Assembly (NCBI GenBank): GCA_964420015.1
Contig: CAYQPO010000003.1
Span: 1 to 63,607 of the forward strand
Direction of reading: 5' to 3'
From: an uncultured Candidatus Saccharibacteria bacterium
GTDB lineage: Bacteria; Patescibacteriota; Minisyncoccia; Phycocordibacterales; SBAW01
Length of the DNA stretch: 63,607 nt
In this document: one piece after another, positions 1 through 63,607 of the stretch
Layout of the letters: every line of letters begins with the position of its first letter
Numbering within the stretch: position 1 is the stretch's first letter
Made by a program: the position numbers and the translations under genes
The notes under the pieces: generated by a model
The model's input: only the letters and a program-made list of their open reading frames with translations
Told to the model about the DNA's origin: nothing
The model's database searches: none

Positions 1-167
1 CGAATTAGTCCGCCAAAGAAAAATTTGATATTGTCAGCGGAGCGGCTTCGCCGCGTTCGGCATTTTGGAGGCCGGATGCGCCGCGCCGCCGCCCCCGCCA
101 CCGGCGGCGCGGCTGGTTCGAGCTATTTCAAGTATTCTGCACCAAAAACGATCGCTTCGGAAATATT

Positions 168-2960
168 TTATACAGCGCCTTGCGCCAGAGTTGCTGGTTC
201 TTGGTGAGCGGTGCCTAGTCTGTGCGCGACCTCGGCCTCGATCTCCGCTCGCGGGCGGCCATATTTTAAGAAGGACAACTCTTGCATCTTGGCCACATGC
301 TCCATAGTGCCGCTCTCAAACGGTAGCGTTTCGATATTAAACGGTGTTGCAGGCTTACCCCCCACCAGGAGCTTGAGATGCGCGTTATAGTTGTCGACGC
401 GGATAAGGTCGGCGGCGCTGAAGGTTGGCGCGAATTGCTTTTCAAGATACTCGCCATCATCTGCACCAATGCGGAAGGCACAAATACTCCCGACGTTACC
501 AAAAACCGCCGTCTTGATCTCGTCGGTAAGCTGGGCGATAAACTGATGCGCCACCGTGAGCGAAAGTTTGTACTTGCGCGCCTCAGAGAGGATGGTTGCA
601 ATTGAAGGTGTCGCGAAGTTTTGGAATTCATCTATGTGGAGATAAAACGGCGGCAGCTCTTTCCCAAAGGAGTCGGCGCGCGAAAGCGCCGCGATGAGAA
701 ACTTGCCGACGATGACGAGGCCGAGCAAGTTGGCGTTGAGGTCTCCGATCCGACCCTTGGCCAAGTTGACGAGCAGGATCTTGCGACTGTCCATCAGTTC
801 GCGAAAATTGAACGCTGATTTTTGTTGCGCAATCATGGGGCGCACAAACTCGTTTGTGGTAAAGACGTCAAATTTGCTGGTCACATAGGGAGCGTAATTT
901 TCCAATCCTTGCTCGCCGGTTGCTTGCTGCGCGATACCCTCCCAAAACTGCTTAACGATTGGGTTTTTGCACGCGGCGATTTTTTGTTTGCGGAACTGAG
1001 CGTCGCTGAAGGTGCGGCCTATATCAATGAGCGTGTTGCCAAGCTCGGGCGAGTCCATGACCAAGAGCGCTGCGTTACGGAAATATTGCAAAAAGGCCGG
1101 GCCCATGCTCTCGGGTATGTCGCCGAACAGTTTTTGGAATATACCAACGAGCTCGTCTACCACCAAGGTCTTTTGTTCCGGTCGAGACGCGTCGTACTCG
1201 AGCATATTAAGCCCCATCGAGCGCTCAACGGAGGCGGGGTCGAAGTAGATAACATCGTCTGCGCGCTCGGGTGGGATGGTTGAGAGGATATCCAAAATAT
1301 CGCTACCATGTGGGTCTATAAAACATACGCCTGCACCCGAGGCGATGTCTTGCTTGACGATGTTTTTGAGCAGGACCGATTTGCCGGTGCCGGTTTGTCC
1401 TATGAGATAGAAATGGCGCAGGCGATCCTCGGGTTGGATGTATACTTTTGTTTCGCTACCGCGAAAGCGGTTGATGCCGAGTAAGATCCCTTGCTGCGGC
1501 AGCCCCACCGGTGCCGCGGCCGCCTGACTCTTGTCCTGATGCAGCTCGGGAGCAGCCTCTCGTGCCTCAGGCCTCGGCAAGTGCGCGAGTGTCGCTAACT
1601 CTAGTGCAGAGAGCGGCAGCGCGGTGTTTTCGTCGAGCAGACGGTATGAAAAAGCGTGGGCAAATTTGGTTACTTTTCGATGCGGCACTAGGGTGAAGCT
1701 TAGTTTGTTGCCGGCGGTGTCGGTAAATTGCTGGAACGGCGCTTGGAGATCGTCGAGTATTGCTTTAGCCCTGCCCGGCGTGTTTGACGATGCAATGACG
1801 CGGATGTCGGTGAGTAAAATAGGACTCGCGACCTTCTTCTCAATGTTTTTTATGCGTGGATCATCCGATTTGAGTCGATCTTCTTGGTCAAGCTTTTTGG
1901 GTGTCGAAAAAAATTCCCCGATCTCGCTGAGGACTCGTGTCGCCCCCGTCGGCACATGCGTTGCATCACCCAGCGGGGTGCCAGTGTGTACTTGTTCGAG
2001 CGCGCGACGGTAGCGAGAGAGTAGACCATTGTCGCGCGGCGAGATGACGAACTGCAGTGCCGCGCCCTCGCCTGTTGCATCCAACTTGGAAAACGCGTTG
2101 AGCAACAAATCGAGTGGATCGTTCGGAAATTCGTCGAAGGTGCGGAGCGAGTAAATGTGCCGATTGGCTTGCGTCGCGTACGCCGCTACAGTTTCTGCGC
2201 CTTCGGAGATCGCATTGTAGTCGTCGTGTTGCTCGATCATCCGTGCAGAAGGGTACAAAGACAAAAGGAGTTTCTGTACCATCTCCTTGCGAGTACTCGG
2301 CACTGCGATATAGACGTTGGTGTGCAGCGCTCCGGCAGGGTTGGCTATCTCGAAGGAGAAATATTCGCCATGCTTGGTGTCAAAACTGAGGACCCCGCGA
2401 TAAAACTGCTCCATGAGCGAAATGAAGTCGCGAGTGGTCTTAGTTGGGTCGCCAGACCTCTCGCCCTCTGCGCTTGTTTGCGGGAGGGTTACCTCAAAGA
2501 GTGTCATACGCAGTGGGATAGCATAGGGCTTTTTGTCGGCATCTTTTGCAGGGAGCCCTTCGCGTACCCACTCCACGAGCACGCGATGAAAATCGTCGAT
2601 GAGGTGCGGATCACCAGTCGCTTCTGCAGCTGCAATCGCTTTAGCCACCCCTTTTTCTTGGAGCACCTGAACAAACTCGCCCATGCGCTCGTCGTGCTCC
2701 TCTTTGGAGAGTTGAAGGGTGATCCCTTCTGGATGTTGCAGTGCTCGGGGTGCTTCGCCGGGCGAAGGACTTTGCACCGCCTGTTGCCAGTGCTCGCCGA
2801 CCGCTTTTTGGGCGGCCTTTTGCTTTGTCTCAACAGCGCTGGCGGGGGAGGCTTCGGCTCTGAGTTTTGTTTCTAGTTCGACCGCTCTCTGGCGCAAATT
2901 TTCGAGCTCCGCCCGAGCGGCTTCGGTGGCAGTGTGTGCCTCTATCGAGCGTCTTTCCAT
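168..2960 (-). CDS. VirD4/TrwB/HerA-like P-loop ATPase (type IV secretion coupling-like protein) with long N-terminal extension
   Basis: Walker A GQTGTGKS, FIDPHG, Walker B LHIDEFQ, SEARKYKLSLTVAHQ and FGNVG motifs. Start trimmed to the ATG at 2960 (MERRSIE) because the upstream extension overlaps the divergent gene. Confidence 0.85.
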   Translation of the reverse strand: MERRSIEAHTATEAARAELENLRQRAVELETKLRAEASPASAVETKQKAAQKAVGEHWQQAVQSPSPGEAPRALQHPEGITLQLSKEEHDERMGEFVQVLQEKGVAKAIAAAEATGDPHLIDDFHRVLVEWVREGLPAKDADKKPYAIPLRMTLFEVTLPQTSAEGERSGDPTKTTRDFISLMEQFYRGVLSFDTKHGEYFSFEIANPAGALHTNVYIAVPSTRKEMVQKLLLSLYPSARMIEQHDDYNAISEGAETVAAYATQANRHIYSLRTFDEFPNDPLDLLLNAFSKLDATGEGAALQFVISPRDNGLLSRYRRALEQVHTGTPLGDATHVPTGATRVLSEIGEFFSTPKKLDQEDRLKSDDPRIKNIEKKVASPILLTDIRVIASSNTPGRAKAILDDLQAPFQQFTDTAGNKLSFTLVPHRKVTKFAHAFSYRLLDENTALPLSALELATLAHLPRPEAREAAPELHQDKSQAAAAPVGLPQQGILLGINRFRGSETKVYIQPEDRLRHFYLIGQTGTGKSVLLKNIVKQDIASGAGVCFIDPHGSDILDILSTIPPERADDVIYFDPASVERSMGLNMLEYDASRPEQKTLVVDELVGIFQKLFGDIPESMGPAFLQYFRNAALLVMDSPELGNTLIDIGRTFSDAQFRKQKIAACKNPIVKQFWEGIAQQATGEQGLENYAPYVTSKFDVFTTNEFVRPMIAQQKSAFNFRELMDSRKILLVNLAKGRIGDLNANLLGLVIVGKFLIAALSRADSFGKELPPFYLHIDEFQNFATPSIATILSEARKYKLSLTVAHQFIAQLTDEIKTAVFGNVGSICAFRIGADDGEYLEKQFAPTFSAADLIRVDNYNAHLKLLVGGKPATPFNIETLPFESGTMEHVAKMQELSFLKYGRPRAEIEAEVAHRLGTAHQEPATLAQGAV

Positions 2961-3027
2961 TCCAGAATTATACAGCGGAATACGCACCTGCTGAAGTCTC
3001 TTAAAAAGCAAGGTAACATAAAGGGGT

Positions 3028-3339
3028 ATGGACGGAGAGATCAAGCAGCTGCAAGAGGAAGTCAAACGCCTTGCCGCGGTTACCCAAGACACCAACCGCG
3101 TCGTGCACAAACTGCGCCGCAATATTTGGTGGGGGAGGCTGTGGGGAGTAGTATGGTGGGTGCTCATCGCCGGCGTCTCGGCTGGCGCCTACTATTACTA
3201 TGCGCAGCCGTATGTAGAAAAGGCGCAGCAAGCGTACGCGAGCTTTCAGCAAAAGTCGGCCGAGGCACAGAGCTGGGAGCAGCAGCTCCAAGGTTTAGTC
3301 GGCAAATATTTGGGTGGCAGCTCCACCGGCAACCAGTAA
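3028..3339 (+). CDS. Hypothetical single-TM protein with coiled-coil flanks
   Basis: 103 aa ORF filling the intergenic gap; hydrophobic Trp-rich segment IWWGRLWGVVWWVLIAGV. Confidence 0.7.
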   Translation: MDGEIKQLQEEVKRLAAVTQDTNRVVHKLRRNIWWGRLWGVVWWVLIAGVSAGAYYYYAQPYVEKAQQAYASFQQKSAEAQSWEQQLQGLVGKYLGGSSTGNQ

Positions 3340-3350
3340 CAATCTCTTTG

Positions 3351-3423
3351 TGCTTGGGGCCGGGCTCGAACCGGCGACATCTTCCTCTTCAGGGAAGCGC
3401 TCTACCAACTGAGCTACCCAAGC
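3351..3423 (-). tRNA. tRNA-Phe(GAA)
   Basis: Reverse complement GCTTGGGTAGCTCAGTTGGTAGAGC...CTTCC-CTGAAGA-GGAAG...GGTTCGAGCCCGGCCCCAAGCA forms a cloverleaf. Confidence 0.97.
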
Positions 3424-3441
3424 AGGTAAGGAGAGTTTAGC

Positions 3442-3945
3442 TTAGTTGGACTTGATTTTCAATTTGGCTTGGCGGCCTTTGTCGAGTTTGGGGAGTTTGA
3501 TGATCAAAAGCCCGTGCTTTTCGGTCGCTTCGGCGTCCTCAATTTCCACTTCTTGCGGGAGCATAATCGTGCGGGCAAAGGCGCCCCAGTAGAGCTCTTG
3601 AAAGAAAAAGTCTCCATGCTGCCCTGAGGACTCGCGCTCACGCTTGCCGCGTATGGTCACCTGGTCGCGGGTAATAGAGACGTCGAGGTCGTCGGGCCGT
3701 ACACCTGCAATCATGGCTTTGATTATAATGTGGCTCGGAGTCTGGTACACATCGACCGCAAGCTCGCCGGCTTCTTCCTCGTCGGCCATGGCGGGAGCGG
3801 CAGTGGAGGCGTTTTTAATCGCAAGGTGCTTTTCTGCTGTGGCAGGGCGATAGCCCGAGCCGCCCTGCTCGAGCTCGTCAAAGTCGAAGTCGTCGTTTTG
3901 ACTCCCGGTTAGCCACTCAAAAAGTCCTCGTTTTTCTTTAGCCAT
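3442..3945 (-). CDS. Hsp20/alpha-crystallin small heat shock protein
   Basis: VDVYQT...DLDVSI...VTIRGKR...ELYWGAFARTIMLP...A...GLLIIKLPK alpha-crystallin pattern. Confidence 0.92.
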   Translation of the reverse strand: MAKEKRGLFEWLTGSQNDDFDFDELEQGGSGYRPATAEKHLAIKNASTAAPAMADEEEAGELAVDVYQTPSHIIIKAMIAGVRPDDLDVSITRDQVTIRGKRERESSGQHGDFFFQELYWGAFARTIMLPQEVEIEDAEATEKHGLLIIKLPKLDKGRQAKLKIKSN

Positions 3946-3949
3946 GTGT

Positions 3950-4636
3950 TTAACAGTAGTCGCGGGTTGGGTGCTTAAGCTGCTCGGTCATAAACAAGAG
4001 CACCACGATCCCAAACCAGATGCAGAGGAAGATCCAAAACGTTGCACCTCCGCTATTACCCAGTATAAAAAAGTTAAAGAGTGTGTGCAATGCGACCGCA
4101 AGGATAAGTCCTACAAGCGCCGCAAGGCGCTTGGCAGCTGGCTTTTTGTAATAGGTGAGCGCGAGCGCAACGCCGATCGTGGCCGACGAGAGGCTATGCA
4201 GAAGTGTCGCGCCGATAAAGCGCAAATCTCCGGTGATGATTGAGCGCAAAACATCGCCGTTGTGGATAGGCGTGAGCAAAAAGAGCATATTCTCAAATGC
4301 GGAGAAGCCGAGCGCCACCGTGATCATATAAATAATCGCGTCGAGCGGTTCGTCGAACACCCGCGCGCGTAGCGCTACGAAGTAGGCCGCACCAAACTTC
4401 AAGCACTCTTCGATCGCTGCCCAACTAAACAGGAGTGTCGTGCCGCTCCAAAAAGCTTCGGCCTGTTTTTCTAAAAAGAGCGCTGCGGCGACCATGAGCC
4501 CGCCTGCGGCGAAGGTCCACAGTATGTAGCGTTTAGGCTCGGGCTCGCAGCGGTCTTCGAGGAGCCAAAACATCAGCCACAAGAGCGCGGGGAGCACCCC
4601 GCCGAGCATTGCGATTAGGAGCGCGGGTGAGGCCAT
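3950..4636 (-). CDS. prsW: PrsW-family intramembrane metalloprotease
   Basis: Multi-TM; EPEP, EECLK (EExxK), GFSAFEN, H...AVALHTLFN motifs. Confidence 0.9.
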   Translation of the reverse strand: MASPALLIAMLGGVLPALLWLMFWLLEDRCEPEPKRYILWTFAAGGLMVAAALFLEKQAEAFWSGTTLLFSWAAIEECLKFGAAYFVALRARVFDEPLDAIIYMITVALGFSAFENMLFLLTPIHNGDVLRSIITGDLRFIGATLLHSLSSATIGVALALTYYKKPAAKRLAALVGLILAVALHTLFNFFILGNSGGATFWIFLCIWFGIVVLLFMTEQLKHPTRDYC

Positions 4637-6732
4637 TGTTCCACCATTATAAGGCCTTTTTTATCGGGCAATGAACTCCAAATTTCTTCAGTCACAAACG
4701 GCATAAAGGGGTGGAGGAGCTTGAGCGAATTTTCGAGAATATAATAGAGCGTCTCGACATACTCGGGCTTGCCTGCCCGGCCAGGGCCTTTGCTCTCCTC
4801 AATAATTTCTGCGGCAAAACGATCCCACAGGTAGTGATAGAGTTGGTCGAAGGCCAAGTCGAGACGGAACTCATCTATATGTTTGGTCACGTCTGCAGCA
4901 ACAGATTCAAATTCTTGCACAAGTTCTGGCATGAGGGAGCCTTGCTGCTCCTGCGAGAGCACAAAGCGCGAGATGTTCCATACCTTGTTGGCAAAGTTTT
5001 TGTAGCCACGGATTCGGTTTTCGTCGAGCTTCAAGTCTGCACCGGGTGCAGCGCCGACAATGAGCGAGAGGCGCACCGCGTCGGCTCCATATTTTTTGAT
5101 CATCTCCAGCGGGTCGATTATGTTACCCAAACTTTTGCTCATCTTGCGGCCCTTTGCATCGCGCACGAGCCCGTGTAGATAGACATTTTTAAACGGCACT
5201 TCACCGAGGAGAAACTGGCTCATCAAAATCATGCGCGCCACCCAAAAAAAGAGTATGTCGTAGCCGGTCTCAAGCAGGGCAGTAGGGTAATAGGTTTTGA
5301 GGTCGGGCGTTTGCTCGGGCCAGCCGAGAGTTGAAAAGGTCCAAAGGCCGGAGCTAAACCAGGTGTCGAGCGTGTCTTGGTCTTGCTCCCAAGCACTCCC
5401 TTCGGGGGCCTCAACGCCGACATACGTCTCTTCGCCCCGATACCACACGGGGATGCGGTGGCCAAACCAAATTTGCCGGCTAATGCACCAGTCGCGCAGG
5501 TTGTCGATCCAGTGGTAGTAGATCTTTTCGAAATGGCCTGGGGTAATATTGATGGAGCCGCTTTCAACACTCTCGCGCATCAGTTGTTTGAGCGTTTTGT
5601 CGCCGCGCTCTTGGATTGGGGCATTAACTGCGACAAACCACTGGCGTTTAATTTGCGGTTCGATGATACCGCCACCGCGGCTGTTGATAGCCAGGTTGTT
5701 GGTGTAGGTTTCGTCTATCCTTTCGAGCAAACCTTTTTCTTTAAGTTTTTCGACAATCTTTGGTCTGGCCTTTTTAATATGCTCACCTGCAAACTCGCCG
5801 GCGATGGGGAGCAGTATGCCGCGCTCATCGATGACCTGTTCGATATCAAGCCCATGGCGCTGTGCTATCTCAAAGTCGACTGCGCTGTGTGCAGGGGTAA
5901 TAGTCATTACGCCTGAGCCTATGTCCATCTGGGCCGCCTCGTCTTTGATGACCGTCGCCACAATCGGCCCATTGATCCACTCCAAATTTATTTTTTGTCC
6001 GTGTTTAAACTGTGCGTGACGTGTGTCGTCGGGGTGCATCACGACATATTTGTCGCCAAACTTGGTCTCGGGGCGCACGGTGCCGATGGTGAAGGGCCCG
6101 TATTTAAAATAGTAGAAAGGTGTGCGCTCTTCTTTGCGTTCGATTTCGTCATCAGAGACGGTGGTTTGCATCTTTGGGTCCCAGTTCACAATCCTGTCGC
6201 CGCGATAAATAAGTCCCGCGTTATACATGCGCACGAACGCCTCCATCACCGCCTTGTAACGTGGCTCATCCATGGTGTAGGCATAGCGGCTCCAGTCGAG
6301 GCTTGCACCCATGCGGCGCAGCTGGTTGATGATCGTCGACTTGCTCTCCTCGACAAAAGTGTCGATGCGTTTGAGCAACTCCTCGCGGCCGATGTCGTGG
6401 CGAGTCTTCTCCTCGGTCTTATACAACAAATCCTCGACCTTGGCCTGCGTTGCGATTGCGGCAGAGTCGGTGCCGGGGATCCAGAGCGTTTTGTAGCCCT
6501 GCATACGCTTGTAGCGCACGATGATGTCCTCGACCGCGAGCATGGCCGCGTGACCCATGTGGAGCGTGCCGGTGACATTCGGCGGCGGCAGGACTATCGA
6601 AAAAGGTTCTTTACGCTCGCCAGGCAAGTTGTCGGGATTAAAATAACCCGACTCCTCCCACTTTTTATAAATCGGCCCTTCGGTAGCCTGCGGGTCGTAG
6701 GGTTTTAAAAACTTTTCGGGCACATCAGCCAT
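4615..6732 (-). CDS. valS: Valine--tRNA ligase (short form lacking the C-terminal coiled coil)
   Basis: PPPNVTGTLHMGH, TVRPET, DWCISRQIWFGHRIP, DTWFSS, KMSKS. Confidence 0.97.
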   Translation of the reverse strand: MADVPEKFLKPYDPQATEGPIYKKWEESGYFNPDNLPGERKEPFSIVLPPPNVTGTLHMGHAAMLAVEDIIVRYKRMQGYKTLWIPGTDSAAIATQAKVEDLLYKTEEKTRHDIGREELLKRIDTFVEESKSTIINQLRRMGASLDWSRYAYTMDEPRYKAVMEAFVRMYNAGLIYRGDRIVNWDPKMQTTVSDDEIERKEERTPFYYFKYGPFTIGTVRPETKFGDKYVVMHPDDTRHAQFKHGQKINLEWINGPIVATVIKDEAAQMDIGSGVMTITPAHSAVDFEIAQRHGLDIEQVIDERGILLPIAGEFAGEHIKKARPKIVEKLKEKGLLERIDETYTNNLAINSRGGGIIEPQIKRQWFVAVNAPIQERGDKTLKQLMRESVESGSINITPGHFEKIYYHWIDNLRDWCISRQIWFGHRIPVWYRGEETYVGVEAPEGSAWEQDQDTLDTWFSSGLWTFSTLGWPEQTPDLKTYYPTALLETGYDILFFWVARMILMSQFLLGEVPFKNVYLHGLVRDAKGRKMSKSLGNIIDPLEMIKKYGADAVRLSLIVGAAPGADLKLDENRIRGYKNFANKVWNISRFVLSQEQQGSLMPELVQEFESVAADVTKHIDEFRLDLAFDQLYHYLWDRFAAEIIEESKGPGRAGKPEYVETLYYILENSLKLLHPFMPFVTEEIWSSLPDKKGLIMVEQWPHPRS

Positions 6733-6743
6733 GTTTGCCCATT

Positions 6744-7826
6744 TTAGCTTGCTATAGAAAGATTTCCAACCGCTTTGAGATCTGCATCTGATGTGTCATT
6801 TTTGCCTGCCAAGGCCCGGGCAAGTGCGGCCTCAGCGATCATGACCGCGTTGTCGCCAGTGATTGCCGGGTCGGGGAGGCGCATTTCGACGTCTGGAAAT
6901 TCTTTTTGCAAAAGGTCCTGCAATTTTTGGCGGATAAAGCTATTGGCTGCCACCCCGCCGCCGATGACAAACGTCTTGGCTGCGGTCTCCTCGAGCGCTT
7001 GGCACGTTTTTGCCACAAACACATCGGCGACGGCGTCCTCAAACTCGGCGGCGAACGCTGCTTTCGCCTCCTCGCTAAGCGAGGAGGCGCCCTGAGCTTG
7101 TCGAAGGGCATACAGCGCCGCGGTTTTGAGGCCCGAAAAAGACACATCACACGTGCCCGAGTTGAACATAGGTCGAGGCAGTTTTATTTCTGAAGTGAGA
7201 TTTTTCTCCCGCGCTGCGGCTGCGTGTTTTGAAATATGTGGCCCGCCAGGGTAGGGCAGCCCAAGCATACGTGCCACTTTGTCGAAACACTCGCCAACCG
7301 CATCGTCGAGCGTCTCGCCGATTATTGCGTACTCAAACCACTCGCGCATCAGTACAAACTCGGTGTGCCCGCCCGAAATCAGAAGCGCCAAAACAGGCAT
7401 TCTAATATTCTGCAGAATTTGAGAATGGTTTTCCGGTTGAGCAAGTGAAGAGATAAGATGTCCCTCCATGTGATTAATGGGGACCAGAGGCAGACCGCGC
7501 TCTTTGGCCACACGCTTAGCAAATTCTATCCCTTGCCAAAGCGCGGGTTCGAGCCCAGGGCCCACGGTGACCGCAACTGCATCAAACTCCTCTTCGGCAA
7601 ACTCACGGTACAGCACGGGCAAGTTTTTTTCGTGCTCACGTTTGGCCAGGTTGGGATAGACACCGCCGTACTTAGCGTGTAAATGCGCTTGGCTCAAGAG
7701 CGCTGCTTTTTTGGTTACAAACTGATAGCCGCTGGGAGTTTTTTGCCCCTCTACCAAGGCGATCCCCGTTTCGTCGCAAGAGGTTTCAAACGCCAAAACG
7801 CGCATAGATAAAAACAAGCGTAGCAT
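6744..7826 (-). CDS. tsaD: tRNA N6-adenosine threonylcarbamoyltransferase
   Basis: ETSCDETG, GGVYP, GPGL, NHMEGH, SGGHT, TLDDAVGECFDK, SFSGLKT, DNAVMIA. Confidence 0.97.
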   Translation of the reverse strand: MLRLFLSMRVLAFETSCDETGIALVEGQKTPSGYQFVTKKAALLSQAHLHAKYGGVYPNLAKREHEKNLPVLYREFAEEEFDAVAVTVGPGLEPALWQGIEFAKRVAKERGLPLVPINHMEGHLISSLAQPENHSQILQNIRMPVLALLISGGHTEFVLMREWFEYAIIGETLDDAVGECFDKVARMLGLPYPGGPHISKHAAAAREKNLTSEIKLPRPMFNSGTCDVSFSGLKTAALYALRQAQGASSLSEEAKAAFAAEFEDAVADVFVAKTCQALEETAAKTFVIGGGVAANSFIRQKLQDLLQKEFPDVEMRLPDPAITGDNAVMIAEAALARALAGKNDTSDADLKAVGNLSIAS

Positions 7827-7937
7827 ACTGGACTCTTCAGAAAAACTACAGCTTTAGCCTGGTAGGCTATTTCGCGGACGAACAACGCTCCGTAGGACCG
7901 TTTAGGCAGGGATCATAAACTAGGGGGAGGAGTCGGA

Positions 7938-9131
7938 ATGAGAAGAGGGCAATACGCCTTTGTTGAAGCGTATCTGCACAGCGTTCCTGTGCAAAAACTC
8001 AAAGCGGGAGCTAGGGAGGTGGTGGTTGCGGACAGAGATGGGACCATCCAACCCTTCCCTCAACCAGTAGCAGCCGTGCTTCAAACTGAAATCACGGCGG
8101 GCAAAGAGCTCCGTGCTATGACGGCTGAGTTGCCGTTTATTGAGGCGTCCGCTCAAGCGATTGAGCGGGCGATCGACAGCGACGCGTATGGAGTCTCAGT
8201 CAAAAAGTATGGCTTCAGGAGACCGCGTCCAACACTCACGCTTCCTGACGGAAGGATCACGTACAACCCGGGCGATGTCCCGGAGTGGGAATATCTGCAT
8301 AACCCCGATGGCTTCTTGGGTTTTGGGGATGGCGTGTATTTGCGTCGGGATGGCGGGTATGTCACCGACTGGGAGTTCCACAAAGCGTTAGGTGGTGACG
8401 AGTGGCGTCCGCGCTTTTTCGAAGATCTAGAACTGTTAAAAAGAACACTGCCAGACATAGATCTCGATCAATGCTTAGGCGTCATCGACAAAAGAGGAGT
8501 TGAACGCAATCCAGAAGCGGATGGCGCTCCGCTCTCCTTTCGCGCTCAGTTTGACAACGACCATACTTCTCGACTCAGGATCTGGACGGCGGCCGAGGCA
8601 GTGAAACTCAAAGGTGAGGCGTTTCAAACTGTGGAGTGGACCGACGAGAGCAATCCGCTTAAGGGGCGCTTTACCACATTTGCAGTTTCGCGCCTGGGGC
8701 AGAAACACTTAGTGCTCGAGCGTTTCGGCAACGAGTTGAGCTTTGCCTCAGGTGTCCCCATAAATCAGCTGACCTTCTACAAGATCGGAGATGCACCTAA
8801 CGACGTGCTGAGTGGGCTCGTCTCGCTCCAGGGTGCCAGGGAGGTCATTCTGATCATGGCTGCAAACTCAAGGCTCAGCGAGTCAATAATCAACAATGAG
8901 TCAGAGTTTGCAGGCTTCCCGCTCCCCGGTTCGCCTGACCATCCCCTGGTGCGCGGAAGGTACCACCCGACAGAGATGCCGGGCGTGTATTGGTGGAAGG
9001 GGGAAGATTACCCGCGCCCACGTCAAGTGGTTGTGGCGGATAAGACTCCCTTTGCTGCCGGGCTTGGGTGCACCGAATCTGTTTTGGTGTGCCTAAAGTA
9101 TCTTCGTTACGGTCCAAGATTGCGCCCCTGA
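7938..9131 (+). CDS. Hypothetical protein (orphan; a central segment weakly recalls the dCTP deaminase fold)
   Basis: 397 aa ORF with a GGAGGAG Shine-Dalgarno and a downstream terminator. The motif SRLG...SFASGVPINQLTFY is only suggestive. Confidence 0.65.
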   Translation: MRRGQYAFVEAYLHSVPVQKLKAGAREVVVADRDGTIQPFPQPVAAVLQTEITAGKELRAMTAELPFIEASAQAIERAIDSDAYGVSVKKYGFRRPRPTLTLPDGRITYNPGDVPEWEYLHNPDGFLGFGDGVYLRRDGGYVTDWEFHKALGGDEWRPRFFEDLELLKRTLPDIDLDQCLGVIDKRGVERNPEADGAPLSFRAQFDNDHTSRLRIWTAAEAVKLKGEAFQTVEWTDESNPLKGRFTTFAVSRLGQKHLVLERFGNELSFASGVPINQLTFYKIGDAPNDVLSGLVSLQGAREVILIMAANSRLSESIINNESEFAGFPLPGSPDHPLVRGRYHPTEMPGVYWWKGEDYPRPRQVVVADKTPFAAGLGCTESVLVCLKYLRYGPRLRP

Positions 9132-9142
9132 ACGTGGGCGCG

Positions 9143-9180
9143 GCGCCGGCCACACTTCGTGGGCCGGCGCTTTTTCTTTT
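9143..9180 (+). terminator. Intrinsic terminator
   Basis: GCGCCGGCC-ACACTTCGTG-GGCCGGCGC followed by TTTTTCTTTT. Confidence 0.8.
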
Positions 9181-9209
9181 GTAATGATTTCTGCTATATT
9201 TTTGGGGAC

Positions 9210-9282
9210 GCGCGGTTAGCTCAGTTGGTAGAGCATCCCCTTGACGTGGGGAGGGTCAGGGGTTCGAGTCCCTTACCGCGCA
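9210..9282 (+). tRNA. tRNA-Val(GAC)
   Basis: GCGCGGT/ACCGCGC acceptor stem, TCCCC-TTGACGT-GGGGA anticodon arm, GGTTCGAGTCC T-arm. Confidence 0.97.
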
Positions 9283-9286
9283 CTCA

Positions 9287-9709
9287 CTACATCGCAACCG
9301 GTTGGATGATCCCAAATATGTTGCCCTCGGTGTCTTCGTAGTAGCGGATCTTGCCCACATTAGGCACATCCATAAGGTCGGTGTGCGGCTTGCCACCTGC
9401 GGCCTCGATCTTTTGCATCATCTCCTCAATATTTTGCACCCCGATGATGCATACGAAAGCGTTAGGGGAGGAACCCGCCTGGGCGTGCGGTGCGTTGCGT
9501 TGCATCATGCCGCCATTGATCCCGGCATTTGCAATAGTGATCTGCGTGCCCTTAGCCATATCATCTGGCCCGGGCCCCGATTTGAGCACGACATAATTTC
9601 CGTACTCACTGCCCATCTGGATCATCTCCCACCCAAACACTGACGAATAAAATTTCTTGGCACGCTCGATATCATCGGCGTGAATTTCGTAATGGACAAC
9701 GCGGTTCAT
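9287..9709 (-). CDS. VOC/glyoxalase family protein
   Basis: VVHYEIHADDIERAKKFYSSVFGW...GINGG...KIEAAGGK...YEDTEGNIFGI. Confidence 0.92.
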   Translation of the reverse strand: MNRVVHYEIHADDIERAKKFYSSVFGWEMIQMGSEYGNYVVLKSGPGPDDMAKGTQITIANAGINGGMMQRNAPHAQAGSSPNAFVCIIGVQNIEEMMQKIEAAGGKPHTDLMDVPNVGKIRYYEDTEGNIFGIIQPVAM

Positions 9710-9740
9710 AGGACCCTACAATACCACACCTCTGTGGACT

Positions 9741-10151
9741 TTAGTGCATCATGGCATCGTGCTTCGTTGTCCAGTCGCGGATGATCGTTGCGGTCATACT
9801 CGGCGCATCCTCCGACACTAAGCCCATTGCTCCGACGTAGTCACCTACCTTGATTTCAGACAACGCGTTTGTGCCAAGAGTTTTTGTATTTGATGTTGCG
9901 CTCACTATCCAAGGGCCGCCCCACGCCGCCACCGTGAGTGACGTACTACTCACCGCCGACACGACGCCGCGCAAGCGACCGGTACCATCGCTGTTGACTA
10001 TAAGTATCATCGGCGCCGGTGGATGCATCATCATTGAACCCCCCGACATCGCCGCGCTATCCTTGTGCATCATTGTGTCTGTTTGAGCGAACGCGACACT
10101 CGCTACAAGAAGTGTACCGACAGTCAAACTCATAGCTATACTCTTTTTCAT
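9741..10151 (-). CDS. Secreted hypothetical protein, DUF5666-like OB-fold
   Basis: Signal peptide ending AFA; GVVSAVSSTSLTV...T.T...LSEIKVGDYV.A.G pattern. Confidence 0.7.
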   Translation of the reverse strand: MKKSIAMSLTVGTLLVASVAFAQTDTMMHKDSAAMSGGSMMMHPPAPMILIVNSDGTGRLRGVVSAVSSTSLTVAAWGGPWIVSATSNTKTLGTNALSEIKVGDYVGAMGLVSEDAPSMTATIIRDWTTKHDAMMH

Positions 10152-10256
10152 GGGTTTAAAATCTTATATTGTAATCAGTCCGCTATTCCATTTTTTCAGC
10201 CTTTCATGAGGTGTGTACAAAATTAAATGTATAATGTCGACCTCCGCTCGAGCTAT

Positions 10257-12017
10257 TTAACCAAACGTGAACGTGTATGCGTCGAGCACTCCTTGGTCGA
10301 TATGGATTTCGATCGTGTGTTCTCCACTCTGCGCTCCGTGCACTAGTGTGTAGAGTCGGTGCTCTTTGATTTGCGCGTACCCGCCCGGGGCATCCTCGCC
10401 AGCATTTGCGTCAACCCTCTTCCCGTCGACAAAAATACTCAAAGTTGCCCCACTCTCCGAGCTTGCAACCAAGTACACGTCCCTGGCGATATATCTGAAT
10501 ACGATCGATGAGCCGGCGGAGGCACTCGCGTACTCTGCGCCGAAAGTCCAAGTCCCACCAAGATATAATTTATTGAGACTCACGGTGGCAGGAATCTTCA
10601 GTGTCTGCGTCCCAAAAGCCGTGCCATTGTCGAGAAATTCGTTGCGCGCCGAGCCAAAATACACCTCGGGGCTACCGATGTTGTCTGTGTGCGCTACGCC
10701 GCTTGGGGTAACCGTGCCCGACGATACTGCGGCGTTTGTCCCCAAGATTGTTGCCCGTTCGGCAAGCGCTTGCTGTATTGCTCGCTCGGTTTCGTCGTAG
10801 TTGCCTTCGCCCGCGTGGTCGTAGACGATAAAGCCGTCGATATCGACCAAATATTTGCGCGGCCAAAATTGGTTGCCAAAGGCATTCCATGTCCCGTAGT
10901 TATTGTCGAGCACGACCGGGTACTTGATGCCGAAGGTGTTGTCGACCGCATTTTGCACATTGGCAAGCACATGCTCAAAGGCAAACTCGGGCGTGTGAAT
11001 GCTGATGATTTCGAGCCCCTGATCGTGATATTTGTCGTACCAAGCCTTGAGATAGGGGATCGTGCGCTGGCAGTTGATGCAGGAATATGTCCAAAAATCG
11101 ATCAAGACAACTTTCTTACCCCTGAATTCACCAATCGTGATTGGTTTACCGTCGGTGTTTATGTAGCCGCCGCTTGGGTCAGTGATTTCCGGAGCTTGCT
11201 GATATTTCGCGCGCTTTGTCGCGATGCGTTCGGCCTCGGATTGCGTAGAGGTTGCGGCAACTTGGGTGTCCGCAACTCGACCGCCAGGCGCAGGAGTTTC
11301 GTTTGAAAGGAGCGAGCGCTCGATAGTGGTGACGTCGTAGAGATGATTTGCGACCGTAAGCTCGAGTGCAGGCTCATACCCCAAGAGGATGACGAGGCCG
11401 AGTATGACAAACACAGCCCCGATGACTCGCTTAAAGATGCCATTGGGATCCGCCGCCATGCCAAAACGCTCGGCGAGTTTTTGTCCGGCGAAAGAAACTA
11501 TGAGCAATGTCCCGCAAAGCCCCACGACGTAGGCGAGCAGGTCAACAATGCCGCCCCCGAGGCTCTTGGGGAGCACATCGGCGAGGATAAGAAAGTAGGT
11601 GGGTGAGCAGGAAGAAAATACGGGGCCCAAACTTGCGCCGATGATAATATCGCCATACAGACTTTGCTTTTGAAAACCGGTCGCGAGGCTTTGGTTGGAG
11701 GCACGGTTGATCGAATTTACAATCGGCAACCTGTCCCAGAGCTTTGGAAAGAGCATTGCAACACCAAGGAGCATGATAATTCCCCCCGACAAAGCTTGCC
11801 AAACTGTCTCCGGCACACCCAAAAATATCGTGCTCACTTTTAGTACGAAGGTGAATATAAACACCGAGACTCCGAGGGAGACGGCAACAAGCGCGGCGCG
11901 CGCCTTGCTCGTTCCGCCGCTCATCGTACCGCCAACGATTACTGGCAGGAGCGCCAGTGTGCAGGGCGCAAAAACAGTGAGCACGCCCGCAACAAAAGCA
12001 ATGAAAAGCAAAATCAT
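10257..12017 (-). CDS. dipZ: DipZ-like protein (CcdA membrane domain + thioredoxin domain + C-terminal beta domain)
   Basis: APCTLALLP and SSCSP in TM region; DFWTYSCINC CxxC; HTPEF; WPRKYLVD; AYTFTFG terminus. Confidence 0.9.
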   Translation of the reverse strand: MILLFIAFVAGVLTVFAPCTLALLPVIVGGTMSGGTSKARAALVAVSLGVSVFIFTFVLKVSTIFLGVPETVWQALSGGIIMLLGVAMLFPKLWDRLPIVNSINRASNQSLATGFQKQSLYGDIIIGASLGPVFSSCSPTYFLILADVLPKSLGGGIVDLLAYVVGLCGTLLIVSFAGQKLAERFGMAADPNGIFKRVIGAVFVILGLVILLGYEPALELTVANHLYDVTTIERSLLSNETPAPGGRVADTQVAATSTQSEAERIATKRAKYQQAPEITDPSGGYINTDGKPITIGEFRGKKVVLIDFWTYSCINCQRTIPYLKAWYDKYHDQGLEIISIHTPEFAFEHVLANVQNAVDNTFGIKYPVVLDNNYGTWNAFGNQFWPRKYLVDIDGFIVYDHAGEGNYDETERAIQQALAERATILGTNAAVSSGTVTPSGVAHTDNIGSPEVYFGSARNEFLDNGTAFGTQTLKIPATVSLNKLYLGGTWTFGAEYASASAGSSIVFRYIARDVYLVASSESGATLSIFVDGKRVDANAGEDAPGGYAQIKEHRLYTLVHGAQSGEHTIEIHIDQGVLDAYTFTFG

Positions 12018-12091
12018 GTAACCCCCAGTATAGGAGCACAGCACTCAATGTCAAGTTAACTTTACATCTAGTGTGGATAACCGACTGGTTT

Positions 12092-12442
12092 TTAGTTGTT
12101 ATGATCGGCGTACACTCCGGCGATCATCTTGCCGACGATCATGCCAACAAGCGCAAACACGAGCCAGACGTCGAGCATGTCGTAGAACTCCTGGATCACA
12201 ACAGCAACCGTAAGTACCGAGGCGCCGACGAGAAAACCGATCCTTCCAACCTGCATACGATGGAGTTGCTCCCGCTCGTCACGTGCTCGCTCGCGCAGCA
12301 CAAATATAGAAAATCCCGAAAAGGCTGCGAGGACGGCCACAAGCGCTACCATGTGCAGCATAGTTGGCATCCAGAGATGAAATGGATTTACAATAAGGAC
12401 GAGTAGAAACACAAAAACTAGTGCGAGTACGCTTTCTTTCAT
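12092..12442 (-). CDS. Four-TM membrane protein (DUF2178-like DERE motif)
   Basis: Hydrophobic helices around RDEREQLHR; follows an XRE regulator gene, a common pairing. Confidence 0.7.
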   Translation of the reverse strand: MKESVLALVFVFLLVLIVNPFHLWMPTMLHMVALVAVLAAFSGFSIFVLRERARDEREQLHRMQVGRIGFLVGASVLTVAVVIQEFYDMLDVWLVFALVGMIVGKMIAGVYADHNN

Positions 12443-12444
12443 AG

Positions 12445-12657
12445 TTATTTTGGTCTCTTTATAATAAATATTTTTTCGACCGGCGTTTTGAAATACTGTG
12501 CAATCTTGAGGGCGAGTAAAACAGACGGGGTGTAGTTTCCTTTCTCAATGGCGATTACCGTTTGGCGACTCACCGAAAGAGCCGTCGCGAGAACTTCTTG
12601 CGTGATACCAGATTCGGCACGTAAGTCGGACACACGGCTGATGATAACCTCTTGCAT
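12445..12657 (-). CDS. XRE-family helix-turn-helix regulator
   Basis: ITQEVLATALSVSRQTVIAIEKGNYTPSVLLALKIA. Confidence 0.92.
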   Translation of the reverse strand: MQEVIISRVSDLRAESGITQEVLATALSVSRQTVIAIEKGNYTPSVLLALKIAQYFKTPVEKIFIIKRPK

Positions 12658-12742
12658 AGCGGTGATAGTGGTGATTGTATGTGCTCAGAATACGGACGTC
12701 AAGGATACTTTACATACACGCTCTCAATAAAAACATCACAAG

Positions 12743-12829
12743 CGGAGGAGGTGAGATTCGAACTCACGGTGAGGTTTCCCCCACGCCGCATTTCGAGTGC
12801 GGTGCCTTCGACCACTCAGCCACTCCTCC
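12743..12829 (-). tRNA. tRNA-Ser(CGA)
   Basis: GGAGGAG/CTCCTCC acceptor, CCGCA-CTCGAAA-TGCGG anticodon arm, long variable arm. Confidence 0.96.
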
Positions 12830-12887
12830 TTAGTCGAACTGAAGTAAAATACCATTTTTTGTAGATTTGAGCTATATTTCTGTCTAA

Positions 12888-12959
12888 GGCCCTATCGTCT
12901 AACGGTTAGGACACCAGCTTTTCAAGCTGAGAATCCGGGTTCGATTCCCGGTAGGGTCA
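12888..12959 (+). tRNA. tRNA-Glu(TTC), probable integration target
   Basis: GGCCCTA/TAGGGTC acceptor, loop TTTTCAA, GGTTCGATTCC T-arm. Overlapped antisense by the recombinase 3' end. Confidence 0.95.
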
Positions 12960-14614
12960 CAAGAAGCAACAAAGCGGCTTTGCAACGCAGCAAAGCCCTT
13001 TTTGCACTTATAATCCAACACATTTTCGTTGAAGGTCAGTTCGGAAAAAATCACGCGAAGGATTTTATCTTTCTCGTGCGGCTCGGCCTCCGAGTAAATA
13101 ACCGCAGCGTTTTTTAGGAGTTCGGAAAGCAACACGACATCTTTTATGGTCTCGCGCATTGCGACATCGGATGTGACCTCTGCTTCGCAAAGCAGCGCCA
13201 ACTCCGCGCTCAAGCGTGCTTCTTCTGCAACAAAGGTTTCGGGCGTATACACGCCAGCTTTGAGCAAGGGAATACGATTGCCATTGAGATAGGCCAGCTC
13301 CTCGCGGATATTTTTCTTTTTGCGCTCGGCAGCATCAAGTTGGCTCATGCGTTTTGCCTCCAAGAGTGCAATGTCGGTGTTGGCTCGTGTATCAATCTCT
13401 ACAAGCTCCTGCTCGGTAAAGGAGAGTTTTGCAATTAGCTCGCCAGCTTTGTCAGTAAGAAAATCAAAGTTGAAGCTCTTGAGCGGGTTGGCACACTCTC
13501 GCGAGCAGCGAGCACCGTAGTACATGGTGCCTTTCTTCGGATACGGCGTGTACACGCGACCGCAGATGCCGCAAAAAGCAAAGCCGCGCAGCGGATGCTC
13601 TAACACTTCAAGATAGTGAACGCTTTTATTTCGCTTCGCCAAGCGCTCCTGCACGCGATTGAAAAGGTCTTCTGGGATGATTGCCTCGTGGCTCGTGCTT
13701 GGTATCCACTCACCATTTTCGTCCATCGTCTTGCCTGTGTAGTAGCGATTGGTCAGGATTTTGTGGATGGTGTTGTAGGTCGGCAAGCGACTTATTTGCT
13801 CAATCTCAACACGAACATCGTCCTCTTCTTCCATGAGCATCTCTTCTTTGGTGCGGCGGCGGCGCATGGGCGGCATAGTAAAGCCCTGTTCAATCGCCCA
13901 GCGTGCGAGGTCGTGCAAACTCCACTCGCCAGTATCGGCAAGCTTCGCCAACTCCAAGATGATAGGAGCGCGTACAGGGTCTTTGGGCTTCCAATCCATG
14001 TTGCCCTCGTTGAGATAGCCAACTGGCGCTTTATTGGTGGTCAGTCCACGAGAGCGTGCGCTGTGAATGGTGAGTGTCACTTTCTCTCGCGTGACGCGCG
14101 AGTGATGCTCCGAAAACATCCCGTCAATATCCATGTGCAACTCACCCGAGCTGGTCTTATCATATTGTGCGAAAGCGAAGCGGATATCCGCACCCGACTT
14201 CATCAATTTACGCAAAATCGTGTCATCGCCTTTATTGCGACTGGCTCTGTCCCAGCACAAAAAGATTGCGCCTTTGAAATAGCCCTTGCTCAAAAACTCC
14301 GCGAGGCGATAAAACTTTGGGCGCTCTACGCGGTACTGCACCATGCCTTCCTCAAAGGTAAGAGCAGTATCTTCTTTGAAGGCGCTGTGACGCTCGGAGA
14401 TAACGCCATCTTTGCAAAAGCCATCCAACGAGAGCACTGCAAGAGGTAGCTTCTCGCGGAAAGCAAAGCGTGTGTTCTCGGTACGCTGGTACTTCAGCGA
14501 GTTTTTTTGAATGTTGGGGTCGTCGGTGCTACGGCGGCCGTAGGTAAGATAGTGGTCGCGGTATTTGCCCGCCTGGATATCTTTGAGGAGTTGTTCGGTC
14601 GTTTTCATACTCAT
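12899..14614 (-). CDS. Large serine recombinase (resolvase + recombinase + zinc-ribbon domains)
   Basis: YGRRST catalytic Ser motif, WDRASRN, APVGY, CGICG...CSREC zinc ribbon, coiled coil. The last ~17 codons are antisense tRNA-Glu. Confidence 0.93.
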   Translation of the reverse strand: MSMKTTEQLLKDIQAGKYRDHYLTYGRRSTDDPNIQKNSLKYQRTENTRFAFREKLPLAVLSLDGFCKDGVISERHSAFKEDTALTFEEGMVQYRVERPKFYRLAEFLSKGYFKGAIFLCWDRASRNKGDDTILRKLMKSGADIRFAFAQYDKTSSGELHMDIDGMFSEHHSRVTREKVTLTIHSARSRGLTTNKAPVGYLNEGNMDWKPKDPVRAPIILELAKLADTGEWSLHDLARWAIEQGFTMPPMRRRRTKEEMLMEEEDDVRVEIEQISRLPTYNTIHKILTNRYYTGKTMDENGEWIPSTSHEAIIPEDLFNRVQERLAKRNKSVHYLEVLEHPLRGFAFCGICGRVYTPYPKKGTMYYGARCSRECANPLKSFNFDFLTDKAGELIAKLSFTEQELVEIDTRANTDIALLEAKRMSQLDAAERKKKNIREELAYLNGNRIPLLKAGVYTPETFVAEEARLSAELALLCEAEVTSDVAMRETIKDVVLLSELLKNAAVIYSEAEPHEKDKILRVIFSELTFNENVLDYKCKKGFAALQSRFVASCDPTGNRTRILSLKSWCPNR

Positions 14615-14817
14615 TCGATAACGCCCTCGCTTTTATAGATTTTACCATCTTTTATCGTGTAGCCCTTGTCACGGAGACGGCGGTAAATTGGCTCAAGCAC
14701 TGCTCCCAGCTCCCGAAACGCAAGTATGGTTTCATCGCTGAAAAATTGCTCCGTTGGTGAGAGTGGTACAACTTCAGTGAGCGGCTCGGCACGCTTGTAT
14801 TTGCGCGGCTTTCTCAT
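14611..14817 (-). CDS. Small hypothetical protein directly upstream of the recombinase (candidate directionality factor)
   Basis: 68 aa from MRKPRK, overlapping both neighbours by 4 nt (translational coupling). Function is inferred from position only. Confidence 0.6.
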   Translation of the reverse strand: MRKPRKYKRAEPLTEVVPLSPTEQFFSDETILAFRELGAVLEPIYRRLRDKGYTIKDGKIYKSEGVIE

Positions 14818-15458
14818 AAAGGTTTTTTTGCGAGCGCAACGCGTCTCCTGGTGAACAGGTCGGCAATACTGATGATTTCCTCGACGTAATACTTCACGTA
14901 TTCCTCGCGCAATGGAAGCTCTGCGATAACAAGAGTTTCGGAAAGCTTGAACTGGGTGACCCATTCGTTGTTGAGCTGCCGCAGTTGCTTGGCAAGGTCG
15001 TACCATTCCCGAATGTGCTTGCAGGTTGTTTCGTCGAAAAGAGGCAGGCCGTCGGCACGCTTCTCGATTTCAGCGATGGCTTGCTGGTACTCGGTGAACT
15101 CACGGATGTTGTGTGCGGCTTGTTGTGCTAACTCCGCTTTGTTGAGCATTACGAACGAGTGTTCGGTGATGTCGTCGGGCAGCACACGCATTGTTGCGAT
15201 ATTTTGAAACGTGAGTAGGAGCACCTGCCAAATGCGCTCGACCTCTTTGCGCCAAAGGACATAAGCCCAACGGTATTCCTCAATGAGATGCCAGCACGCC
15301 CTGTCTACGGCGTCGTTCGGCGTGTAGAGCAGCACGCGCTCATCGGGCACCGAGAAAATATCTTTGCCGTTGTTCTGGGCGTGCCAATGCGCGATGAGGA
15401 GCTTGGCACGCTCTTTGCCCGTGAGTCCCTGCGCTAGTTTGTGAGCGTCGAGTGTCAT
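14814..15458 (-). CDS. Hypothetical helical protein
   Basis: 214 aa ORF coupled to neighbours by 4-nt overlaps. Confidence 0.7.
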   Translation of the reverse strand: MTLDAHKLAQGLTGKERAKLLIAHWHAQNNGKDIFSVPDERVLLYTPNDAVDRACWHLIEEYRWAYVLWRKEVERIWQVLLLTFQNIATMRVLPDDITEHSFVMLNKAELAQQAAHNIREFTEYQQAIAEIEKRADGLPLFDETTCKHIREWYDLAKQLRQLNNEWVTQFKLSETLVIAELPLREEYVKYYVEEIISIADLFTRRRVALAKKPL

Positions 15459-15823
15459 ATTTTACGTTGGTCGAGGATGCTCTGCACGAGCTTCAGTTGG
15501 TCGTCGAGACGGCCGACCTCGATGGCTTTGAGGAGTACGCCACACAGGTAGCCGATAGCATTTGCACGTTGGTGCGAGAGCGGCTCCACGCGGATGCGAT
15601 TGATAGTGTCAGCAAGGAGGCCGACGATATCTTCGGTCGTTTTCAGTTCAACGGGTTCCAACGGTTCCGCGTCCTTGCGGGGCTTCGGTGCCAATCCGCC
15701 CTTGAGCACAGCCAGCTCTTTTTCGGCTTGCACGTCGGGGTTATGCGAAAAGCAGTACGGCGACTGGCTCATCGCGTTCGCCCTGCACTGGGTTCCGTCT
15801 GGTTTGATAAATTGACACGTCAT
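15455..15823 (-). CDS. C-x9-C-x10-C-x2-H zinc-finger protein (DUF5763/HGGxSTG-like) with helical C-terminus
   Basis: MTCQFIKPDGTQCRANAMSQSPYCFSH. Confidence 0.7.
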   Translation of the reverse strand: MTCQFIKPDGTQCRANAMSQSPYCFSHNPDVQAEKELAVLKGGLAPKPRKDAEPLEPVELKTTEDIVGLLADTINRIRVEPLSHQRANAIGYLCGVLLKAIEVGRLDDQLKLVQSILDQRKI

Positions 15824-15851
15824 AAGCTTTTGCTTGTAGGGTGGGGGCCGC

Positions 15852-17195
15852 TCAAAACGGAATGTCCGCGGGGTCTATTTCTGGCGGGTTGTAGGCAGTT
15901 GTGGAGACGTGCACATCACTATCGCCACCTTTGATGTCCTCATCAGTGATGCCCAGGCGGTCGCGCCAGTACCCAAGCCGTTCCTCGTTACGCGAGAAAG
16001 AGAGCACATAGCCCTTACTGATGCGTTCGGGCTTGAGCTGGAGCTTGGAGCGCATCACCCAACCAACTTTCCTGGCGGTGATAGTCTCGCCGATTTCTGC
16101 ATCGTTGTTGACCTCGACAGTAATGTTTTTGACCGCAAGACCATCGAGCTGCGTATTCTCGTGGAGGCGGAAGATGGCGAGGATGACCTGCGCTTCCCAT
16201 GACTGGGCGCGGTCAGCAATGAGTTCTTGGTTGTAACGTTTGGCGTGCTCAATAAGAGTAGTTTGGATAGTTTCACTCGGAAGGACTGCAAGGAGAGGAA
16301 TAATAATTTGCTGCATCCGTGGGTGCAATCCCTCGATGCGTTCGTCGTTGAACACGAGAGGCTTGCTGTAATTGCGGAAGCGAAAGGTTAGGAGTTTGTT
16401 GCGAAGCAACAAGGCCTCGGTGCGGAAACTATCATCAAGGCGAATCGGGATGTCTGGGCGCAGTTTGGTGCGACCCATATCTTCAATAAGGAAGCGCGAC
16501 TCAAGGGCTGCGTCGTCGTAATTCTGGCGGGTGGCAATAATTTTTGGAGAGAAAACATCGTAGCTCTTGACCTCAAAGACGCCCTTGCCTTCACTGCGGA
16601 GTACCGCCGTGCCTTTCTGATATCCCGAGTTCAATATCTTCACGAGGTCGTTGCTGAAATCGCTAAAGCGGAAGTCTGCCTCGTCGAGCACCAACGTCCC
16701 GCGCACTTGGTCGAGGATACGAAAAATCGGTGAGGTGGTAGTCGCGCCTGCCGTAAAGATAGGACGATAGCAAATGCTCCCGACGACAGAGAGGAAACGG
16801 CTCTTGCCACTTCCGTAGTCGCCACGCACGCGCAGATACGGCAACTCATTGAGACGGTCGTAGAGCCAAGTCAGAAGGACGTAATGGGCGGCAATTGTTT
16901 CGAACTCGGCTGACACATCGCAACGCTTGTGGATGAATGCTTGTACCTCGGCGAGCAACTCCGCCTCCGTGCCGTATCCAGTAGCCTCGGAAGGCAACAA
17001 TACGACGTTCTTGGCTACCAGGTCACTCTTGGCATCGAGCGGATGTATCTCGACCCCCTCAAGCTCGATTGAGTCTTGGTAATAGGTTTCGCCCGCGTCG
17101 TACAAAGCGAACCGTGTGCGCCGTGTGTCTGGGTTATAGACAGTCTCGGCGAGTGGGAGTTGAAGGGAGGCTTTGCGATTGATTTTCATACGCAT
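15852..17195 (-). CDS. P-loop ATPase, DUF3631-like/primase-helicase-associated protein of mobile elements
   Basis: Conserved LTWLY, Walker A GDYGSGKS, Walker B LVLDEAD, LNSGY, ALESRF. Confidence 0.75.
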   Translation of the reverse strand: MRMKINRKASLQLPLAETVYNPDTRRTRFALYDAGETYYQDSIELEGVEIHPLDAKSDLVAKNVVLLPSEATGYGTEAELLAEVQAFIHKRCDVSAEFETIAAHYVLLTWLYDRLNELPYLRVRGDYGSGKSRFLSVVGSICYRPIFTAGATTTSPIFRILDQVRGTLVLDEADFRFSDFSNDLVKILNSGYQKGTAVLRSEGKGVFEVKSYDVFSPKIIATRQNYDDAALESRFLIEDMGRTKLRPDIPIRLDDSFRTEALLLRNKLLTFRFRNYSKPLVFNDERIEGLHPRMQQIIIPLLAVLPSETIQTTLIEHAKRYNQELIADRAQSWEAQVILAIFRLHENTQLDGLAVKNITVEVNNDAEIGETITARKVGWVMRSKLQLKPERISKGYVLSFSRNEERLGYWRDRLGITDEDIKGGDSDVHVSTTAYNPPEIDPADIPF

Positions 17196-17210
17196 TTGGT
17201 TGGGTTACGG

Positions 17211-17498
17211 CTAATAAATAGTTCGCGCACGATACAGACGCGATTTCAGCGCCCGTCGCGCGGCGGCGAGCTTCAGTGCGGAGACAGTGAGGGTGCCCGC
17301 AAAATAGGCGCTGGATGTCTCCTCAATGCCTTCGCGTTTTTTGAAAATAAAGACGGAGCGCGTGCGGGTTGAATCTATGCTCTCTACTACGAATCCAGCT
17401 GCACACAGTGCTGTGCACTCGTCAAAATCGCTTGAATAAAAATAGTGCCCGTTATCATCGAGCGGGATATAAGTGATGTCGTCGTGCTTCATACTCAT
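17211..17498 (-). CDS. DUF5659-like small DNA-binding protein
   Basis: FYSSD...ALCAAGF...ID...SVFIF pattern; start placed at MSMKHDD. Confidence 0.65.
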   Translation of the reverse strand: MSMKHDDITYIPLDDNGHYFYSSDFDECTALCAAGFVVESIDSTRTRSVFIFKKREGIEETSSAYFAGTLTVSALKLAAARRALKSRLYRARTIY

Positions 17499-17511
17499 TT
17501 TGTCGTTAGCG

Positions 17512-17541
17512 AATAAAAAATGCGGCTTCGACGACCGCATT
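17512..17541 (-). terminator. Intrinsic terminator/attenuator within the element
   Basis: Minus strand AATGCGG-TCGTCGAAG-CCGCATT-TTTTATT. Confidence 0.65.
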
Positions 17542-17570
17542 GAACACCCGCTTTTTATTGAGCTGTGATG

Positions 17571-18506
17571 CTAACGGAAACCCTTAGTGTCTGGACGAAA
17601 CTCCTTCCCAAAAGAGTCCGCAATCATATCCGCGACCCGCTCTACTGCCTTACGTGCAGCGTCGGAAGAAATGCCAAACTGCCTGCCGATTTCCTTGCTT
17701 GTTTTTTCATCAAAATGGACTTGGATTGCTTTTTTGTGCAGACGCTCCAAGCCACGCCATTGTTTTGGCGACATTTTGTCCCGTTTGCGAGCCATTATTG
17801 AGAGGTAGGTACTTTTCTCGTAGTCTTTCTTCAATGTTGGTTTTTTGCTTCGCTTGACGAACTCTTTGAAAATCTGGAGGTCGCGGTCGAATTGTTTTTT
17901 CACCCTCGTTTTTACAACTACTTCTGGCGGCAAATAATGCCGCTGCATATTGGTAAGCATACCCATCGCATCTCGTAATTCTTTCTTACTCAAAGGAGCG
18001 TAAGTCGTGAGAGCGAGCCACTTCGCTGTGCCCTTGCGAGCTTCAGGGTTCATCGTGATTGACCAGTTTCCAGACGGTGCACGCACGACGCCTGTCTCAA
18101 TATATACCTGAAGCCCCTGCAATGGATTATCGGAAATGAAGTGCTCGGGTAATTTATATTTTTCTCCGAGCCGCCTCTTGAGGTAGCCCATTTTATAAAG
18201 CGGTGCAGTACGATACAACTCGTCACGCCTCTCCATGCGCTTTTGAGGCTGTTGGATGGTGAACATTTCCTTCTCCGCCTTGAGAAACTTTGGTGCATCC
18301 ATAATGCGGTCAGTCTCGACGATGAGGTTGTGGTGCCACTTACGGCGGTCTTCGTGGTTAGAAAAGCCATCAGGCGGTATGCCTACTTCCTTACGCACAG
18401 CACGTACATCCTCTTGAAATGAAGGCAAGGCATCTAGCAGCCTGAAACGCACCTCATTTTTGTACTGAATGGGCGCTGCTTGTTTTCTAGCCTTTTTCAT
18501 ATTCAT
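17571..18506 (-). CDS. Hypothetical basic protein with C-terminal HTH
   Basis: 311 aa; TSKEIGRQFGISSDAARKAVER resembles an HTH. Confidence 0.7.
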   Translation of the reverse strand: MNMKKARKQAAPIQYKNEVRFRLLDALPSFQEDVRAVRKEVGIPPDGFSNHEDRRKWHHNLIVETDRIMDAPKFLKAEKEMFTIQQPQKRMERRDELYRTAPLYKMGYLKRRLGEKYKLPEHFISDNPLQGLQVYIETGVVRAPSGNWSITMNPEARKGTAKWLALTTYAPLSKKELRDAMGMLTNMQRHYLPPEVVVKTRVKKQFDRDLQIFKEFVKRSKKPTLKKDYEKSTYLSIMARKRDKMSPKQWRGLERLHKKAIQVHFDEKTSKEIGRQFGISSDAARKAVERVADMIADSFGKEFRPDTKGFR

Positions 18507-18510
18507 TGAA

Positions 18511-18580
18511 GTTCATAATGTGCACAAAGTGCACAGACTCACCCTTGCCAGTGCACGTAATGAACGTCGTGCACATTATA
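18511..18580 (-). promoter_or_regulatory. Promoter/operator array with four GTGCAC palindromes
   Basis: GTGCAC at 18520, 18529, 18551, 18569; inverted repeat ATAATGTGCAC (18515-18525)/GTGCACATTAT (18569-18579); minus-strand TATAAT at 18575-18580. Confidence 0.55.
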
Positions 18581-18609
18581 GGTCGTTTGGCTATTTCGCT
18601 CCTAGCGGC

Positions 18610-19110
18610 CTATTGAATCGAGTCAACGCGGCAGTTGATAAGAGCCTGGGTGCCACCTGCTTTTTCGCCTGTAACCGTTATCGTGTCGCCAGCCACCGTA
18701 TTGGCAAAGTTTTGTTCGCCATTGACGATGCAATACCAACCACTTCCGTCGTTGATAGCGTCTGCATCCCCGCCGAAAATAATGGTTTGTTGGTTGATAC
18801 CCATTACTTTGTTGAAGTTGATGACGCTCGTGCGGACAACACCTGATACAGTCTTTCTGACGAGGCCAGTGTCACCAGTATCTGGCGATGCGGTGTCGCT
18901 TGCAGAAGTTGTGTTGTCTTGGGACGGTTGCGTTTGAGTTGGAGCAGCGTTCTGTTGAACCTCTGGCGCTAGCTGATTCACCGACGCGTCTTGCTGTGCT
19001 TTGTTGAGAGAGGATAGGAGGATAGAACCTCCGACGAGGATAACGGCAGTCCAACCAAGCACTTTCAACCACTTTCGTTTCGGCTTTTGCGGCTCCGAGG
19101 AGCTATTCAT
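18610..19110 (-). CDS. Membrane-anchored OB-fold protein (tRNA_anti-like)
   Basis: N-terminal TM, Q/T/S linker, C-terminal GDTITVTG...LINC. Confidence 0.7.
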   Translation of the reverse strand: MNSSSEPQKPKRKWLKVLGWTAVILVGGSILLSSLNKAQQDASVNQLAPEVQQNAAPTQTQPSQDNTTSASDTASPDTGDTGLVRKTVSGVVRTSVINFNKVMGINQQTIIFGGDADAINDGSGWYCIVNGEQNFANTVAGDTITVTGEKAGGTQALINCRVDSIQ

Positions 19111-19171
19111 ATGTGCTAACTATAGTATGTAGACCCATAGTTAGCAAATACCTACGCTTGCTAGTGTAGGT

Positions 19172-19384
19172 ATGAATAAAAAAATCTTAGAGCAGTTCGG
19201 GAAGCGTGTTCGAGAGGAGAGGGACAGGTTGGGCATCTCCCAAGAGCGTCTTGGACAACTCGCCAAAGTACACCGAACTTACATTGGAATGATTGAGCGA
19301 GCAGAGAAAAACATTACGCTCACGAATATGGAGAAAATTGCTCGGGCACTCGGACGTAAAGTATCCGACTTAGTGGACTTTTAG
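19172..19384 (+). CDS. XRE-family HTH regulator (C-protein-like)
   Basis: FGKRVR..R...GISQERLG....VHRTYIGMIERAEKNITL. Confidence 0.92.
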   Translation: MNKKILEQFGKRVREERDRLGISQERLGQLAKVHRTYIGMIERAEKNITLTNMEKIARALGRKVSDLVDF

Positions 19385-19397
19385 GACTCTGGAGCTT

Positions 19398-20114
19398 TTA
19401 TATACTCGCGAGTCTTATAATAACGTACAAAGTAGAGACGCCAGCGATTGTCATTACTGTAGTCCAACGCACAGGATGGGAATGGTAGCTTTCTGGGATA
19501 AGGTCACTTGCGCCAATGTAGAGAAAGAAACCAGAGAAAAGTGCCAGTAGGAGTCCGAGCTTATCTTCTGGCAAAACGAAAAAGAATGTCGAGAGCACAC
19601 CGACAACAGGAGCGATTGCATCAACGAGTAGCCACCGAAACGCCTTCCTCTTATCTCCTTTGTTTTTGAGTACAAGATTGACCGTATTGATTCCGTCTGA
19701 AAAATCGTGGGTGAGGACGGCAGCAGCCACAATTGCGCCAACGGTCGCTGAGACTTGAAATGCCAACCCTATACCTACACCATCAAGAAAGCTATGAAAG
19801 GAGAGACTTCCTGCGCCAGCATTTCCACGGCGTTCATCGCCGCCATCGTGCATAGTATGACCGTGCAAAAGTATGAATCGGTCGAGAACCAGATAAGTTG
19901 AGAAGCCGATTACCAGTACCGTAAGTACTGTTAGGTCGGAATACGCTTTTCCAGCCAAATCTAATGCTTCTGGTAGGAGGTCGAAAAAAGCAACTGCAAG
20001 AATCGCCCCAGCACTAAACCCAAGAATCAAATGCAACCTATCTTTTAGGTAGAGTGCAAATGAACCGCCGATGAGTGTCGAAAAGAATGTTGCTATCGTG
20101 ATAAGGACGACCAT
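19398..20114 (-). CDS. ZIP-family zinc/metal transporter
   Basis: GFSAGAIL..AFFDLLPEA, FHSFLDG, THDFSDG, GFFLYI...DLIPE. Confidence 0.9.
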   Translation of the reverse strand: MVVLITIATFFSTLIGGSFALYLKDRLHLILGFSAGAILAVAFFDLLPEALDLAGKAYSDLTVLTVLVIGFSTYLVLDRFILLHGHTMHDGGDERRGNAGAGSLSFHSFLDGVGIGLAFQVSATVGAIVAAAVLTHDFSDGINTVNLVLKNKGDKRKAFRWLLVDAIAPVVGVLSTFFFVLPEDKLGLLLALFSGFFLYIGASDLIPESYHSHPVRWTTVMTIAGVSTLYVIIRLASI

Positions 20115-20118
20115 ATTT

Positions 20119-20556
20119 TTATGCTCTCGGACAGCTTGCGCAGAGTCCGAAAAACTCTAAGTTATGCGAATAAATGCTTTTGAATCGTCTTGAAGCTTGC
20201 GTCATCTGCCCGTGCAGTTTATCGACGGAACATTTTTCAATGTCCTCAACTGCGCCGCAGTCGGTGCAGATGATGTGGTGGTGATGCGGTCGTTCGGGTG
20301 TGTACTCGAAATGTGCAGTGCCAGTATTGAGGTCAACGCGCCTAACGACATGTGCGTCCGCGAGGTCACTCAGAGTTCTATAAAGAGTTGTTTGATTAGG
20401 TAAATCCTCTTTCCACGACCCCAATATACGTTGAATTGAAAGAGGCTTTTCAGCTCTATATAGCAATTTCAGGAGTTTTATTCTTGGAGTTGTAATGCGA
20501 AACCCTTTAGCACGAAGCTGCTCTCGGATAAATACCTCTGTGTCTTTAGTGTCCAT
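20119..20556 (-). CDS. Fur/Zur-family transcriptional repressor
   Basis: RITTPR, TLYRTL, HHHHIICTDCG, GLCASC. Confidence 0.93.
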   Translation of the reverse strand: MDTKDTEVFIREQLRAKGFRITTPRIKLLKLLYRAEKPLSIQRILGSWKEDLPNQTTLYRTLSDLADAHVVRRVDLNTGTAHFEYTPERPHHHHIICTDCGAVEDIEKCSVDKLHGQMTQASRRFKSIYSHNLEFFGLCASCPRA

Positions 20557-20600
20557 TCCTTCAATATATACTAATGCAAATTATTTGCAATAGCAAAAAC

Positions 20601-21734
20601 CTAGTGGTGATGTTGGTGAGCTTCCTGTTTTGCCATTTCTTTGCCGTGCAGCATATACGAAGCAATGAGCGTGGTGATTGGAACCCCTAAAATAAGACCA
20701 ATACTGCCAATGAGAATGCGGACGATTTCTGTAGAAAATATCTCGTTGTTTATCATAAATGCGACCCCTGTAGTGGAGCTTTGAATTAGCAAGAGAATAG
20801 GCAAGGAAGCCCCCACATAGGCGATTGCGAGCGTATTCACCAATGCCCCTATGTGCTCTCTCCCTATCCGAATTGCCCTTTTGTATATCTCTGGTCGTGT
20901 GAGGTGTTTGCCGATGCTCAATAATTCTTCAACGGCTATAGCTTGCCCGATAGCAATATCGTATAGCACACCGAGCAAACCAATCATAATGCCCCCAAAT
21001 AAAAGGCCGACCATATCTATCTTCCCCCGCGTATCGAAGTTTAGGTAAACATTTTCTTCAGTCGTATAACCTGAAAGATGGGCGGCGTGCACCGTCCACC
21101 ACGCACCGAGACCTGTGATGACCACGGTAAGAATCATTCCCAGTACAGCCGCTGTAGTAGTGCGGTTGAAGCCGTGCGTAATATACGAACCCACAATTAT
21201 TATGAGAGAAGATACCCCAATACTTACAAGAATTGCTGAGTAGCCGTGATAAATGCCTGGTATGAGTAAATAAAAAATAAGTACAAAGCTTCCGCACAAA
21301 CTTGCGAGACCCCGAACACCCTGCCATCCACCGAAAATAAAAATGAGAGCGATAAAGACAAAGGCTAGTATTCCAAGAACATTTAGTCGATACGGGTCAG
21401 ACACCGACCAAAAATCTGTACCGTCGAGCTGATTGGTTTCGTGACGGGCGTAGAATATATCGCCGACCTGAAGTTGAATATAATCGTTATCAAATGTCAC
21501 TACTTTTCCTTTATCAACACCATCAAGTATCTCGGTTTTTAGTGTCTCAGTTTGTGTTGGCGTGTCTGTGCCAGGCACGGTTGTTGTATGTTGGTTTTGA
21601 ACTTCAAGCACACGCGCCTTTTCAAAGTCCTGCGTATCAGCAACAACATTTGTCTGCGCGTGAGAGACGAGCGGAAAGATGATAGAAAAGACTAACAAAA
21701 TAAAAAAATGTGGAAGTTTGAATCGCAGCATCAC
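20601..21734 (-). CDS. YibE/F-family membrane protein with His-rich tail
   Basis: G.LYDIAI.Q...V.EL, GREHIGALVNTLAIAYVGASLP, EIVRILIGSIG; ends HQHHH. Confidence 0.88.
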   Translation of the reverse strand: MMLRFKLPHFFILLVFSIIFPLVSHAQTNVVADTQDFEKARVLEVQNQHTTTVPGTDTPTQTETLKTEILDGVDKGKVVTFDNDYIQLQVGDIFYARHETNQLDGTDFWSVSDPYRLNVLGILAFVFIALIFIFGGWQGVRGLASLCGSFVLIFYLLIPGIYHGYSAILVSIGVSSLIIIVGSYITHGFNRTTTAAVLGMILTVVITGLGAWWTVHAAHLSGYTTEENVYLNFDTRGKIDMVGLLFGGIMIGLLGVLYDIAIGQAIAVEELLSIGKHLTRPEIYKRAIRIGREHIGALVNTLAIAYVGASLPILLLIQSSTTGVAFMINNEIFSTEIVRILIGSIGLILGVPITTLIASYMLHGKEMAKQEAHQHHH

Positions 21735-21817
21735 GTTTTAGTATACTCTCCACAAACAGGGATTTCTAATTGCCCTATATAGGGCAAAATAGCTACAAAT
21801 CGGCTACAATGCTGATT

Positions 21818-22684
21818 ATGGCGAGACGATATAGAAACTACAGACGTGCGGACTCTGATGGCGACATTGTAAATATCGTCGCCTCAATTTTTGGCCTCTA
21901 CGCGATGTATCTCCTGCTGCTCTATTTCACCAATCGTGCAGAGTTTTGGAGGTGGACAGTTTATGGTGCTCTGGCAGTCATAGCGATTTTTGCTCTTGCT
22001 CTCGCGTTTGTAAAAGTGAAAGCTGCGACGAAAGAGAGGCATCTTCAAAAGCTGCTTGCGACTGTACGGCAGGCTGGAATGGAAGACCAGCTCAAAAACT
22101 TTTTCATCCGCTTCGGTATGGGACAGGACAGGAGCAAGAACGCCTGGGAGTATCGCAACTACAAGATTGATTGGAAGCGTTTTCATGAGATGGAGGATAT
22201 CTTGCGCGGCAAGGGCGTGAGGCTCGAAGACAACAAAGACCTTGCTCTTTTGTTGAGACACTACATTGATGAGCGAGAGTTCGGCGTTACTTCCAACAGC
22301 ATCCAGGCGAGCACAAAGAGTTTCAAGGAACTGAACGGCCCTGCATTTGAATCGCTGCTGCTGCGTCTCTACGAGAAGATGGGTTACGCTGTGCAGCACT
22401 CGGGCAAGGTGGGCGACCAGGGCGGCGATTTGGTTGCAACGAAAGGGGCGGAGCGGCTATTGATTCAGGCGAAATGCTACCAGAATATGTCCGTGGGAAA
22501 CGACGCTGTGCAGCAGGCGGTTGCCGCGAAGACGTACTACGACTGCAACAAAGCAGCGGTTGTAACGACCAGCGAGTTTACGCGCGAGGCGGTTGAACTT
22601 GCGAAGTCCAACAACGTTGAGCTGATAGCCAAAACGAGGTTGCAGCAACTCCTACTCGACAACTTATCCGAGAGCTGGGCTTAG
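21818..22684 (+). CDS. Mrr-like restriction endonuclease with two N-terminal TM helices
   Basis: FESLL..LY.KMGY...GDQGGDL...IQAKCY...V...AVQ...A...Y...A.VVT.S.FT..A (PD-QxK Mrr_cat pattern). Start placed after a TACAAT box. Confidence 0.9.
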   Translation: MARRYRNYRRADSDGDIVNIVASIFGLYAMYLLLLYFTNRAEFWRWTVYGALAVIAIFALALAFVKVKAATKERHLQKLLATVRQAGMEDQLKNFFIRFGMGQDRSKNAWEYRNYKIDWKRFHEMEDILRGKGVRLEDNKDLALLLRHYIDEREFGVTSNSIQASTKSFKELNGPAFESLLLRLYEKMGYAVQHSGKVGDQGGDLVATKGAERLLIQAKCYQNMSVGNDAVQQAVAAKTYYDCNKAAVVTTSEFTREAVELAKSNNVELIAKTRLQQLLLDNLSESWA

Positions 22685-22721
22685 GCACAAGAGTTGCAAT
22701 CGTCACTGAAGCCGCAGATAC

Positions 22722-24719
22722 TTGGCTTTGATGAGAACAGACACCCCAAAAATAGACACGGGGCACATTTGTATCGCCCACAAGGAGAAAACGACGCTTG
22801 CTGCGGTTGTTTCCTCGTACTTTGCCGACGAGGGCTACTACCTGCCGCTCTTTTTGTTTCCGAACGTCGGAAGCAACTCAAGTTCCGAAGAAGACGACTT
22901 TCAAGAGGATGGTTATATCGCCAGGCATATCGGCGAGCGGGCGGCGGTGTTGACCAACAACGCGATGGCCAGGATGGATGAGTGCAAAATGGTAATTCTC
23001 GTCGGCCTGTCCGAACACCAAAAGTCCTACCTTCGAATACCACGCAAAATCCCCATCATTGAGGTTGATGATATGAGCCAGGTGGAATCGAAGCTGCTAC
23101 CAATAAGTGAGAAAAAAGAGGTGTTGGAGTGCCGCAGCGACGACGCGCTCAATGCTTTATACATTGCGAAGAAAACTGGGAAGCGGCTCGTTATAAACGA
23201 AGCAGCAGCGATTGAGGTGCCAGCGCTCGAAGACGGTAAAGGTATCATTGTGCTAGAAAAGGGTGAGCAGGCGCTCGCTATCGTCGCGGTGAACTATGCC
23301 TACGCCGTGGACGCAAACTTGCTGCTCGTCGAAGGCTTCAACAAAGAGGATAGGCACGGTGTCGAAAGAAACATCCAAAAGTGGCGCGATAATGGAAGCC
23401 ACAACCAGCTCCAAAAGTGCCTCAACAAGGTCTCGCACCGCATCGGTTCGGTTGCCTTCGACCGATTCAAATACGCAACATTTTTTACAGTCGGCCTGCC
23501 GTACTCGCTCGGGATAAAGAATGTCATCCCGTGCAGCTATGTACAGTTGGCGTTGAGTCCCGACCTGTTTATCGTCAACTCAATACTCTTTGAGAGCGCC
23601 GAGCGTTTCAATTCTGCCGTCGTATTCTCGCCAGGTTTCTTCCAAGACGAGGAGACCAAAAGTGTCTTTGACCTATTCGTCAAAAACAACTATTACGTGC
23701 GCCCACTGGTCAACAATCATGCGACCGTGCGAAATCTGGATTTTCACGCGCAGCACTTCCCGTATGACATTTTGCATATCTGTACGCACGGTGGCGAAGT
23801 TGACGGGTATGCTGTGACAGAAACTTATCGCGATAGGAATGGTGCAGAACACACTGTTGAGTACGATGAGGTGGTAGGCTTTGCGCCTGTCCCTGGCAAA
23901 GACCTGATTGAAGTGCATAGGAAACTCTTTTTCCGAAAGTTTGATGGCTTCGCTTGGATGAGCCCAGAACTGAAAAAACAGAAATATCCAAATTACGTCT
24001 TTGAGGATATGAGAAAGGAGATTTTTCAGAAGGAGGATGTAAAGCCTACTCCTCGAAAGAGCAAGGACAAAATACCGACATCTTGTGCCATTGCGTGCAT
24101 AGATAGTATCCACCAGGGGATGTTCCAAATACTCGCGTCGCACAGCTCGCCGCTCATATTCAACAATGCCTGCTGGTCTTGGTCGGAGGTTTCGACCTTC
24201 TTCCTCTCTAACGGGGCTAGAGGTTACATCGGTACGCTATGGGACATTGAAAACTCGGCAGCGGTTGCGGGCGCAAATGCTTTTTACGGCAACCTGTTCG
24301 ATAAAGGCGTGCTCAACGCATTCTTCGAGAGCATAAAAGCCGTGCGAGGCACCGATGCGGAGAATATCTATGTGTACTGGGGCTTACACTTTAGTACCCT
24401 CGACCGAGGGACGAGCTACGAAGAGAGCAGAAGCAGGGTTTTCAGAGAATTGATTCGCTCTTTTTTCGCCTGGCTAGAAAAGGTGAAGACAATCAAAAAT
24501 CAAACGATAAAGAAAAACTCCATCGAAGTGGTCAGGAGCATCCACACTGAAATCCTCAACAACTTCAAACCGCGTGACCTCGAAAAGCTCGACGCCGAAA
24601 TAAGGCGGCGAATGGCCGAGCTACCACAGCAAACACGGTCATCCAGCGAGGGCGACCGAGAGCTGCTCCAAGACATAGCGTCAATCGAGCCGCCTGTTGA
24701 ATATCGAAAGGCGGATTAG
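22722..24719 (+). CDS. Caspase-hemoglobinase-fold (CHAT/C25-like) cysteine protease with uncharacterised N-terminal region
   Basis: DILHICTHGG (His), PLIFNNACWS (Cys), GARGYIGTLWDIE...AFY CHAT-type C-terminal motif. Confidence 0.8.
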   Translation: MALMRTDTPKIDTGHICIAHKEKTTLAAVVSSYFADEGYYLPLFLFPNVGSNSSSEEDDFQEDGYIARHIGERAAVLTNNAMARMDECKMVILVGLSEHQKSYLRIPRKIPIIEVDDMSQVESKLLPISEKKEVLECRSDDALNALYIAKKTGKRLVINEAAAIEVPALEDGKGIIVLEKGEQALAIVAVNYAYAVDANLLLVEGFNKEDRHGVERNIQKWRDNGSHNQLQKCLNKVSHRIGSVAFDRFKYATFFTVGLPYSLGIKNVIPCSYVQLALSPDLFIVNSILFESAERFNSAVVFSPGFFQDEETKSVFDLFVKNNYYVRPLVNNHATVRNLDFHAQHFPYDILHICTHGGEVDGYAVTETYRDRNGAEHTVEYDEVVGFAPVPGKDLIEVHRKLFFRKFDGFAWMSPELKKQKYPNYVFEDMRKEIFQKEDVKPTPRKSKDKIPTSCAIACIDSIHQGMFQILASHSSPLIFNNACWSWSEVSTFFLSNGARGYIGTLWDIENSAAVAGANAFYGNLFDKGVLNAFFESIKAVRGTDAENIYVYWGLHFSTLDRGTSYEESRSRVFRELIRSFFAWLEKVKTIKNQTIKKNSIEVVRSIHTEILNNFKPRDLEKLDAEIRRRMAELPQQTRSSSEGDRELLQDIASIEPPVEYRKAD

Positions 24720-24809
24720 TTCGTAGGTACTAGCGCCCGTAATTCTTGCAAGCTCAAGCCGATGGCGGCTCGGTATTGTCCGAGTTCGGAAAGCCACGTA
24801 AACTGGTCA

Positions 24810-25184
24810 CTAGTTTCCGGGGATTACAAATTGCGCAACGAGGCCGATGACCGCGCCGATCGAGAGGACCCCGCCGATGAGTGTGATGCGTTTGACCGTG
24901 CCAACATTATTGATATGGAGGAAATAGGCTAGTATCAAAAGGAGAAAAAAGTAGAGCGAACTCATAAAATACCAATCGAACACTTGCAGCACTGCGATCA
25001 GAGTTTTAGAAATATGCGGATCGTTGAAGACGCGCGTCTGGAGCCAAAAGTGGATCGCATCGGTCGGGTCGGGTGCCAGCTCGCCGAGCGCCGCGCCGAG
25101 CAAAAAGATCCCCACCGGTGTTTTGAGAAACTTTTTCTCCGGTGTTAAATACCACCCCTTTGCGTGCTCGATTAGTCTTGCCAT
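24810..25184 (-). CDS. Hypothetical membrane protein
   Basis: 124 aa with three hydrophobic segments; its stop codon lies at the inferred element boundary. Confidence 0.7.
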   Translation of the reverse strand: MARLIEHAKGWYLTPEKKFLKTPVGIFLLGAALGELAPDPTDAIHFWLQTRVFNDPHISKTLIAVLQVFDWYFMSSLYFFLLLILAYFLHINNVGTVKRITLIGGVLSIGAVIGLVAQFVIPGN

Positions 25185-25229
25185 GTCGCTATTGTACAGC
25201 CAAGCCTGACCCCGCTGTAGGCTTTAGAG

Positions 25230-26210
25230 CTACTGCTGTTCGTGATAGGTATAGACCAGTGTAGAGATATCGCGGATTTCTTGGGCGAGCGTCTCAAAGT
25301 TGCTCCCGCGTGTCATCACACACAAAAGGTATGCGTCGTCGGTGTAGACGATGCCGCAGTCGTGCAGCTCTACCCCCAAGGGCGCCCCGGCGGGGCTCAC
25401 AAACTTCCGTTCGCCAAATTTTTGGGCGACCATGGTCGAACTCGCCACACCCCCACGCAGCCCATAGGGGAACGAAGCTTTACTCATGAGCTCGAGTGCC
25501 TTTTGAGAATTGGTGCGACTTAAATACGTGGCGTTATAGAAAATGCGCAAAAAGTTAGAGTACGTTTGAGGCGACATGATGTCACCGAGACTTGTGGGCA
25601 ATTGTATGTCGAGGCTTAGATAAATCTTGTTGAGAGCTTCTTGGGGGATCGAGTCGAGGTCGAGTAGTCTGGCGGCGTTATTGTCTGAGTACTCGATCAT
25701 GTAGGTGAGCAGCTCCTCGATGCTGTAGGAGTGACCAGCCTGGATACTTGCCGTGGGCTGGTAGTATTCAGCCTTATTGTCGTCGAAGCTGCCGTCGTAA
25801 TAAATCTCTTTTTGTAAAAAGCCCGGGTGCTCGTCTGCATAGCGCAGCGTTGCTGCAAGCGTGGGCACTTTAAGCATGCTCGCAGGCGAAAACTCTTTTT
25901 CTTGGTTAACTCCGGCCCAGGAGCCACGCACGTTGGGGCCACCCAGGCTCAAATAATAGACCCCAACCTCTTGCTCTTTTGCCCCTGCAATATATTGTGC
26001 GAGCTTTTTGCTGAGAGTTGTGTCCTCTTTGCGCGACTCGGTGACGTTGTTGTTGCACAGAAGCACCGGATTAATAAGCGAGTAGCCCTTTTCGCGCAAG
26101 ACCGTGTTTTGTGCCAGGTTGGGCGCGCTCGTGCGGCCTGCAAACACCCCCATGCCAAAAGCCGCGACAAGCCCCAGCGCTACAAGACCACGGGCTTGGA
26201 GCGTACTCAT
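25230..26210 (-). CDS. Class A beta-lactamase-like serine hydrolase
   Basis: ASMLK (SxxK), SDN, KFG at the KTG position, HDCGIVY; N-terminal TM. Confidence 0.88.
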   Translation of the reverse strand: MSTLQARGLVALGLVAAFGMGVFAGRTSAPNLAQNTVLREKGYSLINPVLLCNNNVTESRKEDTTLSKKLAQYIAGAKEQEVGVYYLSLGGPNVRGSWAGVNQEKEFSPASMLKVPTLAATLRYADEHPGFLQKEIYYDGSFDDNKAEYYQPTASIQAGHSYSIEELLTYMIEYSDNNAARLLDLDSIPQEALNKIYLSLDIQLPTSLGDIMSPQTYSNFLRIFYNATYLSRTNSQKALELMSKASFPYGLRGGVASSTMVAQKFGERKFVSPAGAPLGVELHDCGIVYTDDAYLLCVMTRGSNFETLAQEIRDISTLVYTYHEQQ

Positions 26211-27145
26211 GTGGTGTGTAAACCGTCCGCTTTGAGTACGTAATACAGATCTTCGAGCGCTTTGATTGCATCGCCCGCGGCAATGTTGTTTTGGTGGTAC
26301 AGGCCGTCTGAGCAGTCGCCCGCAGCCCAGATGCCCATTTGAGAGCTGCGCTGTGTTTTAGGGTCTACCTTAATTTTGCCCATCTCGTCCATCTCCACTA
26401 AGCCTCTTGCAAACTCGGTGCCCGGCAGCATGCCTATTTCGACAAACACTCCTGTCACAGGCAACGTGCGCATTGTATCGGTAGTCAAGTCTTTGACCGC
26501 AAGTGCGGTAACAAACTTGTCACCCAACACCTCAGTGGGCTCAGCGCTAGTGATGGTGTGCATGTTGGGGTGGGAGAGTACCGCGTCGACCGTTGCTTTG
26601 TCGGCGCGCACAAAGTCTGGGTGACGATGGATAAGCGTGACCGATTTGCAGTAGGCGAGCAGCTGTGCAGCAGTCTCGAACCCCGCATTGCCACCGCCGA
26701 CGACCGCTACATCTTGCCCGGCAAAGAGCGGGCCGTCGCAAGAGGCGCAGTAGGTGAGCCCACGGTGCTCAAATTTTTCAGCGTTTTTTGCGGAGAGTTT
26801 TTTGCGTATGCCACCGGTAGTGATGAGGACTGCTTGAGCCATATAATTTGTGGCGGTAGTTTGGACAGAAAAGCTCCCTTGGTTTTTGGTGATGCCCGTT
26901 GCGCGCTCGCCCAGTTTGAGCTCAAGCACGTCACCTGCATATTCGCGCAGATGGCTCTCGAGCTGTTTGGCCATCTGCATGCCAGAGATGTGCGGCGTGC
27001 CGATCCAGTTTTGTACATCTAGGCTGTCGGTCGATTGGCCACCAATGGTCTCGGCAATCAGGATGGTTTTGAGGCGCTTGCGCGCGGCGTAGACTCCCGC
27101 GGCGGCCCCGGCGGGGCCGCCGCCTATGATTGCCAAATCATACAT
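26207..27145 (-). CDS. trxB: Thioredoxin-disulfide reductase
   Basis: GGGPAG, YCASCDG, VGGGNAG, AAGD. Confidence 0.9.
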   Translation of the reverse strand: MYDLAIIGGGPAGAAAGVYAARKRLKTILIAETIGGQSTDSLDVQNWIGTPHISGMQMAKQLESHLREYAGDVLELKLGERATGITKNQGSFSVQTTATNYMAQAVLITTGGIRKKLSAKNAEKFEHRGLTYCASCDGPLFAGQDVAVVGGGNAGFETAAQLLAYCKSVTLIHRHPDFVRADKATVDAVLSHPNMHTITSAEPTEVLGDKFVTALAVKDLTTDTMRTLPVTGVFVEIGMLPGTEFARGLVEMDEMGKIKVDPKTQRSSQMGIWAAGDCSDGLYHQNNIAAGDAIKALEDLYYVLKADGLHTT

Positions 27146-27170
27146 AACTGTATTCTAACGCACTGTCCCC

Positions 27171-27199
27171 TTGCTGCAAAAGTGGGGCAGAGTTACTGT
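27171..27199 (+). promoter_or_regulatory. Candidate sigma70 promoter for dnaA
   Basis: TTGCTG-N17-TACTGT; AAGGAG SD precedes the ATG at 27310. Confidence 0.4.
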
Positions 27200-27309
27200 G
27201 GTGTGCGGAAGGCCTTAGAAACTACTCGCGTTTTTGTGTTCGGCCTAGCCCCATAAAAACACCTGACTGGAAGTGGTTTAACCCAAACAGACGACAAGGA
27301 GTTTTGCAG

Positions 27310-28782
27310 ATGACAAGTCCCGACCAAGAATGTTGGCACCGAGTCAAGGAGCGTCTCCGAGCTGAAGTGGGCGAGGACATCTTCGTGTCCTGGTTCAAGA
27401 GCATGGAGTTGGACAAAGTTACCAACAGTGCTGGACCCGAAGGCAAGAACTACGTGGCGAGCGTCACGGTCCCTACGCGCTTTCTCAAGAGCTGGATCCA
27501 ATCGCATTACATCGGGCGGGTGTTGGCATGCTGGCAGCAAGAACACCCCGACGTCATCAAGGTTGAGATCTTGGTGCGTTCGGCGGTTATTCGCACCATC
27601 CCGCCTAAGGCCCAGGCTCCCGAAGTCTCTGACACCGTGCGGGATGCTCGGCTGCCTCGGCTCGACATTGGCGATTTGCGCGCCGCCTACGCGTCGGTTT
27701 CCAGCGGCCATGACGCACTCGGCGGCTCACCGCTCGATCTGCGGCTGACCTTTGAGAGCTTCGTGGTTGGGCGCTCCAACACGCTCGCCCATGCGGCCGC
27801 CAAGCAGGTGGCCTCTGGGAAGCGCGGAGAGCCGGTGATGTTCAACCCGCTCTACATCCACAGCGGAGTGGGCTTAGGCAAGACGCACCTGCTCCAGGCG
27901 ATCACTTGGGCAGGCAACAGCAAGACCGAGGTGCGTGACGAAGATCGGCGCAAGGTGCTCTACCTCACTGCCGAGAAGTTCATGTTCGGCTTCGTCTCGG
28001 CACTGCGTACACAGACTCACCTCGCGTTCAAAGACGCGCTGCGCGGCATCGACGTCCTGGTCATCGACGACCTGCAGTTTTTAGGCGGGAAGGCGACTCA
28101 GAGCGAGTTCTGCCACACGCTCAATGCACTCATCGACGCTGGCCGCCAGGTGGTGCTGGCAGCCGACCGCTCCCCGCAAGACCTCGACCAACTCGACGAC
28201 CGCGTTCGTTCGCGACTCGCCCGGGGCCTCGTGGTGGAGTTGAGCCTGCACAACGAGGAACTCCGGTTGGAGATCCTCAAGATGCGGGTTGAGGCAGCCA
28301 AGCACTATCACCCCCGGTTTGAGGTGCCGCCGCAAGTGCTCACCTTCATCTCGAGGGCGGTTACGCACAACGGGCGTGATCTCGAGGGTGCGGTCAATCG
28401 TCTGCTCGCCCACAGCAAACTCACCGGGCAGGAGGTGACGATGGAGTTGGCCGAGCGTGAGATGCGTGATCTCATTCGGCCCGCAGAGCCCAAGCGGGTA
28501 AAGATCGAGGACATTCAGCGGATCGTCGGTCGGCAGTACAACATCAGTCGTGCCGACTTGCTTAGCTCCCGCCGAACCGCCAACGTGGTGCGGCCTCGGC
28601 AGGTGGCGATGTACTTGGCCAAGACGCTCACCCTGCGCTCGCTGCCCGAAATTGGGCGACGCTTCGGCGGGCGCGACCACACCACGGTCTTGCACGCGGT
28701 GCGCAAGATCGAGGGGTTGGTCGGCCAAGACACAATGCTCGCCGACGAGATCGAGGTCCTCAAGCGGCAACTGCAGGAGTGA
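27310..28782 (+). CDS. dnaA: Chromosomal replication initiator DnaA, alphaproteobacterial-type, out of normal dnaA-dnaN context
   Basis: [37 protein letters not shown]-like [32 protein letters not shown]. Confidence 0.97.
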
Positions 28783-28802
28783 TGGTTCCTGCCACAAACG
28801 AC

Positions 28803-28832
28803 AAAGGGCCCCGCGATTGCGGGGCCCTTTTT
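28803..28832. terminator. Bidirectional terminator between dnaA and ftsZ
   Basis: AAAGGGCCCCGC-GATT-GCGGGGCCCTTTTT. Confidence 0.85.
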
Positions 28833-28839
28833 GTCTGTC

Positions 28840-30024
28840 CTATTTAATCTTCGGGCGGCGCAAGAAGCTTGGTACCGCGCCCCACTCATCTTCCTCTTCC
28901 TCAGCGGGCTTCGGCATTGCCACTTTAACCGGCTCAGCAGCTTTTTCCTCTTTTTCTTTAGAACTCTCCTTGGCGGGGGAATTAAAGATCTTACCCACCA
29001 GCGGCATCTCGTCTTCTTTCTTAGTATCGCGGAAGCCAAACAGTGGCGTCCCCCGCGGCGCAATGCCAGCGGCGGGGAAACCGGTTGCAATCACGGTCAG
29101 GCGCACCTCACCTTTTTTGAGTTTCTCGTCGCGTACCGCGCCGAAGATGATTTTGGCGTTCGGGTCGACCGACTCGGTGATAATTTTGGCTGCCTCGTGC
29201 ACCTCGAGCATGCCGAGGTCGTCCTGGCCAGCAATTGCAAACAAAACGCCCTTGGCACCATTAATCGAGAGCTCAAGTAGGGGAGATGAGACGGCTGCTT
29301 TGGCCGCAACCGCAGCGCGGTTTTCACCGCTCGCAATGCCGATGCCCATAAGTGCACTCCCCGCGTTCTCCATGACGGCGCGGATGTCGGCAAAGTCGAC
29401 GTTGATGATGCCGGGGTGGGTAATAAGGTCTGAGATGCCCTCGACCGCCTGTTTGAGCACATCATCGCACATGGCGAAGGCGTGTTTGAGTGTGGTGTCT
29501 TTTTGGACGGTGGCCAAGAGGCGGTCGTTGGGGATCACGATGAGCGCGTCTACCTCTTTGCGCAGCTCCTCTAGGCCCACTTCGGCCAGGCGCATGCGCT
29601 GTGCGCCCTCAAAAGAGAAGGGCTTGGTCACGACACCCACGGTGAGCGCGCCCATTTCCTTAGCGGTGCGCGCCACCACCGGTGCTGCACCGGTCCCTGT
29701 GCCGCCGCCCATGCCGCAGGCGACAAACACCATGTCGGAGCCCTTCATTGCCTGTTGAATTTCTTCCTTCGTCTCTTCTGAGGCACGCTTGCCGATCTCT
29801 GGGTTCATGCCTGCACCCAACCCGCGCGTGAGATTTTTACCAATATGGATCTTCTTTTTTGCTTGCGAGTGATGGAGATCCTGCGCGTCGGTGTTGATGG
29901 TGACAAAATCGACACCGCGCACCTTCTCTTCGACCATGTGATTAATGGCATTCTTACCCGATCCGCCCACGCCCACGACTCGGATCCGTGCAAACGCTTC
30001 TACCTCGGGCTGTACTTGCGGCAT
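28840..30024 (-). CDS. ftsZ: Cell division protein FtsZ
   Basis: GGGTGTG tubulin signature, INVDFAD, C-terminal VPSFLRR. Confidence 0.98.
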
Positions 30025-30124
30025 GTGAATAATTTTATGTTGCTAATTGCTCACGTAGTGTAAACCCCTATTTGCAGGCTTGGCAAGCTCGTGCAAATTC
30101 ACGCCGAGTCTTCGAGCTGCTTAT

Positions 30125-30162
30125 ACAAAAAAAGCCTGCTACTGCAGGCTTTTTCTCTTTTT
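30125..30162. terminator. Terminator between ftsA and ftsZ
   Basis: AAAAAAAGCCTGC-TACT-GCAGGCTTTTT. Confidence 0.7.
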
Positions 30163-30199
30163 CGCACAAACCCTTGATTTCTTATCCTTTTGTCTCCAA

Positions 30200-31375
30200 T
30201 TATGGCAAAAACTTTTTGAACCAACGCCAGAGTTTTGAAAAGAGCTCGCCAAACGAGCCCATCGCCTCGCCTTCGAGCGCTTCACCCTCGCTAAAACCCC
30301 ACACCGTGAGCCCATAGGCGACCGCCCAGCTCGAGTCGCGCAGCTGCATGCGCTGCGGGCCCTCCGCGAGTGCTGCCGAGCGTGACGGGAGCTTCAATGC
30401 AGCTTTAGCTATCTCGGGCATCGAGGAGAGCGCCGAGCCGCCACCGGTCAAAATAATCCCCGCGGGCAAGAGCTCGTTCTTGCCTATTCTTTTCAAATGT
30501 CCCTCGACTAACTTAAACATATCCTGGGTGCGTCGTGTGACGATCTGCTCTATGGTGCGTTTGGGGTAGGGGGCCCCAAGTACGGCACCTTGTTTGAGTT
30601 GCTCGGCCTCCTCTGGCGAGATGCGCAAGCCCAAAGCGAGATCGTTGGTGATGTCGTTTGAACCAATGGGGAACACTTTTATAGAAATCGGCATGCCGTC
30701 TTCGAACACAATTATCGAGAGTGTCTCGGAGCCGATATTGGCAAGCACACAGCCCACGCGCTTTTGCATTTTAGAGAGCGCAATAAATGACGCGGCCAGT
30801 GGTGCGGCAACTATATCCTCGACCTCGAAGCCTGCCTCCTCGGTCGCGGTGACCAGGTCGTTTACGTGGCGCTCTAGGCAAGTAATAAACAGTGTCTCGA
30901 CGCCAACGCGGGCTCCACTCATCCCTACAGGGTTTTTGCCGAGCACTTTCATCCCGTCGAGCGTAAAGCGCAAAGGAATGGTGTGGATGATCTTGCGGTT
31001 TTGCTTGGCTGTTTGGGAGAGCGTCTCCTCGCTCACCTTGATGGCCCGCGGGATATCGCGTGTGCTCACCTGCGAGTCCCCGCGCTCCACCACGACCTCG
31101 CCGCGGGAAAAGCTCTCCTCGAGCCCAATACCCCCGACACCAAGGTAGACCTTTTTAACTTTGACGCGAGCGGCTTTGCTTGCTTGCAAAACCGCCGCGG
31201 CGATCGAGCGCGACACCTCGGGAATAGACACAATATAGCCTTGGCGCATGCCGCGCGATTCTGCATAGCCGGTACCCAAAATGCGAGGGAGCTGTCGTGG
31301 GTCCTCTGAGCTTTCAGCGATGACAACCTTAACGTGATACGTGCCTATGTCGACGCCGGTAACGATCGTGGCCAT
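30200..31375 (-). CDS. ftsA: Cell division protein FtsA
   Basis: GVDIGT, SRGMRQG.I, GSNDITNDLA..L..S..EAEQLK, ILTGGGS, AVAYGL. Confidence 0.95.
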   Translation of the reverse strand: MATIVTGVDIGTYHVKVVIAESSEDPRQLPRILGTGYAESRGMRQGYIVSIPEVSRSIAAAVLQASKAARVKVKKVYLGVGGIGLEESFSRGEVVVERGDSQVSTRDIPRAIKVSEETLSQTAKQNRKIIHTIPLRFTLDGMKVLGKNPVGMSGARVGVETLFITCLERHVNDLVTATEEAGFEVEDIVAAPLAASFIALSKMQKRVGCVLANIGSETLSIIVFEDGMPISIKVFPIGSNDITNDLALGLRISPEEAEQLKQGAVLGAPYPKRTIEQIVTRRTQDMFKLVEGHLKRIGKNELLPAGIILTGGGSALSSMPEIAKAALKLPSRSAALAEGPQRMQLRDSSWAVAYGLTVWGFSEGEALEGEAMGSFGELFSKLWRWFKKFLP

Positions 31376-31410
31376 TGAGGCCTATTGTAGCACTTGTGTA
31401 CAGCTTCGGG

Positions 31411-31445
31411 CACACAAAAAGCCGTTTATCCACGGCTTTTTTGTG
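31411..31445. terminator. Terminator downstream of rpsU
   Basis: CACAAAAAGCCGT-TTATCC-ACGGCTTTTTTGTG. Confidence 0.75.
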
Positions 31446-31457
31446 AGGTATCGATTG

Positions 31458-31706
31458 TTAGCGGCGGCCGCGTTTGGGCTTCTCCACCATCTTGCCGAGT
31501 TTGATGAGCTCAGTGATTTCGTCACGGCGCGCGATGCGCTTAAGGGCGCTCTTGCGAGTGACCGTTTTGGACTTAGGCCGACTAAAGTAACGCCCGGCGC
31601 GCACCTGCGGGATCACCTGGGCGCCCTGCACGCGCTTAGAAAAGCGGCGCAAGAGATTGAGTCCCGATTCGCCGTCGTTTTTGGTTACTTCTGCATTGGT
31701 TGCCAT
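31458..31706 (-). CDS. rpsU: 30S ribosomal protein bS21-like
   Basis: V...GES..LLRRF..RV......R...YF..PKS....R..AL pattern; start trimmed to MATNAEV. Confidence 0.8.
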   Translation of the reverse strand: MATNAEVTKNDGESGLNLLRRFSKRVQGAQVIPQVRAGRYFSRPKSKTVTRKSALKRIARRDEITELIKLGKMVEKPKRGRR

Positions 31707-31739
31707 AAGCCAGAAGAATATAGCATATATTCTTCTGGC

Positions 31740-31771
31740 AGCCAATAGCCACTAGCTTTTAGCCACTAGGG
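31740..31771. repeat. Heptamer array, left
   Basis: AGCCAA TAGCCAC TAGCTTT TAGCCAC TAGGG; TAGCCACTAG at 31746 and 31760. Confidence 0.8.
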
Positions 31772-32111
31772 AGGACAGCATCTTGTTTAGCATCCTCATA
31801 ACTTCGTCCAATAGTTTGTTGATTTGAGCATCTTGGCCGTTTTTGATAAATCCGAGGTTCTTGGCAATAAGCAAATGAGTTTCTAGTTCTGCTCCCGAAC
31901 CGAAAGCAATTCTTACGAATTGAGTATACTCGGCTCTGTGTTTGCGGGCGTATCCCTCTGCTAGATTTGCAGGGATCGAAACTGCCGCCCGCCGCATTTG
32001 GCTGGTGAGCCCAAACTGTTCGCTTTTAGGAAATTGCTCCGAGACTTTGTAAATCTCAGAAACAAGTTCCACGCCTTTCTGCCAGACGATTAAGTCTTTA
32101 TAAGATTGCAT
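31752..32111 (-). CDS. Four-helix-bundle protein (23S rRNA IVP / bAvd-like family)
   Basis: SYKDLIVWQK....V..IY.....FPK.E.FGLTSQMRRAAVSIPANLAEG...F..IAFGS..ELETHL. Confidence 0.93.
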   Translation of the reverse strand: MQSYKDLIVWQKGVELVSEIYKVSEQFPKSEQFGLTSQMRRAAVSIPANLAEGYARKHRAEYTQFVRIAFGSGAELETHLLIAKNLGFIKNGQDAQINKLLDEVMRMLNKMLSSLVAKS

Positions 32112-32115
32112 GCAA

Positions 32116-32442
32116 TTATTTTACGTCGTCTTTGCGCGCGTCCGTGGTTATCATCTCGCCCTTTAGAATCTTGCGTAGAGCGATGTCGCATTTGCGGTCT
32201 ATATCTTGGTAGGTATTAGGTGTGTCTGAATGATTTACATACCGTTCGGGTTCTGAGTAAAGATAGAGCGTTCCATGGTGAGAATGAACGAAATCCTTTT
32301 CGGTGCTTGGGAGACTCATGAAATCGTCTCTTGAGAGTCGACTCAGATTATAAGAAACAACCACGTCACCTTTTTTGAATTCTCTATCTGCGTAAACCCC
32401 CTTGTCATGCAACTTACCTTGGCCGATTACCACATTGTTCAT
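32116..32442 (-). CDS. SET-domain protein (putative lysine methyltransferase)
   Basis: KGVYA...FKKG, YVNHSDTPN, ALRKI.KGEMIT. Confidence 0.85.
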   Translation of the reverse strand: MNNVVIGQGKLHDKGVYADREFKKGDVVVSYNLSRLSRDDFMSLPSTEKDFVHSHHGTLYLYSEPERYVNHSDTPNTYQDIDRKCDIALRKILKGEMITTDARKDDVK

Positions 32443-32443
32443 A

Positions 32444-32470
32444 CCCTAGTGGCTATTGGCTAGTGGCTAA
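32444..32470. repeat. Heptamer array, right (inverted relative to the left array)
   Basis: CCC TAGTGGC TATTGGC TAGTGGC TAA; CTAGTGGCTA at 32446 and 32460. Confidence 0.8.
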
Positions 32471-32473
32471 CTA

Positions 32474-33649
32474 CTACTTAAGATTCTTTAAAAAGCGAGG
32501 GAGTTCGAGGAGCGGCACAATGTGTTGGGAGTTGTCGTCGGTGGCGCGGATGAGCACGGTGCGGTCGAGCGCTTCGCGTTCGCCCATGATGATCAAATGC
32601 GAAACGCCCGCCTCACGCGCTTGAGAAAGTTGATGCGAAAGACGCGAGGAGTCAAACGATTGCAACACTGGCACGCGTGCGCGACGCAGTGCATCGGCAA
32701 CCAAGAGGCCTTCGAGTTTGGCGCGTACCCCCAGCTGGATAAAGTAGACCGAGGGGCTGCGGCTTGAGATTTGAAAGTTGAAGTGCGACGGCGTGAGCCC
32801 TTTTTTGCGAAAGTAGATGCTCGCGGCAACGCCGCCCTGCTCTTTGCGTGGGTTAAGGCGGCGCAAAAAGTCGTCGTAGCGCCCGCCCCATGCGCCTATG
32901 ATGGTGGGGTCTTGGTGTTCAAGGTCGAAGGAGACCATCACGCGTTGCTCGCGCTCATCGCCCAAAAGCAGGTCGTCAAACTCATAGGGCAGGGAGACCT
33001 TGTCGAGGTGCTCGAGCACCTCCTTAAAGTGCGCGCGACTTTTTTCGCTCAAAAACGACATCGGCCGCGGGCCACTCTCGACTACCCCGCGACAGAGCTC
33101 GGTCTCACAAAAGTAGGGGGCCAGGGGCTCGTGCGTAATCTTGTTACGACATTCTTCGCCCAATTGTTGGGCGTGTTTGCGCACGTAGGCGGCCACCTCA
33201 CGCTCGAAACGCACTTTAGAGTCTCTGTCGCCCAAGGCGTTGAGGCGCACGCGCAGGACGGGTGCCCCCCAGTCGGCCAAAATAGTTGCGATCGCTTTAA
33301 GCAATACTGCCTCGGCGGTCGCCTCGGAGACGCCCACAATTTGGAGAGTAAACTCTCCGACGCCGCCCACCACCGCTTGTCGCTCGAGCTCTTGGTCGAC
33401 TGCGGCATGCAGGTGCGATGGGTTGCTCGAGGCCCAGTAGGTGAGCACGGGTTCGGAGCCTTTGGTGGAGGCGGCCTGGACCGCGATCGTGCTCGCGCTC
33501 AAAAAGTTAGATACGCCCTTACTCCCTTTTTTGAGTTCGGGGGCAAGACTCTTCTCCACCTCGCGCAGCGGCTTGAAGCCGTAAGAGGCAGCAACCTCGC
33601 CAGCGTGTTTAAGAAACGATGCAGGGGCAAGACGCGACGGTTGGCTCAT
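32474..33649 (-). CDS. Degenerate histidyl-tRNA synthetase paralogue (HisZ-like) with anticodon-binding domain
   Basis: A..YGF, GGRYDDF, C-terminal QL..A...GV....I.GERE. The class II motif 2 (RxERPQxGR) is not recognisable. Confidence 0.75.
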   Translation of the reverse strand: MSQPSRLAPASFLKHAGEVAASYGFKPLREVEKSLAPELKKGSKGVSNFLSASTIAVQAASTKGSEPVLTYWASSNPSHLHAAVDQELERQAVVGGVGEFTLQIVGVSEATAEAVLLKAIATILADWGAPVLRVRLNALGDRDSKVRFEREVAAYVRKHAQQLGEECRNKITHEPLAPYFCETELCRGVVESGPRPMSFLSEKSRAHFKEVLEHLDKVSLPYEFDDLLLGDEREQRVMVSFDLEHQDPTIIGAWGGRYDDFLRRLNPRKEQGGVAASIYFRKKGLTPSHFNFQISSRSPSVYFIQLGVRAKLEGLLVADALRRARVPVLQSFDSSRLSHQLSQAREAGVSHLIIMGEREALDRTVLIRATDDNSQHIVPLLELPRFLKNLK

Positions 33650-33650
33650 A

Positions 33651-34217
33651 TTAGTTTTGCGGGTTTGTCGCACCAGGGAAGAGGCCGAGTTTGTTTACAG
33701 GAAGCAGACGCATAATCGCGCGGCCGATGATGTTTTGTTTCGGCAAAAGGCCCCAGATACGCGAGTCGGAGCTCTCAGGACGATTGTCGCCGAGCACAAA
33801 GTACTCGTCGCTTGCAATGGTGTAGGAGGCGTCTTGCCCGTTGCCTTGGTTTTGTACATAGGGCTCCGAGAGCGCGATCATTTTGCCACCAATTTCGGTG
33901 ATGGAGAGCGCACCATTTTTAATCGTGACGGTCTCACCCGGTAGGCCAATGATGCGCTTGATGTAGAACTCCTTCGGATCTTTAGGATAGCGGAAGATAA
34001 TCACGTCGCCGCGCTCAGGCGCTACAAACCGGTAGGTCAGCTCGTCGACAATGAGGTATTGACCGTTTAAAAAGGTCGGATTCATCGACGCACCGGAGAC
34101 GATGAAAGGCTGCGCTACAAAAAACCTGATCGGGATAACGATCACGGCGGCCACGACGACAAATTTGAGCAACTCGGTGAAAAAATTTTCGGTTTTCTCA
34201 CTGAGCTCCGAAGGCAT
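33651..34217 (-). CDS. lepB: Signal peptidase I
   Basis: SGASMNPT (Ser), YIKRIIGLPGE (Lys), GDNR..S.DSR. Confidence 0.96.
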   Translation of the reverse strand: MPSELSEKTENFFTELLKFVVVAAVIVIPIRFFVAQPFIVSGASMNPTFLNGQYLIVDELTYRFVAPERGDVIIFRYPKDPKEFYIKRIIGLPGETVTIKNGALSITEIGGKMIALSEPYVQNQGNGQDASYTIASDEYFVLGDNRPESSDSRIWGLLPKQNIIGRAIMRLLPVNKLGLFPGATNPQN

Positions 34218-34252
34218 GCAAGCATTGTATGCTCTCTGCTATAGTAGTCAAT

Positions 34253-34774
34253 ATGAAATGGACCGTCGTCGGACTCGGCAATCCAACTAAAGAGTACGCA
34301 AGTACCCGCCATAACATCGGCAAGACCATCGTAGAGGCGCTGGAAGAGAAATTGCCTGCAAGTGCCGAGGTCGTTGGCCTTGATGTTTACATGAACAACT
34401 CTGGCCCGGCTATCAAAAAAGCGATAGGAAGCGCAAAAAACCTCGTGGTGGTGCACGACGAGCTCGATTTGCCCTTGGGCAAGGTTAAAATCTCGTTTGG
34501 CTCGAGCGCGGGTGGGCACAATGGGGTAAAATCGATCGAAAAAGCACTCAAAACGCGCGACTACGTACGCGTGCGCGTGGGAATTAGCCCTTCGACAAGC
34601 TCAGGGCGCCTTCGCAGACCCGAAGGCGAGAAACTGGCCGACTTTGTGCTCGGCAAATTTAAACCCACAGAGCAAGAGAAGCTCAAAAAAGTAAAAAGGA
34701 TAGTCCAAGAAGCACTCGAGCTGATTGTGGAGGAAGGCCGCGAGCGCGCGCAAACCGAAATCAACGCACGATAG
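34253..34774 (+). CDS. pth: Peptidyl-tRNA hydrolase
   Basis: VVGLGNP...Y..TRHNIG, YMNNSG, VVHDELDL, GGHNGVKSI. Confidence 0.95.
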   Translation: MKWTVVGLGNPTKEYASTRHNIGKTIVEALEEKLPASAEVVGLDVYMNNSGPAIKKAIGSAKNLVVVHDELDLPLGKVKISFGSSAGGHNGVKSIEKALKTRDYVRVRVGISPSTSSGRLRRPEGEKLADFVLGKFKPTEQEKLKKVKRIVQEALELIVEEGRERAQTEINAR

Positions 34775-34802
34775 AGCGCAAACTTATTTATTGAACGCGC
34801 CA

Positions 34803-35891
34803 CTATTTATTAAAAGACAGGGCCATGCGCATCTCAGCTGCATCAAACAGTGAGATGGTAAAGCTGTAGCGCTTGCCGAGCTCCAGAGCCTGGCGGAGTT
34901 TCTCTTCGGAACCAAACTCCGAGACATGTACCAACCCCGCGATGCCCTCCTCGATCGAGGCCAGTGCGCCGTGCTTGTTGAACTTGATCACCACACCCTC
35001 GACCTTGTCGCCTTTTTTGTATTTGTCTGCAGCGACTTGCCAAGGATTATCTTTGAGCGCTTTGACCGAGAGGCTAATCTTGCCATCTTTTATGTCGATG
35101 ATCTTTACACGCACTTGGTCGCCGACTTTAAAGAAGTGGCGCGGGTCGTCAACGAGACCCCAGTCGATTTCGGAGATGTGCACCAAGCCCTCGAGGCCCT
35201 CTTCGAGCTTCACAAATACGCCGAAGTCGACCATACCAGTGATCTCGCCCTCGACCGCTTCGCCCACAACGTAGTTCTGCAAAAGCTGCTTCTTTTCCTT
35301 ATCTTCGATACCCTTTTCGCTAAAAATAAGTTTGCCTTCTTTGGGTTGTACGCCGATGATCGAGACGGTGAGTTTGATGCCCACGAGTTTGCGCAGCTCG
35401 TCAAGAATTTTGTCTTTGTCACCGTCTACCACGCGCGGGTAGTGCTCGGCTTTGAGCTGCGAAGCGGGGAGAAAGCCGCTGAGGCCCTGCCAGTCCACTA
35501 TTAGGCCACCCTTGTTCGCCTCAGAAACGGCGAGCTCAAAGAGCTGCTTGTTTTTAAGCGCCTCTTCGGCCTGTGCCCAGAGCACCGCTTGGCGCGCCTC
35601 TTTGAGCGAGAGCTCGATGTAACCGTCTTTGGTGTTGACCGCAATGACCTTGGCAGCAACCCGGTCGCCCACGTTAGTGCGCTTGATCACCTCGCGCGCG
35701 TTCATGTACTCGCGACCGTAGATCACCCCCGTGCCAAAGGGTGGGAGGTCGATGTAGAGGCGCGCGCGGTCGAGCGAGAGCACGTTGCCTTCGACGATGT
35801 CACCCTCTTTGGGTGGCTCCTGCGTGCGCTCAAAAAGCGCCTGCATAACAGGATTGAGCACGCCCTCCTCTCTGAGATCTTTTGTTTCCAT
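34803..35891 (-). CDS. rpsA: 30S ribosomal protein S1 (four S1 domains)
   Basis: Repeated S1 motifs: GFLPASQL, FGVFV.L..G.EGLVHISE, GLVHVSE. Confidence 0.93.
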   Translation of the reverse strand: METKDLREEGVLNPVMQALFERTQEPPKEGDIVEGNVLSLDRARLYIDLPPFGTGVIYGREYMNAREVIKRTNVGDRVAAKVIAVNTKDGYIELSLKEARQAVLWAQAEEALKNKQLFELAVSEANKGGLIVDWQGLSGFLPASQLKAEHYPRVVDGDKDKILDELRKLVGIKLTVSIIGVQPKEGKLIFSEKGIEDKEKKQLLQNYVVGEAVEGEITGMVDFGVFVKLEEGLEGLVHISEIDWGLVDDPRHFFKVGDQVRVKIIDIKDGKISLSVKALKDNPWQVAADKYKKGDKVEGVVIKFNKHGALASIEEGIAGLVHVSEFGSEEKLRQALELGKRYSFTISLFDAAEMRMALSFNK

Positions 35892-36002
35892 ATATTCGGC
35901 TGTTAGTCGGGGCCCTTTTTACAAAGGATGACTCCCGAGCTACTTAATAAAGGTAGAAAACCTTTATGGGAGGACTATAGCAAGATCGGAGAAATTAGGC
36001 AA

Positions 36003-36086
36003 GAAAAAAGCCCCGCATTCGCGCGGGGCTCAAGTTTGCGTCCCAACCGGTCGGCTTGGCGTGAACAGGGGCGAACCGGTTGTGCC
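36003..36086 (-). ncRNA. Candidate small non-coding RNA
   Basis: Extended -10 TGCTACAAT (36092-36100); hairpin CAACCGGT..ACCGGTTG; terminator AGCCCCGC..GCGGGGCTTTTTT; no start codon inside. Confidence 0.4.
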
Positions 36087-36102
36087 TATCTATTGTAGCA
36101 CA

Positions 36103-36150
36103 AAAATAAAAACCCACCGGGCTGCAGCTTGCGTGCAGCACTCGGCGGGT
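36103..36150 (-). terminator. Long-stem intrinsic terminator
   Basis: Minus strand ACCCGCCG-AGT-GCTGCA-CGCAAGC-TGCAGC-C-CGGTGGGT-TTTTATTTTT. Confidence 0.75.
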
Positions 36151-36173
36151 CGGCCCTCCCGGGGGCATTTTGT

Positions 36174-36374
36174 TCAGTTGAGCGATGCGTGCGGGTAGTC
36201 CCGCTTTGCGAGCCAATCACTCGGCTCGTTTTGGGCACCTTTTGATGGTGCTCTATCGGCCAATTGGGCCGTAGAAGCCAGTTCGACTGGCTTCTCTCGC
36301 GGTTTGGCGGCGTTGTTGCTTCCACCATGCCGCTGCATAACCTGGGCAATCCCAGGCTCGAACGGTCCACTCAT
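36174..36374 (-). CDS. Small hydrophilic orphan protein (66 aa)
   Basis: GAGGAG SD before the ATG at 36374; TTGACA-N17-TACCCT promoter (36454-36482); terminator downstream. Confidence 0.6.
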   Translation of the reverse strand: MSGPFEPGIAQVMQRHGGSNNAAKPREKPVELASTAQLADRAPSKGAQNEPSDWLAKRDYPHASLN

Positions 36375-36539
36375 CTTGTTGGTCTCCTCAAGAACTTCTC
36401 CCGACAGTAAAACGCCCCCTAGTAGGGCGTCTCGAACCACCGAGCGTGAGCACAGGGTAGCAGGGTGTGTCTGAGTTGTCAATGAATTTGGAGGGCAAGA
36501 GCTATGGAATTCTGAGCCAAATTTTGCTATAATTTGGGC

Positions 36540-37160
36540 ATGGTAATCAGCTACGCGGGGGGTGAATGCTTCAAGGTGTCCCAAGGAGATTTGGCCCTTT
36601 CTTTCAACCCGCCGGGCAAAGGCTCTGAACTTGCCTCAGCTAAATTCGGCGCCGACATTGCGCTTATTTCGCTTAACCACAAAGACTTCAACGGGGTAGA
36701 AAATGCCAGCTTTGGCGAGCGCCAGCCGTTTGTAATCGAGGGCCCTGGCGAGTATGAGGTCAAAGGCGTACGTGTGGCTGGTTTCGGCGCGCCGACCGAG
36801 TATGGCGGCAAGCAGACGATCAATACCATATATAGCGTCACGCTCGAGGGCATGACGCTCGCCTACATGGGGGCACTCGGTTCAGGCGAGCTGCCGGGAG
36901 CGGCCAAGCAAGCGCTCGACGACATCGACATTTTGTTTGTGCCGGTAGGGGGGCAGAGCACTATCGACCACGCGGCGGCCTACAAACTTGCAGTCCAGCT
37001 CGGGCCCAAGCTCGTGGTGCCGATGCACTACGACGACAAGAGCCTCAAGGCATTCTTAAAAGAGGCCGGTGCCGAAGGGGCAAAAAAAGAGGAGAAGCTC
37101 ACCTTGAAGAAAAAAGATCTCGAGGGCAAAGAGGCCGAGGTCGTGGTACTCTCTGCATAA
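36540..37160 (+). CDS. MBL-fold metallo-hydrolase (metal motif degenerate)
   Basis: GPGEYEVKGV, DILFVPVGG, VVPMHY. The HxHxDH position reads SLNHKDF. Confidence 0.82.
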   Translation: MVISYAGGECFKVSQGDLALSFNPPGKGSELASAKFGADIALISLNHKDFNGVENASFGERQPFVIEGPGEYEVKGVRVAGFGAPTEYGGKQTINTIYSVTLEGMTLAYMGALGSGELPGAAKQALDDIDILFVPVGGQSTIDHAAAYKLAVQLGPKLVVPMHYDDKSLKAFLKEAGAEGAKKEEKLTLKKKDLEGKEAEVVVLSA

Positions 37161-37166
37161 AATTCT

Positions 37167-37463
37167 ATGCGCAAATATATCGAGCACATAAAGAACACCC
37201 GCACCCCACACGAGCGCCGCATGCATGCGCTCCAAGTAGCAGGTGTGGTAACGGCGCTCGTGTTTGTGGTCTGGATCGGCACACTCGGCATCCGCTTGGC
37301 ACCCCAGGCTCCAGCGGTTGCAAGCGACGACAGCAATCAGACAGCAAACAGCGACCTGCCTGCGCAGGCAGGCCAGACCTCGCTTACTGCAACGGCGCTC
37401 CAGGCGCAGGCCAACCGCGCCGCACATCTGGAGGTTTCGACCACGAGCGTATACAGTAACTAA
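37167..37463 (+). CDS. Hypothetical single-TM protein
   Basis: 98 aa, basic N-terminus then a TM helix; tightly packed between genes. Confidence 0.7.
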
Positions 37464-37465
37464 CC

Positions 37466-39949
37466 ATGGCTAAAGGAGACAAACATACTCCGGAAAATCC
37501 GGAAGTAGAGCGCGATGAGCATGGCGGGATAGTCTTGCGCAATATCTCCGAGGAGATGCGCGAGAGTTTTATCGACTATGCGATGTCGGTGATCACCGAC
37601 CGCGCGCTCCCCGACGTGCGCGACGGATTAAAGCCCGTGCATCGCCGCATCCTCTATGCGATGCACCGCATGGGGTTGACCTCCGGAGCGCGTTTTCGCA
37701 AGTCGGCTACCGTGGTGGGCGATGTGCTCGGCAAGTATCACCCGCATGGCGACTCTTCGGTCTACGATGCGATGGTTAAAATGGCGCAAGAGTTTAGCAT
37801 GCGCTATCCGTTGGTATTAGGGCAGGGCAACTTTGGTTCGATCGACGGCGACTCGGCCGCAGCAATGCGCTACACCGAGGCCAAGATGAGTCGCATCGCC
37901 GATGCCTTGCTGCAAGATTTGGAAAAAGAGACCATCGACTGGCGCCCCAACTACGACGGCACCCAAAAAGAGCCCTCGGTGCTCCCGGCCGCGGTGCCCA
38001 ACATTTTGCTCAATGGCACACTCGGCATCGCGGTAGGCATGGCCACCTCTATCCCGCCGCACAACTTAGGCGAGGTCTCAAGCGCACTCACGCATTTGAT
38101 AGAAAACCCCGACGCCACGGTCGAAGATTTGATGGGGTTTGTCCAAGGACCCGACTTCCCGACCGGGGCTGTTGCCTACAACAAGAAAGATATTTTGCAC
38201 GCCTACTCGACCGGCAAGGGTGGGGTAGTGGTGCGTGGCGTAAGCGACATAGTCGAAGGTAAAAAAGGCGACTATCAAATTGTGATTACCTCGATTCCCT
38301 ACAGAGTTAACAAAGCCGACCTCATTGTGCGCATTGCAGACCTTGTGCGCGAGAAAAAGCTCGAGGGTATTAGGGGCCTTCGTGACGAGTCGACCAAAGA
38401 CATTCGCATTGTAGTCGAGCTCAAACAAGGTGCGCACCCGCAAAAGGTGCTCAACTATCTCTACAAACACACCGCGCTTGAGGAGACCTTCCACTTCAAC
38501 ATGGTGGTACTGGTCGACGGCGTGCCGCAAACGCTCTCGCTCAAAGGGATTTTGCAAGAGTTTATCAAGCACCGCCGCGAGGTGGTCAAACGCCGCACGC
38601 AGTTTGACCTCACTAGAGCTCAGGAGCGCGAACACATTTTGCTGGGGCTCAAAAAAGCACTCGATCATATTGACGAGGTGATTAAGACCATCCGTGCTTC
38701 AAAGACGGTTGAGGATGCGCACCTCAATTTGGTTAAGAAATTTAAATTCTCCGACCTCCAGGCCAAGGCAATTTTGGAGATGCGCCTCTCGCGCTTGGCC
38801 AACCTCGAGCGTCAAAAAGTTGAGGACGAACTTGCTGAGATTCAAAAACTCATCCAAGAGCTCGAGAGCTTGCTTAAGAGCGACAAAAAAATGCTCGCGG
38901 TTATAAAAGAGGAGATCGATGGCTACTCAACCAAATACTCGGGCGAGCGCCAAACCAAGGTGATCAAAGGCGCCGCAGGCGTGATCTCTGAGGAGGACAT
39001 GGTCGCCGACACCGAGCAGGTGTTGGTGCTCACCCAAGGCGGCTATGTAAAACGCACCGATCCGGGCGAGTTTCGCAAACAAAAGCGCGGAGGCGTAGGT
39101 GTGATCGACCTCGACACCAAAGAAGAGGACTTTGTAACAACCTTCCTCACCACTTCGACGCACTCGGACCTCCTCTTCTTTACCAACCTGGGCAAGGCCT
39201 ATCAGCTGAAGATGTATGAGCTCCCCGAGGGCAAGCGCTCGACCAAGGGGCGACCGATCGTCAACTTTTTGCCACTTACGACCGAAGAGCAGGTAACCTC
39301 GGTGCTGCCGATGCGCAAAAATCAGAAGGAAGGGGAGAAGTTTCTCTATATGATCACCAAGCAAGGTACGGTCAAAAAGTGTGATGCAACCGCGTTCCAC
39401 GATGTGCGGCGTTCGGGGCTGATCGCACAAAAACTTCAGAAGGGAGACGAGCTCATTGCTGCGCTCTTGGTAGAGAAGGGCGATGAGATCTTTTTGTCGA
39501 CCGCTCGGGGGCAGTCAATCCGCTTTAAAGAGTCTGACGTGCGCCCGATGGGCCGCGCCGCCGGAGGCGTGCGCGGGATGAAGCTTAGCTCAGGCGATAC
39601 GATTGTCGGTGCTGATGTGGTTAAGAAGGGTGCCAAAAATCAAGAGGTGTTGGTGGTAAGCCGCAACGGCTACGGCAAGGCAACCTCAACCGATGAGTAC
39701 AAAACCCAAGGCCGCGGCGGCTCAGGCATCAAGACCATGCAGATGACCAGCAAGACCGGCCCGCTCATTACCTCGCGCATCATCACCAGGGGCGAGGGTG
39801 GGGAGGAGGAGATCGTGGTGATCTCTAAAAAAGGCCAGGTGATCCGCACCGATTTGAAAGAAATCAAGACCCAGTCGCGCTCAACCCAGGGCGTGCGCAT
39901 CATGAAGCTGCGCGACGGCGACGCCATCGCCTCCTTCGTTTGTTTGTAA
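37466..39949 (+). CDS. gyrA: DNA gyrase subunit A
   Basis: [30 protein letters not shown] catalytic Tyr, GyrA-box QKRGGVG, pinwheel repeats. Confidence 0.98.
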
Positions 39950-40491
39950 TGATAAAGTTTGGCAACTTAGAATTTAATGCTGCTACAAATCACCCCGAGC
40001 TTTTGGCTGCGCCGGTGGCGGAGGCCCTTCGACAAGCTCAGGGTCAACAAGTTGAGGTGGCGGAGATTGACCCTACGCTTTCTGACACGGCTGCGTTTTG
40101 TGCAAAGTATGCGGTTGGGCCCGAGGTTGCGGCCAATTGTGTGGTGCTCAAATATAAAAAAGGCGAAGAGTCGGGCTTTGCAGCCTGCGTGATCTTGGCC
40201 ACCACCAGGGCCGATGTAAACGGCCTTGTCCGCAAGGTGCTCGACGTAAAAAAGATCTCGTTTGCACCGATGGAAGAGGCCGTCGCCCAAACGGGCATGG
40301 AGTTCGGGGCTATTACCCCAGTCGGTTTGCCCGTAAGTTGGCCCATTTTGGTCGACAAAGCGGTGGCCGAGAGTGAACGCGTGATCATCGGCAGCGGCAT
40401 CCGCAAGTCCAAATTGCTGGTCCCTGGCCGCTTCTTCGCCGTACTTCCGAATGTGCAGATTTTAGAAGGATTGGCGCAAATAAAACAATAA
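39949..40491 (+). CDS. YbaK/EbsC aminoacyl-tRNA editing family protein
   Basis: ANCVV, KISFA...AV..TGMEFGAITPVGLP, GSGIRKSKL. Confidence 0.88.
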   Translation: MIKFGNLEFNAATNHPELLAAPVAEALRQAQGQQVEVAEIDPTLSDTAAFCAKYAVGPEVAANCVVLKYKKGEESGFAACVILATTRADVNGLVRKVLDVKKISFAPMEEAVAQTGMEFGAITPVGLPVSWPILVDKAVAESERVIIGSGIRKSKLLVPGRFFAVLPNVQILEGLAQIKQ

Positions 40492-40493
40492 AT

Positions 40494-40874
40494 ATGCTGC
40501 TCGTAAAAACTAAACTAGGACCGAGTGCGATAGCGGGGATAGGACTTTTTGCCGACGAGTTTATCCCTAAAGGCACCCAGGTGTGGAAGCTGCAGAAAGG
40601 TTTCGATGTAATTTTGAGTGAACAAGCGTTTAAAGAACTCTCGCTTCCAGCCCAGGCGCAGGTGCGCAATTACTGTTATTACAACGCGGAGACCAAAAGT
40701 TATGTTGTATGTGGCGACGATGCGCGCTTTTTTAATCATGCCGATGAGCCGAATGTCTCAAGCGGCAATTATGACGAACACATTGACTGCGCGCTGCGCG
40801 ACATCAATCCCGGCGAGGAGCTGACCCAAAACTATAAAGACTTCGACGGTATGATGGATGAAAAATTGCACTAA
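40494..40874 (+). CDS. SET-domain protein
   Basis: S.IAGIGLFA..FIPKGT, RFFNHADEPN, ALRDINPGEELT.NY. Confidence 0.92.
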   Translation: MLLVKTKLGPSAIAGIGLFADEFIPKGTQVWKLQKGFDVILSEQAFKELSLPAQAQVRNYCYYNAETKSYVVCGDDARFFNHADEPNVSSGNYDEHIDCALRDINPGEELTQNYKDFDGMMDEKLH

Positions 40875-40955
40875 AATACTACGATATATGGTGTTCATTT
40901 GCAGACAGGATCTGCTACACTAGCACTAGGATCAAACAGTACGGAGTGCAAGACA

Positions 40956-41309
40956 ATGGCTGGACACTATCGGCCCGGGCGCAGGTCCCAGGTCAATGAT
41001 CGCTACCATGTCCCGAACTACAGCCAGTTTAAGAGCGCAGCTCAAATCGAAGCCCACGGTGCTGAACTAAGCTCACACATGGCAGCGCTTGCGGCCAACA
41101 CCGAGCTCACTCGGGCTAAGGAGGCCACCCAAGACCATCACGCACGCAAGGCGGTGATTGAGGTGGTTGAGATTGAGCCGCAGATGCGTGCTCGCGCAGA
41201 CGCTCGCACGCGACCAAACCGGGTCGCCAAGGCGCCCTGGAAGCGCTCGCGCAAGCTGAAAGTCCGCTCCCACAACCGGCTCAAAAAGAGCAAGAAGAAA
41301 AAGAAGTAA
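40956..41309 (+). CDS. Basic orphan protein with Lys/Arg-rich tail
   Basis: 117 aa from MAGHYRPG with a GGAG SD; ends RLKKSKKKKK; followed by a terminator. Confidence 0.6.
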   Translation: MAGHYRPGRRSQVNDRYHVPNYSQFKSAAQIEAHGAELSSHMAALAANTELTRAKEATQDHHARKAVIEVVEIEPQMRARADARTRPNRVAKAPWKRSRKLKVRSHNRLKKSKKKKK

Positions 41310-41314
41310 TAACG

Positions 41315-41358
41315 CAATCTCGCCCGCGGACACTGAAGGTGCCGCGGGCGATTGTTTT
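41315..41358 (+). terminator. Intrinsic terminator
   Basis: CAATC-TCGCCCGCGG...CCGCGGGCGA-TTG-TTTT. Confidence 0.7.
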
Positions 41359-41446
41359 CTGTGGCAGTTGCAATTTCCCGCTCATCCATATAGGTTGTGG
41401 GTAGGCAACGCCAGCCTAAAGCTATGGCGTAGATGAGGAGCACTTC

Positions 41447-41866
41447 GTGCATACACCAGCCCCCAGTACTAACCGGGTCGGGCTGGCTGCGCTCGATTTG
41501 GTCAATGGCAGGGTCCTCGTGGTCCGCGAACAGGGTAGGGCGCTCTTTACCTTTCCAGGTGGAGTGCCCAACGCGGGGGAGAGCGACTTTCATGCGCTCC
41601 GTCGCGAGCTCAAGGAGGAGCTCGACGTCAATCTCCTGGAGCACACCATCAAGCGACTGCACACCTTCTCTGGCCAAAGCCACGGCAGGCCAGACGGTCA
41701 CCAAACGGTCATGACCATCTATTCGGCAAACTTCGAGGGCACTTTGGTGCCCTCGGGCGAGATAGCCGAGATGGCTTGGTTTGGGATGGGCGACCGCCAC
41801 CGCATGATGGGGCTCACCCGCGACGCCTGTGACTGGTTTTACAGCCATGGCGTCCTCAAACTCTAA
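41447..41866 (+). CDS. NUDIX hydrolase
   Basis: PGG....GESDFHALRRELKEEL Nudix box; GAGGAG SD. Confidence 0.9.
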   Translation: MHTPAPSTNRVGLAALDLVNGRVLVVREQGRALFTFPGGVPNAGESDFHALRRELKEELDVNLLEHTIKRLHTFSGQSHGRPDGHQTVMTIYSANFEGTLVPSGEIAEMAWFGMGDRHRMMGLTRDACDWFYSHGVLKL

Positions 41867-41898
41867 CCGCCTGCGGCATTCCCACGCTGCAGGCGGAC

Positions 41899-42384
41899 TT
41901 GTTTATACGCAGGAGCGATTTACAAAACTTTAACGGTTGGGTAAGCTGCTTTTCGGAAGAGGCCAAGTCTGGCCTCAAGGTTCAGCCAGGGGAGGAGCCG
42001 TTGAGAGCATTTTTCGCCTTGATTTTTGTGCTGCTTTCTTCGGCAGCCGCCGAAGCCCGATGGAAGCGCGAGTACGCCGAGCAACCCGTAGCAGTCCAAG
42101 ACTGGTACAGAAAAGCAAAGATCATGCCCGCGGCGAGACATCGTTTTTCGTTCACCGGTTGTTGCGAGCACGCCGATGTCGTCAAGACAAAATTCAATGT
42201 GGTTCTTGCCGACGGTGAGAAATATCCTCAAGACGCCTGGTTTTGGCTCGATGGAGACCGATGGCGTCGCGTGCCCGACGATGTGATCCACTGGGGTGAG
42301 CATGCCCCCGATGGACAGCCGACGCTCTTTGTCTACAGTGGTAGGGAAACTTGCTTCTACCCACCCGGTGAAGACGCTCAATAA
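41899..42384 (+). CDS. Secreted Cys-pair hypothetical protein (true start probably near 42001)
   Basis: Signal peptide FFALIFVLLSSAAAEA; DWY...GCCEHAD...CFYPPG. Confidence 0.65.
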   Translation: MFIRRSDLQNFNGWVSCFSEEAKSGLKVQPGEEPLRAFFALIFVLLSSAAAEARWKREYAEQPVAVQDWYRKAKIMPAARHRFSFTGCCEHADVVKTKFNVVLADGEKYPQDAWFWLDGDRWRRVPDDVIHWGEHAPDGQPTLFVYSGRETCFYPPGEDAQ

Positions 42385-42465
42385 TGTTCAGTGAGTGGAT
42401 AATCAACTTGCGCGTAGCTATGGCGGGCGTATAGTTGCGGCAGGATCTTGGGGCGGGGGACGATG

Positions 42466-42506
42466 CCCGCTCCGCGCGGCAATGCGCGGAGCGGGATTCT
42501 TTTTTG
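42466..42506 (+). terminator. Intrinsic terminator about 30 nt after a sigma70-like promoter
   Basis: CCCGCTCCGCGC-GGCAAT-GCGCGGAGCGGG-ATTCTTTTTT; TTGCGC-N16-TATAGT at 42408-42435. Confidence 0.7.
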
Positions 42507-42559
42507 GCACACGTAGCGGGTTCATGTAAGAATCACCCTGCTCGTGCGTAACTACTAGT

Positions 42560-42694
42560 ATGCGCACGATTTACAAATACTCGCGCTACTTTGGCCGCAA
42601 CTTGGGTCGCCAGCAAGAGACCTTGGTTGTCTTTTTGGTAGCCTTGATCACCGTGGTGCTCTACTGCCTGTGGGGTGCGACACTCCTGCACTAA
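42560..42694 (+). CDS. Small membrane protein (44 aa), absent from the ORF track
   Basis: MRTIYKYSRYFGRNLGRQQETLVVFLVALITVVLYCLWGATLLH, translated by hand. Confidence 0.55.
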   Translation: MRTIYKYSRYFGRNLGRQQETLVVFLVALITVVLYCLWGATLLH

Positions 42695-42716
42695 AACCCG
42701 TAGTACAATTTAGAGG

Positions 42717-43268
42717 ATGGTAGAGTCGTCCTTTTTAAACCCTACGGCCGCTTTGCGTGCGGCCAAGCTGCATGAGGGGATGCGTGTGGCCGACTTTGGC
42801 TCCGGCTCCGGATTTTTTACTCGAGCTGCAGCTCGCCTCGTGGGCGGGTCGGGTTTGGTATGGGCCGTTGATGCCCACCAAGAGATGTTGCCCAGGCTCA
42901 AGAATCTTGCGCTGCAAGAGGGGCTGCGCAATGTCGAGGTCGTGCATGGCAATGTCGAAGCCCAAGGGGGCAGCCATCTTCCGGCCGACAATTTTGACCT
43001 CGTCATAGCCGCCAATCTCTTGTTTGCGACTGAGCACAAAGATGCTGTGGTTAAAGAGGCAACGCGCGTCCTGCGCAAAGGCGGTAGACTGCTTTTGGTC
43101 GATTGGCAAGACTCTTTTGGGGGCATGGGGCCGCATCCTGATCATGTGGTTACCGAAGACCATGCGCGAACCTTAACCGAGCTCCACGGCTTTACCTACC
43201 TGCACACTGTGCCGGCAGGCTCATTTCATTGGGGTATGCTGTGTAAAAAGGGCGGAGCAAACTCATGA
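42717..43268 (+). CDS. Class I SAM-dependent methyltransferase
   Basis: VADFGSGSG, VWAVDA, FDLV, RVLRKGGRLLLVDW. Confidence 0.92.
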   Translation: MVESSFLNPTAALRAAKLHEGMRVADFGSGSGFFTRAAARLVGGSGLVWAVDAHQEMLPRLKNLALQEGLRNVEVVHGNVEAQGGSHLPADNFDLVIAANLLFATEHKDAVVKEATRVLRKGGRLLLVDWQDSFGGMGPHPDHVVTEDHARTLTELHGFTYLHTVPAGSFHWGMLCKKGGANS

Positions 43269-44563
43269 GCACCTTCCAGTTTATTGTTACAACGATCTTT
43301 GCCGCGTTTATCCTCATCGGTGTTGGGGTGTTTGCAATTTATGGCGGCGTGTTTGGCGGACAGGGCGTGGGCCAGGTCACCATTTGGGGTACGATGCCGC
43401 AGGCGCAGGTCGACTACCTGCTCGACGCGCTGCGCTCAACCGACAAATCGCTGCAAGATGTTAAATATGTTGAGCAGAGCGCCGATACCTACCAAGCAGT
43501 GCTACTCAACGCGATGGCTTCAGGCCAAGCACCCGACCTTTTTATGGTTACTCAAGAAGAGCTCGGTGCGTTTGAAAACAAGGTTAGGCCGATCCCCTAT
43601 GGTGCCGTCTCGCAGTCGACTTTCGTCTCTTCGTACATAGACGAGGGCAACCTCTTTTTGACCCCCTCCGGAGCGCTCGCGCTGCCGTTTAGCGTCGATC
43701 CGTTGGTGATGTACTATAATCGCGACCTGCTTGCGAGCGCGGGGGTCGCCAATGCGCCCCAGTTGTGGAACGATTTTCTAGGTCTCTCGCCTAAACTCAC
43801 CTCGCTCGACTCCTCGCAAAACGTTAAGCGTGCCGCAGTGGCGCTCGGCGCCTGGCAGAACGTTTCGCACGCCAAAGAAATCCTCTCGACGTTATTTATG
43901 CAGGCGGGTGAGCCCGTCACTTCGCGCAATAGCCAAGGCGCGCTTGTAGCAGTGTTTGGCCAAGGCGAACAGGGGAGTAGCGGGACCCCCGCCGAGTCGG
44001 CGCTGCGCTTCTATACCGAGTTTGGGAATCCTTCAAAAACCACCTACTCATGGAACCGCTCGCTACCGCATAGCGACAGTGCATTTAGCGCTGGGCAGCT
44101 TGCAGTCTACTTTGGGCCGATGAGCGAGTATCAACCACTCGTTGAGCGCAACCCCAACTTGCGCTTTGGGGTGACGCTCATGCCGCAGTTGCAAGGCTCT
44201 GCCGCAGTCACGTTTGGCACATTGACCGGCTTTGCGGTGCCGCTGGGCGCTCAAAATCCCTCGGGCGCGATGCTGGTTGCCCAAAAATTGACCTCAACTA
44301 CTGCTGCGGGTGTGCTCTACCAAAGCGCAGGGATTTTGAGCGCACGACGCGACACGGCACCTGCAACTGCAGGTAATGCGACGCTCGCGGTGTTTGTCCA
44401 GTCGGCACTGATTAGCCGCGGCTGGGTCGACCCAAGCCCCACTGAGACCGACCAGGTGTTTGCAGCCATGATAAACTCCACCGTAAGCGGCGCGCAGGAG
44501 CCAGCTGCGGCGGTCTCTGAAGCAGCGCAGGAGTTTACCCGACTGCTGCCCCCGCGCCACTAA
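43265..44563 (+). CDS. Extracellular solute-binding protein (carbohydrate ABC family), no permease adjacent
   Basis: N-terminal TM, TIWG, A.G.APDLF, ALP...D.LVMYYNRDL, AP..W, F..G..A.YFG. Confidence 0.85.
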   Translation: MSTFQFIVTTIFAAFILIGVGVFAIYGGVFGGQGVGQVTIWGTMPQAQVDYLLDALRSTDKSLQDVKYVEQSADTYQAVLLNAMASGQAPDLFMVTQEELGAFENKVRPIPYGAVSQSTFVSSYIDEGNLFLTPSGALALPFSVDPLVMYYNRDLLASAGVANAPQLWNDFLGLSPKLTSLDSSQNVKRAAVALGAWQNVSHAKEILSTLFMQAGEPVTSRNSQGALVAVFGQGEQGSSGTPAESALRFYTEFGNPSKTTYSWNRSLPHSDSAFSAGQLAVYFGPMSEYQPLVERNPNLRFGVTLMPQLQGSAAVTFGTLTGFAVPLGAQNPSGAMLVAQKLTSTTAAGVLYQSAGILSARRDTAPATAGNATLAVFVQSALISRGWVDPSPTETDQVFAAMINSTVSGAQEPAAAVSEAAQEFTRLLPPRH

Positions 44564-44568
44564 TTTAT

Positions 44569-45051
44569 ATGAAACGCATGTTGAAAGTTTTTGGGCCGAG
44601 TATGGTGACTTTTGCATTGGTACTCTTGCCGTTGGGCGTGTTTGCGGCAGGGGATACAGGCATACCTGTCGCTCCGGGTGGAGGATCAACCGGTATACCA
44701 ATTGCACCTGGTGGCGGTTCGACTGGCTATGTGCAGCCTCAATATTCCCAACCCAGCAGCAACAGCTTCTCAGTAGACAACCCGCTTGCGGTGAGCAACA
44801 TCTGTGATGTGCTGCGCTTGTTGCTCAATGCAGCGATCATAATCGGTCTGCCCATCTGCGTGGTCTTTCTAATCTTGGTGGGCTTTCAGTTTGTTATGGC
44901 ACGAGGTAGTGATACGGCACTCACCACCGCTAAAAAAAATCTCATGTACACCGTCATGGGCATAGCGATCTTCCTTGGCGCGTGGACTATTGCCCAGATC
45001 ATCAAAGCGACCCTTCAAGCGCTTGGGGTAACAGGCTTTGGCTCTTGCTAG
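44569..45051 (+). CDS. TrbC/VirB2-like pilin with Gly/Pro linker repeat
   Basis: Signal peptide; NPL...I...L..L; GFQFV.ARG....T.AKK.L.YTV.G.AI..GAW.I. Confidence 0.8.
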   Translation: MKRMLKVFGPSMVTFALVLLPLGVFAAGDTGIPVAPGGGSTGIPIAPGGGSTGYVQPQYSQPSSNSFSVDNPLAVSNICDVLRLLLNAAIIIGLPICVVFLILVGFQFVMARGSDTALTTAKKNLMYTVMGIAIFLGAWTIAQIIKATLQALGVTGFGSC

Positions 45052-45295
45052 TATGTTTAACACCACTGGCACTTTTGCAGACCTGGTCGACTCGATCCTC
45101 AACTTTTTTAACCTGCTCATCCCCGTGCTTGTTGCTTTTGGAGTGGTGTTTTTTATGTATGGCACCGTACAATATATTTATCACCGCAAGCCCAAAAACT
45201 ACCAGCAAATTGTATGGAGCTTGATTGCCATTTTTGTCATGCTCTCGGCTTGGGGGCTTTTGCGCCTTTTGATGAGCCTTTTTCTAATCGCTTAG
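45038..45295 (+). CDS. VirB2-like pilin/small membrane protein
   Basis: LIP.L....VV.F.YG.VQYI...I.W.LIA.FVM.S.WGL pattern. Confidence 0.75.
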   Translation: MALASMFNTTGTFADLVDSILNFFNLLIPVLVAFGVVFFMYGTVQYIYHRKPKNYQQIVWSLIAIFVMLSAWGLLRLLMSLFLIA

Positions 45296-45380
45296 GGCTC
45301 AAGTAGAGCTATCCACACAGATAGTCTGAGAGGGAAGAGGGCTTGCTACAATAGGGCCATAGCAGATCAATAACTTTAGT

Positions 45381-45713
45381 ATGAAGAAAGCAATCTTTTA
45401 TACGGCTCTGTATACCTTCCCTCTCGCGGCATTTGCGCAAACCCCGACCAATCTCATCGGGCTCATCTCCTTTGCCGGTGATGTAGCCAACCGGCTTATC
45501 CCGCTGTTTATCGCGATCGCTTTGGTGGTGTTCTTTTGGGGGCTTATCCAGTACATCGCCAAGAAAAAGGCCAACGACAAAAACGTGATGATCGCCGGGT
45601 TGCTCGGCCTCTTTGTGATGGTTTCGGTTTGGGGCATCATCCGCATTGCACAAAACACGTTTGGTGTCGGTAACGCCGCCCCGGTCGGTATCCCCCAGGT
45701 TCCGCAACGCTAA
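45381..45713 (+). CDS. VirB2-like pilin
   Basis: AFAQ signal; LIPLFIAIALVVFFWGLIQYI...MI.GL.GLFVMVSVWGII. Confidence 0.8.
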   Translation: MKKAIFYTALYTFPLAAFAQTPTNLIGLISFAGDVANRLIPLFIAIALVVFFWGLIQYIAKKKANDKNVMIAGLLGLFVMVSVWGIIRIAQNTFGVGNAAPVGIPQVPQR

Positions 45714-45985
45714 TGGGGCTCCAGCCGGTACAGAGTCTGGTCTACAAGATTTCGGCAGTGCTTATTAACCCATTTTTGGCGCTCGTGTTCGGTGTTGCGT
45801 TTGTGGTGTTTATATGGGGGATAGTCCAGTATCTCTACGAGATCAATACGGGCAAAGGTGATGGGAAGGATGGTAAGGCGCACATGCTCTGGGGCATCGT
45901 TGGGATGTTTATTATGGTCGCTGCATACACGATCATCCGGTTGGTAGCCAATACGATCAACGTGGGGCTCCCGTCGGGATACTAA
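45713..45985 (+). CDS. VirB2-like pilin/small membrane protein
   Basis: INP...L.FG.A..VF.WG.VQY...GK.HMLWGIVGMFIM. Confidence 0.78.
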   Translation: MGLQPVQSLVYKISAVLINPFLALVFGVAFVVFIWGIVQYLYEINTGKGDGKDGKAHMLWGIVGMFIMVAAYTIIRLVANTINVGLPSGY

Positions 45986-45998
45986 ATTTTACAAAGTT

Positions 45999-46035
45999 AA
46001 AGGGCGCGGAGTGCCTTGCGGCATCCGCGCCCTTT
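45999..46035. terminator. Bidirectional terminator
   Basis: AAAGGGCGCGGA...TCCGCGCCCTTT between convergent genes. Confidence 0.8.
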
Positions 46036-46052
46036 GTACTTCTGTTGTGACC

Positions 46053-46826
46053 TTATCGAGCAGCAACTTGCTGCACGAACACTGCAGCCACATTGCAGTT
46101 CGAGGCGCGCGTACATCTCCACGTGGTTGCTCGGAAGCTAAAGTCTCCCCCGGCGCCTGCGGGGAAGTTCTTTGACTCCCCAGCACCAGAAAGCGTAACC
46201 TCAGCATCGCGACCCCACGCCACCAGCTTGCAGTTGGCTCCTCCGTTGATCAGGGAGTCTCTGTCGCCGAGGGTGTACGTGTGCTGCTTGCCGTCGCAGT
46301 GGCTGAACGTTGGTTTCGTCACTGTTTGGACCGACGAGCCAAGACCAGGAAACTGGAGTCCGCCGGGGGTGGACAAGGCCAACCACACAGCGAACCCGAG
46401 CATCACTCCACCCTCGATCCGCACCGCAGAGATGAAGATGAAGATTGCTCCAACAACGGCCAACATGATCGCGATAGCACTTGGGTCGAACTTCTCGAGC
46501 AAGCCCGCCCTGTAGGCGACCCATGCCAGAAAGACCAGACCCGCAACCCGGATCACCTGATTGACCGAGATAGAGACCGTCGGCGTGGTGACCCCAATCT
46601 TGCTGAAAGCCCATTTTGCTCCAGCGAAGAGCAGCAGGGCCATCATCAGAAAGAGAATCACCAAGAAGGCGTTCCACAGCAGCGAGCTGCTGAGGAGGTC
46701 GAACCCACCCGGCACCGAAGCGCCAGGGGTAGCGGTCGTGAGAGATGAAGGAGCGTTTGGAGTCAGCAAACGAAGGCCGACTGCGAACAACACCAAACCT
46801 CCGAGAAAGGCTCCAAGGATGTGCAT
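46053..46826 (-). CDS. Multi-TM hypothetical protein with C-terminal Cys-containing soluble domain
   Basis: About five hydrophobic segments; coupled to the upstream SPFH gene. Confidence 0.7.
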   Translation of the reverse strand: MHILGAFLGGLVLFAVGLRLLTPNAPSSLTTATPGASVPGGFDLLSSSLLWNAFLVILFLMMALLLFAGAKWAFSKIGVTTPTVSISVNQVIRVAGLVFLAWVAYRAGLLEKFDPSAIAIMLAVVGAIFIFISAVRIEGGVMLGFAVWLALSTPGGLQFPGLGSSVQTVTKPTFSHCDGKQHTYTLGDRDSLINGGANCKLVAWGRDAEVTLSGAGESKNFPAGAGGDFSFRATTWRCTRASNCNVAAVFVQQVAAR

Positions 46827-47776
46827 CAGCGTTTGATCCTGTTGATGAGTGCATTACCGATGTCTTTAATCGACTCGCCGACATCGAGGTTAAAGCGCTG
46901 GTCACCAATAGTTGCTCCCGCCTTGTCGCTTGCAACGGCGTCAAGGGCGGCGGCACGATTGGCATCAACGCCAGCTGTCTTGTAGTTTTCTATACGCTGA
47001 ACTCTGCCTTGGGCATCGGTCGCCCGCGCAGCATTTATTGAACGCTGTGCGGTGACTTGAGCCCAGCTGCTCTTCACGGTTTGGTCGCGGTTGTCGGTGC
47101 GGCTGACATTGGAACTTTTTGCCACAACCCCGGCCCTTCCGGGCAGAGCGTCGGCCTGGATTTTTGCCAGGATACGTCCTGCCAGGCTGTCGTTTCGCTC
47201 GTCGATGAATCCCTCGATTGTGAGGTTTTCACAGATGTCACGGGCAGATTCCAACACCAGTGTTTCGAGCGCTGCTTTCGGGTCAGGAGTGAATGCTTGG
47301 AATTTGGCCGGGTCGACAACTTTAAACTGTACGTTGCCGTCGACCTGGCCTTCGATAGCTCCTTCGCCGCCACCGGAAGTGTTCTTCGCCCAGATCTGCA
47401 TCTGTTTGAAGGGAATGCCGAATTCTTTTGTAGATTCCTTGATACCCAGACTGTAGAATGGCCACCCCAGAGGGAGCCAGTAGTAGCCCGGGGTTAATCC
47501 TTGGTCCATCGGCCCGGCAGGGATAATCCGCTCCAGAAATGTCACTGCCCCCTTGCTGTAGGTGGGCACGTGATTTTGGAACAGGTTCACCGACCACAGG
47601 TATTTCGGTGTTGCGATGGTGAGCACGAGCAAGGTCTGTGCCACTGGATGCACATACGCCTGTACTGCGATCGCGAAGATCGTGACGACGATGTAAGCAC
47701 CCAAGAGGTCTACGATTGCGCCAAGCGCAAGGTTAACCTCGCTCTTCTGGGAGAGAAGCATTCGATCCAAAAACAT
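46826..47776 (-). CDS. SPFH/band 7 domain membrane protein
   Basis: Two TM helices, L.PGYY..P, V...VQFKV.DP..F, L...V....RDI, G......V. Confidence 0.75.
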   Translation of the reverse strand: MFLDRMLLSQKSEVNLALGAIVDLLGAYIVVTIFAIAVQAYVHPVAQTLLVLTIATPKYLWSVNLFQNHVPTYSKGAVTFLERIIPAGPMDQGLTPGYYWLPLGWPFYSLGIKESTKEFGIPFKQMQIWAKNTSGGGEGAIEGQVDGNVQFKVVDPAKFQAFTPDPKAALETLVLESARDICENLTIEGFIDERNDSLAGRILAKIQADALPGRAGVVAKSSNVSRTDNRDQTVKSSWAQVTAQRSINAARATDAQGRVQRIENYKTAGVDANRAAALDAVASDKAGATIGDQRFNLDVGESIKDIGNALINRIKR

Positions 47777-47853
47777 AGTCAGCCCCTTTGGGTTCGAGTT
47801 AAGTTCGGATGTTCTTGCCGGTCCTGAGAGGAGCCGGACTTGACCTGGCCTGT

Positions 47854-47882
47854 ATTATGTCATATAGAGATAGTACTGTCAA
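47854..47882 (-). promoter_or_regulatory. Sigma70 promoter for the SPFH operon
   Basis: Minus strand TTGACA-N17-CATAAT. Confidence 0.6.
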
Positions 47883-47943
47883 CCAACTGAAAATTGAAAA
47901 GGGCCCTTAAAATAAAGGCTTTTTTGCCGTAGACTATTGGTAC

Positions 47944-48025
47944 GCTCCCGTGGCGAAATTGGTAGACGCGCGTGGCTTAGGACCACGTCTCGCAAGAGGT
48001 AGAGGTTCGAGTCCTCTCGGGAGCA
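47944..48025 (+). tRNA. tRNA-Leu(TAG)
   Basis: GCTCCCG/CGGGAGC acceptor, CGTGG-CTTAGGA-CCACG anticodon arm, variable arm. Confidence 0.96.
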
Positions 48026-48186
48026 CAAAATAGACGAACAATCTGCCCTGCGGCAGATTTTTCGCATTTTGTGAGGCGGAGCGATGTTTTGCACTTGCAA
48101 AACCGCGAGCCGGGGTCGCGACCAAACTTTGCGACGGCAAAGTTTGAGTTGTGACCAAAAGACACAAAATCCGCTCCTTTATTTTG
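48026..48186. repeat. tRNA-adjacent multi-hairpin element (copy A)
   Basis: TGCACTTGCA (48090), GAGCCGGGGTCGCG (48107) and AAACTTTGCGACGGCAAAGTTT (48124-48145), shared with copies B and C. Confidence 0.7.
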
Positions 48187-48259
48187 TCCGCCCACCTGGA
48201 CTCGAACCAGGGACCATCTCCTTAAGAGGGAGTTGCTCTACCAACTGAGCTATGGGCGG
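48187..48259 (-). tRNA. tRNA-Lys(CTT)
   Basis: CCGCCCA/TGGGCGG acceptor, loop CTCTTAA, GGTTCGAGTCC T-arm. Confidence 0.95.
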
Positions 48260-48294
48260 TTTTGTTGCGAACGTATGTATGGTTTTACCATAGT

Positions 48295-49173
48295 TTAGAA
48301 AACTTTTCCTCTAACAAATCGAAAGAGCGCTGGGGGAAGTTGTACATACATAAATCCAAAGTGGGATTTAAATTTAGAAAAACCTTTCCAACTTTTGGGC
48401 TGCCCCGAGAACCAAAAGTCAGTGGTCACCGCGTACGTGTACCCGCGTCGCTTTGTTTCGCCAAGCCAGTGGTCGGTAAGCGCGGTTGCGGCGCACACCC
48501 GCGCGCCTTCGTCGGTGACGAAGGGTGAGAGATGCGTCGATGCAAGATGGGTGGGGGAGAATACTATCCCCGTTCCGGCCACCAGTTCTTTTTGCGCGTT
48601 TCGCACTCCCCAGAGCTCTATGTGCTCTTCTAGGCCCATCGCAAAGCGCCGATGCACCCGGTGTAGACGCTCCAAGCCAAGCTTCTTGGCGATGCGACTC
48701 CTCTTATACGCATCACTATATGCATCGAGCGACACGCGCTCGATGGTGTAGTGCTGAGCGAGTGCCTGCCAGCGGCGCAAGTCGCCGCGTGCTTTTTTGC
48801 TCCAGCGATTTGTATAGGGGTCATTTGTAGAGAGATCGATGACCCCATCTATCTGATATGGTTTAGCTGAGAGGGCGAACCAGCCTTTGGGTTTGTCTTT
48901 GCGTCGCAGGCGATGCCAGATCGCGACGCGATTGTAGTTGAGAGACCCTACTTGCGCCGCTTTGCGTAAGTCGGGTTCGGCATCGCCGGTGAACAGCTCA
49001 AGAAAAATTGGCCAAACACCCCAACGCGAGCCGTCTTTTGGGGCGGGGCCAAGTGCTTCGCGTACACAGATGCCCGGCGGGTCGGCGATCTCACCATACT
49101 CGGGCCACAGGTCGGGCGGGACAAAATCGTCGGGCACCTCGACAATCGTGCCGTAGGGAAAATCCATACGCAC
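48295..49173 (-). CDS. GNAT/FemAB-like acyltransferase-fold protein
   Basis: WSKKAR..LRR, .W.V.....LVAG, KGFSKFK..FG pattern seen in FemX-like proteins. Confidence 0.65.
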   Translation of the reverse strand: MRMDFPYGTIVEVPDDFVPPDLWPEYGEIADPPGICVREALGPAPKDGSRWGVWPIFLELFTGDAEPDLRKAAQVGSLNYNRVAIWHRLRRKDKPKGWFALSAKPYQIDGVIDLSTNDPYTNRWSKKARGDLRRWQALAQHYTIERVSLDAYSDAYKRSRIAKKLGLERLHRVHRRFAMGLEEHIELWGVRNAQKELVAGTGIVFSPTHLASTHLSPFVTDEGARVCAATALTDHWLGETKRRGYTYAVTTDFWFSGQPKSWKGFSKFKSHFGFMYVQLPPALFRFVRGKVF

Positions 49174-49184
49174 TACTATAGCAG

Positions 49185-49273
49185 TACCGGGGGAGAGACT
49201 CGAACTCTCACGGAGGGATTTATTCCTCCTCGGGATTTTAAGTCCCGTACGTCTACCATTCCGTCACCCCGGC
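49185..49273 (-). tRNA. tRNA-Leu(TAA)
   Basis: GCCGGGG/CCCCGGT acceptor, CGGGA-CTTAAAA-TCCCG anticodon arm, long variable arm. Confidence 0.96.
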
Positions 49274-49314
49274 GTGTTTATATTTCTACCATAAAATGAT
49301 AGATTATCGAGACT

Positions 49315-49386
49315 GGCCACGTGGCGAAGAAGCAACGCGACGGTCTGCAAAACCGTTATGCGAGGGTGCGAATCCCTCCGTGGCCT
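49315..49386 (+). tRNA. tRNA-Cys(GCA)
   Basis: GGCCACG/CGTGGCC acceptor, ACGGT-CTGCAAA-ACCGT anticodon arm, U discriminator. Confidence 0.95.
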
Positions 49387-49695
49387 CTAGGTTGATAACT
49401 CATCCAATCTGCGCCTATTCTTTTCTCCCAGGTCGATGCGAAACTCCAGATGGGGGATCCGCATCCCGCGCACGCGCTCGCGTAAGTAATCGGCGAGCTC
49501 GGCGCGATTGCGATTGGCAAACTCGAGCGCTCCTTGCTCGCCCGCTTCGGGGTAGACACTAATGTAGATGATCGCGCGCTTGCTGTCCTCACTCATTTCG
49601 GCGCGAGTGACCGTGATGAGGTTGTGGCGGTTGGCCTCGCGGCTCAAAAACTCTGCCGCGGCGTGTTGTACTGCTTCGAGTTGGCGTTCTTTCAT
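49387..49695 (-). CDS. rbfA: Ribosome-binding factor A
   Basis: ITVTR..MS.D.K.A.IY.SV...R..P.L.F..D.G. Confidence 0.9.
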   Translation of the reverse strand: MKERQLEAVQHAAAEFLSREANRHNLITVTRAEMSEDSKRAIIYISVYPEAGEQGALEFANRNRAELADYLRERVRGMRIPHLEFRIDLGEKNRRRLDELST

Positions 49696-49701
49696 ATAAG
49701 A

Positions 49702-51255
49702 CTAAGAGAGCTCGGTGGTGAGTGCTTCGAGTAGGTCGCCCGCTGCAGGCTCGGCAGAGGTCTTGAGCATTACGCCAAACTCTTGGCCCTCTTCGACCAC
49801 GCGCACTTCTTTTTTGTTGGCTTGCAAGCCGACGATGGTTGCATGGCCAAGCTCAAGATCGCGGCGCATGATGCGCAGCTCCTGATTTTGTTTGAGCGAG
49901 CCCTTTTCTACGCGCCCGCCCACGACGACGCGGCCTTTTTGGGCGCTAAAGAATTTGAGCACTTTGGCTGAGCCCACTACCACCTGCGCTTCTACTTTGG
50001 GGCGGCGCTTAGCGGTCGCCTCTTGGAGCCATTCGGCTAGTTTGTAAATGATGTCAAAGGTGGCTATTTCGACCCCGAGTCGCTCTGCGAGGTCGCGGGC
50101 AGGCACATCAACTTTGACGTTAAAGCCGATCACCAAACCGGGAGTCTTGCCGCCACCGACCAACTTAATGTCGTTTTCGGCAATAGTGCCGACGCTGCGG
50201 CTCAAAACGCGCAGTTCAAGTCGCGAATCTTGAGGAAGTTTTGCAATTTCGTGCATCACTGCCTCGCCGGTTCCGGCAAAGTCGGTCTTAATGAGGATAG
50301 GGAGTATCACTTTTACTTCTTCGTCACTTTGGCCGCCAGTCGCCGAACTCTCGCCGCTCGGGCGCTCCGGGCCGCTAGGCCAAGTCCTACCCTCGCTTTG
50401 AGAGTTGCGGCTCTGTGCGGCCAAGGTCTCTGCGTCCTTTTTCTTTTCAACGGTAGTAAATTTTTCACCCACGACGGGGAGTGTTGAAAAACCCACAATG
50501 CGCATCGGGCTGCCGGCCGAAGCCTCTTTAATCGGCCTGCCCAAAAAGTTTTCCATAATCCGCACGGGGGCAAATGCACCACCAGCCACAACGAATTGCC
50601 CACTCTCAACATGGCCGTCGCGTACAACGAGTGTCGCGGTGTTGCCACGTTTGTTGTCGACGTGCGCCTCGATCACCAACCCCTCGCCCGGTTTTTTGAG
50701 ATCAGCACTCAAACCTTTGAGCTCGGCTGCAAGCAAGATGAGGTCAAGCAACTCCGGAACCCCTTCGCCACTTTTGCTCGAGATGCCTACCCAAGGGATG
50801 TCGCCACCGTAGCCCTCCAAATAAATTTGATGCTCTAAGAGCGAGCCTTTCGCTTTTTCTAATTGAGAACCGGGTTTGTCTATTTTGGTGAGCGCTACCA
50901 CAAACGGGATTCCCACACTTTGGATGAGTTTGTATGCCTCGAGTGTTTGCGGTTTGACCCCATCTTCTGAAGACACAACCAAAATTGCCACGTCAGCGAC
51001 CTCGAGCCCGCGGGCACGCATCCCGGCAAAGGCCTCGTGCCCGGGAGTATCCAAAAAGGTGATGCGGTGCTCGCCCGAGGCATTTTTGTGCACAGCCTCA
51101 TAGGCCGAAAGATGCTGCGTTATGCCGCCCGCCTCGCCCTCGACCACATTTGTTTTGCGGATATAGTCGAGTAGCGTCGATTTGCCATGGTCGATATGAC
51201 CCACGACCGCGACAATAGGGGGCCGCAGAGCGGCTGTGGGGTTAGGTTTGGGCAT
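49702..51255 (-). CDS. infB: Translation initiation factor IF-2 (short form, no N-terminal domain)
   Basis: GHIDHGKSTLLD, GGITQH, DTPGHEAF, TKID, IIYKL. Confidence 0.96.
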   Translation of the reverse strand: MPKPNPTAALRPPIVAVVGHIDHGKSTLLDYIRKTNVVEGEAGGITQHLSAYEAVHKNASGEHRITFLDTPGHEAFAGMRARGLEVADVAILVVSSEDGVKPQTLEAYKLIQSVGIPFVVALTKIDKPGSQLEKAKGSLLEHQIYLEGYGGDIPWVGISSKSGEGVPELLDLILLAAELKGLSADLKKPGEGLVIEAHVDNKRGNTATLVVRDGHVESGQFVVAGGAFAPVRIMENFLGRPIKEASAGSPMRIVGFSTLPVVGEKFTTVEKKKDAETLAAQSRNSQSEGRTWPSGPERPSGESSATGGQSDEEVKVILPILIKTDFAGTGEAVMHEIAKLPQDSRLELRVLSRSVGTIAENDIKLVGGGKTPGLVIGFNVKVDVPARDLAERLGVEIATFDIIYKLAEWLQEATAKRRPKVEAQVVVGSAKVLKFFSAQKGRVVVGGRVEKGSLKQNQELRIMRRDLELGHATIVGLQANKKEVRVVEEGQEFGVMLKTSAEPAAGDLLEALTTELS

Positions 51256-51261
51256 GAGATT

Positions 51262-51783
51262 TTACTTTTTGCGTGCACGGGTGATGTGCTCTTGCGCTTT
51301 GGCTATAGACTCTTTTTCCTCGTCGGTTAGTTCAAAAGACGAGACGCCTTGGGCAAGGGGCTTGGCATAGACCCCAACCCGGTCGCGCGCATAGAGAGTG
51401 GAGAATACCACGCCCGAACCCTGCTCGTCGAGGAAGGCTACGCAAAAGCTCTGGTTGCCGCCTTGGCCCTCGGCAAAGGGATTGAAGCGCACCACACCCA
51501 CTCCCTGCACGCTCTGACGCAAACGTGCCTCGGCAAGCTTAAGATATTTTTCGAGCTCTGCACGAAACTCTTTATGATCGGCGTTGTCTTTGAGCAGTTT
51601 CTGCAATGTCTCTTCAAGCAAGCCGCTTGCGCCAGGGCTCAGGCGCCGTATCCGGCGATGCAAAAAAGTGATGTGTAGCAGCGCAATGAGCCCCAAGAGT
51701 ACGCCAAGCGCCGCAAAGAACGGAGCCCAAAATATGAGATGGGCTATAAGAAATGTTTTGACGGCCGCTGCAGACAAAGGCAT
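51262..51783 (-). CDS. DUF4446-family protein
   Basis: TM then VGVVRFNPF...GGNQSF..A.LD..G.GVV.S.LY.R....YAKP...G.S...L..EE. Start trimmed to MPLSAA. Confidence 0.85.
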   Translation of the reverse strand: MPLSAAAVKTFLIAHLIFWAPFFAALGVLLGLIALLHITFLHRRIRRLSPGASGLLEETLQKLLKDNADHKEFRAELEKYLKLAEARLRQSVQGVGVVRFNPFAEGQGGNQSFCVAFLDEQGSGVVFSTLYARDRVGVYAKPLAQGVSSFELTDEEKESIAKAQEHITRARKK

Positions 51784-51806
51784 AGAAACAGTATACTCTC
51801 TAGCGT

Positions 51807-52964
51807 ATGTTTTGGAATCGACGCATCTACGCCGACGCCGCGGCCGCAACGCCGCTTTCAAAGCTTGCCAAACGCGAGTTTGAGCGACTTTTGTGCGTGT
51901 ATGGCAATGCAGGTGCGATCCACCAAGAGGGCCTCGCTGCCAAACAAGAACTTGAACGTGCGCGTGCAACGGTTGCAGCGTGCATCGGCGCGCATGCCGA
52001 CGAAATTATTTTTACTGCTTCGGGCACCGAGGCCAACAACTTAGCGATTGGCATCGCTACACAAAATGCTCAGCATGGTATTACGAGCGCAATAGAGCAC
52101 GCTTCGGTGCTCGAGTCGCTGCGCGCAAGCGGCGCTCGCATAACTAAGGTGGCAGTTGATAGCGAAGGGATGCTTTTCCCCAGTGGAGTTGCCATGGTGA
52201 TCGCGTCCGACACGACCTTTGCCTCAATCCAGTTAGTTAATAGCGAAATAGGGAGCATGCAGCCCGTACGCGAGATAGGCAAAGAGCTTAAGCGCGCCAA
52301 GAAAAATATTATTTTCCACACCGATGCGGCGCAGGCTCCCCTTTGGATGGAGCTCAACGTCGAGCGTCTTGGCGTCGATCTTCTGAGCCTCGATGCACAA
52401 AAAGTAGGAGGACCTAAGGGTGTCGGTGCTCTATATATAAGGAGGGGAACTCCACTGCGCACACAGCTCCTCGGGGGTAAGCAGGAGCGCGGCTTGCGTG
52501 CGGGCACTGAAAATGTGCCAGCGATTGGTGCTTTTGCCATTGCGCTGCAAGAAGCTAAGCGTGGGGTAGCGAAGCGTGCTGCAAGAATGACAAAGCTACG
52601 CGATTATTGTTTTGTGGAGATCAAAAAAGTCCTACCCGATGTAATTTTAAATGGCCCCAAACTCGATAGTGCGCGCATCGCCAACAACCTCAACATCTCA
52701 ATCCTTGGGCTTGATGCGCAAATGGCAGTGGTCTCACTCGACAGCTTGGGCGTCGCGGCTTCGAGCAGGAGCGCCTGCGATGTCGGGCAAGAGGAGCCGT
52801 CTCATGTCATCAAAGCCATTACACAAACCGTCGCAGATCCTGAGCGCAGTCGAAGGACCGGCACCGCGATCCGCCTCACCTTCTTGCCCAACTTTTCTAA
52901 GCGACAAGGGCGCCGCATTGCACAGGCGCTCAAAGAAACTGCTGAGCGCTACCGCAAGATCTAG
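51807..52964 (+). CDS. Cysteine desulfurase (IscS/NifS class V aminotransferase)
   Basis: YAD.AA.TP, SGTEANN, NSEIG, FHTDAAQ, AQK.GGPKG.G, GTENV, SACD. Confidence 0.92.
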   Translation: MFWNRRIYADAAAATPLSKLAKREFERLLCVYGNAGAIHQEGLAAKQELERARATVAACIGAHADEIIFTASGTEANNLAIGIATQNAQHGITSAIEHASVLESLRASGARITKVAVDSEGMLFPSGVAMVIASDTTFASIQLVNSEIGSMQPVREIGKELKRAKKNIIFHTDAAQAPLWMELNVERLGVDLLSLDAQKVGGPKGVGALYIRRGTPLRTQLLGGKQERGLRAGTENVPAIGAFAIALQEAKRGVAKRAARMTKLRDYCFVEIKKVLPDVILNGPKLDSARIANNLNISILGLDAQMAVVSLDSLGVAASSRSACDVGQEEPSHVIKAITQTVADPERSRRTGTAIRLTFLPNFSKRQGRRIAQALKETAERYRKI

Positions 52965-53003
52965 CGGTTTCTTTTTTCTAAAAAATGTCCTATAATTCGC
53001 TTA

Positions 53004-53783
53004 ATGGACATCGAGCATCTCACCAAACATCAGATAGTGCTCCTAACCCTTTTGGTGAGCTTTGTGACGTCCATAGCAACCGGTATCGTCACCGTGTCTT
53101 TGATGGACCAAGCGCCGCCTTCGGTAACCCGCACGATCAACCAGATCGTCGAGCACACGGTAGAAAAAGTGGTCCCCGCCGCGACACCCGTGATGGCAAC
53201 TAGTGGCGGCACCGTAACCAAAGAGACCACGGTGGTGGTTAAAGATGATGACCTGGTTGCACAGTCGATTGCCAAAGTTCAAAAGGCGATTGTGCGTATC
53301 GTGAGCAAAAATGATCCGCAGACACTCGTCGCACGCGGCATTATTGTCGACAACAAGGGAGTCGTCATCTCCGACCGCGGGGCGCTCGAGCCCATGGGCA
53401 CGGTCAACTTTTTGGCCTACTTGCCCGACGGCTCTCAGGTGCCCGCGGTGATGCGCATCCCCGATGCTACCTCCTCGGTTGTCTACCTCGACCTACAGGT
53501 TGCCTCAAGCTCGGTAAAGTTTGCCCCAGCGGCCATAGCCGACCAAAGCAAACTCCAGTTAGGCCAGAGTGTTATACGCATCGGAGGCGGCGGGGGAGAT
53601 GTCGTAGGCACCGGTGTTATAGCCCACCTCCCCCAACCTCACGACGATCTCATTCAGGCGAGCGTAGTCTCAACGACACCGGGTTCGGTACTCCTAACCC
53701 AGTTTGGCGAGATCATTGGCATCGTCACTGGTCAATCTCAAGTCTCAGGTGCAGACTTTTACACCCTAGTCTCAAGCCCTTAA
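53004..53783 (+). CDS. Trypsin-like (HtrA-related) membrane-anchored protein, catalytic motifs degenerate
   Basis: TM; V.KV..A.V.I; G.I....G.V; L.LGQ.V. The TNxH and GNSGG positions read ISDR and STTPG. Confidence 0.7.
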   Translation: MDIEHLTKHQIVLLTLLVSFVTSIATGIVTVSLMDQAPPSVTRTINQIVEHTVEKVVPAATPVMATSGGTVTKETTVVVKDDDLVAQSIAKVQKAIVRIVSKNDPQTLVARGIIVDNKGVVISDRGALEPMGTVNFLAYLPDGSQVPAVMRIPDATSSVVYLDLQVASSSVKFAPAAIADQSKLQLGQSVIRIGGGGGDVVGTGVIAHLPQPHDDLIQASVVSTTPGSVLLTQFGEIIGIVTGQSQVSGADFYTLVSSP

Positions 53784-53799
53784 GCTAATCTAAAAATCT

Positions 53800-56532
53800 A
53801 TGCCCCCATTCCATCACTTCACCACCAAAGCAAAAGAAGCCGTTCGTCGAGCCCACGAGCTCGCCGTGGAGCGGGGCCAAAATCAAGTAAGCCCGCTCCA
53901 CCTTTTAGGCGCGCTTCTCCTGCAAGAGGAGAGCACGGTTATCTCGGCACTTGAGCGCCTTGAGATCGACTCGACCTTGCTCACGGATACTGTGCTCGAG
54001 AGTTTGGAGACGCCGGGTGCGGGCTCGGTGCTTAGTCCTAGCTACCAGCTCTACCTCACGCCTGAGCTCGTACAAGCGCTTGAGCGCTCCGCTAAAGTTG
54101 CTACTGAGACGCAAGACGAGTTTGTAAACACCGAACACCTTTTTATAGCAATCATCGACGTGCCCGGCTCGGCACGAGATCTTCTTAACCGTTTTCGCAT
54201 TACCCGCGAGGGGATGATGCGCGCGCTCATGGAGCTGCGCCAAAACAAACAGTCTCAAGCCGAAGCCCCAAAAAAGTTTCGTGCACTGCAAAAATATACC
54301 CGCTCGCTCACTAAGATGGCGCTCGAGAACAAACTCGATCCAGTAATCGGCCGCGACGAGGAGATTTCCCGCGTAATCCAAATCTTGAGCCGCCGCACTA
54401 AAAACAATCCGATCCTCATTGGTGAGGCGGGCGTGGGCAAAACTGCAATCGCCGAAGGGTTGGCCTCGCGCATAGCAACCGGCGACGTGCCTGACAGCCT
54501 GCGTGACAAAGACTTGGTTAGCCTCGACTTGGGCGCACTCATCGCGGGGACCAAATATCGCGGCGAGTTTGAGGAGCGCCTCAAGGCGATCATGAAAGAA
54601 GTCGAGCGCGCCGAGGGTAAAGTGATCCTCTTTATTGACGAGATTCACACCGTAATTGGTGCAGGGTCAGCCGATGGCGCAGTAGACATGTCTAACATGA
54701 TCAAACCTGCCCTCGCACGCGGCGAGATGCGTGTTATAGGCGCGACCACCTTGCGCGAATATCAAAAGTACATCGAGCGCGACCCAGCCTTCCAGCGCCG
54801 CTTCCAGCCGGTCTATGTGCTTGAGCCCGCTATAGACGACGCGACCGCAATTTTGCGCGGATTGAAAGAAAAATACGAGCTCTTCCATGGCGTGCACATT
54901 ACCGACGATGCACTGGTGGCTGCGGTCGAACTCTCGGCGCGCTACATTCCCGACCGTTTTTTGCCTGATAAAGCGATCGATCTCATCGACGAGGCCTCCT
55001 CGAGTCTGCGCATTTCGCTTGAAAATAAACCCCCGATGCTCGAAGATGCGCACCGTAAGATTATGCGCCTCGAGGTAGAGAAAGAGGCACTGCGTAAAGA
55101 TGCGGCAATAGAGAACGAAGAAGGCAAGCCCACCCGCCAATCTGGCGCGCGCAAGGCTGCGACCCGTGTTAAAGCGATAGAGAAAGAGGTCGCCGAACTC
55201 AAAGAAGAGACGCACGAACTTGAGCTGCGCTGGAAGAACGAAAAGCAGGTCTTAGGCGACATCAAGTCGATTAAAAAAGAGCTTGAGGGTTTGCGCATCG
55301 AGGCCGATGCTGCCGAAAGCTCGGTCGATCTCTCGCGTGCAGCCGAGATCCGCTACGGAGAGATCCCCGGCCTTGAGCGTGAACTCGAACAAAAACAAAA
55401 ACGCCTCAAAAAACTCCAGTCGACCCGCCGGATCCTTAAAGAAGAAATCATGGAAAGCGACATCGCTGCGGTGGTTGCCAAATGGACCGGCATCCCGGTT
55501 TCGCGCATGCTCGAAGAGGAGGCCGAGCGTCTCTCGCGCATTGAAACTGAGCTCCAAGCCCGGGTGGTGGGCCAAAGCGAGGCGGTGCAAAAGGTCTCTG
55601 ATGCGGTCAAACGCTCGCGTGCGGGCATCGCCGACCCTAATCGTCCGATCGCCTCGTTTATGTTTCTTGGCCCTACCGGCGTGGGCAAGACCGAACTCAC
55701 CAAAGCGCTCGCCGGCTTTATGTTCGACGACGAGCGCGCGCTCATCCGCGTCGACATGTCTGAGTATATGGAGAAGCACAGCGTCTCTAAACTTATCGGT
55801 TCGCCCCCGGGCTATGTGGGCCACGACGAGGGCGGCGGGTTGACCGAGCTGGTGCGCCACCGACCCTATGCGGTATTGCTTTTTGATGAGATCGAGAAGG
55901 CCCACCCCGAGGTCTTTAATATCCTCCTGCAAGTGCTCGATAACGGCCAATTGACCGACGCCAAGGGCCGCAAGGTCAACTTCCGCAACACGATCATCAT
56001 TATGACGAGCAACATCGGTGCGCAATACATCGACCGCATGGAGCAGCTCGGGTTTGCGCTCAGTGGCAGGGGGGAAGAGGCCGACTACAAAATGGCTAAA
56101 GAAAAAGTGGAACAGAGCCTCAAGGACTACTTCCGCCCCGAATTCTTAAACCGCATCGACGAAATTATCATCTTTAATATCCTCTCACCTGAGGCGGTCA
56201 AAGAGATCGTCGGTATCCAGGTTAAAGAGGTGATAGAACGTCTGGCAACTAAAGAAATTACGCTCACCATTATGCCCGCAGTGTACGACTACCTGGCCAA
56301 GGAGGGCTACAACCCACACTACGGCGCTCGCCCGCTGCGCAGGCTCATTCAGGACAAAATCTTGACCAAAGTGGCGTCGCTAATGGTCTCTCGCGGTGTG
56401 CTCTCGGGTGGGGCAGTGACGATCGACCTGGGGCCCAAAGGGGACTTCATATTCGACGTCAAAAAAGGTTCGGCTCCAAGCAGACGCAAAGTCTCGGCTG
56501 CAACGATTGCCGAAGAGAAAGTTGGAGCGTAA
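53800..56532 (+). CDS. clpB: ATP-dependent chaperone ClpB
   Basis: Clp-N repeats, GEAGVGKT, long coiled-coil M domain, [14 protein letters not shown]-type [13 protein letters not shown]. Confidence 0.95.
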
Positions 56533-56543
56533 TATAGGGTGAC

Positions 56544-56627
56544 GCGTCGGTGGCGGAGTGGTCAATCGCAACTGGCTGTAAACCAGTCGCCCTTGTGGCT
56601 ACGTAGGTTCGAATCCTACCCGGCGCA
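56544..56627 (+). tRNA. tRNA-Tyr(GTA)
   Basis: GCGTCGG/CCGGCGC acceptor, ACTGG-CTGTAAA-CCAGT anticodon arm, variable arm. Confidence 0.96.
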
Positions 56628-56814
56628 CAAAACGCAAGCACCCCTTTGGGGGTGTTTTGCGTTTTGTGGCATGGAGCAGAGTGTTCAAACACTCTGCGTG
56701 TAGGATTCGAACGCCGGACCGTTGCCCTGCACTTGCAGGGCCGGGAGGCGGTGCCCAGACAAAACTTTGCGACGGCAAAGTTTTAGTCGAGGGAGAATCC
56801 TACCCGGCGCACCA
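56628..56814. repeat. tRNA-adjacent multi-hairpin element (copy B) with duplicated tRNA 3' end
   Basis: Inverted T-arm GTAGGATTCGAAC (56700-56712); shared palindromes; GAATCCTACCCGGCGCAC repeated at 56611 and 56795, the distal copy ending in CCA. Confidence 0.8.
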
Positions 56815-56846
56815 ATTGGTCAAGATTTAGGGTGTATGATTAGTGC

Positions 56847-58346
56847 ATGAAGCTCAGGGCTTTGCTCTTTGTGTTTGCATGGGCTACTCTCCTTGCGCCG
56901 CAGTTTGCGTATGCCCAGCTCCCCAAGCCGACCTGTACCATTACGGCAAGCTCGGGCTCGGTTACGGTAGGGCAGACCACCAACCTTTCGTGGAGCAGTC
57001 AAAATGCCACTGCAGCCAACATCACCAGTCTTGGTTCAGTAAGCCTCTCGGGCACACAGGGCGTGATCCCCACGCCACCCAAAACTACCTACGTGGCGAC
57101 CTTTACTGGCCCTGGCGGGAGCGCAGTGTGTTCGATCGTCATTACCGTTAACTCAGGCAATGGCTCGGGCGGCTACCAAGACAGCGCGACCCCCACCACC
57201 GGTACTAACCCCATTGTGGGCGCGGGCAGCAACAGCGCTCCGCAGAGTATCGTGCCGTGCAATGGTATCGACTGCCAGGCATGCAATGTTGCGCAACTCG
57301 TGCAGCGTGTCATCAACTGGCTGATCGGCTTTTCTATCCCGCTTGCGGCAGCAATGTTTGCCTGGGCGGGCGCCGAGCTGGTCTTTTCAGGAATGAATGG
57401 AAATGAGGGTAAACGTAAATTTGCTCTTGGGATATTCAGGAATGTCGGGATTGGTTTTGTGATCGTGCTGTGCGCCTGGCTCGCTGTACAAACAGTGCTC
57501 AAAACGATCCTCAAACCGCAATATTATAAGAGCTGGAATACGATCCAGTGCATCCAAGCAAACAACAACACGGCGGGCGGCCGCCAGCTCAACAAAAGTA
57601 TCAATGATCTACTAAATTCTTTGCCAATCATTAATTCTAATGCGCTGCCTATATCGGTAGCGCCAGGTGGAACATTCACCGGGGTCGGGGGAGAATTCAA
57701 GAGTTCAGGCTCTTTGGGTTCATGCCCACCAGGTTACTCATATTTACCCGATGCAGACGCGTGCTCTAATGCTGATGGCACAAATTTTGTCGACCCTTCT
57801 TACAAAAATACCGGTGCCAAGGGTATCTGCTCGCCAGGATATTCATATCTGCCAGACGCTGATATGTGTTCCAACGAGGACGGCTCTTCGGTAGTCGATC
57901 CAACTCCGTTTCCAACAAAAGGTACCGCAGGAGCTTTGTGTGCTAACGACAATCCGGCTTGCAGCACAGCTGCTTTGCAAGAGTACGGTTTGACTCAAGC
58001 ACAGGCGAACGCCATGTCATGCATCGCTATCACCGAGAGTGGCGGCAACCCGAGTACACCTAACAGTAATACTGGCGCGTGCGGTACGTTCCAAATAACC
58101 AACCAGACGAGCAGAAGTAATTGGCAAAATCCGATATACCATGGAGACGGATGTAGTGCTGCGACTTCTTGCAACAATGCCGGTTGCAATCTCCAAACGG
58201 CAGTATTGATGTTCAATCAAAACGGATATCAACCATGGACTGGCGTCTGCAACTCGCCAGGCGGCTGCGGTGGGACGCCTTATGGTCAGGCGTGGAATCC
58301 CAGCGCCCGATCATGCGTCCAACGATATGACCCGGGTAATCTATAA
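56847..58346 (+). CDS. Secreted fusion: Ig-like domain + VirB2-like pilin + Cys-rich repeats + lysozyme/SLT-like transglycosylase
   Basis: Signal AYAQ; LSWSSQNA; FAWAG.ELV..G...KRKFA..F..V.IG.VI.L.AW; two CxPGYSYLPDADxCSN repeats; IA.TESGGNP...GACG.FQI...G..PW. Confidence 0.8.
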   Translation: MKLRALLFVFAWATLLAPQFAYAQLPKPTCTITASSGSVTVGQTTNLSWSSQNATAANITSLGSVSLSGTQGVIPTPPKTTYVATFTGPGGSAVCSIVITVNSGNGSGGYQDSATPTTGTNPIVGAGSNSAPQSIVPCNGIDCQACNVAQLVQRVINWLIGFSIPLAAAMFAWAGAELVFSGMNGNEGKRKFALGIFRNVGIGFVIVLCAWLAVQTVLKTILKPQYYKSWNTIQCIQANNNTAGGRQLNKSINDLLNSLPIINSNALPISVAPGGTFTGVGGEFKSSGSLGSCPPGYSYLPDADACSNADGTNFVDPSYKNTGAKGICSPGYSYLPDADMCSNEDGSSVVDPTPFPTKGTAGALCANDNPACSTAALQEYGLTQAQANAMSCIAITESGGNPSTPNSNTGACGTFQITNQTSRSNWQNPIYHGDGCSAATSCNNAGCNLQTAVLMFNQNGYQPWTGVCNSPGGCGGTPYGQAWNPSARSCVQRYDPGNL

Positions 58347-58352
58347 AACAAT

Positions 58353-58922
58353 ATGGAACCGACAAAACACATAGGGGTTTGGATCGCGCTAGCTTTACTG
58401 GCGATTTTTATCATAGTCGTAATAGTGTTGGCCATGCTACGTAGTTCATCGACACAGACGCAACAAATATCAACGAATACTCAAACCTCACCCGCATATA
58501 ACAACAGCAGCTCCGTAGGTGCTGATCAAAGCAATCTCGCCGCCTCAAGCACAATGGTCACCTCGGTTGCGACTTTTAACGGGGGCACAATTCAAACCAA
58601 AGATTTTCTTTCCGGTCCGGATGCACAACAAGACCCGGTCAATCCCGGATATTATGAACTCGGCAATAACGAAACGGCTGGAGCGTATAGCATTGTGTAT
58701 ATTGCTAAGGGACAGTATTTCAACATCACTCTCTTGCAGAAGCCTATAGGCCCCGCTCGAGTGAACGCCGAAAAATATCTTATGGACCTATTGGGTATCT
58801 CAAGTGCAGCAATATGCGTTCTCAAATACTCAGTCACAGTACCTGTCTCGGTAGACCCAAAACATGCGGGGGTTGATTTAGGCTTCAGTTTCTGCCCAAC
58901 CGCCGTTCCATTGGGTAATTAA
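58353..58922 (+). CDS. Membrane-anchored hypothetical protein
   Basis: N-terminal TM, S/T/Q linker, C-terminal Cys pair (ICVL...FCP). Confidence 0.72.
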   Translation: MEPTKHIGVWIALALLAIFIIVVIVLAMLRSSSTQTQQISTNTQTSPAYNNSSSVGADQSNLAASSTMVTSVATFNGGTIQTKDFLSGPDAQQDPVNPGYYELGNNETAGAYSIVYIAKGQYFNITLLQKPIGPARVNAEKYLMDLLGISSAAICVLKYSVTVPVSVDPKHAGVDLGFSFCPTAVPLGN

Positions 58923-58981
58923 CACTCAGTTGCGCTAAAAAGGCTTGTGCGGTATAGTCTTTTGGTCTTTATAGGCAATCT

Positions 58982-59140
58982 ATGTCCCAAGACCGACTCA
59001 TAAAACTACAATGCTCCAAGTGCAAGCGCATCAACTACTGGAGCTCCAAAAATAAAAAACTCGTCACACGCAAGATCGAGCTCAACAAGTTTTGCAAGTG
59101 GTGCAAGGCCTCGACCAAGCACGTCGAAACTCGAAAATAG
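58982..59140 (+). CDS. rpmG: 50S ribosomal protein bL33 (Zn-binding form), absent from the ORF track
   Basis: MSQDRLIKLQCSKCKRINYWSSKNKK...KIELNKFCKWCKASTKHVETRK, translated by hand. Confidence 0.95.
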   Translation: MSQDRLIKLQCSKCKRINYWSSKNKKLVTRKIELNKFCKWCKASTKHVETRK

Positions 59141-59163
59141 GGTATACTCTTTTTCGTACCCTC

Positions 59164-59234
59164 GGGCGCTTAGTTAAATGGTATAACAACGGTCTCCAAA
59201 ACCGTTATTGGGGGTTCGATTCCCTCAGCGCCCG
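59164..59234 (+). tRNA. tRNA-Trp(CCA)
   Basis: GGGCGCT/AGCGCCC acceptor, ACGGT-CTCCAAA-ACCGT anticodon arm. Confidence 0.95.
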
Positions 59235-59390
59235 CAATGATAAACAAGGCCGTCTGGGAGACGGCCGCGTTTAGCATCATTGCGCGGCAGCAGAGGGAAT
59301 CGAAAGGCGCAGGCCCGACGGGGCCGAGGCGGGGTCGCGCAAAAACCCAGCAGGGTTTTATGCGTGACCGATTCCCTCAGCGCCCGCAAT
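59235..59390. repeat. tRNA-adjacent multi-hairpin element (copy C) with duplicated tRNA 3' end
   Basis: Inverted T-arm GAGGGAATCGAA (59293-59304); GAGGCGGGGTCGCG (59326); 22-bp CGATTCCCTCAGCGCCCGCAAT at 59217 and 59369. Confidence 0.8.
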
Positions 59391-59449
59391 TCACATTTCT
59401 TGTGCGTGTGTTAGTGTAAGAGTAGGTTGAACACAGAGGAGGCCGAGAG

Positions 59450-59998
59450 ATGCGCCGCTTCATCGTTGCCTTTCTGCTGTCCTGTGCCTCCATCTCCCAA
59501 TCGGCGGCTTCTGGATGCGGACAGTTGGATGTTGTTGATGTAAAAGAACTTCGAGAGACGACCAACAAAAGAGTAATCAGGGCCCTCGATGATGTCCGAT
59601 GGACAAGCAAGGATTATCGTCCAGTGATTTTATGTGAATTTGACCCGCCATCTACCCGGACAGCTTTTGCGGCCGAATATGAGATGGGTCACTTCCTGAT
59701 CGCATTGAGGACGGATCTCCCGGAGCTTTTCTTGGATGACGAACTTCGGGCAGTGGTGGGCCACGAGATGGCTCACATAATCTTGAAGCATAGTTCCAAG
59801 TTTGGGGCTTTTGCTTCGGGAGATGTCGCGAAACAACAGCAGCACGAATTGGAGGCCGACAAACTCTCCGCGCGATGGTTTGGCGGGTTAGCCTCAAAAC
59901 GTGCCATGGAGAAATTTCTGCGAGCCTTCCCTGAAAGCCGCAATCCCTTCCTCAATAAGCGGCTCGAGATACTCTCACAGATGCCTACATTGTGGTGA
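59450..59998 (+). CDS. M48-family zinc metalloprotease, secreted
   Basis: Signal peptide; ELRAVVGHEMAH (HExxH); ELEAD; GGAGG SD. Confidence 0.85.
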   Translation: MRRFIVAFLLSCASISQSAASGCGQLDVVDVKELRETTNKRVIRALDDVRWTSKDYRPVILCEFDPPSTRTAFAAEYEMGHFLIALRTDLPELFLDDELRAVVGHEMAHIILKHSSKFGAFASGDVAKQQQHELEADKLSARWFGGLASKRAMEKFLRAFPESRNPFLNKRLEILSQMPTLW

Positions 59999-60033
59999 GA
60001 TTTTGTAGTCCTCGCGTAAGCGGGGACTACGTC

Positions 60034-60903
60034 TTATAAAAACGCTCTTGCAAGCCTGAGAGCTTTCGTTTTACTCGAGACCCAGTAGATGTCTTTGTTG
60101 CGCTTAAACCAGCGCCATTGGCGTTTGGCGTAGCGGTTGATCTCGCGTTCGAGCTGCGTTTCGAACTCTTTTTGGGTGAGCTTGTTCTGCAAGAGGCGAG
60201 CCAGGTAGCGATACTCCAGCCCTAACTCCTCCATGCGTTTGTAAGAGAGACCTTGTTTGTGCAGCTGCTTAGCCTCGGCGACCATACCTTGCTTAAGCCG
60301 AGCTTTAAGGCGCTTGTGAATATTTTTGCTAAGATTTTTCGGATTGAGCCCGAGCCACAAAATTTCATACTTTTGCACTGTCTTTTTGGGGGGATTCTGA
60401 CCGAGCGCTCGAGCGATTTCGATCGCGCGTATCAGTCTGCGTTTGTGATGGGGCTCGACAGTTTTGGCGCGTCTAGGGTCGAGTTTTTTGAGTTGTGCAA
60501 ACAATTGAGAGACCGATTTCTTTTCCAACCTTGCACGCAGTTTTGGGTTAGGAGGCACCTGTGCATAGCTCATGCGGCCAAGCAAAATATCGACATACAG
60601 CCCCGTGCCACCCACAACAATCGGCACTTTGTTTTGATGTATCATTACATCAATACATTTCACTGCGTACTTTACATAGTCGTCGACGGTAAACTGTCTT
60701 TTAGGCGAGGCTACGTCGAGCAAGTGGTGGGGGACGCCGGCCATTTCTTTTTTGGTCACCTTGCCGGTGCCTAGGTCGAGCCCTTTGTACACCTGCCGAC
60801 TGTCAGCCGAAATAATTTCGCCGCCCAATTTTTGGGCAAGATAAATCCCCAATGAGCTTTTGCCCGAGGCGGTCGGACCCACGATCGCTATGACCTTCTG
60901 CAT
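60034..60903 (-). CDS. miaA: tRNA (adenosine(37)-N6)-dimethylallyltransferase
   Basis: GPTASGKS, ISADSRQVYKG.D.GTGK, VGGTGLY, RRLIRAIE, YAKRQ..W. Start at MQKVIA. Confidence 0.96.
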   Translation of the reverse strand: MQKVIAIVGPTASGKSSLGIYLAQKLGGEIISADSRQVYKGLDLGTGKVTKKEMAGVPHHLLDVASPKRQFTVDDYVKYAVKCIDVMIHQNKVPIVVGGTGLYVDILLGRMSYAQVPPNPKLRARLEKKSVSQLFAQLKKLDPRRAKTVEPHHKRRLIRAIEIARALGQNPPKKTVQKYEILWLGLNPKNLSKNIHKRLKARLKQGMVAEAKQLHKQGLSYKRMEELGLEYRYLARLLQNKLTQKEFETQLEREINRYAKRQWRWFKRNKDIYWVSSKTKALRLARAFL

Positions 60904-60990
60904 TGGTGCCGGGAGAGAGAATCGAACTCTCATGACCTTGCGGTCGATGGATTTTGAGTCCATTGCGTCTACCAATTCCGCCATCCCGGC
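60904..60990 (-). tRNA. tRNA-Leu(CAA) with encoded CCA
   Basis: GCCGGGA/TCCCGGC acceptor, ATGGA-CTCAAAA-TCCAT anticodon arm; ends GGCACCA. Confidence 0.96.
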
Positions 60991-61017
60991 AAAGCTAACT
61001 GTGTTAGAATATCGCCA

Positions 61018-61962
61018 ATGGCGCAGTTTTACAACAACGCAATTTTTTGGGTCGAGGTCGAAAAAATCAAACCAAACCCCTTTCAACCACGCCGCGAGTT
61101 CGACGAGCAAAAGCTCAACGACTTGGCCAAGTCTGTTCGCCAGTACGGCGTGATCCAACCGCTCACGGTAACGCGCCGCGAGGTAGAACGCCAAGACGGC
61201 GGCTTGCAGGCCGAGTATGAGCTCATCGCGGGTGAGCGCCGCTTGCGCGCGGCCAAAATCGCCGGCGTGCGCGAGGTGCCCGTCTTAATCCGCGCTGAAC
61301 ACGACGACGACAAAACCAAGCTTGAACTCGCGATTATCGAAAACTTGCAGCGCGAGGACCTCAACCCCATCGACCGCGCCAAGGCGTTCGACCAGCTCTG
61401 CAATCGGTTTGGCTTTAAGCATGCCGAAGTGGCCGAAAAGGTTGGTAAAAGCCGGGAGTATGTTAGCAACACACTGCGCTTGCTTGCTTTGCCCCAGGCT
61501 ATGCAAGATTCGCTTCGCGAAGGACGCATCAGCGAGGGCCACACGCGGCCACTCCTCATGCTCTCCGACCGACCGCAGGAGCAAGAGGTTTTGTTTAAAG
61601 AAGTAATGCTCAAAAAACTCACGGTACGCGATACCGAGTCGATTGCACGGCGCATCGCCTACGACAAAGTGCGCAAAAAAGAGTACATCTATTCGCCCGA
61701 TATTTTGGACATGGAGCGGCAATTGGGCGAGGCACTCGGTACACGCGTGGCTATTGAGCCTAAAGAAAACGGGGGCAAGCTCTCTATCGACTACATGACC
61801 GAGGAGGATCTGCGGGTTATTTTTAATCACCTCGCGGCGCGGTTGAATGCTTCGCCAAATCCTGCTTCGCAAAAGGATTTGGCCACGCCCGTTGATGACC
61901 GACCGAAAGAAGAAATCGCTCGCGACGAAAACACCTTCGACCCTAACAGCTTCTCGCTATGA
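61018..61962 (+). CDS. parB: ParB/Spo0J partition protein
   Basis: I.PNP.QPRREF, G..QP..V, YELIAGERR.RA, ENLQREDLNPI, EVA..VGKSR..V.N.LRLL. Confidence 0.93.
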   Translation: MAQFYNNAIFWVEVEKIKPNPFQPRREFDEQKLNDLAKSVRQYGVIQPLTVTRREVERQDGGLQAEYELIAGERRLRAAKIAGVREVPVLIRAEHDDDKTKLELAIIENLQREDLNPIDRAKAFDQLCNRFGFKHAEVAEKVGKSREYVSNTLRLLALPQAMQDSLREGRISEGHTRPLLMLSDRPQEQEVLFKEVMLKKLTVRDTESIARRIAYDKVRKKEYIYSPDILDMERQLGEALGTRVAIEPKENGGKLSIDYMTEEDLRVIFNHLAARLNASPNPASQKDLATPVDDRPKEEIARDENTFDPNSFSL

Positions 61963-62582
61963 AGCGTCGGATCTATTTGATTCGACATGGACTCACCCTT
62001 GCTAACAAAGCTGGAGTTGTGCAGACATTGGATGACCCTTTAAGCGACGTGGGTATAGAACAGGCGGGGATATTAGCGGGACGTTTTTCAAAAATTGTAT
62101 TTGACTCGCTTGTGTCGAGCGACCTTAGTCGTGCCAAAGACACTGCACAGACCATTGCTGCTCGCACCGGACACGCAGTTTCTCACTCGACCCTTTTGCG
62201 TGAGAGCCCCTACCCCTCGTCTTTATTTGGAATGGAACGTTATGGGCCGGAGATCGCGACCTACTACGAAGAAAAAGGTAAACACATGGACGACCCTGAA
62301 TATCGTTTCGGCGACGAAGAGACCTTTAACGAAATCCGCAGGCGGGCAAAAGATGCTCTTGAATTCTTAGAAGCTCAAGAGGGGACGGTGGTTGCCGTTT
62401 CGCACGGTATATTCATACGCAAAGTAATTTTATGGGTATTGTTTCAAGATGCTCTGACAGAACGTCAGGAGCTGCTCGCGTTGCGGAAAATGCTTACGAA
62501 CAACACGGGCATTACCGCACTTGAGCTGCGCGAAAATGGTTGGGATCTACTTACCTGGAACGACCACGCGCATTTGGGTTAA
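61959..62582 (+). CDS. Histidine phosphatase family protein
   Basis: YLIRHG, SSDL.RA..TA, VSHG, NTGIT, W.L..WND..HL. Confidence 0.92.
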   Translation: MKRRIYLIRHGLTLANKAGVVQTLDDPLSDVGIEQAGILAGRFSKIVFDSLVSSDLSRAKDTAQTIAARTGHAVSHSTLLRESPYPSSLFGMERYGPEIATYYEEKGKHMDDPEYRFGDEETFNEIRRRAKDALEFLEAQEGTVVAVSHGIFIRKVILWVLFQDALTERQELLALRKMLTNNTGITALELRENGWDLLTWNDHAHLG

Positions 62583-62593
62583 AGAATAGGCAC

Positions 62594-62624
62594 AAAAAGC
62601 CCCGGGATCACTCCCGGGGCTTTT
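62594..62624. terminator. Bidirectional terminator
   Basis: AAAAAGCCCCGGG-ATCACT-CCCGGGGCTTTT. Confidence 0.85.
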
Positions 62625-62648
62625 GCAATTCTCGATCAGAGATTATGG

Positions 62649-63134
62649 TCAGGCAACCGACGAAGGGGGTTTGCCCCATTCGGCAAGAAGCCGATTGATC
62701 GTCTTGCCACCCGCCAAACGGATGATGAGAAAAAACATGAAAAACATAACCAGCGCGATCCACAGGTTCCCGCGCAGTTCGCCCTCAAGGAGCACTCCGA
62801 GAAGAATGATCCCCGAGATAAGGACGGCAGCACTGCCAGACGAGACGATCAAGAGGATCAACTGCCGCAAACCTTCGTCCTTCTCCTCGCGGGTATAGGC
62901 GATTCGTTGGTACTGGCTGTCGACGGCGATGAAGTAGCCGAAGAAGACCAGGCCGAATATCATTGCCACAAACTCCGGCAAGTTCAGCGGAAGGCGGGTC
63001 TGTTCTGTGAGAACGGGCAGGCGGCCGTTTACCGCACCATGATAGAGCGCAGTAAACCAGACCATGAGGCTCGCCATAAAGCAATACGTCGGCCAACGGC
63101 GATCAGAGTGCTTGCAGATGAGCTGCCAAAGCAT
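62649..63134 (-). CDS. Four-TM hypothetical protein
   Basis: 161 aa hydrophobic ORF with GGAG SD and upstream TTGACA. Confidence 0.65.
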   Translation of the reverse strand: MLWQLICKHSDRRWPTYCFMASLMVWFTALYHGAVNGRLPVLTEQTRLPLNLPEFVAMIFGLVFFGYFIAVDSQYQRIAYTREEKDEGLRQLILLIVSSGSAAVLISGIILLGVLLEGELRGNLWIALVMFFMFFLIIRLAGGKTINRLLAEWGKPPSSVA

Positions 63135-63218
63135 ATTGAGACTCCATCTCTTGAGATTCGGCCCGATGCCTCATCTCGTTTCTCAAAAAATATTGTATTA
63201 AAAACAGCAACTTGTCAA

Positions 63219-63566
63219 CTACCGCTTAAGCGGGCGTTGGGGGGCTTTTTGGGCGATCTCTTTTTCCAGCGCGATACGGATGTGGCGACGCGCCAGCGTG
63301 GTTTTGGCCGAGTCGAGCCACTTCTTGGTCGGGTGAGCCCCTTTGCGTGTCTGGATCTCGACGATGTCGCCGTTTTCCAAAATACAATCAAGCGGCATCA
63401 GCTTGCCGTTTATTTTGGCAGCAAAGACGTGGTCGCCTATGTCGGAGTGGATCGCATAGGCAAAATCAATCGGGGTAGAGTCGACCGGCAGGTCGAACAC
63501 ATCGCCGGTCGGAGTAAAGACGAATACCGAGGAATTAACACTTACGGTCATAAACGAGTTGCACAA
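63219..63566 (-). CDS. TGS domain of a RelA/SpoT-type protein (stand-alone or fragment)
   Basis: VFVFTP.GDV.DLP..STPIDFAY.IH.D.G....AKING...L...L..GDIVEI. In-frame TAG upstream at 63576-63578. Confidence 0.75.
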   Translation of the reverse strand: MCNSFMTVSVNSSVFVFTPTGDVFDLPVDSTPIDFAYAIHSDIGDHVFAAKINGKLMPLDCILENGDIVEIQTRKGAHPTKKWLDSAKTTLARRHIRIALEKEIAQKAPQRPLKR

Positions 63567-63607
63567 GTCCAGGTCCTAAGTACCGGCCTCTGAGCTCTAC
63601 TCCTGGG

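Follow-up and report, generated by a model that had tools for sequence, protein, structure and literature searches.

The 63,607-nucleotide stretch of DNA analysed here (the window) very probably carries an 11.85-kb integrative element in a Patescibacteria host, whose large serine recombinase (LSR) has its attP inside the end of its own gene and has its C-terminal tail swapped on insertion at a tRNA gene. The anatomy of gene and tail, its recurrence in dozens of genomes and the unconserved host DNA beyond the tRNA are shown by sequence comparison. We propose that attP lies within the last ~30 codons of the element's LSR gene, which in the excised circle would read ...RFVASC-DQFTWLSELGQYRAAIGLSLQELRALVPTN* and encode 581 amino acids. 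Recombination at the core GTG(A) would attach the element at positions 71-74 of tRNA-Glu, the very end of its 3′ side, leaving the tRNA intact. The integrated LSR gene would then run antisense through the tRNA (...C-DPTGNRTRILSLKSWCPNR*), with the D-arm supplying its stop codon, and would converge on a highly expressed tRNA to which it is complementary. The original 30-codon tail would be stranded 11.8 kb away, at the opposite end of the element. The predicted circle junction reads ...GCTTTGTTGCTTCTT-GTGACC-AGTTTACGTGGCTTTCC and the predicted empty site ...CCCGGTAGG-GTCAC-TAGTTTCCGGGG.

Element boundaries at the tRNA 3′ end

The host tRNA-Glu(UUC), which forms the conserved half (B′) of attB, occupies 12888..12959 on the plus strand according to Rfam (62.4 bits) and 12888-12960 according to ARAGORN, base 12960 being position 74. 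As the first-pass annotation had observed, GGTCAC occurs twice, at 12955-12960 and 24805-24810. Read in the LSR sense (minus strand), these are the attL core GTGACC and the attR core GTGACC at the right end of the element, which thus spans 12961-24810, or 11,850 bp core to core. This hexamer is the only repeat between the element ends; a displaced regenerating tRNA fragment is absent from the far end, and Pfam detected no Phage_integrase (tyrosine recombinase) domain among the element proteins. Beyond the right end lies a convergent host gene of 124 aa (24810..25184, minus strand), which forms the non-conserved B arm of attB; its stop (24810-24812) does adjoin the tRNA in the reconstituted empty site, as had been proposed.

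A lone 6-bp match could be due to chance, but this worry has given way to independent boundaries. Locus L001 holds a second copy of the element (85-89% nucleotide identity) at another tRNA-Glu, ctc rather than ttc, with unrelated flanks. The shared core comprises window positions 12886-18581 (85%), the Mrr gene (87%) and the tail at 24716-24810 (89%), and the homology ends at GTGACC on both sides, so that L001 has the same hexamer ends and the same detached tail as the window. The anticodon and T-stem of the tRNA differ between the copies while the element remains 85-89% identical. A further 25 attL/attR pairs bring the total to 26, in which the identity block measures 4-10 bp, always starts with the G at 12960 and is at minimum GTGA. 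The proposed hexamer boundary therefore stands, with the crossover narrowed to the first four bases of GTGACC, which are tRNA positions 71-74. This places the crossover within 12957-12960, at one of the dinucleotides GT, TG and GA. The attP core co-varies with the target, being GTGACC for Glu, GTGGGC for Val and Leu, and GTGGAC for Ala.

We surveyed 80 species-representative genomes with an LSR relative. The LSR 3′ end is fused to an antisense tRNA in 47 of these 80 loci (25 Glu-ttc, 15 Glu-ctc, 4 Ala and one each of Val, Leu and Ser), which come mostly from Patescibacteria MAGs. The suggestion of a CPR host is upheld by both window flanks, which are syntenic with a Candidatus Adlerbacteria MAG; the tRNA-Ser/tRNA-Glu pair and host flank likewise show synteny with Adlerbacteria loci. 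At locus L009, both flanks and the tRNA pair are syntenic and a different LSR element (68% identical) occupies the same place. Searches for the unoccupied and circular forms returned no exact match to the window's own circle junction in metagenome contigs, no match to a looser junction pattern in viral contigs and no exact match to the empty site GGTAGGGTCACTAGTTTCCGG in our scan. Looking up the 124-aa flanking host protein yielded only one other contig, L090 from SRR12313477, which is also occupied. None of the 21 short loci tested, which were complete contigs for the most part and took in L018 and L065 with the intact form, showed the terminal overlap expected of a circle.

Within the element, a conserved gene of ~68 aa (14611..14817, minus strand; MRKPRKYK...FSDETILAFRELGAVLEPIYRRLRDKGY...) overlaps the LSR start codon. 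It was matched by tblastn in 32 loci, non-Patescibacteria and intact-tail loci among them, and its product is a candidate accessory or directionality factor. Next come core genes of 214, 122, 447, 109, 311 and 166 aa (14814..19110, minus strand), colinear with L001 at 85% nucleotide identity; the 447-aa protein is present in 26 loci. Pfam, PHROG, NCBIfam and PADLOC gave no informative match for the core genes, and in BLASTP the 447-aa and 311-aa proteins resembled neither the coupling-protein-like nor the Replic_Relax proteins carried by elements with the intact form. Cargo genes for a ZIP transporter, a Fur-family regulator and a YibE/F membrane protein (19398..21734, minus strand) have a lower G+C content (44-47%) and are absent from L001, leaving a gap in the blastn alignment. 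The remaining cargo (21770..24719, plus strand), like these genes recognised by Pfam, encodes an Mrr-type nuclease (304 aa; Mrr-like matches in PADLOC), common to L001, and a CHAT-domain protein (665 aa). Nothing points to a phage: no relative of the LSR turned up in IMG/VR, and the core genes lack a PHROG match. LOOT RNA was not found in the window's element.

The recombinase and its detached tail

The integrated LSR gene (12899..14614, minus strand) encodes 571 aa and ends in ...SCDPTGNRTRILSLKSWCPNR*. Its last 20 codons and TAG stop are antisense tRNA-Glu, confirming the reported read-through. Pfam identified a Resolvase catalytic domain (PF00239, E=1.5e-9) and a Recombinase domain (PF07508, E=6.8e-10), with Zn_ribbon_recom (PF13408) below threshold at 18.4 bits (cut-off 25.3). 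R27, S29 and D31 of the YGRRSTDD motif are invariant among 40 sequences, as are C348, C351, C370 and C374, in a region for which AlphaFold predicts beta strands; long helices at 401-501 in the model represent the coiled-coil feature. The modelled structure of P0003, a 73%-identical homologue of the intact form, matched the SPbeta, phiC31, Bxb1 and LI integrases in Foldseek with probability 1.0 and E down to 3e-15; whole-chain TM-scores were low for these multidomain proteins, and sequence identity to the solved enzymes is only ~15%. Resolvase, recombinase, zinc-ribbon, coiled-coil and fold features are thus all present, in part as predicted by these models, and identify the window protein as an LSR.

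The detached 3′ end of the gene lies on the minus strand at 24716..24808, as 30 codons (DQFTWLSELGQYRAAIGLSLQELRALVPTN) plus TAA. We recovered the in-frame, stop-free tail that the first-pass annotation had read from 24808 to the TAA at 24716-24718, and its placement after the CHAT gene also holds: the TAA overlaps the stop of this convergent gene (22722-24719). The tail is 89% identical in nucleotides to L001 positions 2584-2678. All 26 far-end (attR) remnants that we found are in frame and free of stops over 27-38 codons, with the pattern D-x3-WLSEL-x3-R-x2-I-x2-SI-x-EL. Synonymous and non-synonymous changes in comparisons with L001, L007 and L029 numbered 7/1, 5/4, 9/3 and 7/2 and were mostly synonymous. 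Judged by their codons, the detached tails are shown to be kept open and under protein-level constraint.

The expectation that homologues would end in WLSEL was borne out in 42 of the 120 closest proteins, where the intact tail is contiguous with the body and the core GTGACC sits four codons ahead of WLSEL; 70 of the 120 have tRNA-derived tails. The difference between a 571-aa protein with a tRNA-coded tail and a 581-aa reconstruction in the window recurs in 26 loci. AlphaFold places residues 550-571 of the window protein, the tRNA-coded tail, at pLDDT <50 without secondary structure. The model of the intact form has a helix at 570-592 (pLDDT ~72-86), preceded by a linker of low confidence at CDPTAW. 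The intact tail is therefore predicted to be a helix and the tRNA-coded tail to be disordered, and on swapping, the C-terminus would lose an ordered, amphipathic helix and gain a disordered peptide. Since the tRNA-coded tails vary from 8 to 20 residues among loci, nothing suggests a function of their own.

Intact WLSEL-type genes were also found in long chromosomal contigs at 21 loci, mostly from Bacteroidota, Proteobacteria, Verrucomicrobiota and Acidobacteriota, with mobile-element genes on either side. An intact tail alone therefore does not mean an excised element. Elements with intact genes in those phyla seem to be inserted in the chromosome by other means: in L055 a tyrosine recombinase adjoins tRNA-Met, and in L067 and L084 shared TGTTGTACC repeats adjoin a tRNA. 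We rejected tandem insertion with a second LSR for the Bacteroidota and Proteobacteria loci, where tblastn found no LSR remnants and the junctions are without a P arm. Tandem insertion is plausible for the Patescibacteria loci L009, L029, L046 and L056. In L009, a 3′ piece of an LSR gene that continues into a WLSEL tail lies 8.2 kb upstream of the gene fused to the tRNA, and tail remnants number four in L046 and two each in L029 and L056. An attL that retains the tRNA half could serve again as a target, which would explain these tandem tail remnants.

Attachment sites and known systems

The P arm of attP lies inside the LSR coding sequence (12961..12995, minus strand; codons ...GFAALQSRFVASC). 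Across 18 attL sites, a conserved block aaaNccgNtttNttgct..tt lies beside the core; it is partly dyad-symmetric with the P′ arm, and P plus P′ are quasi-palindromic. The P′ motif TGGCTTTCCGAACT, which spells the codons W-L-S-E-L (24783..24796, minus strand), lies 14 nt from the core and is nearly invariant among 23 attR sites. At W-L-S-E, CTT is used for 45 of 47 Leu codons (background 27%) and GAA for 49 of 49. A bias this strong points to constraint at the DNA level. Over 23 sites, the host-side B arm holds ~0 bits, whereas B′, P and P′ are conserved. The AAAGCC/GGCTTT motifs imply a dyad axis 1 bp to the left of the attL/attR identity block.

An LSR half-site measures ~25 bp, with an outer motif shifted by 5 bp between attP and attB (PMC3783163). 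In our sites GAAC is located at +18..21 in B′ and +23..26 in P′; the match comprises four bases only, and the offset agrees with the 5-bp shift of the ZD motif of LSR sites (PMC3783163). We infer that recognition depends mainly on the tRNA half of attB and that the T-arm TCGAAC acts as a zinc-ribbon-domain motif. By analogy with known LSR sites, the WLSEL codons (TTTCCGAAC) would supply its counterpart in attP, displaced outwards by 5 bp. The inverted repeat previously noted around the reconstituted attB (ATTCCCGG at 12944-12951 and CCGGGGAT at 24817-24824) is present, but not above chance. Its dyad score of 10 compares with 8.7 +/- 1.2 in shuffles, ~25% of which reach 10, and the mean across 26 sites is 8.0 versus 8.7. 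These shuffles and the unconserved host-side arm rule out the repeat as a signal.

Mx8, earlier cited as precedent, does share an attP in the integrase gene, but the serine integrases of streptococcal rumA ICEs are closer (PMC4701971). The ICEs inserted in rumA in streptococci and clostridia (Tn1549/Tn5252-type) have single serine integrases with the att site in the 3′ part of the gene (Ambroset et al. 2016, PMC4701971). Their integration exchanges 3′ ends, making the C-terminus differ between integrated and excised states, and their flanking repeats measure 2-21 bp (PMC4701971). Our element is like them in having a large serine integrase, an att site inside the 3′ part of its own gene, an exchanged C-terminus and short repeats. 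The rumA target is a protein gene whose own C-terminus is altered, with changes of frame, whereas our element uses the final 1-4 nt of a tRNA gene, which stays intact, and the new tail and stop are read from the antisense tRNA. Also unlike the rumA ICEs, compared here by description only, the detached tail is a conserved, predicted helix and only one attB half is conserved. In Mx8, according to the quotation in PMC4701971, attP lies within intP and integration swaps 112 residues for 13, giving a less active prophage form; PMC4383910 also mentions the IntP/IntX case. The likeness consists in an attP inside the integrase gene and a replaced C-terminus. The Mx8 enzyme is a tyrosine recombinase of an unrelated family, with other chemistry and site architecture, and the exchange here is much smaller, ~30 residues for ~20.

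With LI/A118, SPbeta, phiC31 and Bxb1, the window enzyme shares resolvase and recombinase domains and a zinc ribbon with coiled-coil insertion, and its sites are short and quasi-palindromic, with an outer motif whose position differs by 5 bp between the half-sites of attP and attB, as in canonical LSRs. Descriptions of canonical LSRs place attP outside the coding sequence of the integrase, whereas attP here is coding sequence. Canonical enzymes bind both attB half-sites as specific sequence, whereas the host-side arm here has no detectable conservation. A small serine recombinase of the phiRSM type also integrates at a tRNA 3′ end, that of tRNA-Ser, with a 13-bp shared core and an attP between two genes (Askora et al. 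2011, as summarised in the review PMC4471427). That enzyme is of the resolvase/invertase type and has no C-terminal exchange, unlike the 571-aa protein here with its recombinase and zinc-ribbon domains; the likeness is a serine-family recombinase with a tRNA 3′ end as attB. Islander-class islands of tyrosine integrases likewise insert at the 3′ side of a tRNA that is kept functional (PMC4383910). These islands carry a regenerating tRNA fragment and leave a displaced one, whereas only 4-10 bp are shared here. An att site inside an integrase gene is thus already known, for serine enzymes from rumA ICEs and for tyrosine enzymes from Mx8. Our literature searches found no description of a tRNA-fused LSR family, and the tRNA target, antisense read-through, half-site attB and spread in Patescibacteria appear to be new.

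Alternative readings and implications

Most likely, by analogy with Mx8 IntP/IntX, the integrase of the inserted element is altered in activity or directionality by the swap, which may act as a switch. We put forward only tentatively a more specific version, in which the exchangeable helix is a commitment or directionality switch and attB is read via one half-site, the tRNA acceptor/T-arm. The full-length enzyme made from the circle would integrate, and the tRNA-tailed enzyme expressed from the chromosome would differ, being either inactive or competent for excision without a separate factor. The same anatomy could possibly, if doubtfully, leave the tail exchange as a neutral by-product of packing attP against the gene, with both forms acting alike and direction set by a separate factor such as the 68-aa partner. 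The small gene overlapping the LSR start recurs in 32 loci, intact-tail ones included, and if it encodes a conventional directionality factor, a switch in the tail would not be needed. The tRNA-coded tails differ in sequence as well as length, and a full-length LSR in 47 integrated copies suggests that the fused form is still useful. However, the tail is conserved as protein well past the ~25-bp P′ arm, with a fixed length, mostly synonymous changes and a predicted amphipathic helix, indicating selection on the full-length protein, and the swapped form of the Mx8 tyrosine integrase is less active in the account quoted in PMC4701971.

We give little credence to the WLSEL stretch being conserved solely as P′-arm DNA and never translated with the integrase, whose true end would then be the tRNA-fused one or an earlier stop. 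Such a reading fits the synonymous-site bias at TGG-CTT-TCC-GAA and the near-invariance of TGGCTTTCNGAACT. Yet with a half-site of ~25 bp (PMC3783163), all 26 remnants keep the frame open for another 60-90 nt beyond it and close it at a consistent point, substitutions are mostly synonymous, and 42 database proteins are called with the tail contiguous to the body. Least credible of all is a fixed arrangement in which the tRNA-Glu is element-owned or a mere neighbour, the GGTCAC at 24805 is fortuitous and the region is not one mobile unit. In 63 kb, chance alone should produce a 6-bp repeat many times over, the G+C content of most of the region is near that of its flanks, and neither the exact-match scan nor the 124-aa protein look-up found an empty site. 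Chance does not fit homology to L001 that stops at the hexamer at both ends between unrelated flanks, nor an element 85-89% identical beside tRNAs of different anticodon and T-stem. The different LSR element at the same place in L009 and the 25 further attL/attR pairs of the same geometry also argue against it.

On the preferred reading, an integrative element that swaps the tail of its LSR at a tRNA, large serine integrases can target tRNA genes, which a 2014 reference work held to be unknown for the serine family (PMC4383910). Judging from the conservation of its sites, reading by the enzyme appears confined to the tRNA half of its target, unlike the textbook attB with two half-sites. If this is true, it would be a natural integrase for a near-universal landing site, with repeated insertion at the same tRNA allowed; an integrase directed to a conserved tRNA end and tolerant in its second half-site would be attractive as a broad-host landing tool. 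For annotation, tRNA-tailed and WLSEL-tailed proteins would be two states of one gene rather than two subfamilies. The conserved, detachable C-terminal helix would offer a natural experiment on the role of the C-terminus in activity or direction. With 47 of 80 loci tRNA-fused, the integrative elements of the Patescibacteria, poorly known bacteria with small genomes, may include this family as a major class.

The integrase gene and its detached tail

The large serine recombinase (LSR) gene of the window (12899–14614, minus strand) encodes 571 residues ending in SCDPTGNRTRILSLKSWCPNR. ARAGORN places a tRNA-Glu(ttc) at 12888–12960 on the plus strand, and the Rfam match (62.4 bits, same strand) spans 12888–12959, which makes 12959 the discriminator A73 and puts position 74 at 12960. 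The LSR codons from D to R, together with the TAG stop, are antisense tRNA, with the stop lying within the D-arm. GGTCAC occurs in two copies, at 12955–12960 and 24805–24810, and translation of the minus strand from 24808 yields a stop-free tail, DQFTWLSELGQYRAAIGLSLQELRALVPTN, closed by TAA at 24716–24718. The LSR gene ends in antisense tRNA-Glu, and its tail is left at the far end of the element. The first-pass annotation had described both this read-through and the detached tail; translation bore them out, and every coordinate it gave proved correct on re-checking. At 24716–24719, the tail stop overlaps the plus-strand TAG that closes the convergent CHAT gene, with zero intergenic DNA between the frames. 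Pfam detects Resolvase (E=1.5e-9) and Recombinase (E=6.8e-10) domains in the LSR and a sub-threshold zinc ribbon; across 40 aligned relatives, the YGRRSTDD motif and four cysteines do not vary. The tRNA-Glu(ttc) is divergent from a tRNA-Ser(cga) 58 nt away (12742–12960 for the pair), an arrangement kept in L008, L009, L034 and L054. Its acceptor stem has a G2–U71 wobble pair adjoining the crossover.

Among protein homologues, the nearest (P0001, 96% identity, with a different tRNA-derived tail) lies on a 201-kb contig, L001, that holds the same element. Window segments 12886–18581, 21818–22680 (Mrr) and 24716–24810 (tail) align to L001 11729–6033, 5090–4228 and 2678–2584 at 85%, 87% and 89% identity, respectively. 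The flanks are unrelated to those of the window, comprising a NUDIX gene at one end and Mur-ligase/division genes at the opposite end, and the target is tRNA-Glu(ctc) rather than Glu(ttc). In integrase sense, the tRNA end is ...CTTCTT-GTGACC-CTAC(C/G)GGGAATCGAACC in both copies, and the far end is host-GTGACC-AGTTTAC(G/T)TGGCTTTCCGAACTC. At the sequence level, we regard the boundaries at GTGACC as real. The element measures 9.1 kb in L001 and 11.85 kb in the window, the latter being longer because of the CHAT gene and a lower-G+C block (44–47%) of ZIP transporter, Fur-family regulator and YibE/F genes (19398–21734, minus strand). Since this block is absent from L001, it looks like separately acquired metal-homeostasis cargo.

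C-termini and targets across the family

The search returned 818 LSR relatives at E <= 1e-10. The WLSEL terminus proposed by the first-pass annotation does occur among them: 42 of the best 120 end in ...DPTGWLSEL plus about 20–35 residues, 70 have tRNA-like tails (...DPTGNRTPI...CPNR) and 8 have other C-termini. Scanning one genome per species gave 80 loci. The LSR gene end overlaps an antisense tRNA in 47 (25 Glu-ttc, 15 Glu-ctc, 4 Ala, 1 Val, 1 Leu, 1 Ser), the WLSEL tail is intact in 21, and 12 have another end or run off the contig. Nearly all tRNA-fused loci are from Patescibacteria MAGs (Paceibacterota, Adlerbacteria, Saccharibacteria, Nomurabacteria, Taylorbacteria and others). An Adlerbacteria MAG (L009) is syntenic with both window flanks and carries a different element at the same tRNA-Glu, its LSR being 68% identical. 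In two MAGs (L008 12843–14405; L029 12807–21176), homologues of right-flank genes (window 26200–35600) sit on the element's tRNA side, indicating that the surroundings of the tRNA-Glu locus have been rearranged or inverted.

Long chromosomal contigs from Bacteroidota, Proteobacteria and other groups (L076 from Kordiimonas aestuarii, L055, L032, L083, L086 and L002–L005) harbour intact WLSEL genes, surrounded by ArdC, coupling-protein-like (TrwB-like) and relaxase-like (Replic_Relax) genes. These intact genes keep the GTGACC core and the TGGCTTTC motif. These elements appear to have inserted by another route, because a tyrosine recombinase adjoins tRNA-Met in L055 and common TGTTGTACC repeats lie beside a tRNA in L067 and L084.

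A conserved gene of ~68 aa (…FSDETILAFRELGAVLEPIYRRLRDKGY…; window 14611–14817, minus strand) overlaps the integrase start codon and was found by tblastn in 32 loci, including non-Patescibacteria with intact tails; it is a candidate directionality or accessory factor. A third tail class also recurs, C/Y/S-EP-x2-P-x2-E-H/N..., neither tRNA-derived nor WLSEL (L063 ~7180–7213, L069 ~11650–11803, proteins P0054 and P0064). This class may point to a further target that is hit repeatedly, but neither a gene nor an RNA could be recognised at these sites. LOOT RNA (RF03000, 66–82 bits) occurs on the minus strand of L063 (4269–4389), L013 (5637–5755) and L069 (17684–17803), where the integrases have unusual tails, and has no match in the window's element. 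In L003/L004, a second, distantly related serine recombinase of 528 aa (14447–16033, plus strand) overlaps a convergent comM-like Mg-chelatase gene fragment (15988–17091, minus strand) by 46 nt, which may be another case of an att site within a gene.

Attachment sites, crossover and tail coding

We aligned 18 attL and 23 attR sites from tRNA-Glu loci. Information content in the host-side B arm is about 0 bits. The tRNA arm B' reads GTGACCCnACGGGGAATCGAACC and the P' arm GTGACC-N8-TGGCTTTCNGAACT; the P arm, which is coding, includes an AAAnCC block of partial symmetry. GAAC occupies +18..21 in B' and +23..26 in P'. In LI integrase, the zinc-ribbon-domain motif is 5 bp further inward in attB than in attP (PMC3783163), and the GAAC offset, a short match, would correspond to this shift. 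The attL/attR identity block is 4–10 bp, always starts at the same G and is minimally GTGA. Its core changes in step with the target tRNA, being GTGGGC at Val and Leu and GTGGAC at Ala, and L014 has ATGACC at both ends. The short block and this co-variation place the crossover dinucleotide within tRNA positions 71–74, with the tRNA staying intact. An inverted repeat previously noted around the reconstituted attB is coincidental, its dyad symmetry not exceeding shuffles in the window or family-wide.

The core sets a reading frame that stays open for 27–38 codons at each of 26 attR sites lying upstream of tRNA-fused genes, and this frame follows D-x3-W-L-S-E-L-x3-R-x2-I-x2-S-I-x-E-L. Most tail codon changes between the window and three close relatives are synonymous (synonymous/non-synonymous 7/1, 5/4, 9/3 and 7/2). 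In the window, the tail and the host gene upstream of it are in different frames, and in L001 its neighbour is divergent, so the tail cannot be expressed when integrated; selection must act on its form joined to the integrase gene. Codon choice is also skewed: the first Leu is CTT in 45/47 (background 27%), Ser is TCC or TCA in 48/49 (31%) and Glu is GAA in 49/49 (65%). Such DNA-level constraint is consistent with this stretch serving as the P' arm of attP.

AlphaFold modelled the intact form P0003 (73% identical to the window LSR) at a mean pLDDT of 79. In the model, a beta hairpin and a short helix precede a low-confidence linker that coincides exactly with C-D-P-T-A-W and leads into a helix at 570–592 (pLDDT about 72–86); Foldseek matched the model to SPbeta, phiC31, Bxb1 and LI integrases with probability 1.0. 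In the window's integrated form, residues 550–571 fall below pLDDT 50 and are without secondary structure.

Mobility, precedents and interpretation

The circle junction was not found by an exact-match scan of metagenome contigs or with a looser pattern in viral contigs, nor the empty site by sequence scan or look-up of the flanking host protein. PHROG searches of core genes and a search of IMG/VR, which held no LSR relatives, gave no phage signature, and the core genes had no informative match in Pfam, NCBIfam or PADLOC. Tandem WLSEL tails, each preceded by GTGACC, lie upstream of a single tRNA-fused integrase in L046 (3367, 3972, 4948, 6142), L029 (1607, 4580) and L056 (1319, 2170), and in L009 2493–2670 a tail is attached to an integrase fragment of 40 residues. 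These Patescibacteria arrays and the fragment fit repeated attL insertion followed by decay.

The integrases of Mx8 and SSV are noted to span attP (PMC4383910), and the phiRSM small serine recombinase makes use of 13 bp at the end of a tRNA-Ser (PMC4471427). The closest precedent is that of streptococcal ICEs in rumA, whose att site lies within the serine integrase gene, such that integration swaps the 3' portions and alters the C-terminus (PMC4701971). Our literature search, of incomplete coverage, found no description of this family or of its antisense-tRNA read-through. We consider it quite probable that attP lies inside the LSR gene end, that insertion occurs at the tRNA 3' end and that the C-terminus is thereby exchanged. 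That this exchange might serve as a regulatory switch is plausible, and we put it forward only tentatively.

Follow-up and report, generated by a model that had tools for sequence, protein, structure and literature searches.

Genes for replication initiators belong to the core set and seldom pass from one phylum to another. In the Hyphomicrobiales the chromosomal DnaA has four domains with ATPase and DnaA-box contact motifs, and its gene lies in an rpsT-dnaA-dnaN-recF-gyrB array. The Chlamydiae carry two dnaA genes, which are old paralogues within the lineage. Hda (HdaA) contains a related AAA+ module without domains I and IV, and WAX24401, from the Bradyrhizobium phage ppBeUSDA76-2, and the NCBIfam family PRK06030 are stand-alone domain IV proteins. 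CPR bacteria have small genomes and shed unused genes, and for most of their lineages the identity of the host is a long-standing gap. Transfer of genes for replication, recombination and repair into Paceibacteria has been described, an example being gyrB from Bacteroidota (PMC12455944), in a paper that makes no mention of DnaA, Alphaproteobacteria or Adlerbacteria; our literature search found no report of a dnaA such as the one considered here in Adlerbacteria or CPR.

In this study, we examine a dnaA gene that stands alone between ftsZ and trxB in a 63.6-kb stretch of DNA, hereafter the window. Database comparison identifies the surrounding ftsA, ftsZ and trxB as Adlerbacteria genes, and by this gene content the chromosome is that of a Candidatus Adlerbacteria (Paceibacterota) member, a small-genome CPR bacterium. 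The protein has the same four domains and motifs as Hyphomicrobiales DnaA (P0002/P0003, P0005 and P0077 among our matches), from which it differs in that its gene stands alone, its codons are partly ameliorated, its constraint is somewhat looser and its domain I contains an insertion of 8 aa. As in Chlamydiae, a small genome would hold more than one DnaA-type protein, one of them outside dnaA-dnaN (the second copy here being inferential); unlike the chlamydial paralogues, the window gene is a cross-phylum xenologue whose alleles have turned over from several donors. The phage protein and PRK06030 resemble cut-down proteins of 149 aa and 264 aa that relatives encode at this locus, but the window gene is full-length; WAX24401 is 58% identical to the window domain IV and 45-56% identical to the CPR mini-proteins. 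We lean, without great assurance, towards the reading that a xenologous Hyphomicrobiales-type dnaA colonised the site once, that its alleles were later overwritten, and that the product has an accessory DnaA role in the CPR cell.

The dnaA coding sequence (27310..28782, forward strand) specifies 490 amino acids, with its stop codon at 28780-28782. The likely start is ATG 27310, the earliest in-frame start codon being TTG 27304. Approximate domain boundaries are aa 1-90 for domain I, 91-140 for the domain II linker, 141-390 for the AAA+ domain III and 391-490 for domain IV, which holds the DnaA-box helix-turn-helix (HTH). Pfam detected DnaA_N (PF11638, aa 8-79, E 7.9e-17), Bac_DnaA (PF00308, aa 144-312, E 2.8e-55) and Bac_DnaA_C (PF08299, aa 401-469, E 2.6e-30), and the score against the NCBIfam model TIGR00362 (DnaA) was 469 bits, above the equivalog cut-off of 343.9. 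Alignment with Bacillus subtilis DnaA (8BTG) recovered Walker A (GVGLGKTH), Walker B, the box VII arginine (RVRSRL) and sensor II (NGRDLEG), and alignments of the protein with 8BTG and with domain IV from E. coli (1J1V) showed the domain IV HTH signature (RPRQ...GGRDHTTV). A first-pass annotation had proposed a full-length, four-domain DnaA with intact Walker motifs, which these comparisons bear out, and every peptide that it cited was found in the translation. Assignment to Hda/HdaA was rejected, as TIGR03420 gave 75.5 bits against a cut-off of 194.8 and domains I and IV are both present. By family membership, as read from sequence, the gene is a real and intact xenologous dnaA.

Its sequence is that of a Hyphomicrobiales/Rhizobiales-like alphaproteobacterial gene. 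A search of 5.8 billion proteins listed at least 119 non-self DnaA clusters with 77-82% identity to the window protein. Among the 119 matches listed, two are named, as Rhizobiales and Pseudomonadota, cluster P0116 bearing the name 'Rhizobiales bacterium'. Over aligned columns, identity to Hyphomicrobiales-type DnaA is 84%. The four matches whose genomic context was looked up, including P0002, P0005 and P0077, lie in rpsT-dnaA-dnaN-recF(-gyrB) arrays. The DnaA proteins of Sinorhizobium and Paracoccus are only 48% and 43% identical to it, respectively, and the donor is thus a specific non-Rhizobiaceae lineage. At the nucleotide level the match to alphaproteobacterial dnaA covers 27310-28778 exactly, at 75-77% identity, and the third-position GC content (GC3) of 0.79, against 0.57-0.70 in resident genes and 0.84-0.89 in donor-type genes, is partly ameliorated. 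In neighbour-joining trees of a set composed of alphaproteobacterial DnaA and the CPR xenologue copies, the window protein and that of related contig L004 grouped with P0002/P0003 in 97 of 100 bootstraps. The Hyphomicrobiales affinity proposed at the outset is therefore supported by identity, by the dnaA-dnaN context of the relatives and by clade grouping.

Local GC is raised at dnaA (0.62, against about 0.54 around it), as would be expected had assembly or binning joined alphaproteobacterial and CPR reads. Independent assemblies nevertheless reproduce both junctions. Logan contig L176, assembled separately from run SRR12313477, is 100% identical to window positions 18734-32030, a span of 13,297 bp that crosses the two of them. 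The ftsZ/dnaA/trxB order recurs in L004, L005/L006, L007 and L020 from other samples, and a dnaA-derived gene occupies the same site in seven related contigs (L004, L005, L006, L007, L020, L093 and L168) from at least six other samples, with the same junctions. Moreover, 75-77% nucleotide identity to real alphaproteobacterial dnaA genes is too low for cross-assembly. A chimera is effectively refuted, the chance that we assign to it being negligible.

About 40 Paceibacteria loci, in which trxB directly follows ftsZ with a hairpin between them and a gap of 9-116 bp, define where the insertion lies. In the window, both flanks were identified by Pfam where the first-pass annotation had placed them, namely the thioredoxin-reductase-like trxB (26207..27145, reverse strand) and an ftsZ of Adlerbacteria type (28840..30024, reverse strand) that is at most 94% identical to its relatives. 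One subclade has dnaA here in antisense orientation, with the terminator of the resident ftsZ on one side and the promoter of trxB on the other. The claimed Shine-Dalgarno sequence, AAGGAG, is read at 27296..27301 on the forward strand, 8 nt 5' of the ATG, and the site is conserved. A candidate dnaA promoter occupies 27171..27199 on the same strand (-35 TTGCTG, 27171-27176; 17-nt spacer; -10 TACTGT, 27194-27199). Its hexamers are kept in position as TTGnnn-17-TAnnGT in four orthologous CPR loci (window, L004, L005 and L007), which favours the original proposal that the gene has its own promoter, but the window candidate scores under the promoter-scan threshold. It overlaps the divergent trxB promoter found by the scan on the reverse strand (TTTGCA, 27180-27175; TAGAAT, 27157-27152). 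The 164-bp spacer between the trxB and dnaA starts (27146..27309, forward strand) is homologous in all four loci, and no clear similarity was found between it and alphaproteobacterial dnaA upstream regions. The terminator once credited to the gene belongs elsewhere. The GC-rich hairpin with a 12-bp stem at 28803..28830, between the convergent dnaA and ftsZ, is real, but equivalent hairpins stand 3' of ftsZ in L169 and L088, relatives whose site is empty, as well as in the occupied L004 and L005; it is therefore the terminator of the resident ftsZ, did not come with the cassette, and now serves both genes. The CPR chromosome thus contains, as first described, a stand-alone single-gene insertion with its own Shine-Dalgarno sequence and a candidate promoter.

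Signs of a mobile element were sought around the insert. Repeats bracketing it are short and at chance level, no flanking direct or inverted repeats were found, and no integrase or transposase adjoins it, its neighbours being the resident ftsZ and trxB; cargo of a transposon, integron cassette or integrative island was rejected on these grounds. The window also encodes a serine recombinase (12899-14614), but within a different island, which is absent from the dnaA-carrying relatives. As to a transfer vector, no close relative of the window DnaA was found in IMG/VR, plasmid or phage collections: matches in the plasmid collection are less than 60% identical, the best among those listed being chromosome-sized replicons, and phage matches are distant except for the domain-IV-only Bradyrhizobium prophage protein.

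The proposal of a xenologue holds in that a foreign dnaA resides in a CPR chromosome, but the gene is not private to this genome: the insertion is common to a subclade, whose alleles come from two or more donor lineages. The trees were built on simple distances, and their donor signal comes mainly from aa 1-145, aa 146-490 being poorly resolved. L007 joined the P0077 group in 98 of 100 bootstraps, apart from the grouping of the window and L004 given above, and lineage-specific N-terminal motifs agree with the separate donors. Monophyly of the CPR proteins was recovered in 0 of 100 bootstraps and very few derived residues are common to them; a single acquisition giving a monophyletic CPR clade was rejected on both counts. 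In their sequences the CPR copies fall into two or more alphaproteobacterial sublineages, and their lack of monophyly points to at least one replacement of the allele. A host tree of three flanking genes gave ((window, L007) 85, L004) 97, with 72% at the node that places empty-site L169 inside the clade, so that the L007 allele looks like a replacement. The 100% amino acid identity of L007 to P0077 over aa 1-50 had raised suspicion of a chimera or of transfer in the very recent past, which was rejected: nucleotide identity is 77.6% and third-position identity about 0.5, and the import is thus an old one that assembly did not create. What look like frameshifts in L007 are stretches of 10 N, of which it has four. 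Parsimony favours one insertion with later allele replacement; separate insertions into this same position may have occurred.

Sister lineages carry reduced or empty sites. L093 encodes an in-frame 264-aa protein in which domains I and IV remain and the AAA+ domain is lost, L168 encodes a 149-aa protein that is domain IV alone, and in L169 and L088 the site is empty. The two mini-proteins share an insertion after VRKI, and L093 has a type-C N-terminus; on such features they are derivatives of the full-length xenologue. The deletions are in frame, with open reading frames kept and domain IV retained. Lineages in which the AAA+ domain is lost, domain IV stands alone or the site is empty must have another initiator, and the truncated and empty alleles favour an accessory role.

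The ratio dN/dS between the window dnaA and the nearest alphaproteobacterial gene is 0.13 at a dS of 0.98 (domain I 0.20, II 0.10, III 0.15, IV 0.035), and between CPR copies it is 0.16-0.22. Overall values of 0.10-0.22 at a dS near 1, in three independent full-length copies, indicate long-standing purifying selection, so that this check, suggested at the outset, points to a gene maintained by selection. Purifying selection acts over the whole length and most strongly on domain IV, and is somewhat relaxed in comparison with alphaproteobacterial dnaA (III 0.10, IV 0.005). These values bear on whether the gene is a neutral passenger, taken up as DNA by a competent CPR cell into a permissive intergenic site and decaying there without function. 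Its patchy presence, close relatives having cut-down alleles or an empty site, and the failure to find a target site would suit such a passenger. The open frame under this constraint in three copies, the conserved Shine-Dalgarno sequence and candidate promoter, and in-frame deletions that keep the reading frames open all argue against it, and we regard it as very unlikely.

Neither a second dnaA nor dnaN, recF or rpmH was found in the 63.6-kb window (Pfam on 46 ORFs, and tblastn for dnaA), and a tblastn search of 170 related loci found no other dnaA within 10 kb of ftsZ, the xenologue alone being matched. The usual place of dnaA-dnaN in Paceibacteria is elsewhere, in many cases close to T4SS genes (PMC12102498); in one relative, dnaA was looked for in the VirD4 neighbourhood and not found. 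The reading covered 63.6 kb of this genome, and a second, resident initiator besides the window dnaA is presumed. DnaA-box matches with at most one mismatch number 14 in the window against 8.4 +/- 2.7 expected; no cluster of boxes occurs in it, and no box lies in the dnaA flanks, in keeping with the first-pass annotation, which had noted the lack of dnaN, rpmH and a box cluster nearby. As there is no box enrichment near dnaA or in the window, no target was identified. One candidate target, TTATCCACG upstream of ftsA, is uninformative because it is conserved with or without dnaA. An oriC with clustered DnaA boxes in an rpmH/dnaN/recF/gyrB neighbourhood was not found here, which bears on an initiator role and not on family membership.

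Alternatively, the foreign dnaA may have replaced the native CPR gene and now be the sole initiator, with oriC elsewhere on the chromosome. The full-length gene with every motif intact, strong purifying selection in each domain, as for an essential gene, and the failure to find another dnaA, whether in the window or in the 170 loci up to 10 kb from ftsZ, would all accord with this. It is harder to reconcile with sisters that lack the AAA+ domain, keep domain IV alone or have an empty site, with the lack of an adjoining dnaN or box cluster, and with constraint that is relaxed in domains III (0.15 against 0.10) and IV (0.035 against 0.005); we consider it unlikely. If the gene were nonetheless the sole initiator, it would represent a rare xenologous displacement of dnaA.

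Of the two roles hypothesised in the first-pass annotation, one is that of a second initiator or regulator, and the other would be directed at the host. A host-matched DnaA, or its DNA-binding domain, might be delivered to a Hyphomicrobiales host and disturb initiation or DnaA-dependent transcription there, allele replacement tracking host switches. One locus does hold alleles of at least two alphaproteobacterial lineages, and in L007 the domain I residues specific to the donor lineage are 98% conserved over 50 codons at a third-position identity of about 0.5. Domain IV is kept in the truncated forms, a stand-alone domain IV protein occurs in a Bradyrhizobium prophage, which indicates that proteins of this kind are used by mobile elements in that group of hosts, and T4SS genes are present in the window. 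Against this, there is no secretion signal or evidence of export, and ordinary structural constraint explains the kept donor residues equally well. In domain I, moreover, the window copy resembles the donors least (71-79% identity), and the alignment places the 8-aa insertion there in this copy and in no other. Delivery to a host is thus a distinctly doubtful explanation. Its fuller form, that the Adlerbacteria subclade renews a host-matched DnaA or box-binding domain from the Hyphomicrobiales host that it exploits, the locus being both a record of host identity and an effector on replication or cell-cycle transcription, is a speculation to which we give similarly little credence.

In the accessory-role reading that we prefer, the insertion site would have been colonised once and the dnaA coding sequence later overwritten by recombination with DNA of other alphaproteobacteria, probably regular neighbours or hosts. 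The protein would work inside the CPR cell, domain IV binding DnaA boxes and domain III mediating ATP-dependent oligomerisation. As an accessory DnaA it may add to the activity of the resident initiator or modulate it, or it may regulate transcription as DnaA-type factors do; box binding would be the core selected activity, and the window DnaA would not be the sole initiator of the cell. The survey of related CPR, with a same-site dnaA in the subclade and truncated or empty sites in its sisters, found alleles from other donors or in cut-down form at the same position, a pattern suggestive of a long association with those alphaproteobacteria and of an accessory role.

At this locus selection has maintained a dnaA of foreign origin, which different donors have renewed at a fixed site and which sister lineages have reduced to its DNA-binding end. 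The natural series from the full-length protein through domains I and IV, then domain IV only, to absence indicates which DnaA activity is under selection. Repeated replacement of a gene by DNA of another phylum is consistent with the natural competence shown in cultivated Patescibacteria (PMC10633639). The locus is also a candidate marker of the bacteria that live with these uncultured Adlerbacteria.

The gene between trxB and ftsZ encodes a DnaA that is ordinary as a family member but not in its situation. The reading frame first opens at a TTG at 27304, but the likely start is the ATG at 27310, 8 nt downstream of the Shine-Dalgarno sequence AAGGAG (27296-27301, +); the stop codon occupies 28780-28782, giving a CDS of 27310-28782 (+) and a protein of 490 aa. 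The Pfam domains DnaA_N (aa 8-79), Bac_DnaA (144-312) and Bac_DnaA_C (401-469) follow in the usual order, and the protein scores 469 bits against the NCBIfam DnaA equivalog TIGR00362 (cut-off 343.9) and far below the cut-off of the NCBIfam Hda model. Aligned to B. subtilis DnaA (8BTG), it retains Walker A, Walker B, the box VII arginines, sensor II and the domain-IV DnaA signature. The full-length DnaA with intact motifs described in the first-pass annotation was thus confirmed by reading frame, domain models, alignment and flanking genes, and every peptide cited there is present in the translation. An 8-residue insertion in domain I (within 27412-27456, aa 35-49) occurs in no other aligned CPR or alphaproteobacterial copy. 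The window protein stops at the canonical position, whereas the copies in two CPR relatives, L004 (ERZ1760248) and L007 (GCA_040384425.1), continue past the usual LKRQLxE stop with extensions of about 30-45 residues (2316-2414 (-) and 10468-10605 (-), respectively).

Apart from this gene, the window is typical of a CPR chromosome. The dnaA gene is flanked by a trxB-like gene (26207-27145, -) and ftsZ (28840-30024, -), the latter next to ftsA (30200-31375, -). FtsZ is up to 94% identical to proteins of Candidatus Adlerbacteria/Paceibacterota, the group of all its named matches, and the window also holds gyrA, infB, clpB, parB, tsaD, an aminoacyl-tRNA synthetase and 11 tRNAs. Scattered type IV secretion (T4SS) parts comprise a VirD4/TraG-like ATPase with DUF87 and T4SS-DNA_transf matches (930 aa in the database gene call) and two pilin-domain proteins (168-3167 (-), 44569-45051 (+) and 56847-58346 (+)); no relaxase was seen beside them in the window. 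Neither another dnaA nor dnaN, recF or rpmH is present in the 63.6-kb window. DnaA boxes are not enriched in it (14, against 8.4 +/- 2.7 expected) and none lies in the dnaA flanks, so the reported absence of dnaN, rpmH and a box cluster near dnaA holds. At 31426-31434, about 50-95 bp upstream of ftsA, TTATCCACG differs from a DnaA box by a single mismatch; its equivalents in the relatives L005, L169, L088 and L168 are kept both with and without the foreign dnaA, and either conservation of coding sequence or use by the resident DnaA may explain it. Nearby, a 119-aa ORF (31752-32111, -) presumably resembles the four-helix-bundle "23S rRNA intervening sequence" protein. A probable integrated element with GC down to 0.44-0.51 adjoins tRNA-Ser and tRNA-Glu at 12742-24719; it carries a large serine recombinase (12899-14614) that overlaps tRNA-Glu at its end, an Mrr-type nuclease (21770-22684), a protein of 665 aa that weakly matches the CHAT domain (22722-24719) and several ORFs without a Pfam match. 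It is separate from the dnaA insertion, because L004 and L005 carry dnaA but none of its genes.

A search of 5.8 billion proteins supported the Hyphomicrobiales-type ancestry proposed for the gene. The 119 non-self matches listed were 77-82% identical to the window DnaA; two of the 119 carried organism names, "Rhizobiales bacterium" and "Pseudomonadota bacterium". The four matched proteins that were looked up all belong to an rpsT-dnaA-dnaN-recF(-gyrB) neighbourhood; two come from contigs of 298 kb and 473 kb. The low identity to the DnaA of Sinorhizobium (48%) and Paracoccus (43%) points to a particular Hyphomicrobiales lineage outside the Rhizobiaceae as the source, rather than to alphaproteobacteria in general; the donors are metagenomic lineages. 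Nucleotide similarity to donor-type dnaA (75-76%) covers exactly the CDS, 27310-28778, and ends there. The GC3 of the window gene is 0.79, compared with 0.57-0.70 in resident genes and 0.84-0.89 in donor-type genes.

Such a gene could arise by chimeric assembly, which we regard as virtually discounted: a Logan assembly of run SRR12313477 matches 18734-32030 (13,297 bp) at 100% identity, from a gene for a Zip transporter across trxB, dnaA and ftsZ to ftsA, and the order ftsA, ftsZ, antisense dnaA, trxB recurs in contigs from other samples, namely L004, L005 (ERZ534009, 113 kb), L006 (SRR6670123), L007 and L020 (a GTDB species representative). Both junctions are thereby reproduced independently. 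Across roughly 40 Paceibacteria loci (Adlerbacteria, Zambryskibacteria, Taylorbacteria and others), 9-116 bp separate ftsZ from a directly following trxB. The nearest relatives with an empty site, L169 and L088, have 48-51 bp there, made up of a terminator hairpin and then the trxB -10 box. In occupied loci the hairpin still adjoins ftsZ and the -10 box still adjoins trxB, with dnaA and about 160 bp of upstream sequence between them. This shared arrangement identifies the 28803-28830 hairpin as the terminator of the resident ftsZ, which now also serves dnaA. Of the expression signals first attributed to the cassette, the Shine-Dalgarno sequence and the promoter candidate stand and the terminator falls outside it. 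The candidate promoter (27171-27199) overlaps the divergent trxB promoter and lies in a spacer homologous in the window, L004, L005 and L007, all four of which keep TTGnnn-17-TAnnGT. No repeats, integrase or transposase were found bracketing the insert.

Neighbour-joining trees with simple distance corrections placed the window and L004 copies with the alphaproteobacterial clusters P0002/P0003 (97/100 bootstraps), in line with the proposed ancestry, and did not bear out a single CPR allele: the CPR copies formed one clade in 0/100 bootstraps, and L007 grouped with another donor set, P0077/P0047/P0048 (98/100). Over aligned columns the window (84%) and L004 (89%) are nearest to P0002/P0003 and L007 (90%) to the P0077 group; P0002 and P0077 share 88% identity with each other. 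The signal lies mostly in aa 1-145 (bootstraps 100 and 98), the conserved aa 146-490 giving no resolution. In the alignment an FKSMELDGLD-type sequence is common to the window, L004, P0002 and P0003, L007 and the P0077 group have exactly the same WLRVKEKL...FARMDLERIEVNTAHLSV, and L005 and L093 share a third N-terminal form. At the 398 columns where 119 alphaproteobacterial sequences show at least 90% conservation, changes are almost all private to one CPR copy (15-35 per copy), with one common to all four. Since a FtsZ+FtsA+TrxB tree, built from the three genes flanking the insert and themselves possibly subject to recombination, gives ((window, L007) 85%, L004) 97%, the L007 allele has apparently taken the place of the kind found in the window and L004. 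It is neither a recent import nor an assembly artefact, given 77.6% nucleotide identity to P0077 and third positions that agree in only about half of the identical amino acids; what look like frameshifts in it are stretches of 10 N. Most parsimoniously, the site would have been colonised once and the CDS then overwritten by recombination with DNA of other alphaproteobacteria, though independent insertions at the same spot may have occurred instead. Cultivated Patescibacteria have been shown to be naturally competent (PMC10633639).

In other relatives the gene is reduced in frame. L093 (2463-3254, -) encodes 264 aa comprising domain I, linker and domain IV without the AAA+ domain, and L168 (7263-7712, -) encodes 149 aa of domain IV only. 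The two group together in the host tree and share a 17-19 aa insertion after VRKI. DNA-contact residues are kept in L093; several are changed in L168 (R to W in RPRQ, GGRDHT to GGRHHS). Among empty-site relatives, L169 groups with L005 (72%) and L088 is sister to the clade. At least these truncated and empty-site lineages do not need the locus for initiation, and the DnaA-box-binding domain IV is the part that persists longest. The Bradyrhizobium elkanii prophage ppBeUSDA76-2 (OP596614.1; 3791-4294) encodes a 167-aa "hypothetical protein", WAX24401, whose C-terminal half is a stand-alone domain IV, 58% identical to that of the window. Stand-alone DnaA-box-binding domains are carried by phages of this host group, and NCBIfam also has a family of small stand-alone domain-IV proteins.

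By the Nei-Gojobori method, dN/dS between the window gene and its nearest alphaproteobacterial counterpart is 0.13 at dS 0.98, consistent with long-term purifying selection, as against 0.16-0.22 between CPR copies and 0.07-0.13 between alphaproteobacteria; by domain it is 0.20 (I), 0.10 (II), 0.15 (III) and 0.035 (IV). Three full-length copies remain open after roughly one synonymous change per site, which argues that the gene is functional, with constraint that is mildly relaxed overall and strongest in domain IV. These selection data contradict a neutral passenger, which we consider very unlikely. A mimic directed at the host would fit both the mix of donors and the persistence of donor-specific residues in domain I, but no export signal supports it and the window copy is the one most diverged in domain I, making this improbable too.

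DnaA regulates transcription in many bacteria. An intact gene with all motifs, its own expression signals and long-term purifying selection, dispensable in sister lineages, leads us to lean modestly toward an accessory DnaA acting in the CPR cell, which would bind DnaA boxes there and either modulate how the resident initiator starts replication or act as a transcriptional regulator. The main rival, that the foreign gene displaced the native one in the window genome, is less probable but deserves some weight; Paceibacteria generally have dnaA-dnaN, often near T4SS genes (PMC12102498), and no dnaA was found in the T4SS neighbourhood of one relative. Our literature search found no report of a foreign dnaA kept, renewed or reduced in CPR genomes. 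What sets the case apart is a cross-phylum dnaA that these genomes keep and have apparently renewed at a single site from different donors, and the reduction of the same gene to domain-IV proteins in sister lineages.

Follow-up and report, generated by a model that had tools for sequence, protein, structure and literature searches.

Structured non-coding inserts with duplicated gene 3′ ends follow tRNA genes in a Saccharibacteria contig and across Patescibacteria

Three non-coding units follow tRNA genes on the forward strand of the window (the whole 63,607-nt stretch analysed, contig CAYQPO010000003.1 of an uncultured Candidatus Saccharibacteria bacterium): one after tRNA-Leu(tag) (47944–48026; ARAGORN, Rfam), one after tRNA-Tyr (56544–56628), and one after tRNA-Trp (59164–59235). 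The units are built in a common order: the tRNA 3′ segment (S), a terminator-like hairpin (H1), a segment that is the reverse complement of the intact target (S′), hairpins A and B, and a second copy of S; as the insert rebuilds the end that it displaces, the gene stays intact. The point at which the target gene is split is fixed and written L|S; it usually lies at U55/C56 of the T-loop, and otherwise among the last nucleotides of the gene. On the uninterrupted target, S′ spans from 2–5 nt left of the split to 10–20 nt right of it. S′ can pair with either copy of S, and pairing with the distal one closes a three-way junction, P1-A-B, in which the last base of hairpin B directly adjoins the displaced native S. 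The conserved fold has three arms, of which the closing one pairs with the target gene.

In the Leu copy, H1 (48024–48073; placed by fold, terminator scan, and coordinates) begins on the final 3 nt of the tRNA (CACAAAAT...ATTTTGTG) and has a terminator-like inner stem, AATCTGCC/GGCAGATT. It is followed by S′ (ATTTTGTG, 48066–48073), the 5′ strand of P1 and reverse complement of the tRNA end plus trailer, hairpin A (48075–48111; GGC GGA GCG .. CGC GA GCC, loop ACTT; covariance model and alignment), hairpin B (48114–48156; GGTCGCG ... TGTGACC, loop GACG), and the distal S (CACAAAATCC, 48163–48172), which forms the 3′ strand of P1 and repeats 8 nt of tRNA end plus trailer. This 8-mer, CACAAAAT, stands at 48024–48031 and again at 48163–48170; the copy has no T-arm inversion, its closing helix being ATTTTGTG against CACAAAAT. 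The covariance-model match covers 48063–48165 at 104 bits.

The Tyr copy carries an 18-nt direct repeat, GAATCCTACCCGGCGCAC, at 56611–56628 (the last 18 nt of the tRNA, the proximal S) and 56795–56812. Its H1 (56626–56668; fold, terminator scan, and coordinates) is flagged as terminator-like, and an extra hairpin X (GCAGAGTGTTCAAACACTCTGC, 56676–56697) precedes S′; long variants elsewhere in the family have this hairpin, too, directly before S′. S′ (GTAGGATTCGAAC, 56700–56712) exactly inverts 13 nt of the Tyr T-arm, from G53 to the end of the T-stem. Hairpin A (56713–56749; covariance model) and hairpin B (56754–56793) follow, with a covariance-model match at 56701–56803 (106 bits). The distal S (56795–56815) is the displaced native tRNA-Tyr 3′ end and runs on into the ancestral flank as far as the pilin gene; it reads ...GCGCACCA and keeps CCA, whereas the intact tRNA-Tyr is followed by CAAAAC.

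Similarly, the Trp copy is bounded by a 22-nt direct repeat, CGATTCCCTCAGCGCCCGCAAT, at 59217–59238 (proximal S) and 59369–59390 (distal S), which takes in the tRNA-Trp 3′ end with 3–4 nt of trailer. H1 (59234–59283; fold and coordinates) reads GCAATGAT ... ATCATTGC with the inner stem GGCCGTCT/AGACGGCC, and S′ (GCGGCAGCAGAGGGAATCGAA, 59284–59304) inverts the 3′ half of the T-arm and the acceptor 3′ strand, being 86% complementary over 21 nt. Hairpin A (59307–59330; covariance model) has a short form with loop GACG, hairpin B (59333–59369) reads GGTCGCGC ... GCGTGACC with loop AGCA, and the covariance-model match at 59294–59378 scores 57 bits. The modules, hairpins, inverted T-arms, direct repeats, and retained CCA described in the original prediction are thus all present where it placed them; its size of 155–190 bp needs correction, since the three real units measure 139 nt (Leu), 184 nt (Tyr), and 152 nt (Trp) from repeat to repeat.

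The units also share sequence: AAACTTTGCGACGGCAAAGTTT (48124 and 56762) and TGCACTTGCA (48090 and 56728) are common to the Leu and Tyr copies, GAG(C/G)CGGGGTCGCG (48107 and 59326) is common to Leu and Trp, and a 73-nt stretch is 78% identical between Leu (48077–48149) and Tyr (56715–56787). Folding against shuffled sequences gave z values of −8.6, −8.8, and −7.8 for the Leu, Tyr, and Trp units, with 0 of 200 shuffles as good. We dismissed an assembly artefact, because each of the three units is crossed without a mismatch (100% identity) by independent Logan contigs, which come from three samples, and likewise a chance origin, because direct repeats of at least 11 nt flank 58 of 120 family copies and 0 of 120 controls with shuffled tails. 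The three units are genuine members of a widespread family of non-coding inserts.

A search with a covariance model derived from 5 copies revealed 221 copies at 182 public loci, 120 of them from a genome scan, the loci of relatives, and the window, the other 101 from metagenomes that were scanned independently. The inserts span approximately 100–190 bases (99–190 bp; median unit 166 nt) and matched no Rfam family; this family in the tRNA and tmRNA 3′ ends of ultra-small (CPR) bacteria is apparently undescribed so far. Most copies come from Patescibacteria (Saccharibacteria, Paceibacterota, Kaiser-, Adler-, and Nomurabacteria) and some from Elusimicrobia, a wider range than the Parcubacteria initially proposed for a scan. 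A same-strand tRNA or tmRNA gene lies within 250 nt upstream in 156 of the 221 copies (71%), compared with an opposite-strand one in 9, and the targets comprise 19 tRNA amino-acid families and tmRNA; the expected restriction to tRNA 3′ ends therefore stands for most copies but not for those at tmRNA or the few at the 3′ ends of topA and rpsI. Copies at different targets within one genome can be close in their cores (identity 0.71 for Tyr versus Leu in the window and 0.83 for L035 versus L090, against a background median of 0.44). Tandem arrays occur at five loci (L044, L122, L047, L035, L129); H1 after the proximal S is optional, and rare members carry 1–5 kb of cargo there (L084, L074, L069, L188, L206), with defence-type genes among it.

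No ORF or enzyme gene lies inside the modules or consistently adjoins them, in agreement with the proposal of a single non-autonomous family. Clustering of 833 neighbouring ORFs returned housekeeping families only, and the co-distributed recombinase or HUH nuclease initially envisaged did not emerge among these neighbours. The copies have no linked enzyme gene; the fetched loci contained neither RAYT nor TnpA, and no IS110, TnpB, IscB, or reverse transcriptase gene lies near the copies.

Comparison with relatives identified the second S as the displaced native gene end. The distal Tyr S and its flank in the window align with the uninterrupted tRNA-Tyr-CCA and flank of L005, a relative without the insert, and tRNA-Leu gives the same displaced-end pattern (L005 versus L003 and L004), bearing out the att-like nature claimed for the duplications. 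Furthermore, filled and empty sites alternate among relatives with shared gene order. Within the window's own population, we saw no excision joints or empty alleles among assembled contigs.

The fold was assessed in an alignment fitted to the model; for most copies, the A-B linker and a portion of helix B had been set by the retrieval pattern. In this alignment, 93.7% of cells were paired (68% in shuffles), double changes occurred in 29 of 32 pairs, and the covariation score was 0.51 (shuffles, 0.14; slid partners, 0.06–0.09). G.U/U.G combinations numbered 237 versus 35 for A.C/C.A, and the G.U at pair 5 of helix B was kept in 15 of the 16 copies that had not been chosen by the retrieval pattern. 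The fold carries a conserved G.U pair, tandem G.A pairs, and a K-turn-like GGA/GA loop, and its structure is conserved on the tRNA-sense strand only. These features indicate that the folded strand acts as RNA, single-stranded DNA being less likely. As RNA evidence, a single contig of a bovine metatranscriptome extends from tRNA-Tyr across H1 and into an element, with DNA carry-over possible.

A host-level RNA function (termination, processing, or protein binding) would account for such conservation without mobility. It is nevertheless improbable, in our judgement, that the units are simply host small RNAs derived from trailers, processed from tRNA precursors, and duplicated along with tRNA gene ends, for example as protein-binding RNAs or mimics of the tRNA top half. 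In E. coli, some functional RNAs derive from tRNA 3′ trailers; orientation here is always that of the upstream gene, the K-turn-like loop and conserved G.U suggest protein recognition, and in the long variants L109, L059, and L096, where hairpin X splits S′ at the acceptor/T-stem boundary, P1 resembles an acceptor/T minihelix with an NCCA end. However, some relatives have an insert where others of like gene order lack it, some copies stand in tandem arrays or carry cargo, and Rfam gave no tRNA-like or Y-RNA match for the units. In many copies, moreover, the closing helix P1 consists of trailer or protein-coding sequence, so that tRNA mimicry is not general and the tRNA-processing or decoy RNA reading raised in the original prediction fits these copies poorly.

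The repeats have defined boundaries. Most often they begin at −19 relative to the tRNA end called by ARAGORN, a position corresponding to C56 of the T-loop, and most often they stop at that tRNA end. On the element side, the junction reads ..GTGAC(C)| in every case, and the junctions in protein genes are similar (rpsI, GGTC|GAAAC; topA, GGGAC|AAAAAC). A repeat from the T-loop to the tRNA or tmRNA 3′ end with regeneration of the gene is reportedly (Williams 2002, Nucleic Acids Res) the signature of T-loop-class integrases. The inserts might accordingly be miniaturised genomic islands (attL - remnant - attR) moved as double-stranded DNA by a tyrosine or serine integrase encoded elsewhere, with hairpins A and B as arm-type or accessory protein-binding DNA. 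tmRNA is a classic target of such enzymes, some cargo is of defence type, and a large serine recombinase adjoins tRNA-Glu in the window; yet the island of this recombinase has no module, the ORFs adjoining modules in L069 and L206 are unrelated to it, and no integrase lies within or beside any of the 221 copies. Hairpins A and B show compensatory changes and strand-specific G.U pairs, which point to a folded single strand rather than protein-binding duplex DNA. A double-stranded circle of 99–190 bp suits a recombinase poorly, the repeats range in length from 8 to more than 100 nt, and a duplex att site has no use for an inverted target copy at a distance of 100 nt. We consider this explanation very unlikely.

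The match between S′ and its target is specific. Perfect runs of at least 11 nt between S′ and its own tRNA occurred in 32 of 78 copies (41%), compared with 0.46% of non-cognate pairs, and the outer stem had a mean perfect complement of 9.3 nt to its own tRNA versus 5.0 nt to non-cognate ones. The T-arm inversion therefore tracks the adjacent tRNA, and the outer stem is customised to each host gene, as had been claimed. In 65 of 78 copies, S′ is a better match to the intact proximal S than to the distal S; the source of this tracking could be templated palindrome correction rather than a guide function, and the "templated copy mechanism" offered earlier for the match is a reasonable inference. 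Some duplications are long and host-specific (more than 100 nt in L084, 57 nt in L031, 40 nt in L014) and look like in-situ duplication rather than a site that the element brought with it. Where topA is the target, the two S copies agree fully at their 5′ side and then diverge as orthologues do, with frame and stop codon kept: L020 shows 33 identical nt followed by 6 synonymous changes, and in L082 the zinc-ribbon part differs by 7 synonymous and 1 non-synonymous change.

These observations bear on a possible but rather unlikely origin without any dedicated enzyme, in which replication would switch templates from one tRNA locus to another at two microhomologies present in every tRNA gene of these genomes (T-loop, CGAATCC; trailer, CACAAAA). 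Quasi-palindrome (Ripley-type) correction would then have perfected the match of S′ to the neighbouring tRNA, natural transformation and homologous recombination would carry copies between genomes (left arm, tRNA and proximal S; right arm, distal S), and the RNA fold would be kept for its action on the transcript, such as insulating, terminating, or processing. The lack of a linked enzyme gene agrees with this, as do repeat boundaries that both coincide with these microhomologies (C56 at the start; the tRNA end or CA(AAA) at the other side), the host-specific flank in some long repeats, the better proximal fit of S′, and the topA pattern, which is exactly that predicted by a crossover inside the distal S. 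CPR bacteria depend on DNA uptake, and the window contains pilin and type IV secretion-like genes. On the other hand, rare double switches would be needed hundreds of times, at no fewer than 19 tRNA families in several phyla; the multicopy distribution, tandem arrays, and cargo resemble a selfish element; the transcript-level role is hypothetical; and a right homology arm of 18–22 nt is very short for RecA-dependent exchange.

Our best reading, which we hold tentatively, takes the inserts to be site-specific, non-autonomous insertion cassettes. At the centre of each would be a structured, RNA-like single-strand module, which pairs with the target. The folded module would be the cis-acting site, with transposition or integration carried out in trans. 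Pairing of S′ with the target would set the target L|S bond at the place of the element's own B|S bond, the bases of S′ that match L may serve as a toehold for the uninterrupted site, and cutting and rejoining at the junction could be performed by an enzyme encoded elsewhere or by the RNA itself; this reaction is hypothetical. The duplicated S would keep the host gene alive and would provide homology for precise loss, tandem arrays, and spread between genomes by homologous recombination. The earlier interpretation is thus largely supported, with too narrow a scope.

Several known systems share parts of this design. Among mobile-RNA guides (the group I internal guide sequence, group II EBS/IBS, IS110 bridge RNA, OMEGA RNA) and the HDV-like ribozyme of R2, whose P1 uses 28S target sequence, we likewise find an element segment complementary across the insertion point, in the 5′-3′ order of an internal guide sequence, and a structured scaffold abutting target-derived sequence. 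The insert module, by contrast, has no known intron or ribozyme catalytic core, is too small at 75–110 nt, and gave nothing in Rfam; its target-derived 3′ segment is paired with S′, not free as in a guide. REPIN/RAYT and IS200/IS605-derived palindromes are also small, non-coding, multicopy, non-autonomous elements with structure on one strand and no enzyme in cis, a single-copy HUH enzyme acting in trans, and IS608 reads its cleavage sites by guide-base pairing beside a hairpin and inserts 3′ of a short motif; these systems differ in having no target duplication, no tie to tRNA genes, and guides of 4–5 nt versus 10–20 nt. In the forked hairpin of CTXphi attP(+) and in integron attC, where host- or trans-encoded recombinases act, inverted and direct target copies likewise form a target-mimicking stem topped by a branched region, and tandem arrays occur. 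The inserts, however, use many target sequences rather than dif or attI, contain no XerCD or IntI core motifs (no RYYYAAC/GTTRRRY), place the crossover point at the very end of the stem, and duplicate the gene 3′ end. Compared with the T-loop integrative elements of tyrosine integrases (genomic islands, prophages), they lack an integrase, have a median length of 166 nt rather than kilobases, and combine a folded single-strand module at the right end with a target-matched S′ and variable repeat length; both nevertheless sit within the 3′ portion of a tRNA or tmRNA gene, with a direct repeat from T-loop to 3′ end, a regenerated gene, the displaced end at the far side, tandem insertions, and some cargo.

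Eleven tRNA genes were located in the window (ARAGORN and Rfam), three of which carry an insert, and the non-coding stretches after these three genes, tRNA-Leu(tag) (47944-48026), tRNA-Tyr (56544-56628) and tRNA-Trp (59164-59235), are built on one common plan. In the Tyr copy, the 3' segment of the gene (S, 56611-56628) is followed by a terminator-like hairpin (H1, 56626-56668), an extra hairpin (X, 56676-56697), the reverse complement of S (S', 56700-56712), two conserved hairpins (A, 56713-56749; B, 56754-56793) and a second, distal S (56795-56812) followed by CA, giving a displaced gene end of ...GCACCA. The Trp copy comprises S (59217-59238), H1 (59234-59283), S' (59284-59304), A (59307-59330), B (59333-59369) and the second S (59369-59390), and the Leu copy an H1 (48024-48073) whose 3' arm ATTTTGTG serves also as S', A (48075-48111), B (48114-48156) and CACAAAAT repeated at 48163-48170. 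Hairpins A and B are common to the Leu and Tyr copies (78% identity over 73 nt). The original prediction had described these units correctly at every coordinate checked, with one correction needed: in the Leu copy, the pairing partner is the tRNA end plus trailer instead of the T-arm. Assembly artefact, which it had named as a possible source of the duplications, was ruled out by independent contigs from three samples carrying all three units at 100% identity and zero differences.

All three window units were far better folded than shuffled controls (z of -7.8 to -8.8). Hairpin H1 has the build of an intrinsic terminator, a G+C-rich stem followed by a T run; the terminator scan of the + strand flagged the Tyr H1 and, in part, the Leu H1, and the Trp H1 has no T run on that strand. 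Minimal copies are without H1 and have a gap of 6-20 nt in its place. Nearly all window tRNA genes end in the discriminator base and a single C (60904-60990 versus the rest), full CCA being encoded only by tRNA-Leu(caa) and the displaced Tyr 3' end among all 11, and CAAAA starts many of their trailers. Logan contigs of the source samples stop exactly at tRNA 5' ends (contig L001 starts at window position 56544, tRNA-Tyr, and contig L002 ends at 59167, the 5' end of tRNA-Trp), which suggests graph branching at tRNA genes in the source community.

A covariance model was built from five copies, and genomes were scanned with a motif common to three of these founders. The returns were mostly Patescibacteria with some Elusimicrobia, and the few chance matches in G+C-rich genomes were all turned down by the covariance model. 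Carriers within the Patescibacteria include Saccharibacteria, Paceibacterota and Kaiser-, Adler-, Nomura-, Campbell-, Zambryskii-, Taylor-, Niyogi-, Falkow- and Berkelbacteria. A further 101 copies came from an independent scan of metagenomes, for a total of 221 in 182 loci. A tie to tRNA 3' ends, in line with the original prediction, is seen across these copies: a tRNA or tmRNA gene lies within 250 nt upstream on the same strand for 156/221 copies versus 9/221 on the opposite strand, and within 250 nt downstream for 32/221 (same strand, tRNA clusters) and 9/221 (opposite strand). Most remaining copies sit at block or contig edges or after divergent tmRNA genes, which ARAGORN missed and Rfam found at loci L075 and L123. 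Nineteen tRNA amino-acid families and tmRNA are in use as targets; the tRNA-end family first proposed from the window is real, and its scope is far wider than could be seen there. A few copies occupy similar motifs in protein genes, namely the last codons of rpsI (loci L090 and L117, junction GGTC|GAAAC) and the C-terminal zinc ribbon of topA (loci L082 and L020, junction GGGAC|AAAAAC), where a full substitute C-terminus with its stop codon is provided by the proximal S.

No Rfam model covered the element at any threshold tried; Rfam 15 (gathering score for the window plus 18 loci, a relaxed cut-off of E up to 10 for the three units, and one of E up to 0.1 for 8 further loci) matched only tRNA, tmRNA and one unrelated LOOT RNA. 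A full-text literature search found the family described nowhere. An IMG/VR scan for phage or plasmid origin gave 10 pattern matches with one true copy, and this origin was rejected, as that sole copy sits in a cellular-looking tandem array. The family is one of widespread structured cassettes that sit within tRNA gene ends, have a target-matched closing helix and have so far gone unannotated. The LOOT RNA (RF03000, 72.7 bits) lies at 6513-6628 of L083, a Saccharibacteria contig that also has two tandem modules after a tmRNA-like end. Another short conserved motif (AAAGGTGTAC(A/T)G..CCTGTAAGG) occurs in loci L011 (~2733-2913) and L087 (~124-353), between tRNA 3'-end copies and upstream of a three-way-junction module, with an extra tRNA-Phe repeat starting further upstream in L011 (~position 49); it may represent a second family of tRNA-nesting elements.

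Flanking repeats of at least 11 nt were present in 58/120 copies and 0/120 shuffled controls, at a spacing equal to unit length (99 to 408 nt, median 166 nt). There is a sharp peak of repeat starts at -19 relative to the tRNA end called by ARAGORN, corresponding to T-loop C56 (CGA(A/T)TCC...), and repeat ends peak at the tRNA end. A second class of copies, including the window Leu copy, is split at the gene's final bases (GCAC|AAAA.., TCC|ACAAAA..). On the element side the right junction is always GTGAC(C), and on the target side the junction always follows ...C (GGTTC|, GGTC|, GGAC|, GCAC|). The claim that each unit is customised to its adjacent tRNA held across the family, the longest perfect complement of S' averaging 9.3 nt in its own tRNA versus 5.0 nt in non-cognate tRNAs, with runs of at least 11 nt in 32/78 own-tRNA comparisons versus 0.46% of non-cognate ones. 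S' also crosses the split, with bases complementary to 2-5 nt on the left side of it, and matched the intact proximal copy better than the distal copy in 65/78 cases. In long variants (loci L109, L059 and L096), S' covers the entire acceptor strand and trailer, and hairpin X splits it exactly at the acceptor/T-stem boundary. Differences between S copies lack adenine specificity, and a diversity-generating retroelement (template/variable repeat) was rejected; so were target-specific lineages, with same-tRNA copies across genomes at 0.449 and random pairs at 0.453.

The main rival explanation for these footprints invokes no dedicated enzyme: two template switches at microhomologies present in all tRNA genes (T-loop, CACAAAA trailer) would account for both repeat boundaries, quasi-palindrome correction would fit S' to the adjacent gene, and alleles would spread by transformation and recombination. 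Long host-specific repeats favour it, as do the topA cases, in which the S copies agree fully over their 5' side before showing orthologue-like differences with the reading frame kept; in L020, 33 identical nt precede 6 synonymous changes with a conserved stop position, and the zinc-ribbon part of L082 has synonymous versus non-synonymous changes of 7 to 1. We nevertheless consider this combined origin rather unlikely: it leaves the conserved fold of a selfish-looking multicopy element, described below, unaccounted for, unless the RNA has a function at transcript level.

Direct evidence for insertion came from relatives. Proteins labelled Kaiser-, Adler-, Nomurabacteria or Paceibacterota share 80-88% identity with the window ClpB, and the window organism, from a rock metagenome, is a Paceibacteria-type CPR bacterium. 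Three related contigs (L003, L004 and L005) keep the order ClpB, tRNA-Tyr, pilin-like gene, small ORF, L33, tRNA-Trp, M48-like gene, miaA and ParB, except that L005 has no tRNA-Trp there, the M48-like gene is in L003 only and the L004 contig stops at miaA. In L005, tRNA-Tyr is uninterrupted and CCA-ending; the flank after it is the flank found after the distal S in the window, as far as the pilin-like gene's start codon, and the sequence after the window's proximal Tyr S has no counterpart at this L005 gene. Conversely, L005 carries a copy at tRNA-Leu(tag) (18-20-nt repeat) that the window is without, whose distal S and flank align to uninterrupted tRNA-Leu ends in L003 and L004, and a second copy missing from the window, after tRNA-Lys. 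Because distal S and flank match uninterrupted genes in relatives, the distal S is the displaced native gene end. The presence/absence differences proposed for such elements were thus found as filled and empty sites among the window and its three relatives, and, judged by these alignments, close lineages differ through gain or loss of units. Assembled contigs of the source population held no joints skipping units, that is, no empty-site or excision variants.

The tRNA genes Tyr, Cys, Leu-caa and Lys/Leu-tag change orientation among the same four sequences, protein-gene order being otherwise kept (tRNA-Tyr: window 56544 +, L005 12765 +, L003 13233 -, L004 13816 -), and the inverted tRNA-Tyr has small ORFs inserted downstream of it. 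Two degenerate reverse-complemented tRNA-Tyr 3' ends (TGTGCGCCGCGTGGAACGAAAT...) at L004 12711-12738 and 13309-13335 flank single small ORFs beside the inverted gene; these bracketed ORFs look like tandem small inserts of a different kind at tRNA-Tyr.

We then considered the fold, in which S' and distal S form a helix (P1) that meets A and B in a three-way junction (the module). In the model alignment of 118 sequences, 93.7% of cells were paired versus 68% in shuffles, both sides changed in 29/32 pairs, and the covariation score was 0.51 versus 0.14 in shuffles and 0.06-0.09 for slid partners, this alignment being fitted to the model and the retrieval pattern having fixed the A-B linker and part of helix B. 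Independent of these cautions, RNAalifold gave 18 compensated pairs for the five founders, and in 16 copies unselected by the pattern the base of helix B was kept as GG(U/C)CG...UG(A/G)CC, with pair 3 exchanged from U-A to C-G and 15/16 having G.U at pair 5. The outer helix of hairpin A covaries (GCC/GGC, ACC/GGT, GAC/GTC, AAC/GTT) enclosing an invariant G(G/C)A-versus-GA loop. Since G.U/U.G pairs outnumber A.C/C.A pairs (237 vs 35; 122 vs 33 without forced pairs), the structure forms on the tRNA-sense strand only, and a frequent P1 variant has tandem G.A pairs in place of two Watson-Crick pairs at its junction end (GACGAGAA). Such features are typical of RNA, folded single-stranded DNA being the less likely form.

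One bovine metatranscriptome contig spans Elusimicrobium tRNA-Tyr, H1 and element, hinting faintly at co-transcription of the two, and a second metatranscriptome search returned low-share runs only. A purely host-functional trailer RNA is an explanation that fits the evidence less well and that we hold to be highly improbable. General tRNA mimicry was dropped, as many copies build P1 from trailer or coding sequence; Rfam matches bearing on membership of the tRNA-like, YrlA or tmRNA classes were only the genuine upstream tRNA and tmRNA genes, and hairpins A and B stand where a tRNA-like RNA has its T-loop.

Signs of mobility were found within genomes. Core identity between copies at different targets was 0.71 for window Tyr versus Leu, 0.83 for L035 versus L090 (MAG ELA755) and 0.71 for Val(gac) versus Val(tac) of one MAG, against a background median of 0.44 and 95th percentile of 0.68. 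H1 differs between closely related copies at different targets within a genome, which leaves S'-A-B as the conserved unit. Five loci have tandem arrays (L044, L122, L047, L035 and L129), and in rare members cargo lies between proximal S and S' (L084, 2.5 kb with a repeat of >100 nt; L074, 1.1 kb with two tRNA genes; L188, 1.3 kb). Defence-type islets lie between two modules at a tRNA end in L069 (1481-4423; ThsB-like TIR, DUF4231/SLATT and PGDYG protein) and L206 (235-4903; KAP-family NTPase). Overall, cargo ORFs encode a membrane protein, DnaJ zinc finger, ThsB-TIR, DUF4231/SLATT, KAP NTPase and an IGPS fragment, alongside tRNA genes; cargo-free units of 99-236 nt contain no ORFs.

The search for a co-distributed recombinase or HUH nuclease suggested by the original prediction, covering the loci and the window, found no linked gene. 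All-against-all clustering of 833 neighbouring ORFs returned housekeeping genes only, with no recombinase family enriched; no recombinase, transposase or reverse transcriptase was found in or beside any copy, cargo variants included; and no HUH gene was present among the scanned ORFs of the 63.6-kb window or in the fetched loci. Classical duplex integrase action, for which the duplicated gene ends could speak, accordingly fits less well, and we regard it as very unlikely. A large serine recombinase (Pfam Resolvase and Recombinase, 12899-14614, -) adjoins tRNA-Glu in the window; it was rejected as mobiliser, there being no module in its island and the module-adjacent ORFs in L069 and L206 being dissimilar. 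Its 3' end overlaps tRNA-Glu on the opposite strand (12888-12960), and a low-G+C stretch follows (0.46-0.50, ~16000-24700) with hypothetical ORFs, an Mrr-type endonuclease (21770-22684) and a CHAT-domain protein (22722-24719); the region is probably a genomic island integrated at tRNA-Glu. Elsewhere, the window encodes a VirB4/HerA-like ATPase and several T4SS-pilin-domain proteins (168-3167, -; 44569-45051; 56847-58346), one of which, in relatives, has a C-terminal portion like a lytic transglycosylase; the pilin-like gene immediately 3' of the Tyr unit is syntenic in relatives. The window also holds dnaA (27304-28782, +), ftsZ/ftsA (28840-31375, -) and gyrA (37466-39949, +) together; its GC skew gave no clear origin signal and was uninformative on leading/lagging placement of the units.

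The established features are a fixed insertion point, a duplicated gene end, an S' matching the uninterrupted target, a three-way junction conserved on one strand, and a last base of B that abuts S. As S' can pair with either S copy, the split-point bond in the gene or empty target (L|S) and the bond at the element's right end (B|S) can share one place in the fold, and the S' bases matching L would confer preference for the uninterrupted target. This pairing and shared bond position lead us to propose the module as the cis-acting site of a pairing-directed single-strand cut-and-join performed in trans, a reading we favour with slightly less than even confidence. The duplicated S would keep the host gene functional and provide homology for precise loss, tandem amplification and genome-to-genome transfer through homologous recombination. 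A bolder version, which we consider distinctly unlikely, is a categorically new pairing-guided insertion system with P1-A-B as its RNA or single-stranded DNA component: the element-borne S' would recognise its target through base pairs on both sides of the insertion point, and a reaction at the three-way junction would exchange B|S in the element for L|S in the target. Catalysis would fall to the RNA itself, then a mobile ribozyme of very small size, or to a protein of the host or encoded in trans that recognises only the fold, and an altered S' would retarget the system.

CPR/Patescibacteria genomes are tiny (~1 Mb), and several of their tRNA genes carry the insert despite this. The family is invisible to current annotation, having no Rfam model, no description found in the literature and no ORF in its cargo-free units; its practical effects are contig breaks at tRNA genes and false partial-tRNA calls. 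The units mark integration hot spots with accumulating defence islets, and the covariance model offers an immediate means of taking a census. If the fold is the cis site of pairing-directed insertion, this would be a compact system, naturally retargeted to 19 tRNA families, tmRNA and two protein genes, and relevant to mobile-DNA biology and genome-engineering tools; if it acts on the transcript, it would be a major unknown player in tRNA operon expression across a third of bacterial diversity.

Among known systems, the unit shares the att-like footprint of integrative elements targeting the tRNA T-loop: the insert lies between direct repeats of the tRNA's 3' part, and the gene is restored. Whereas tRNA/tmRNA integrase islands carry an integrase gene beside the att site, the unit has none. 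MITEs have terminal inverted repeats and a fixed-length duplication; here the ends (left, S or H1; right, GTGACC) have no inverted-repeat relation, and the duplication ranges from 8 to >100 nt. Like REPINs and IS200/IS605 derivatives, the unit would be a small structured element moved in trans. IS200/IS605-type elements go in 3' of a brief conserved motif and duplicate no target; here every junction follows ...C, but S is duplicated. Its target is presented or read by pairing as in the CTXphi forked hairpin, attC sites and intron or bridge-RNA guides. Integron attC/CALIN sites have RYYYAAC ... GTTRRRY core sites; the P1 strands are target-specific (e.g. GGGAATCG/CGATTCCC) without a conserved core-site motif, and neither attC nor dif motifs were found in the unit. 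Group I/II introns possess a catalytic core (P3-P9; domains I-VI), whereas the module is only 75-110 nt, and Rfam gave no intron match (gathering score; E up to 10, window units; E up to 0.1, eight loci). No Rfam matches were obtained for hammerhead, HDV-like, twister, pistol, hatchet or hairpin ribozymes, and direct reading indicates that hammerhead and HDV-like core motifs are absent, the junction strands of GAA(A/G), GG and zero nt being unlike the hammerhead core (CUGAUGA/GAA/NUH). OMEGA and IS110 bridge RNAs are encoded at the end of TnpB, IscB or IS110 elements, and no such gene lies beside any copy; retrons combine an a1/a2 closing stem with an adjacent reverse transcriptase, of which the unit has the stem only. 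The unit therefore does not belong to the integrative elements, CTXphi, attC, introns or bridge RNAs, and probably not to the REPIN/IS200 elements, and we class the cassettes as a variant among tRNA-targeting insertion elements and non-autonomous structured mini-elements.
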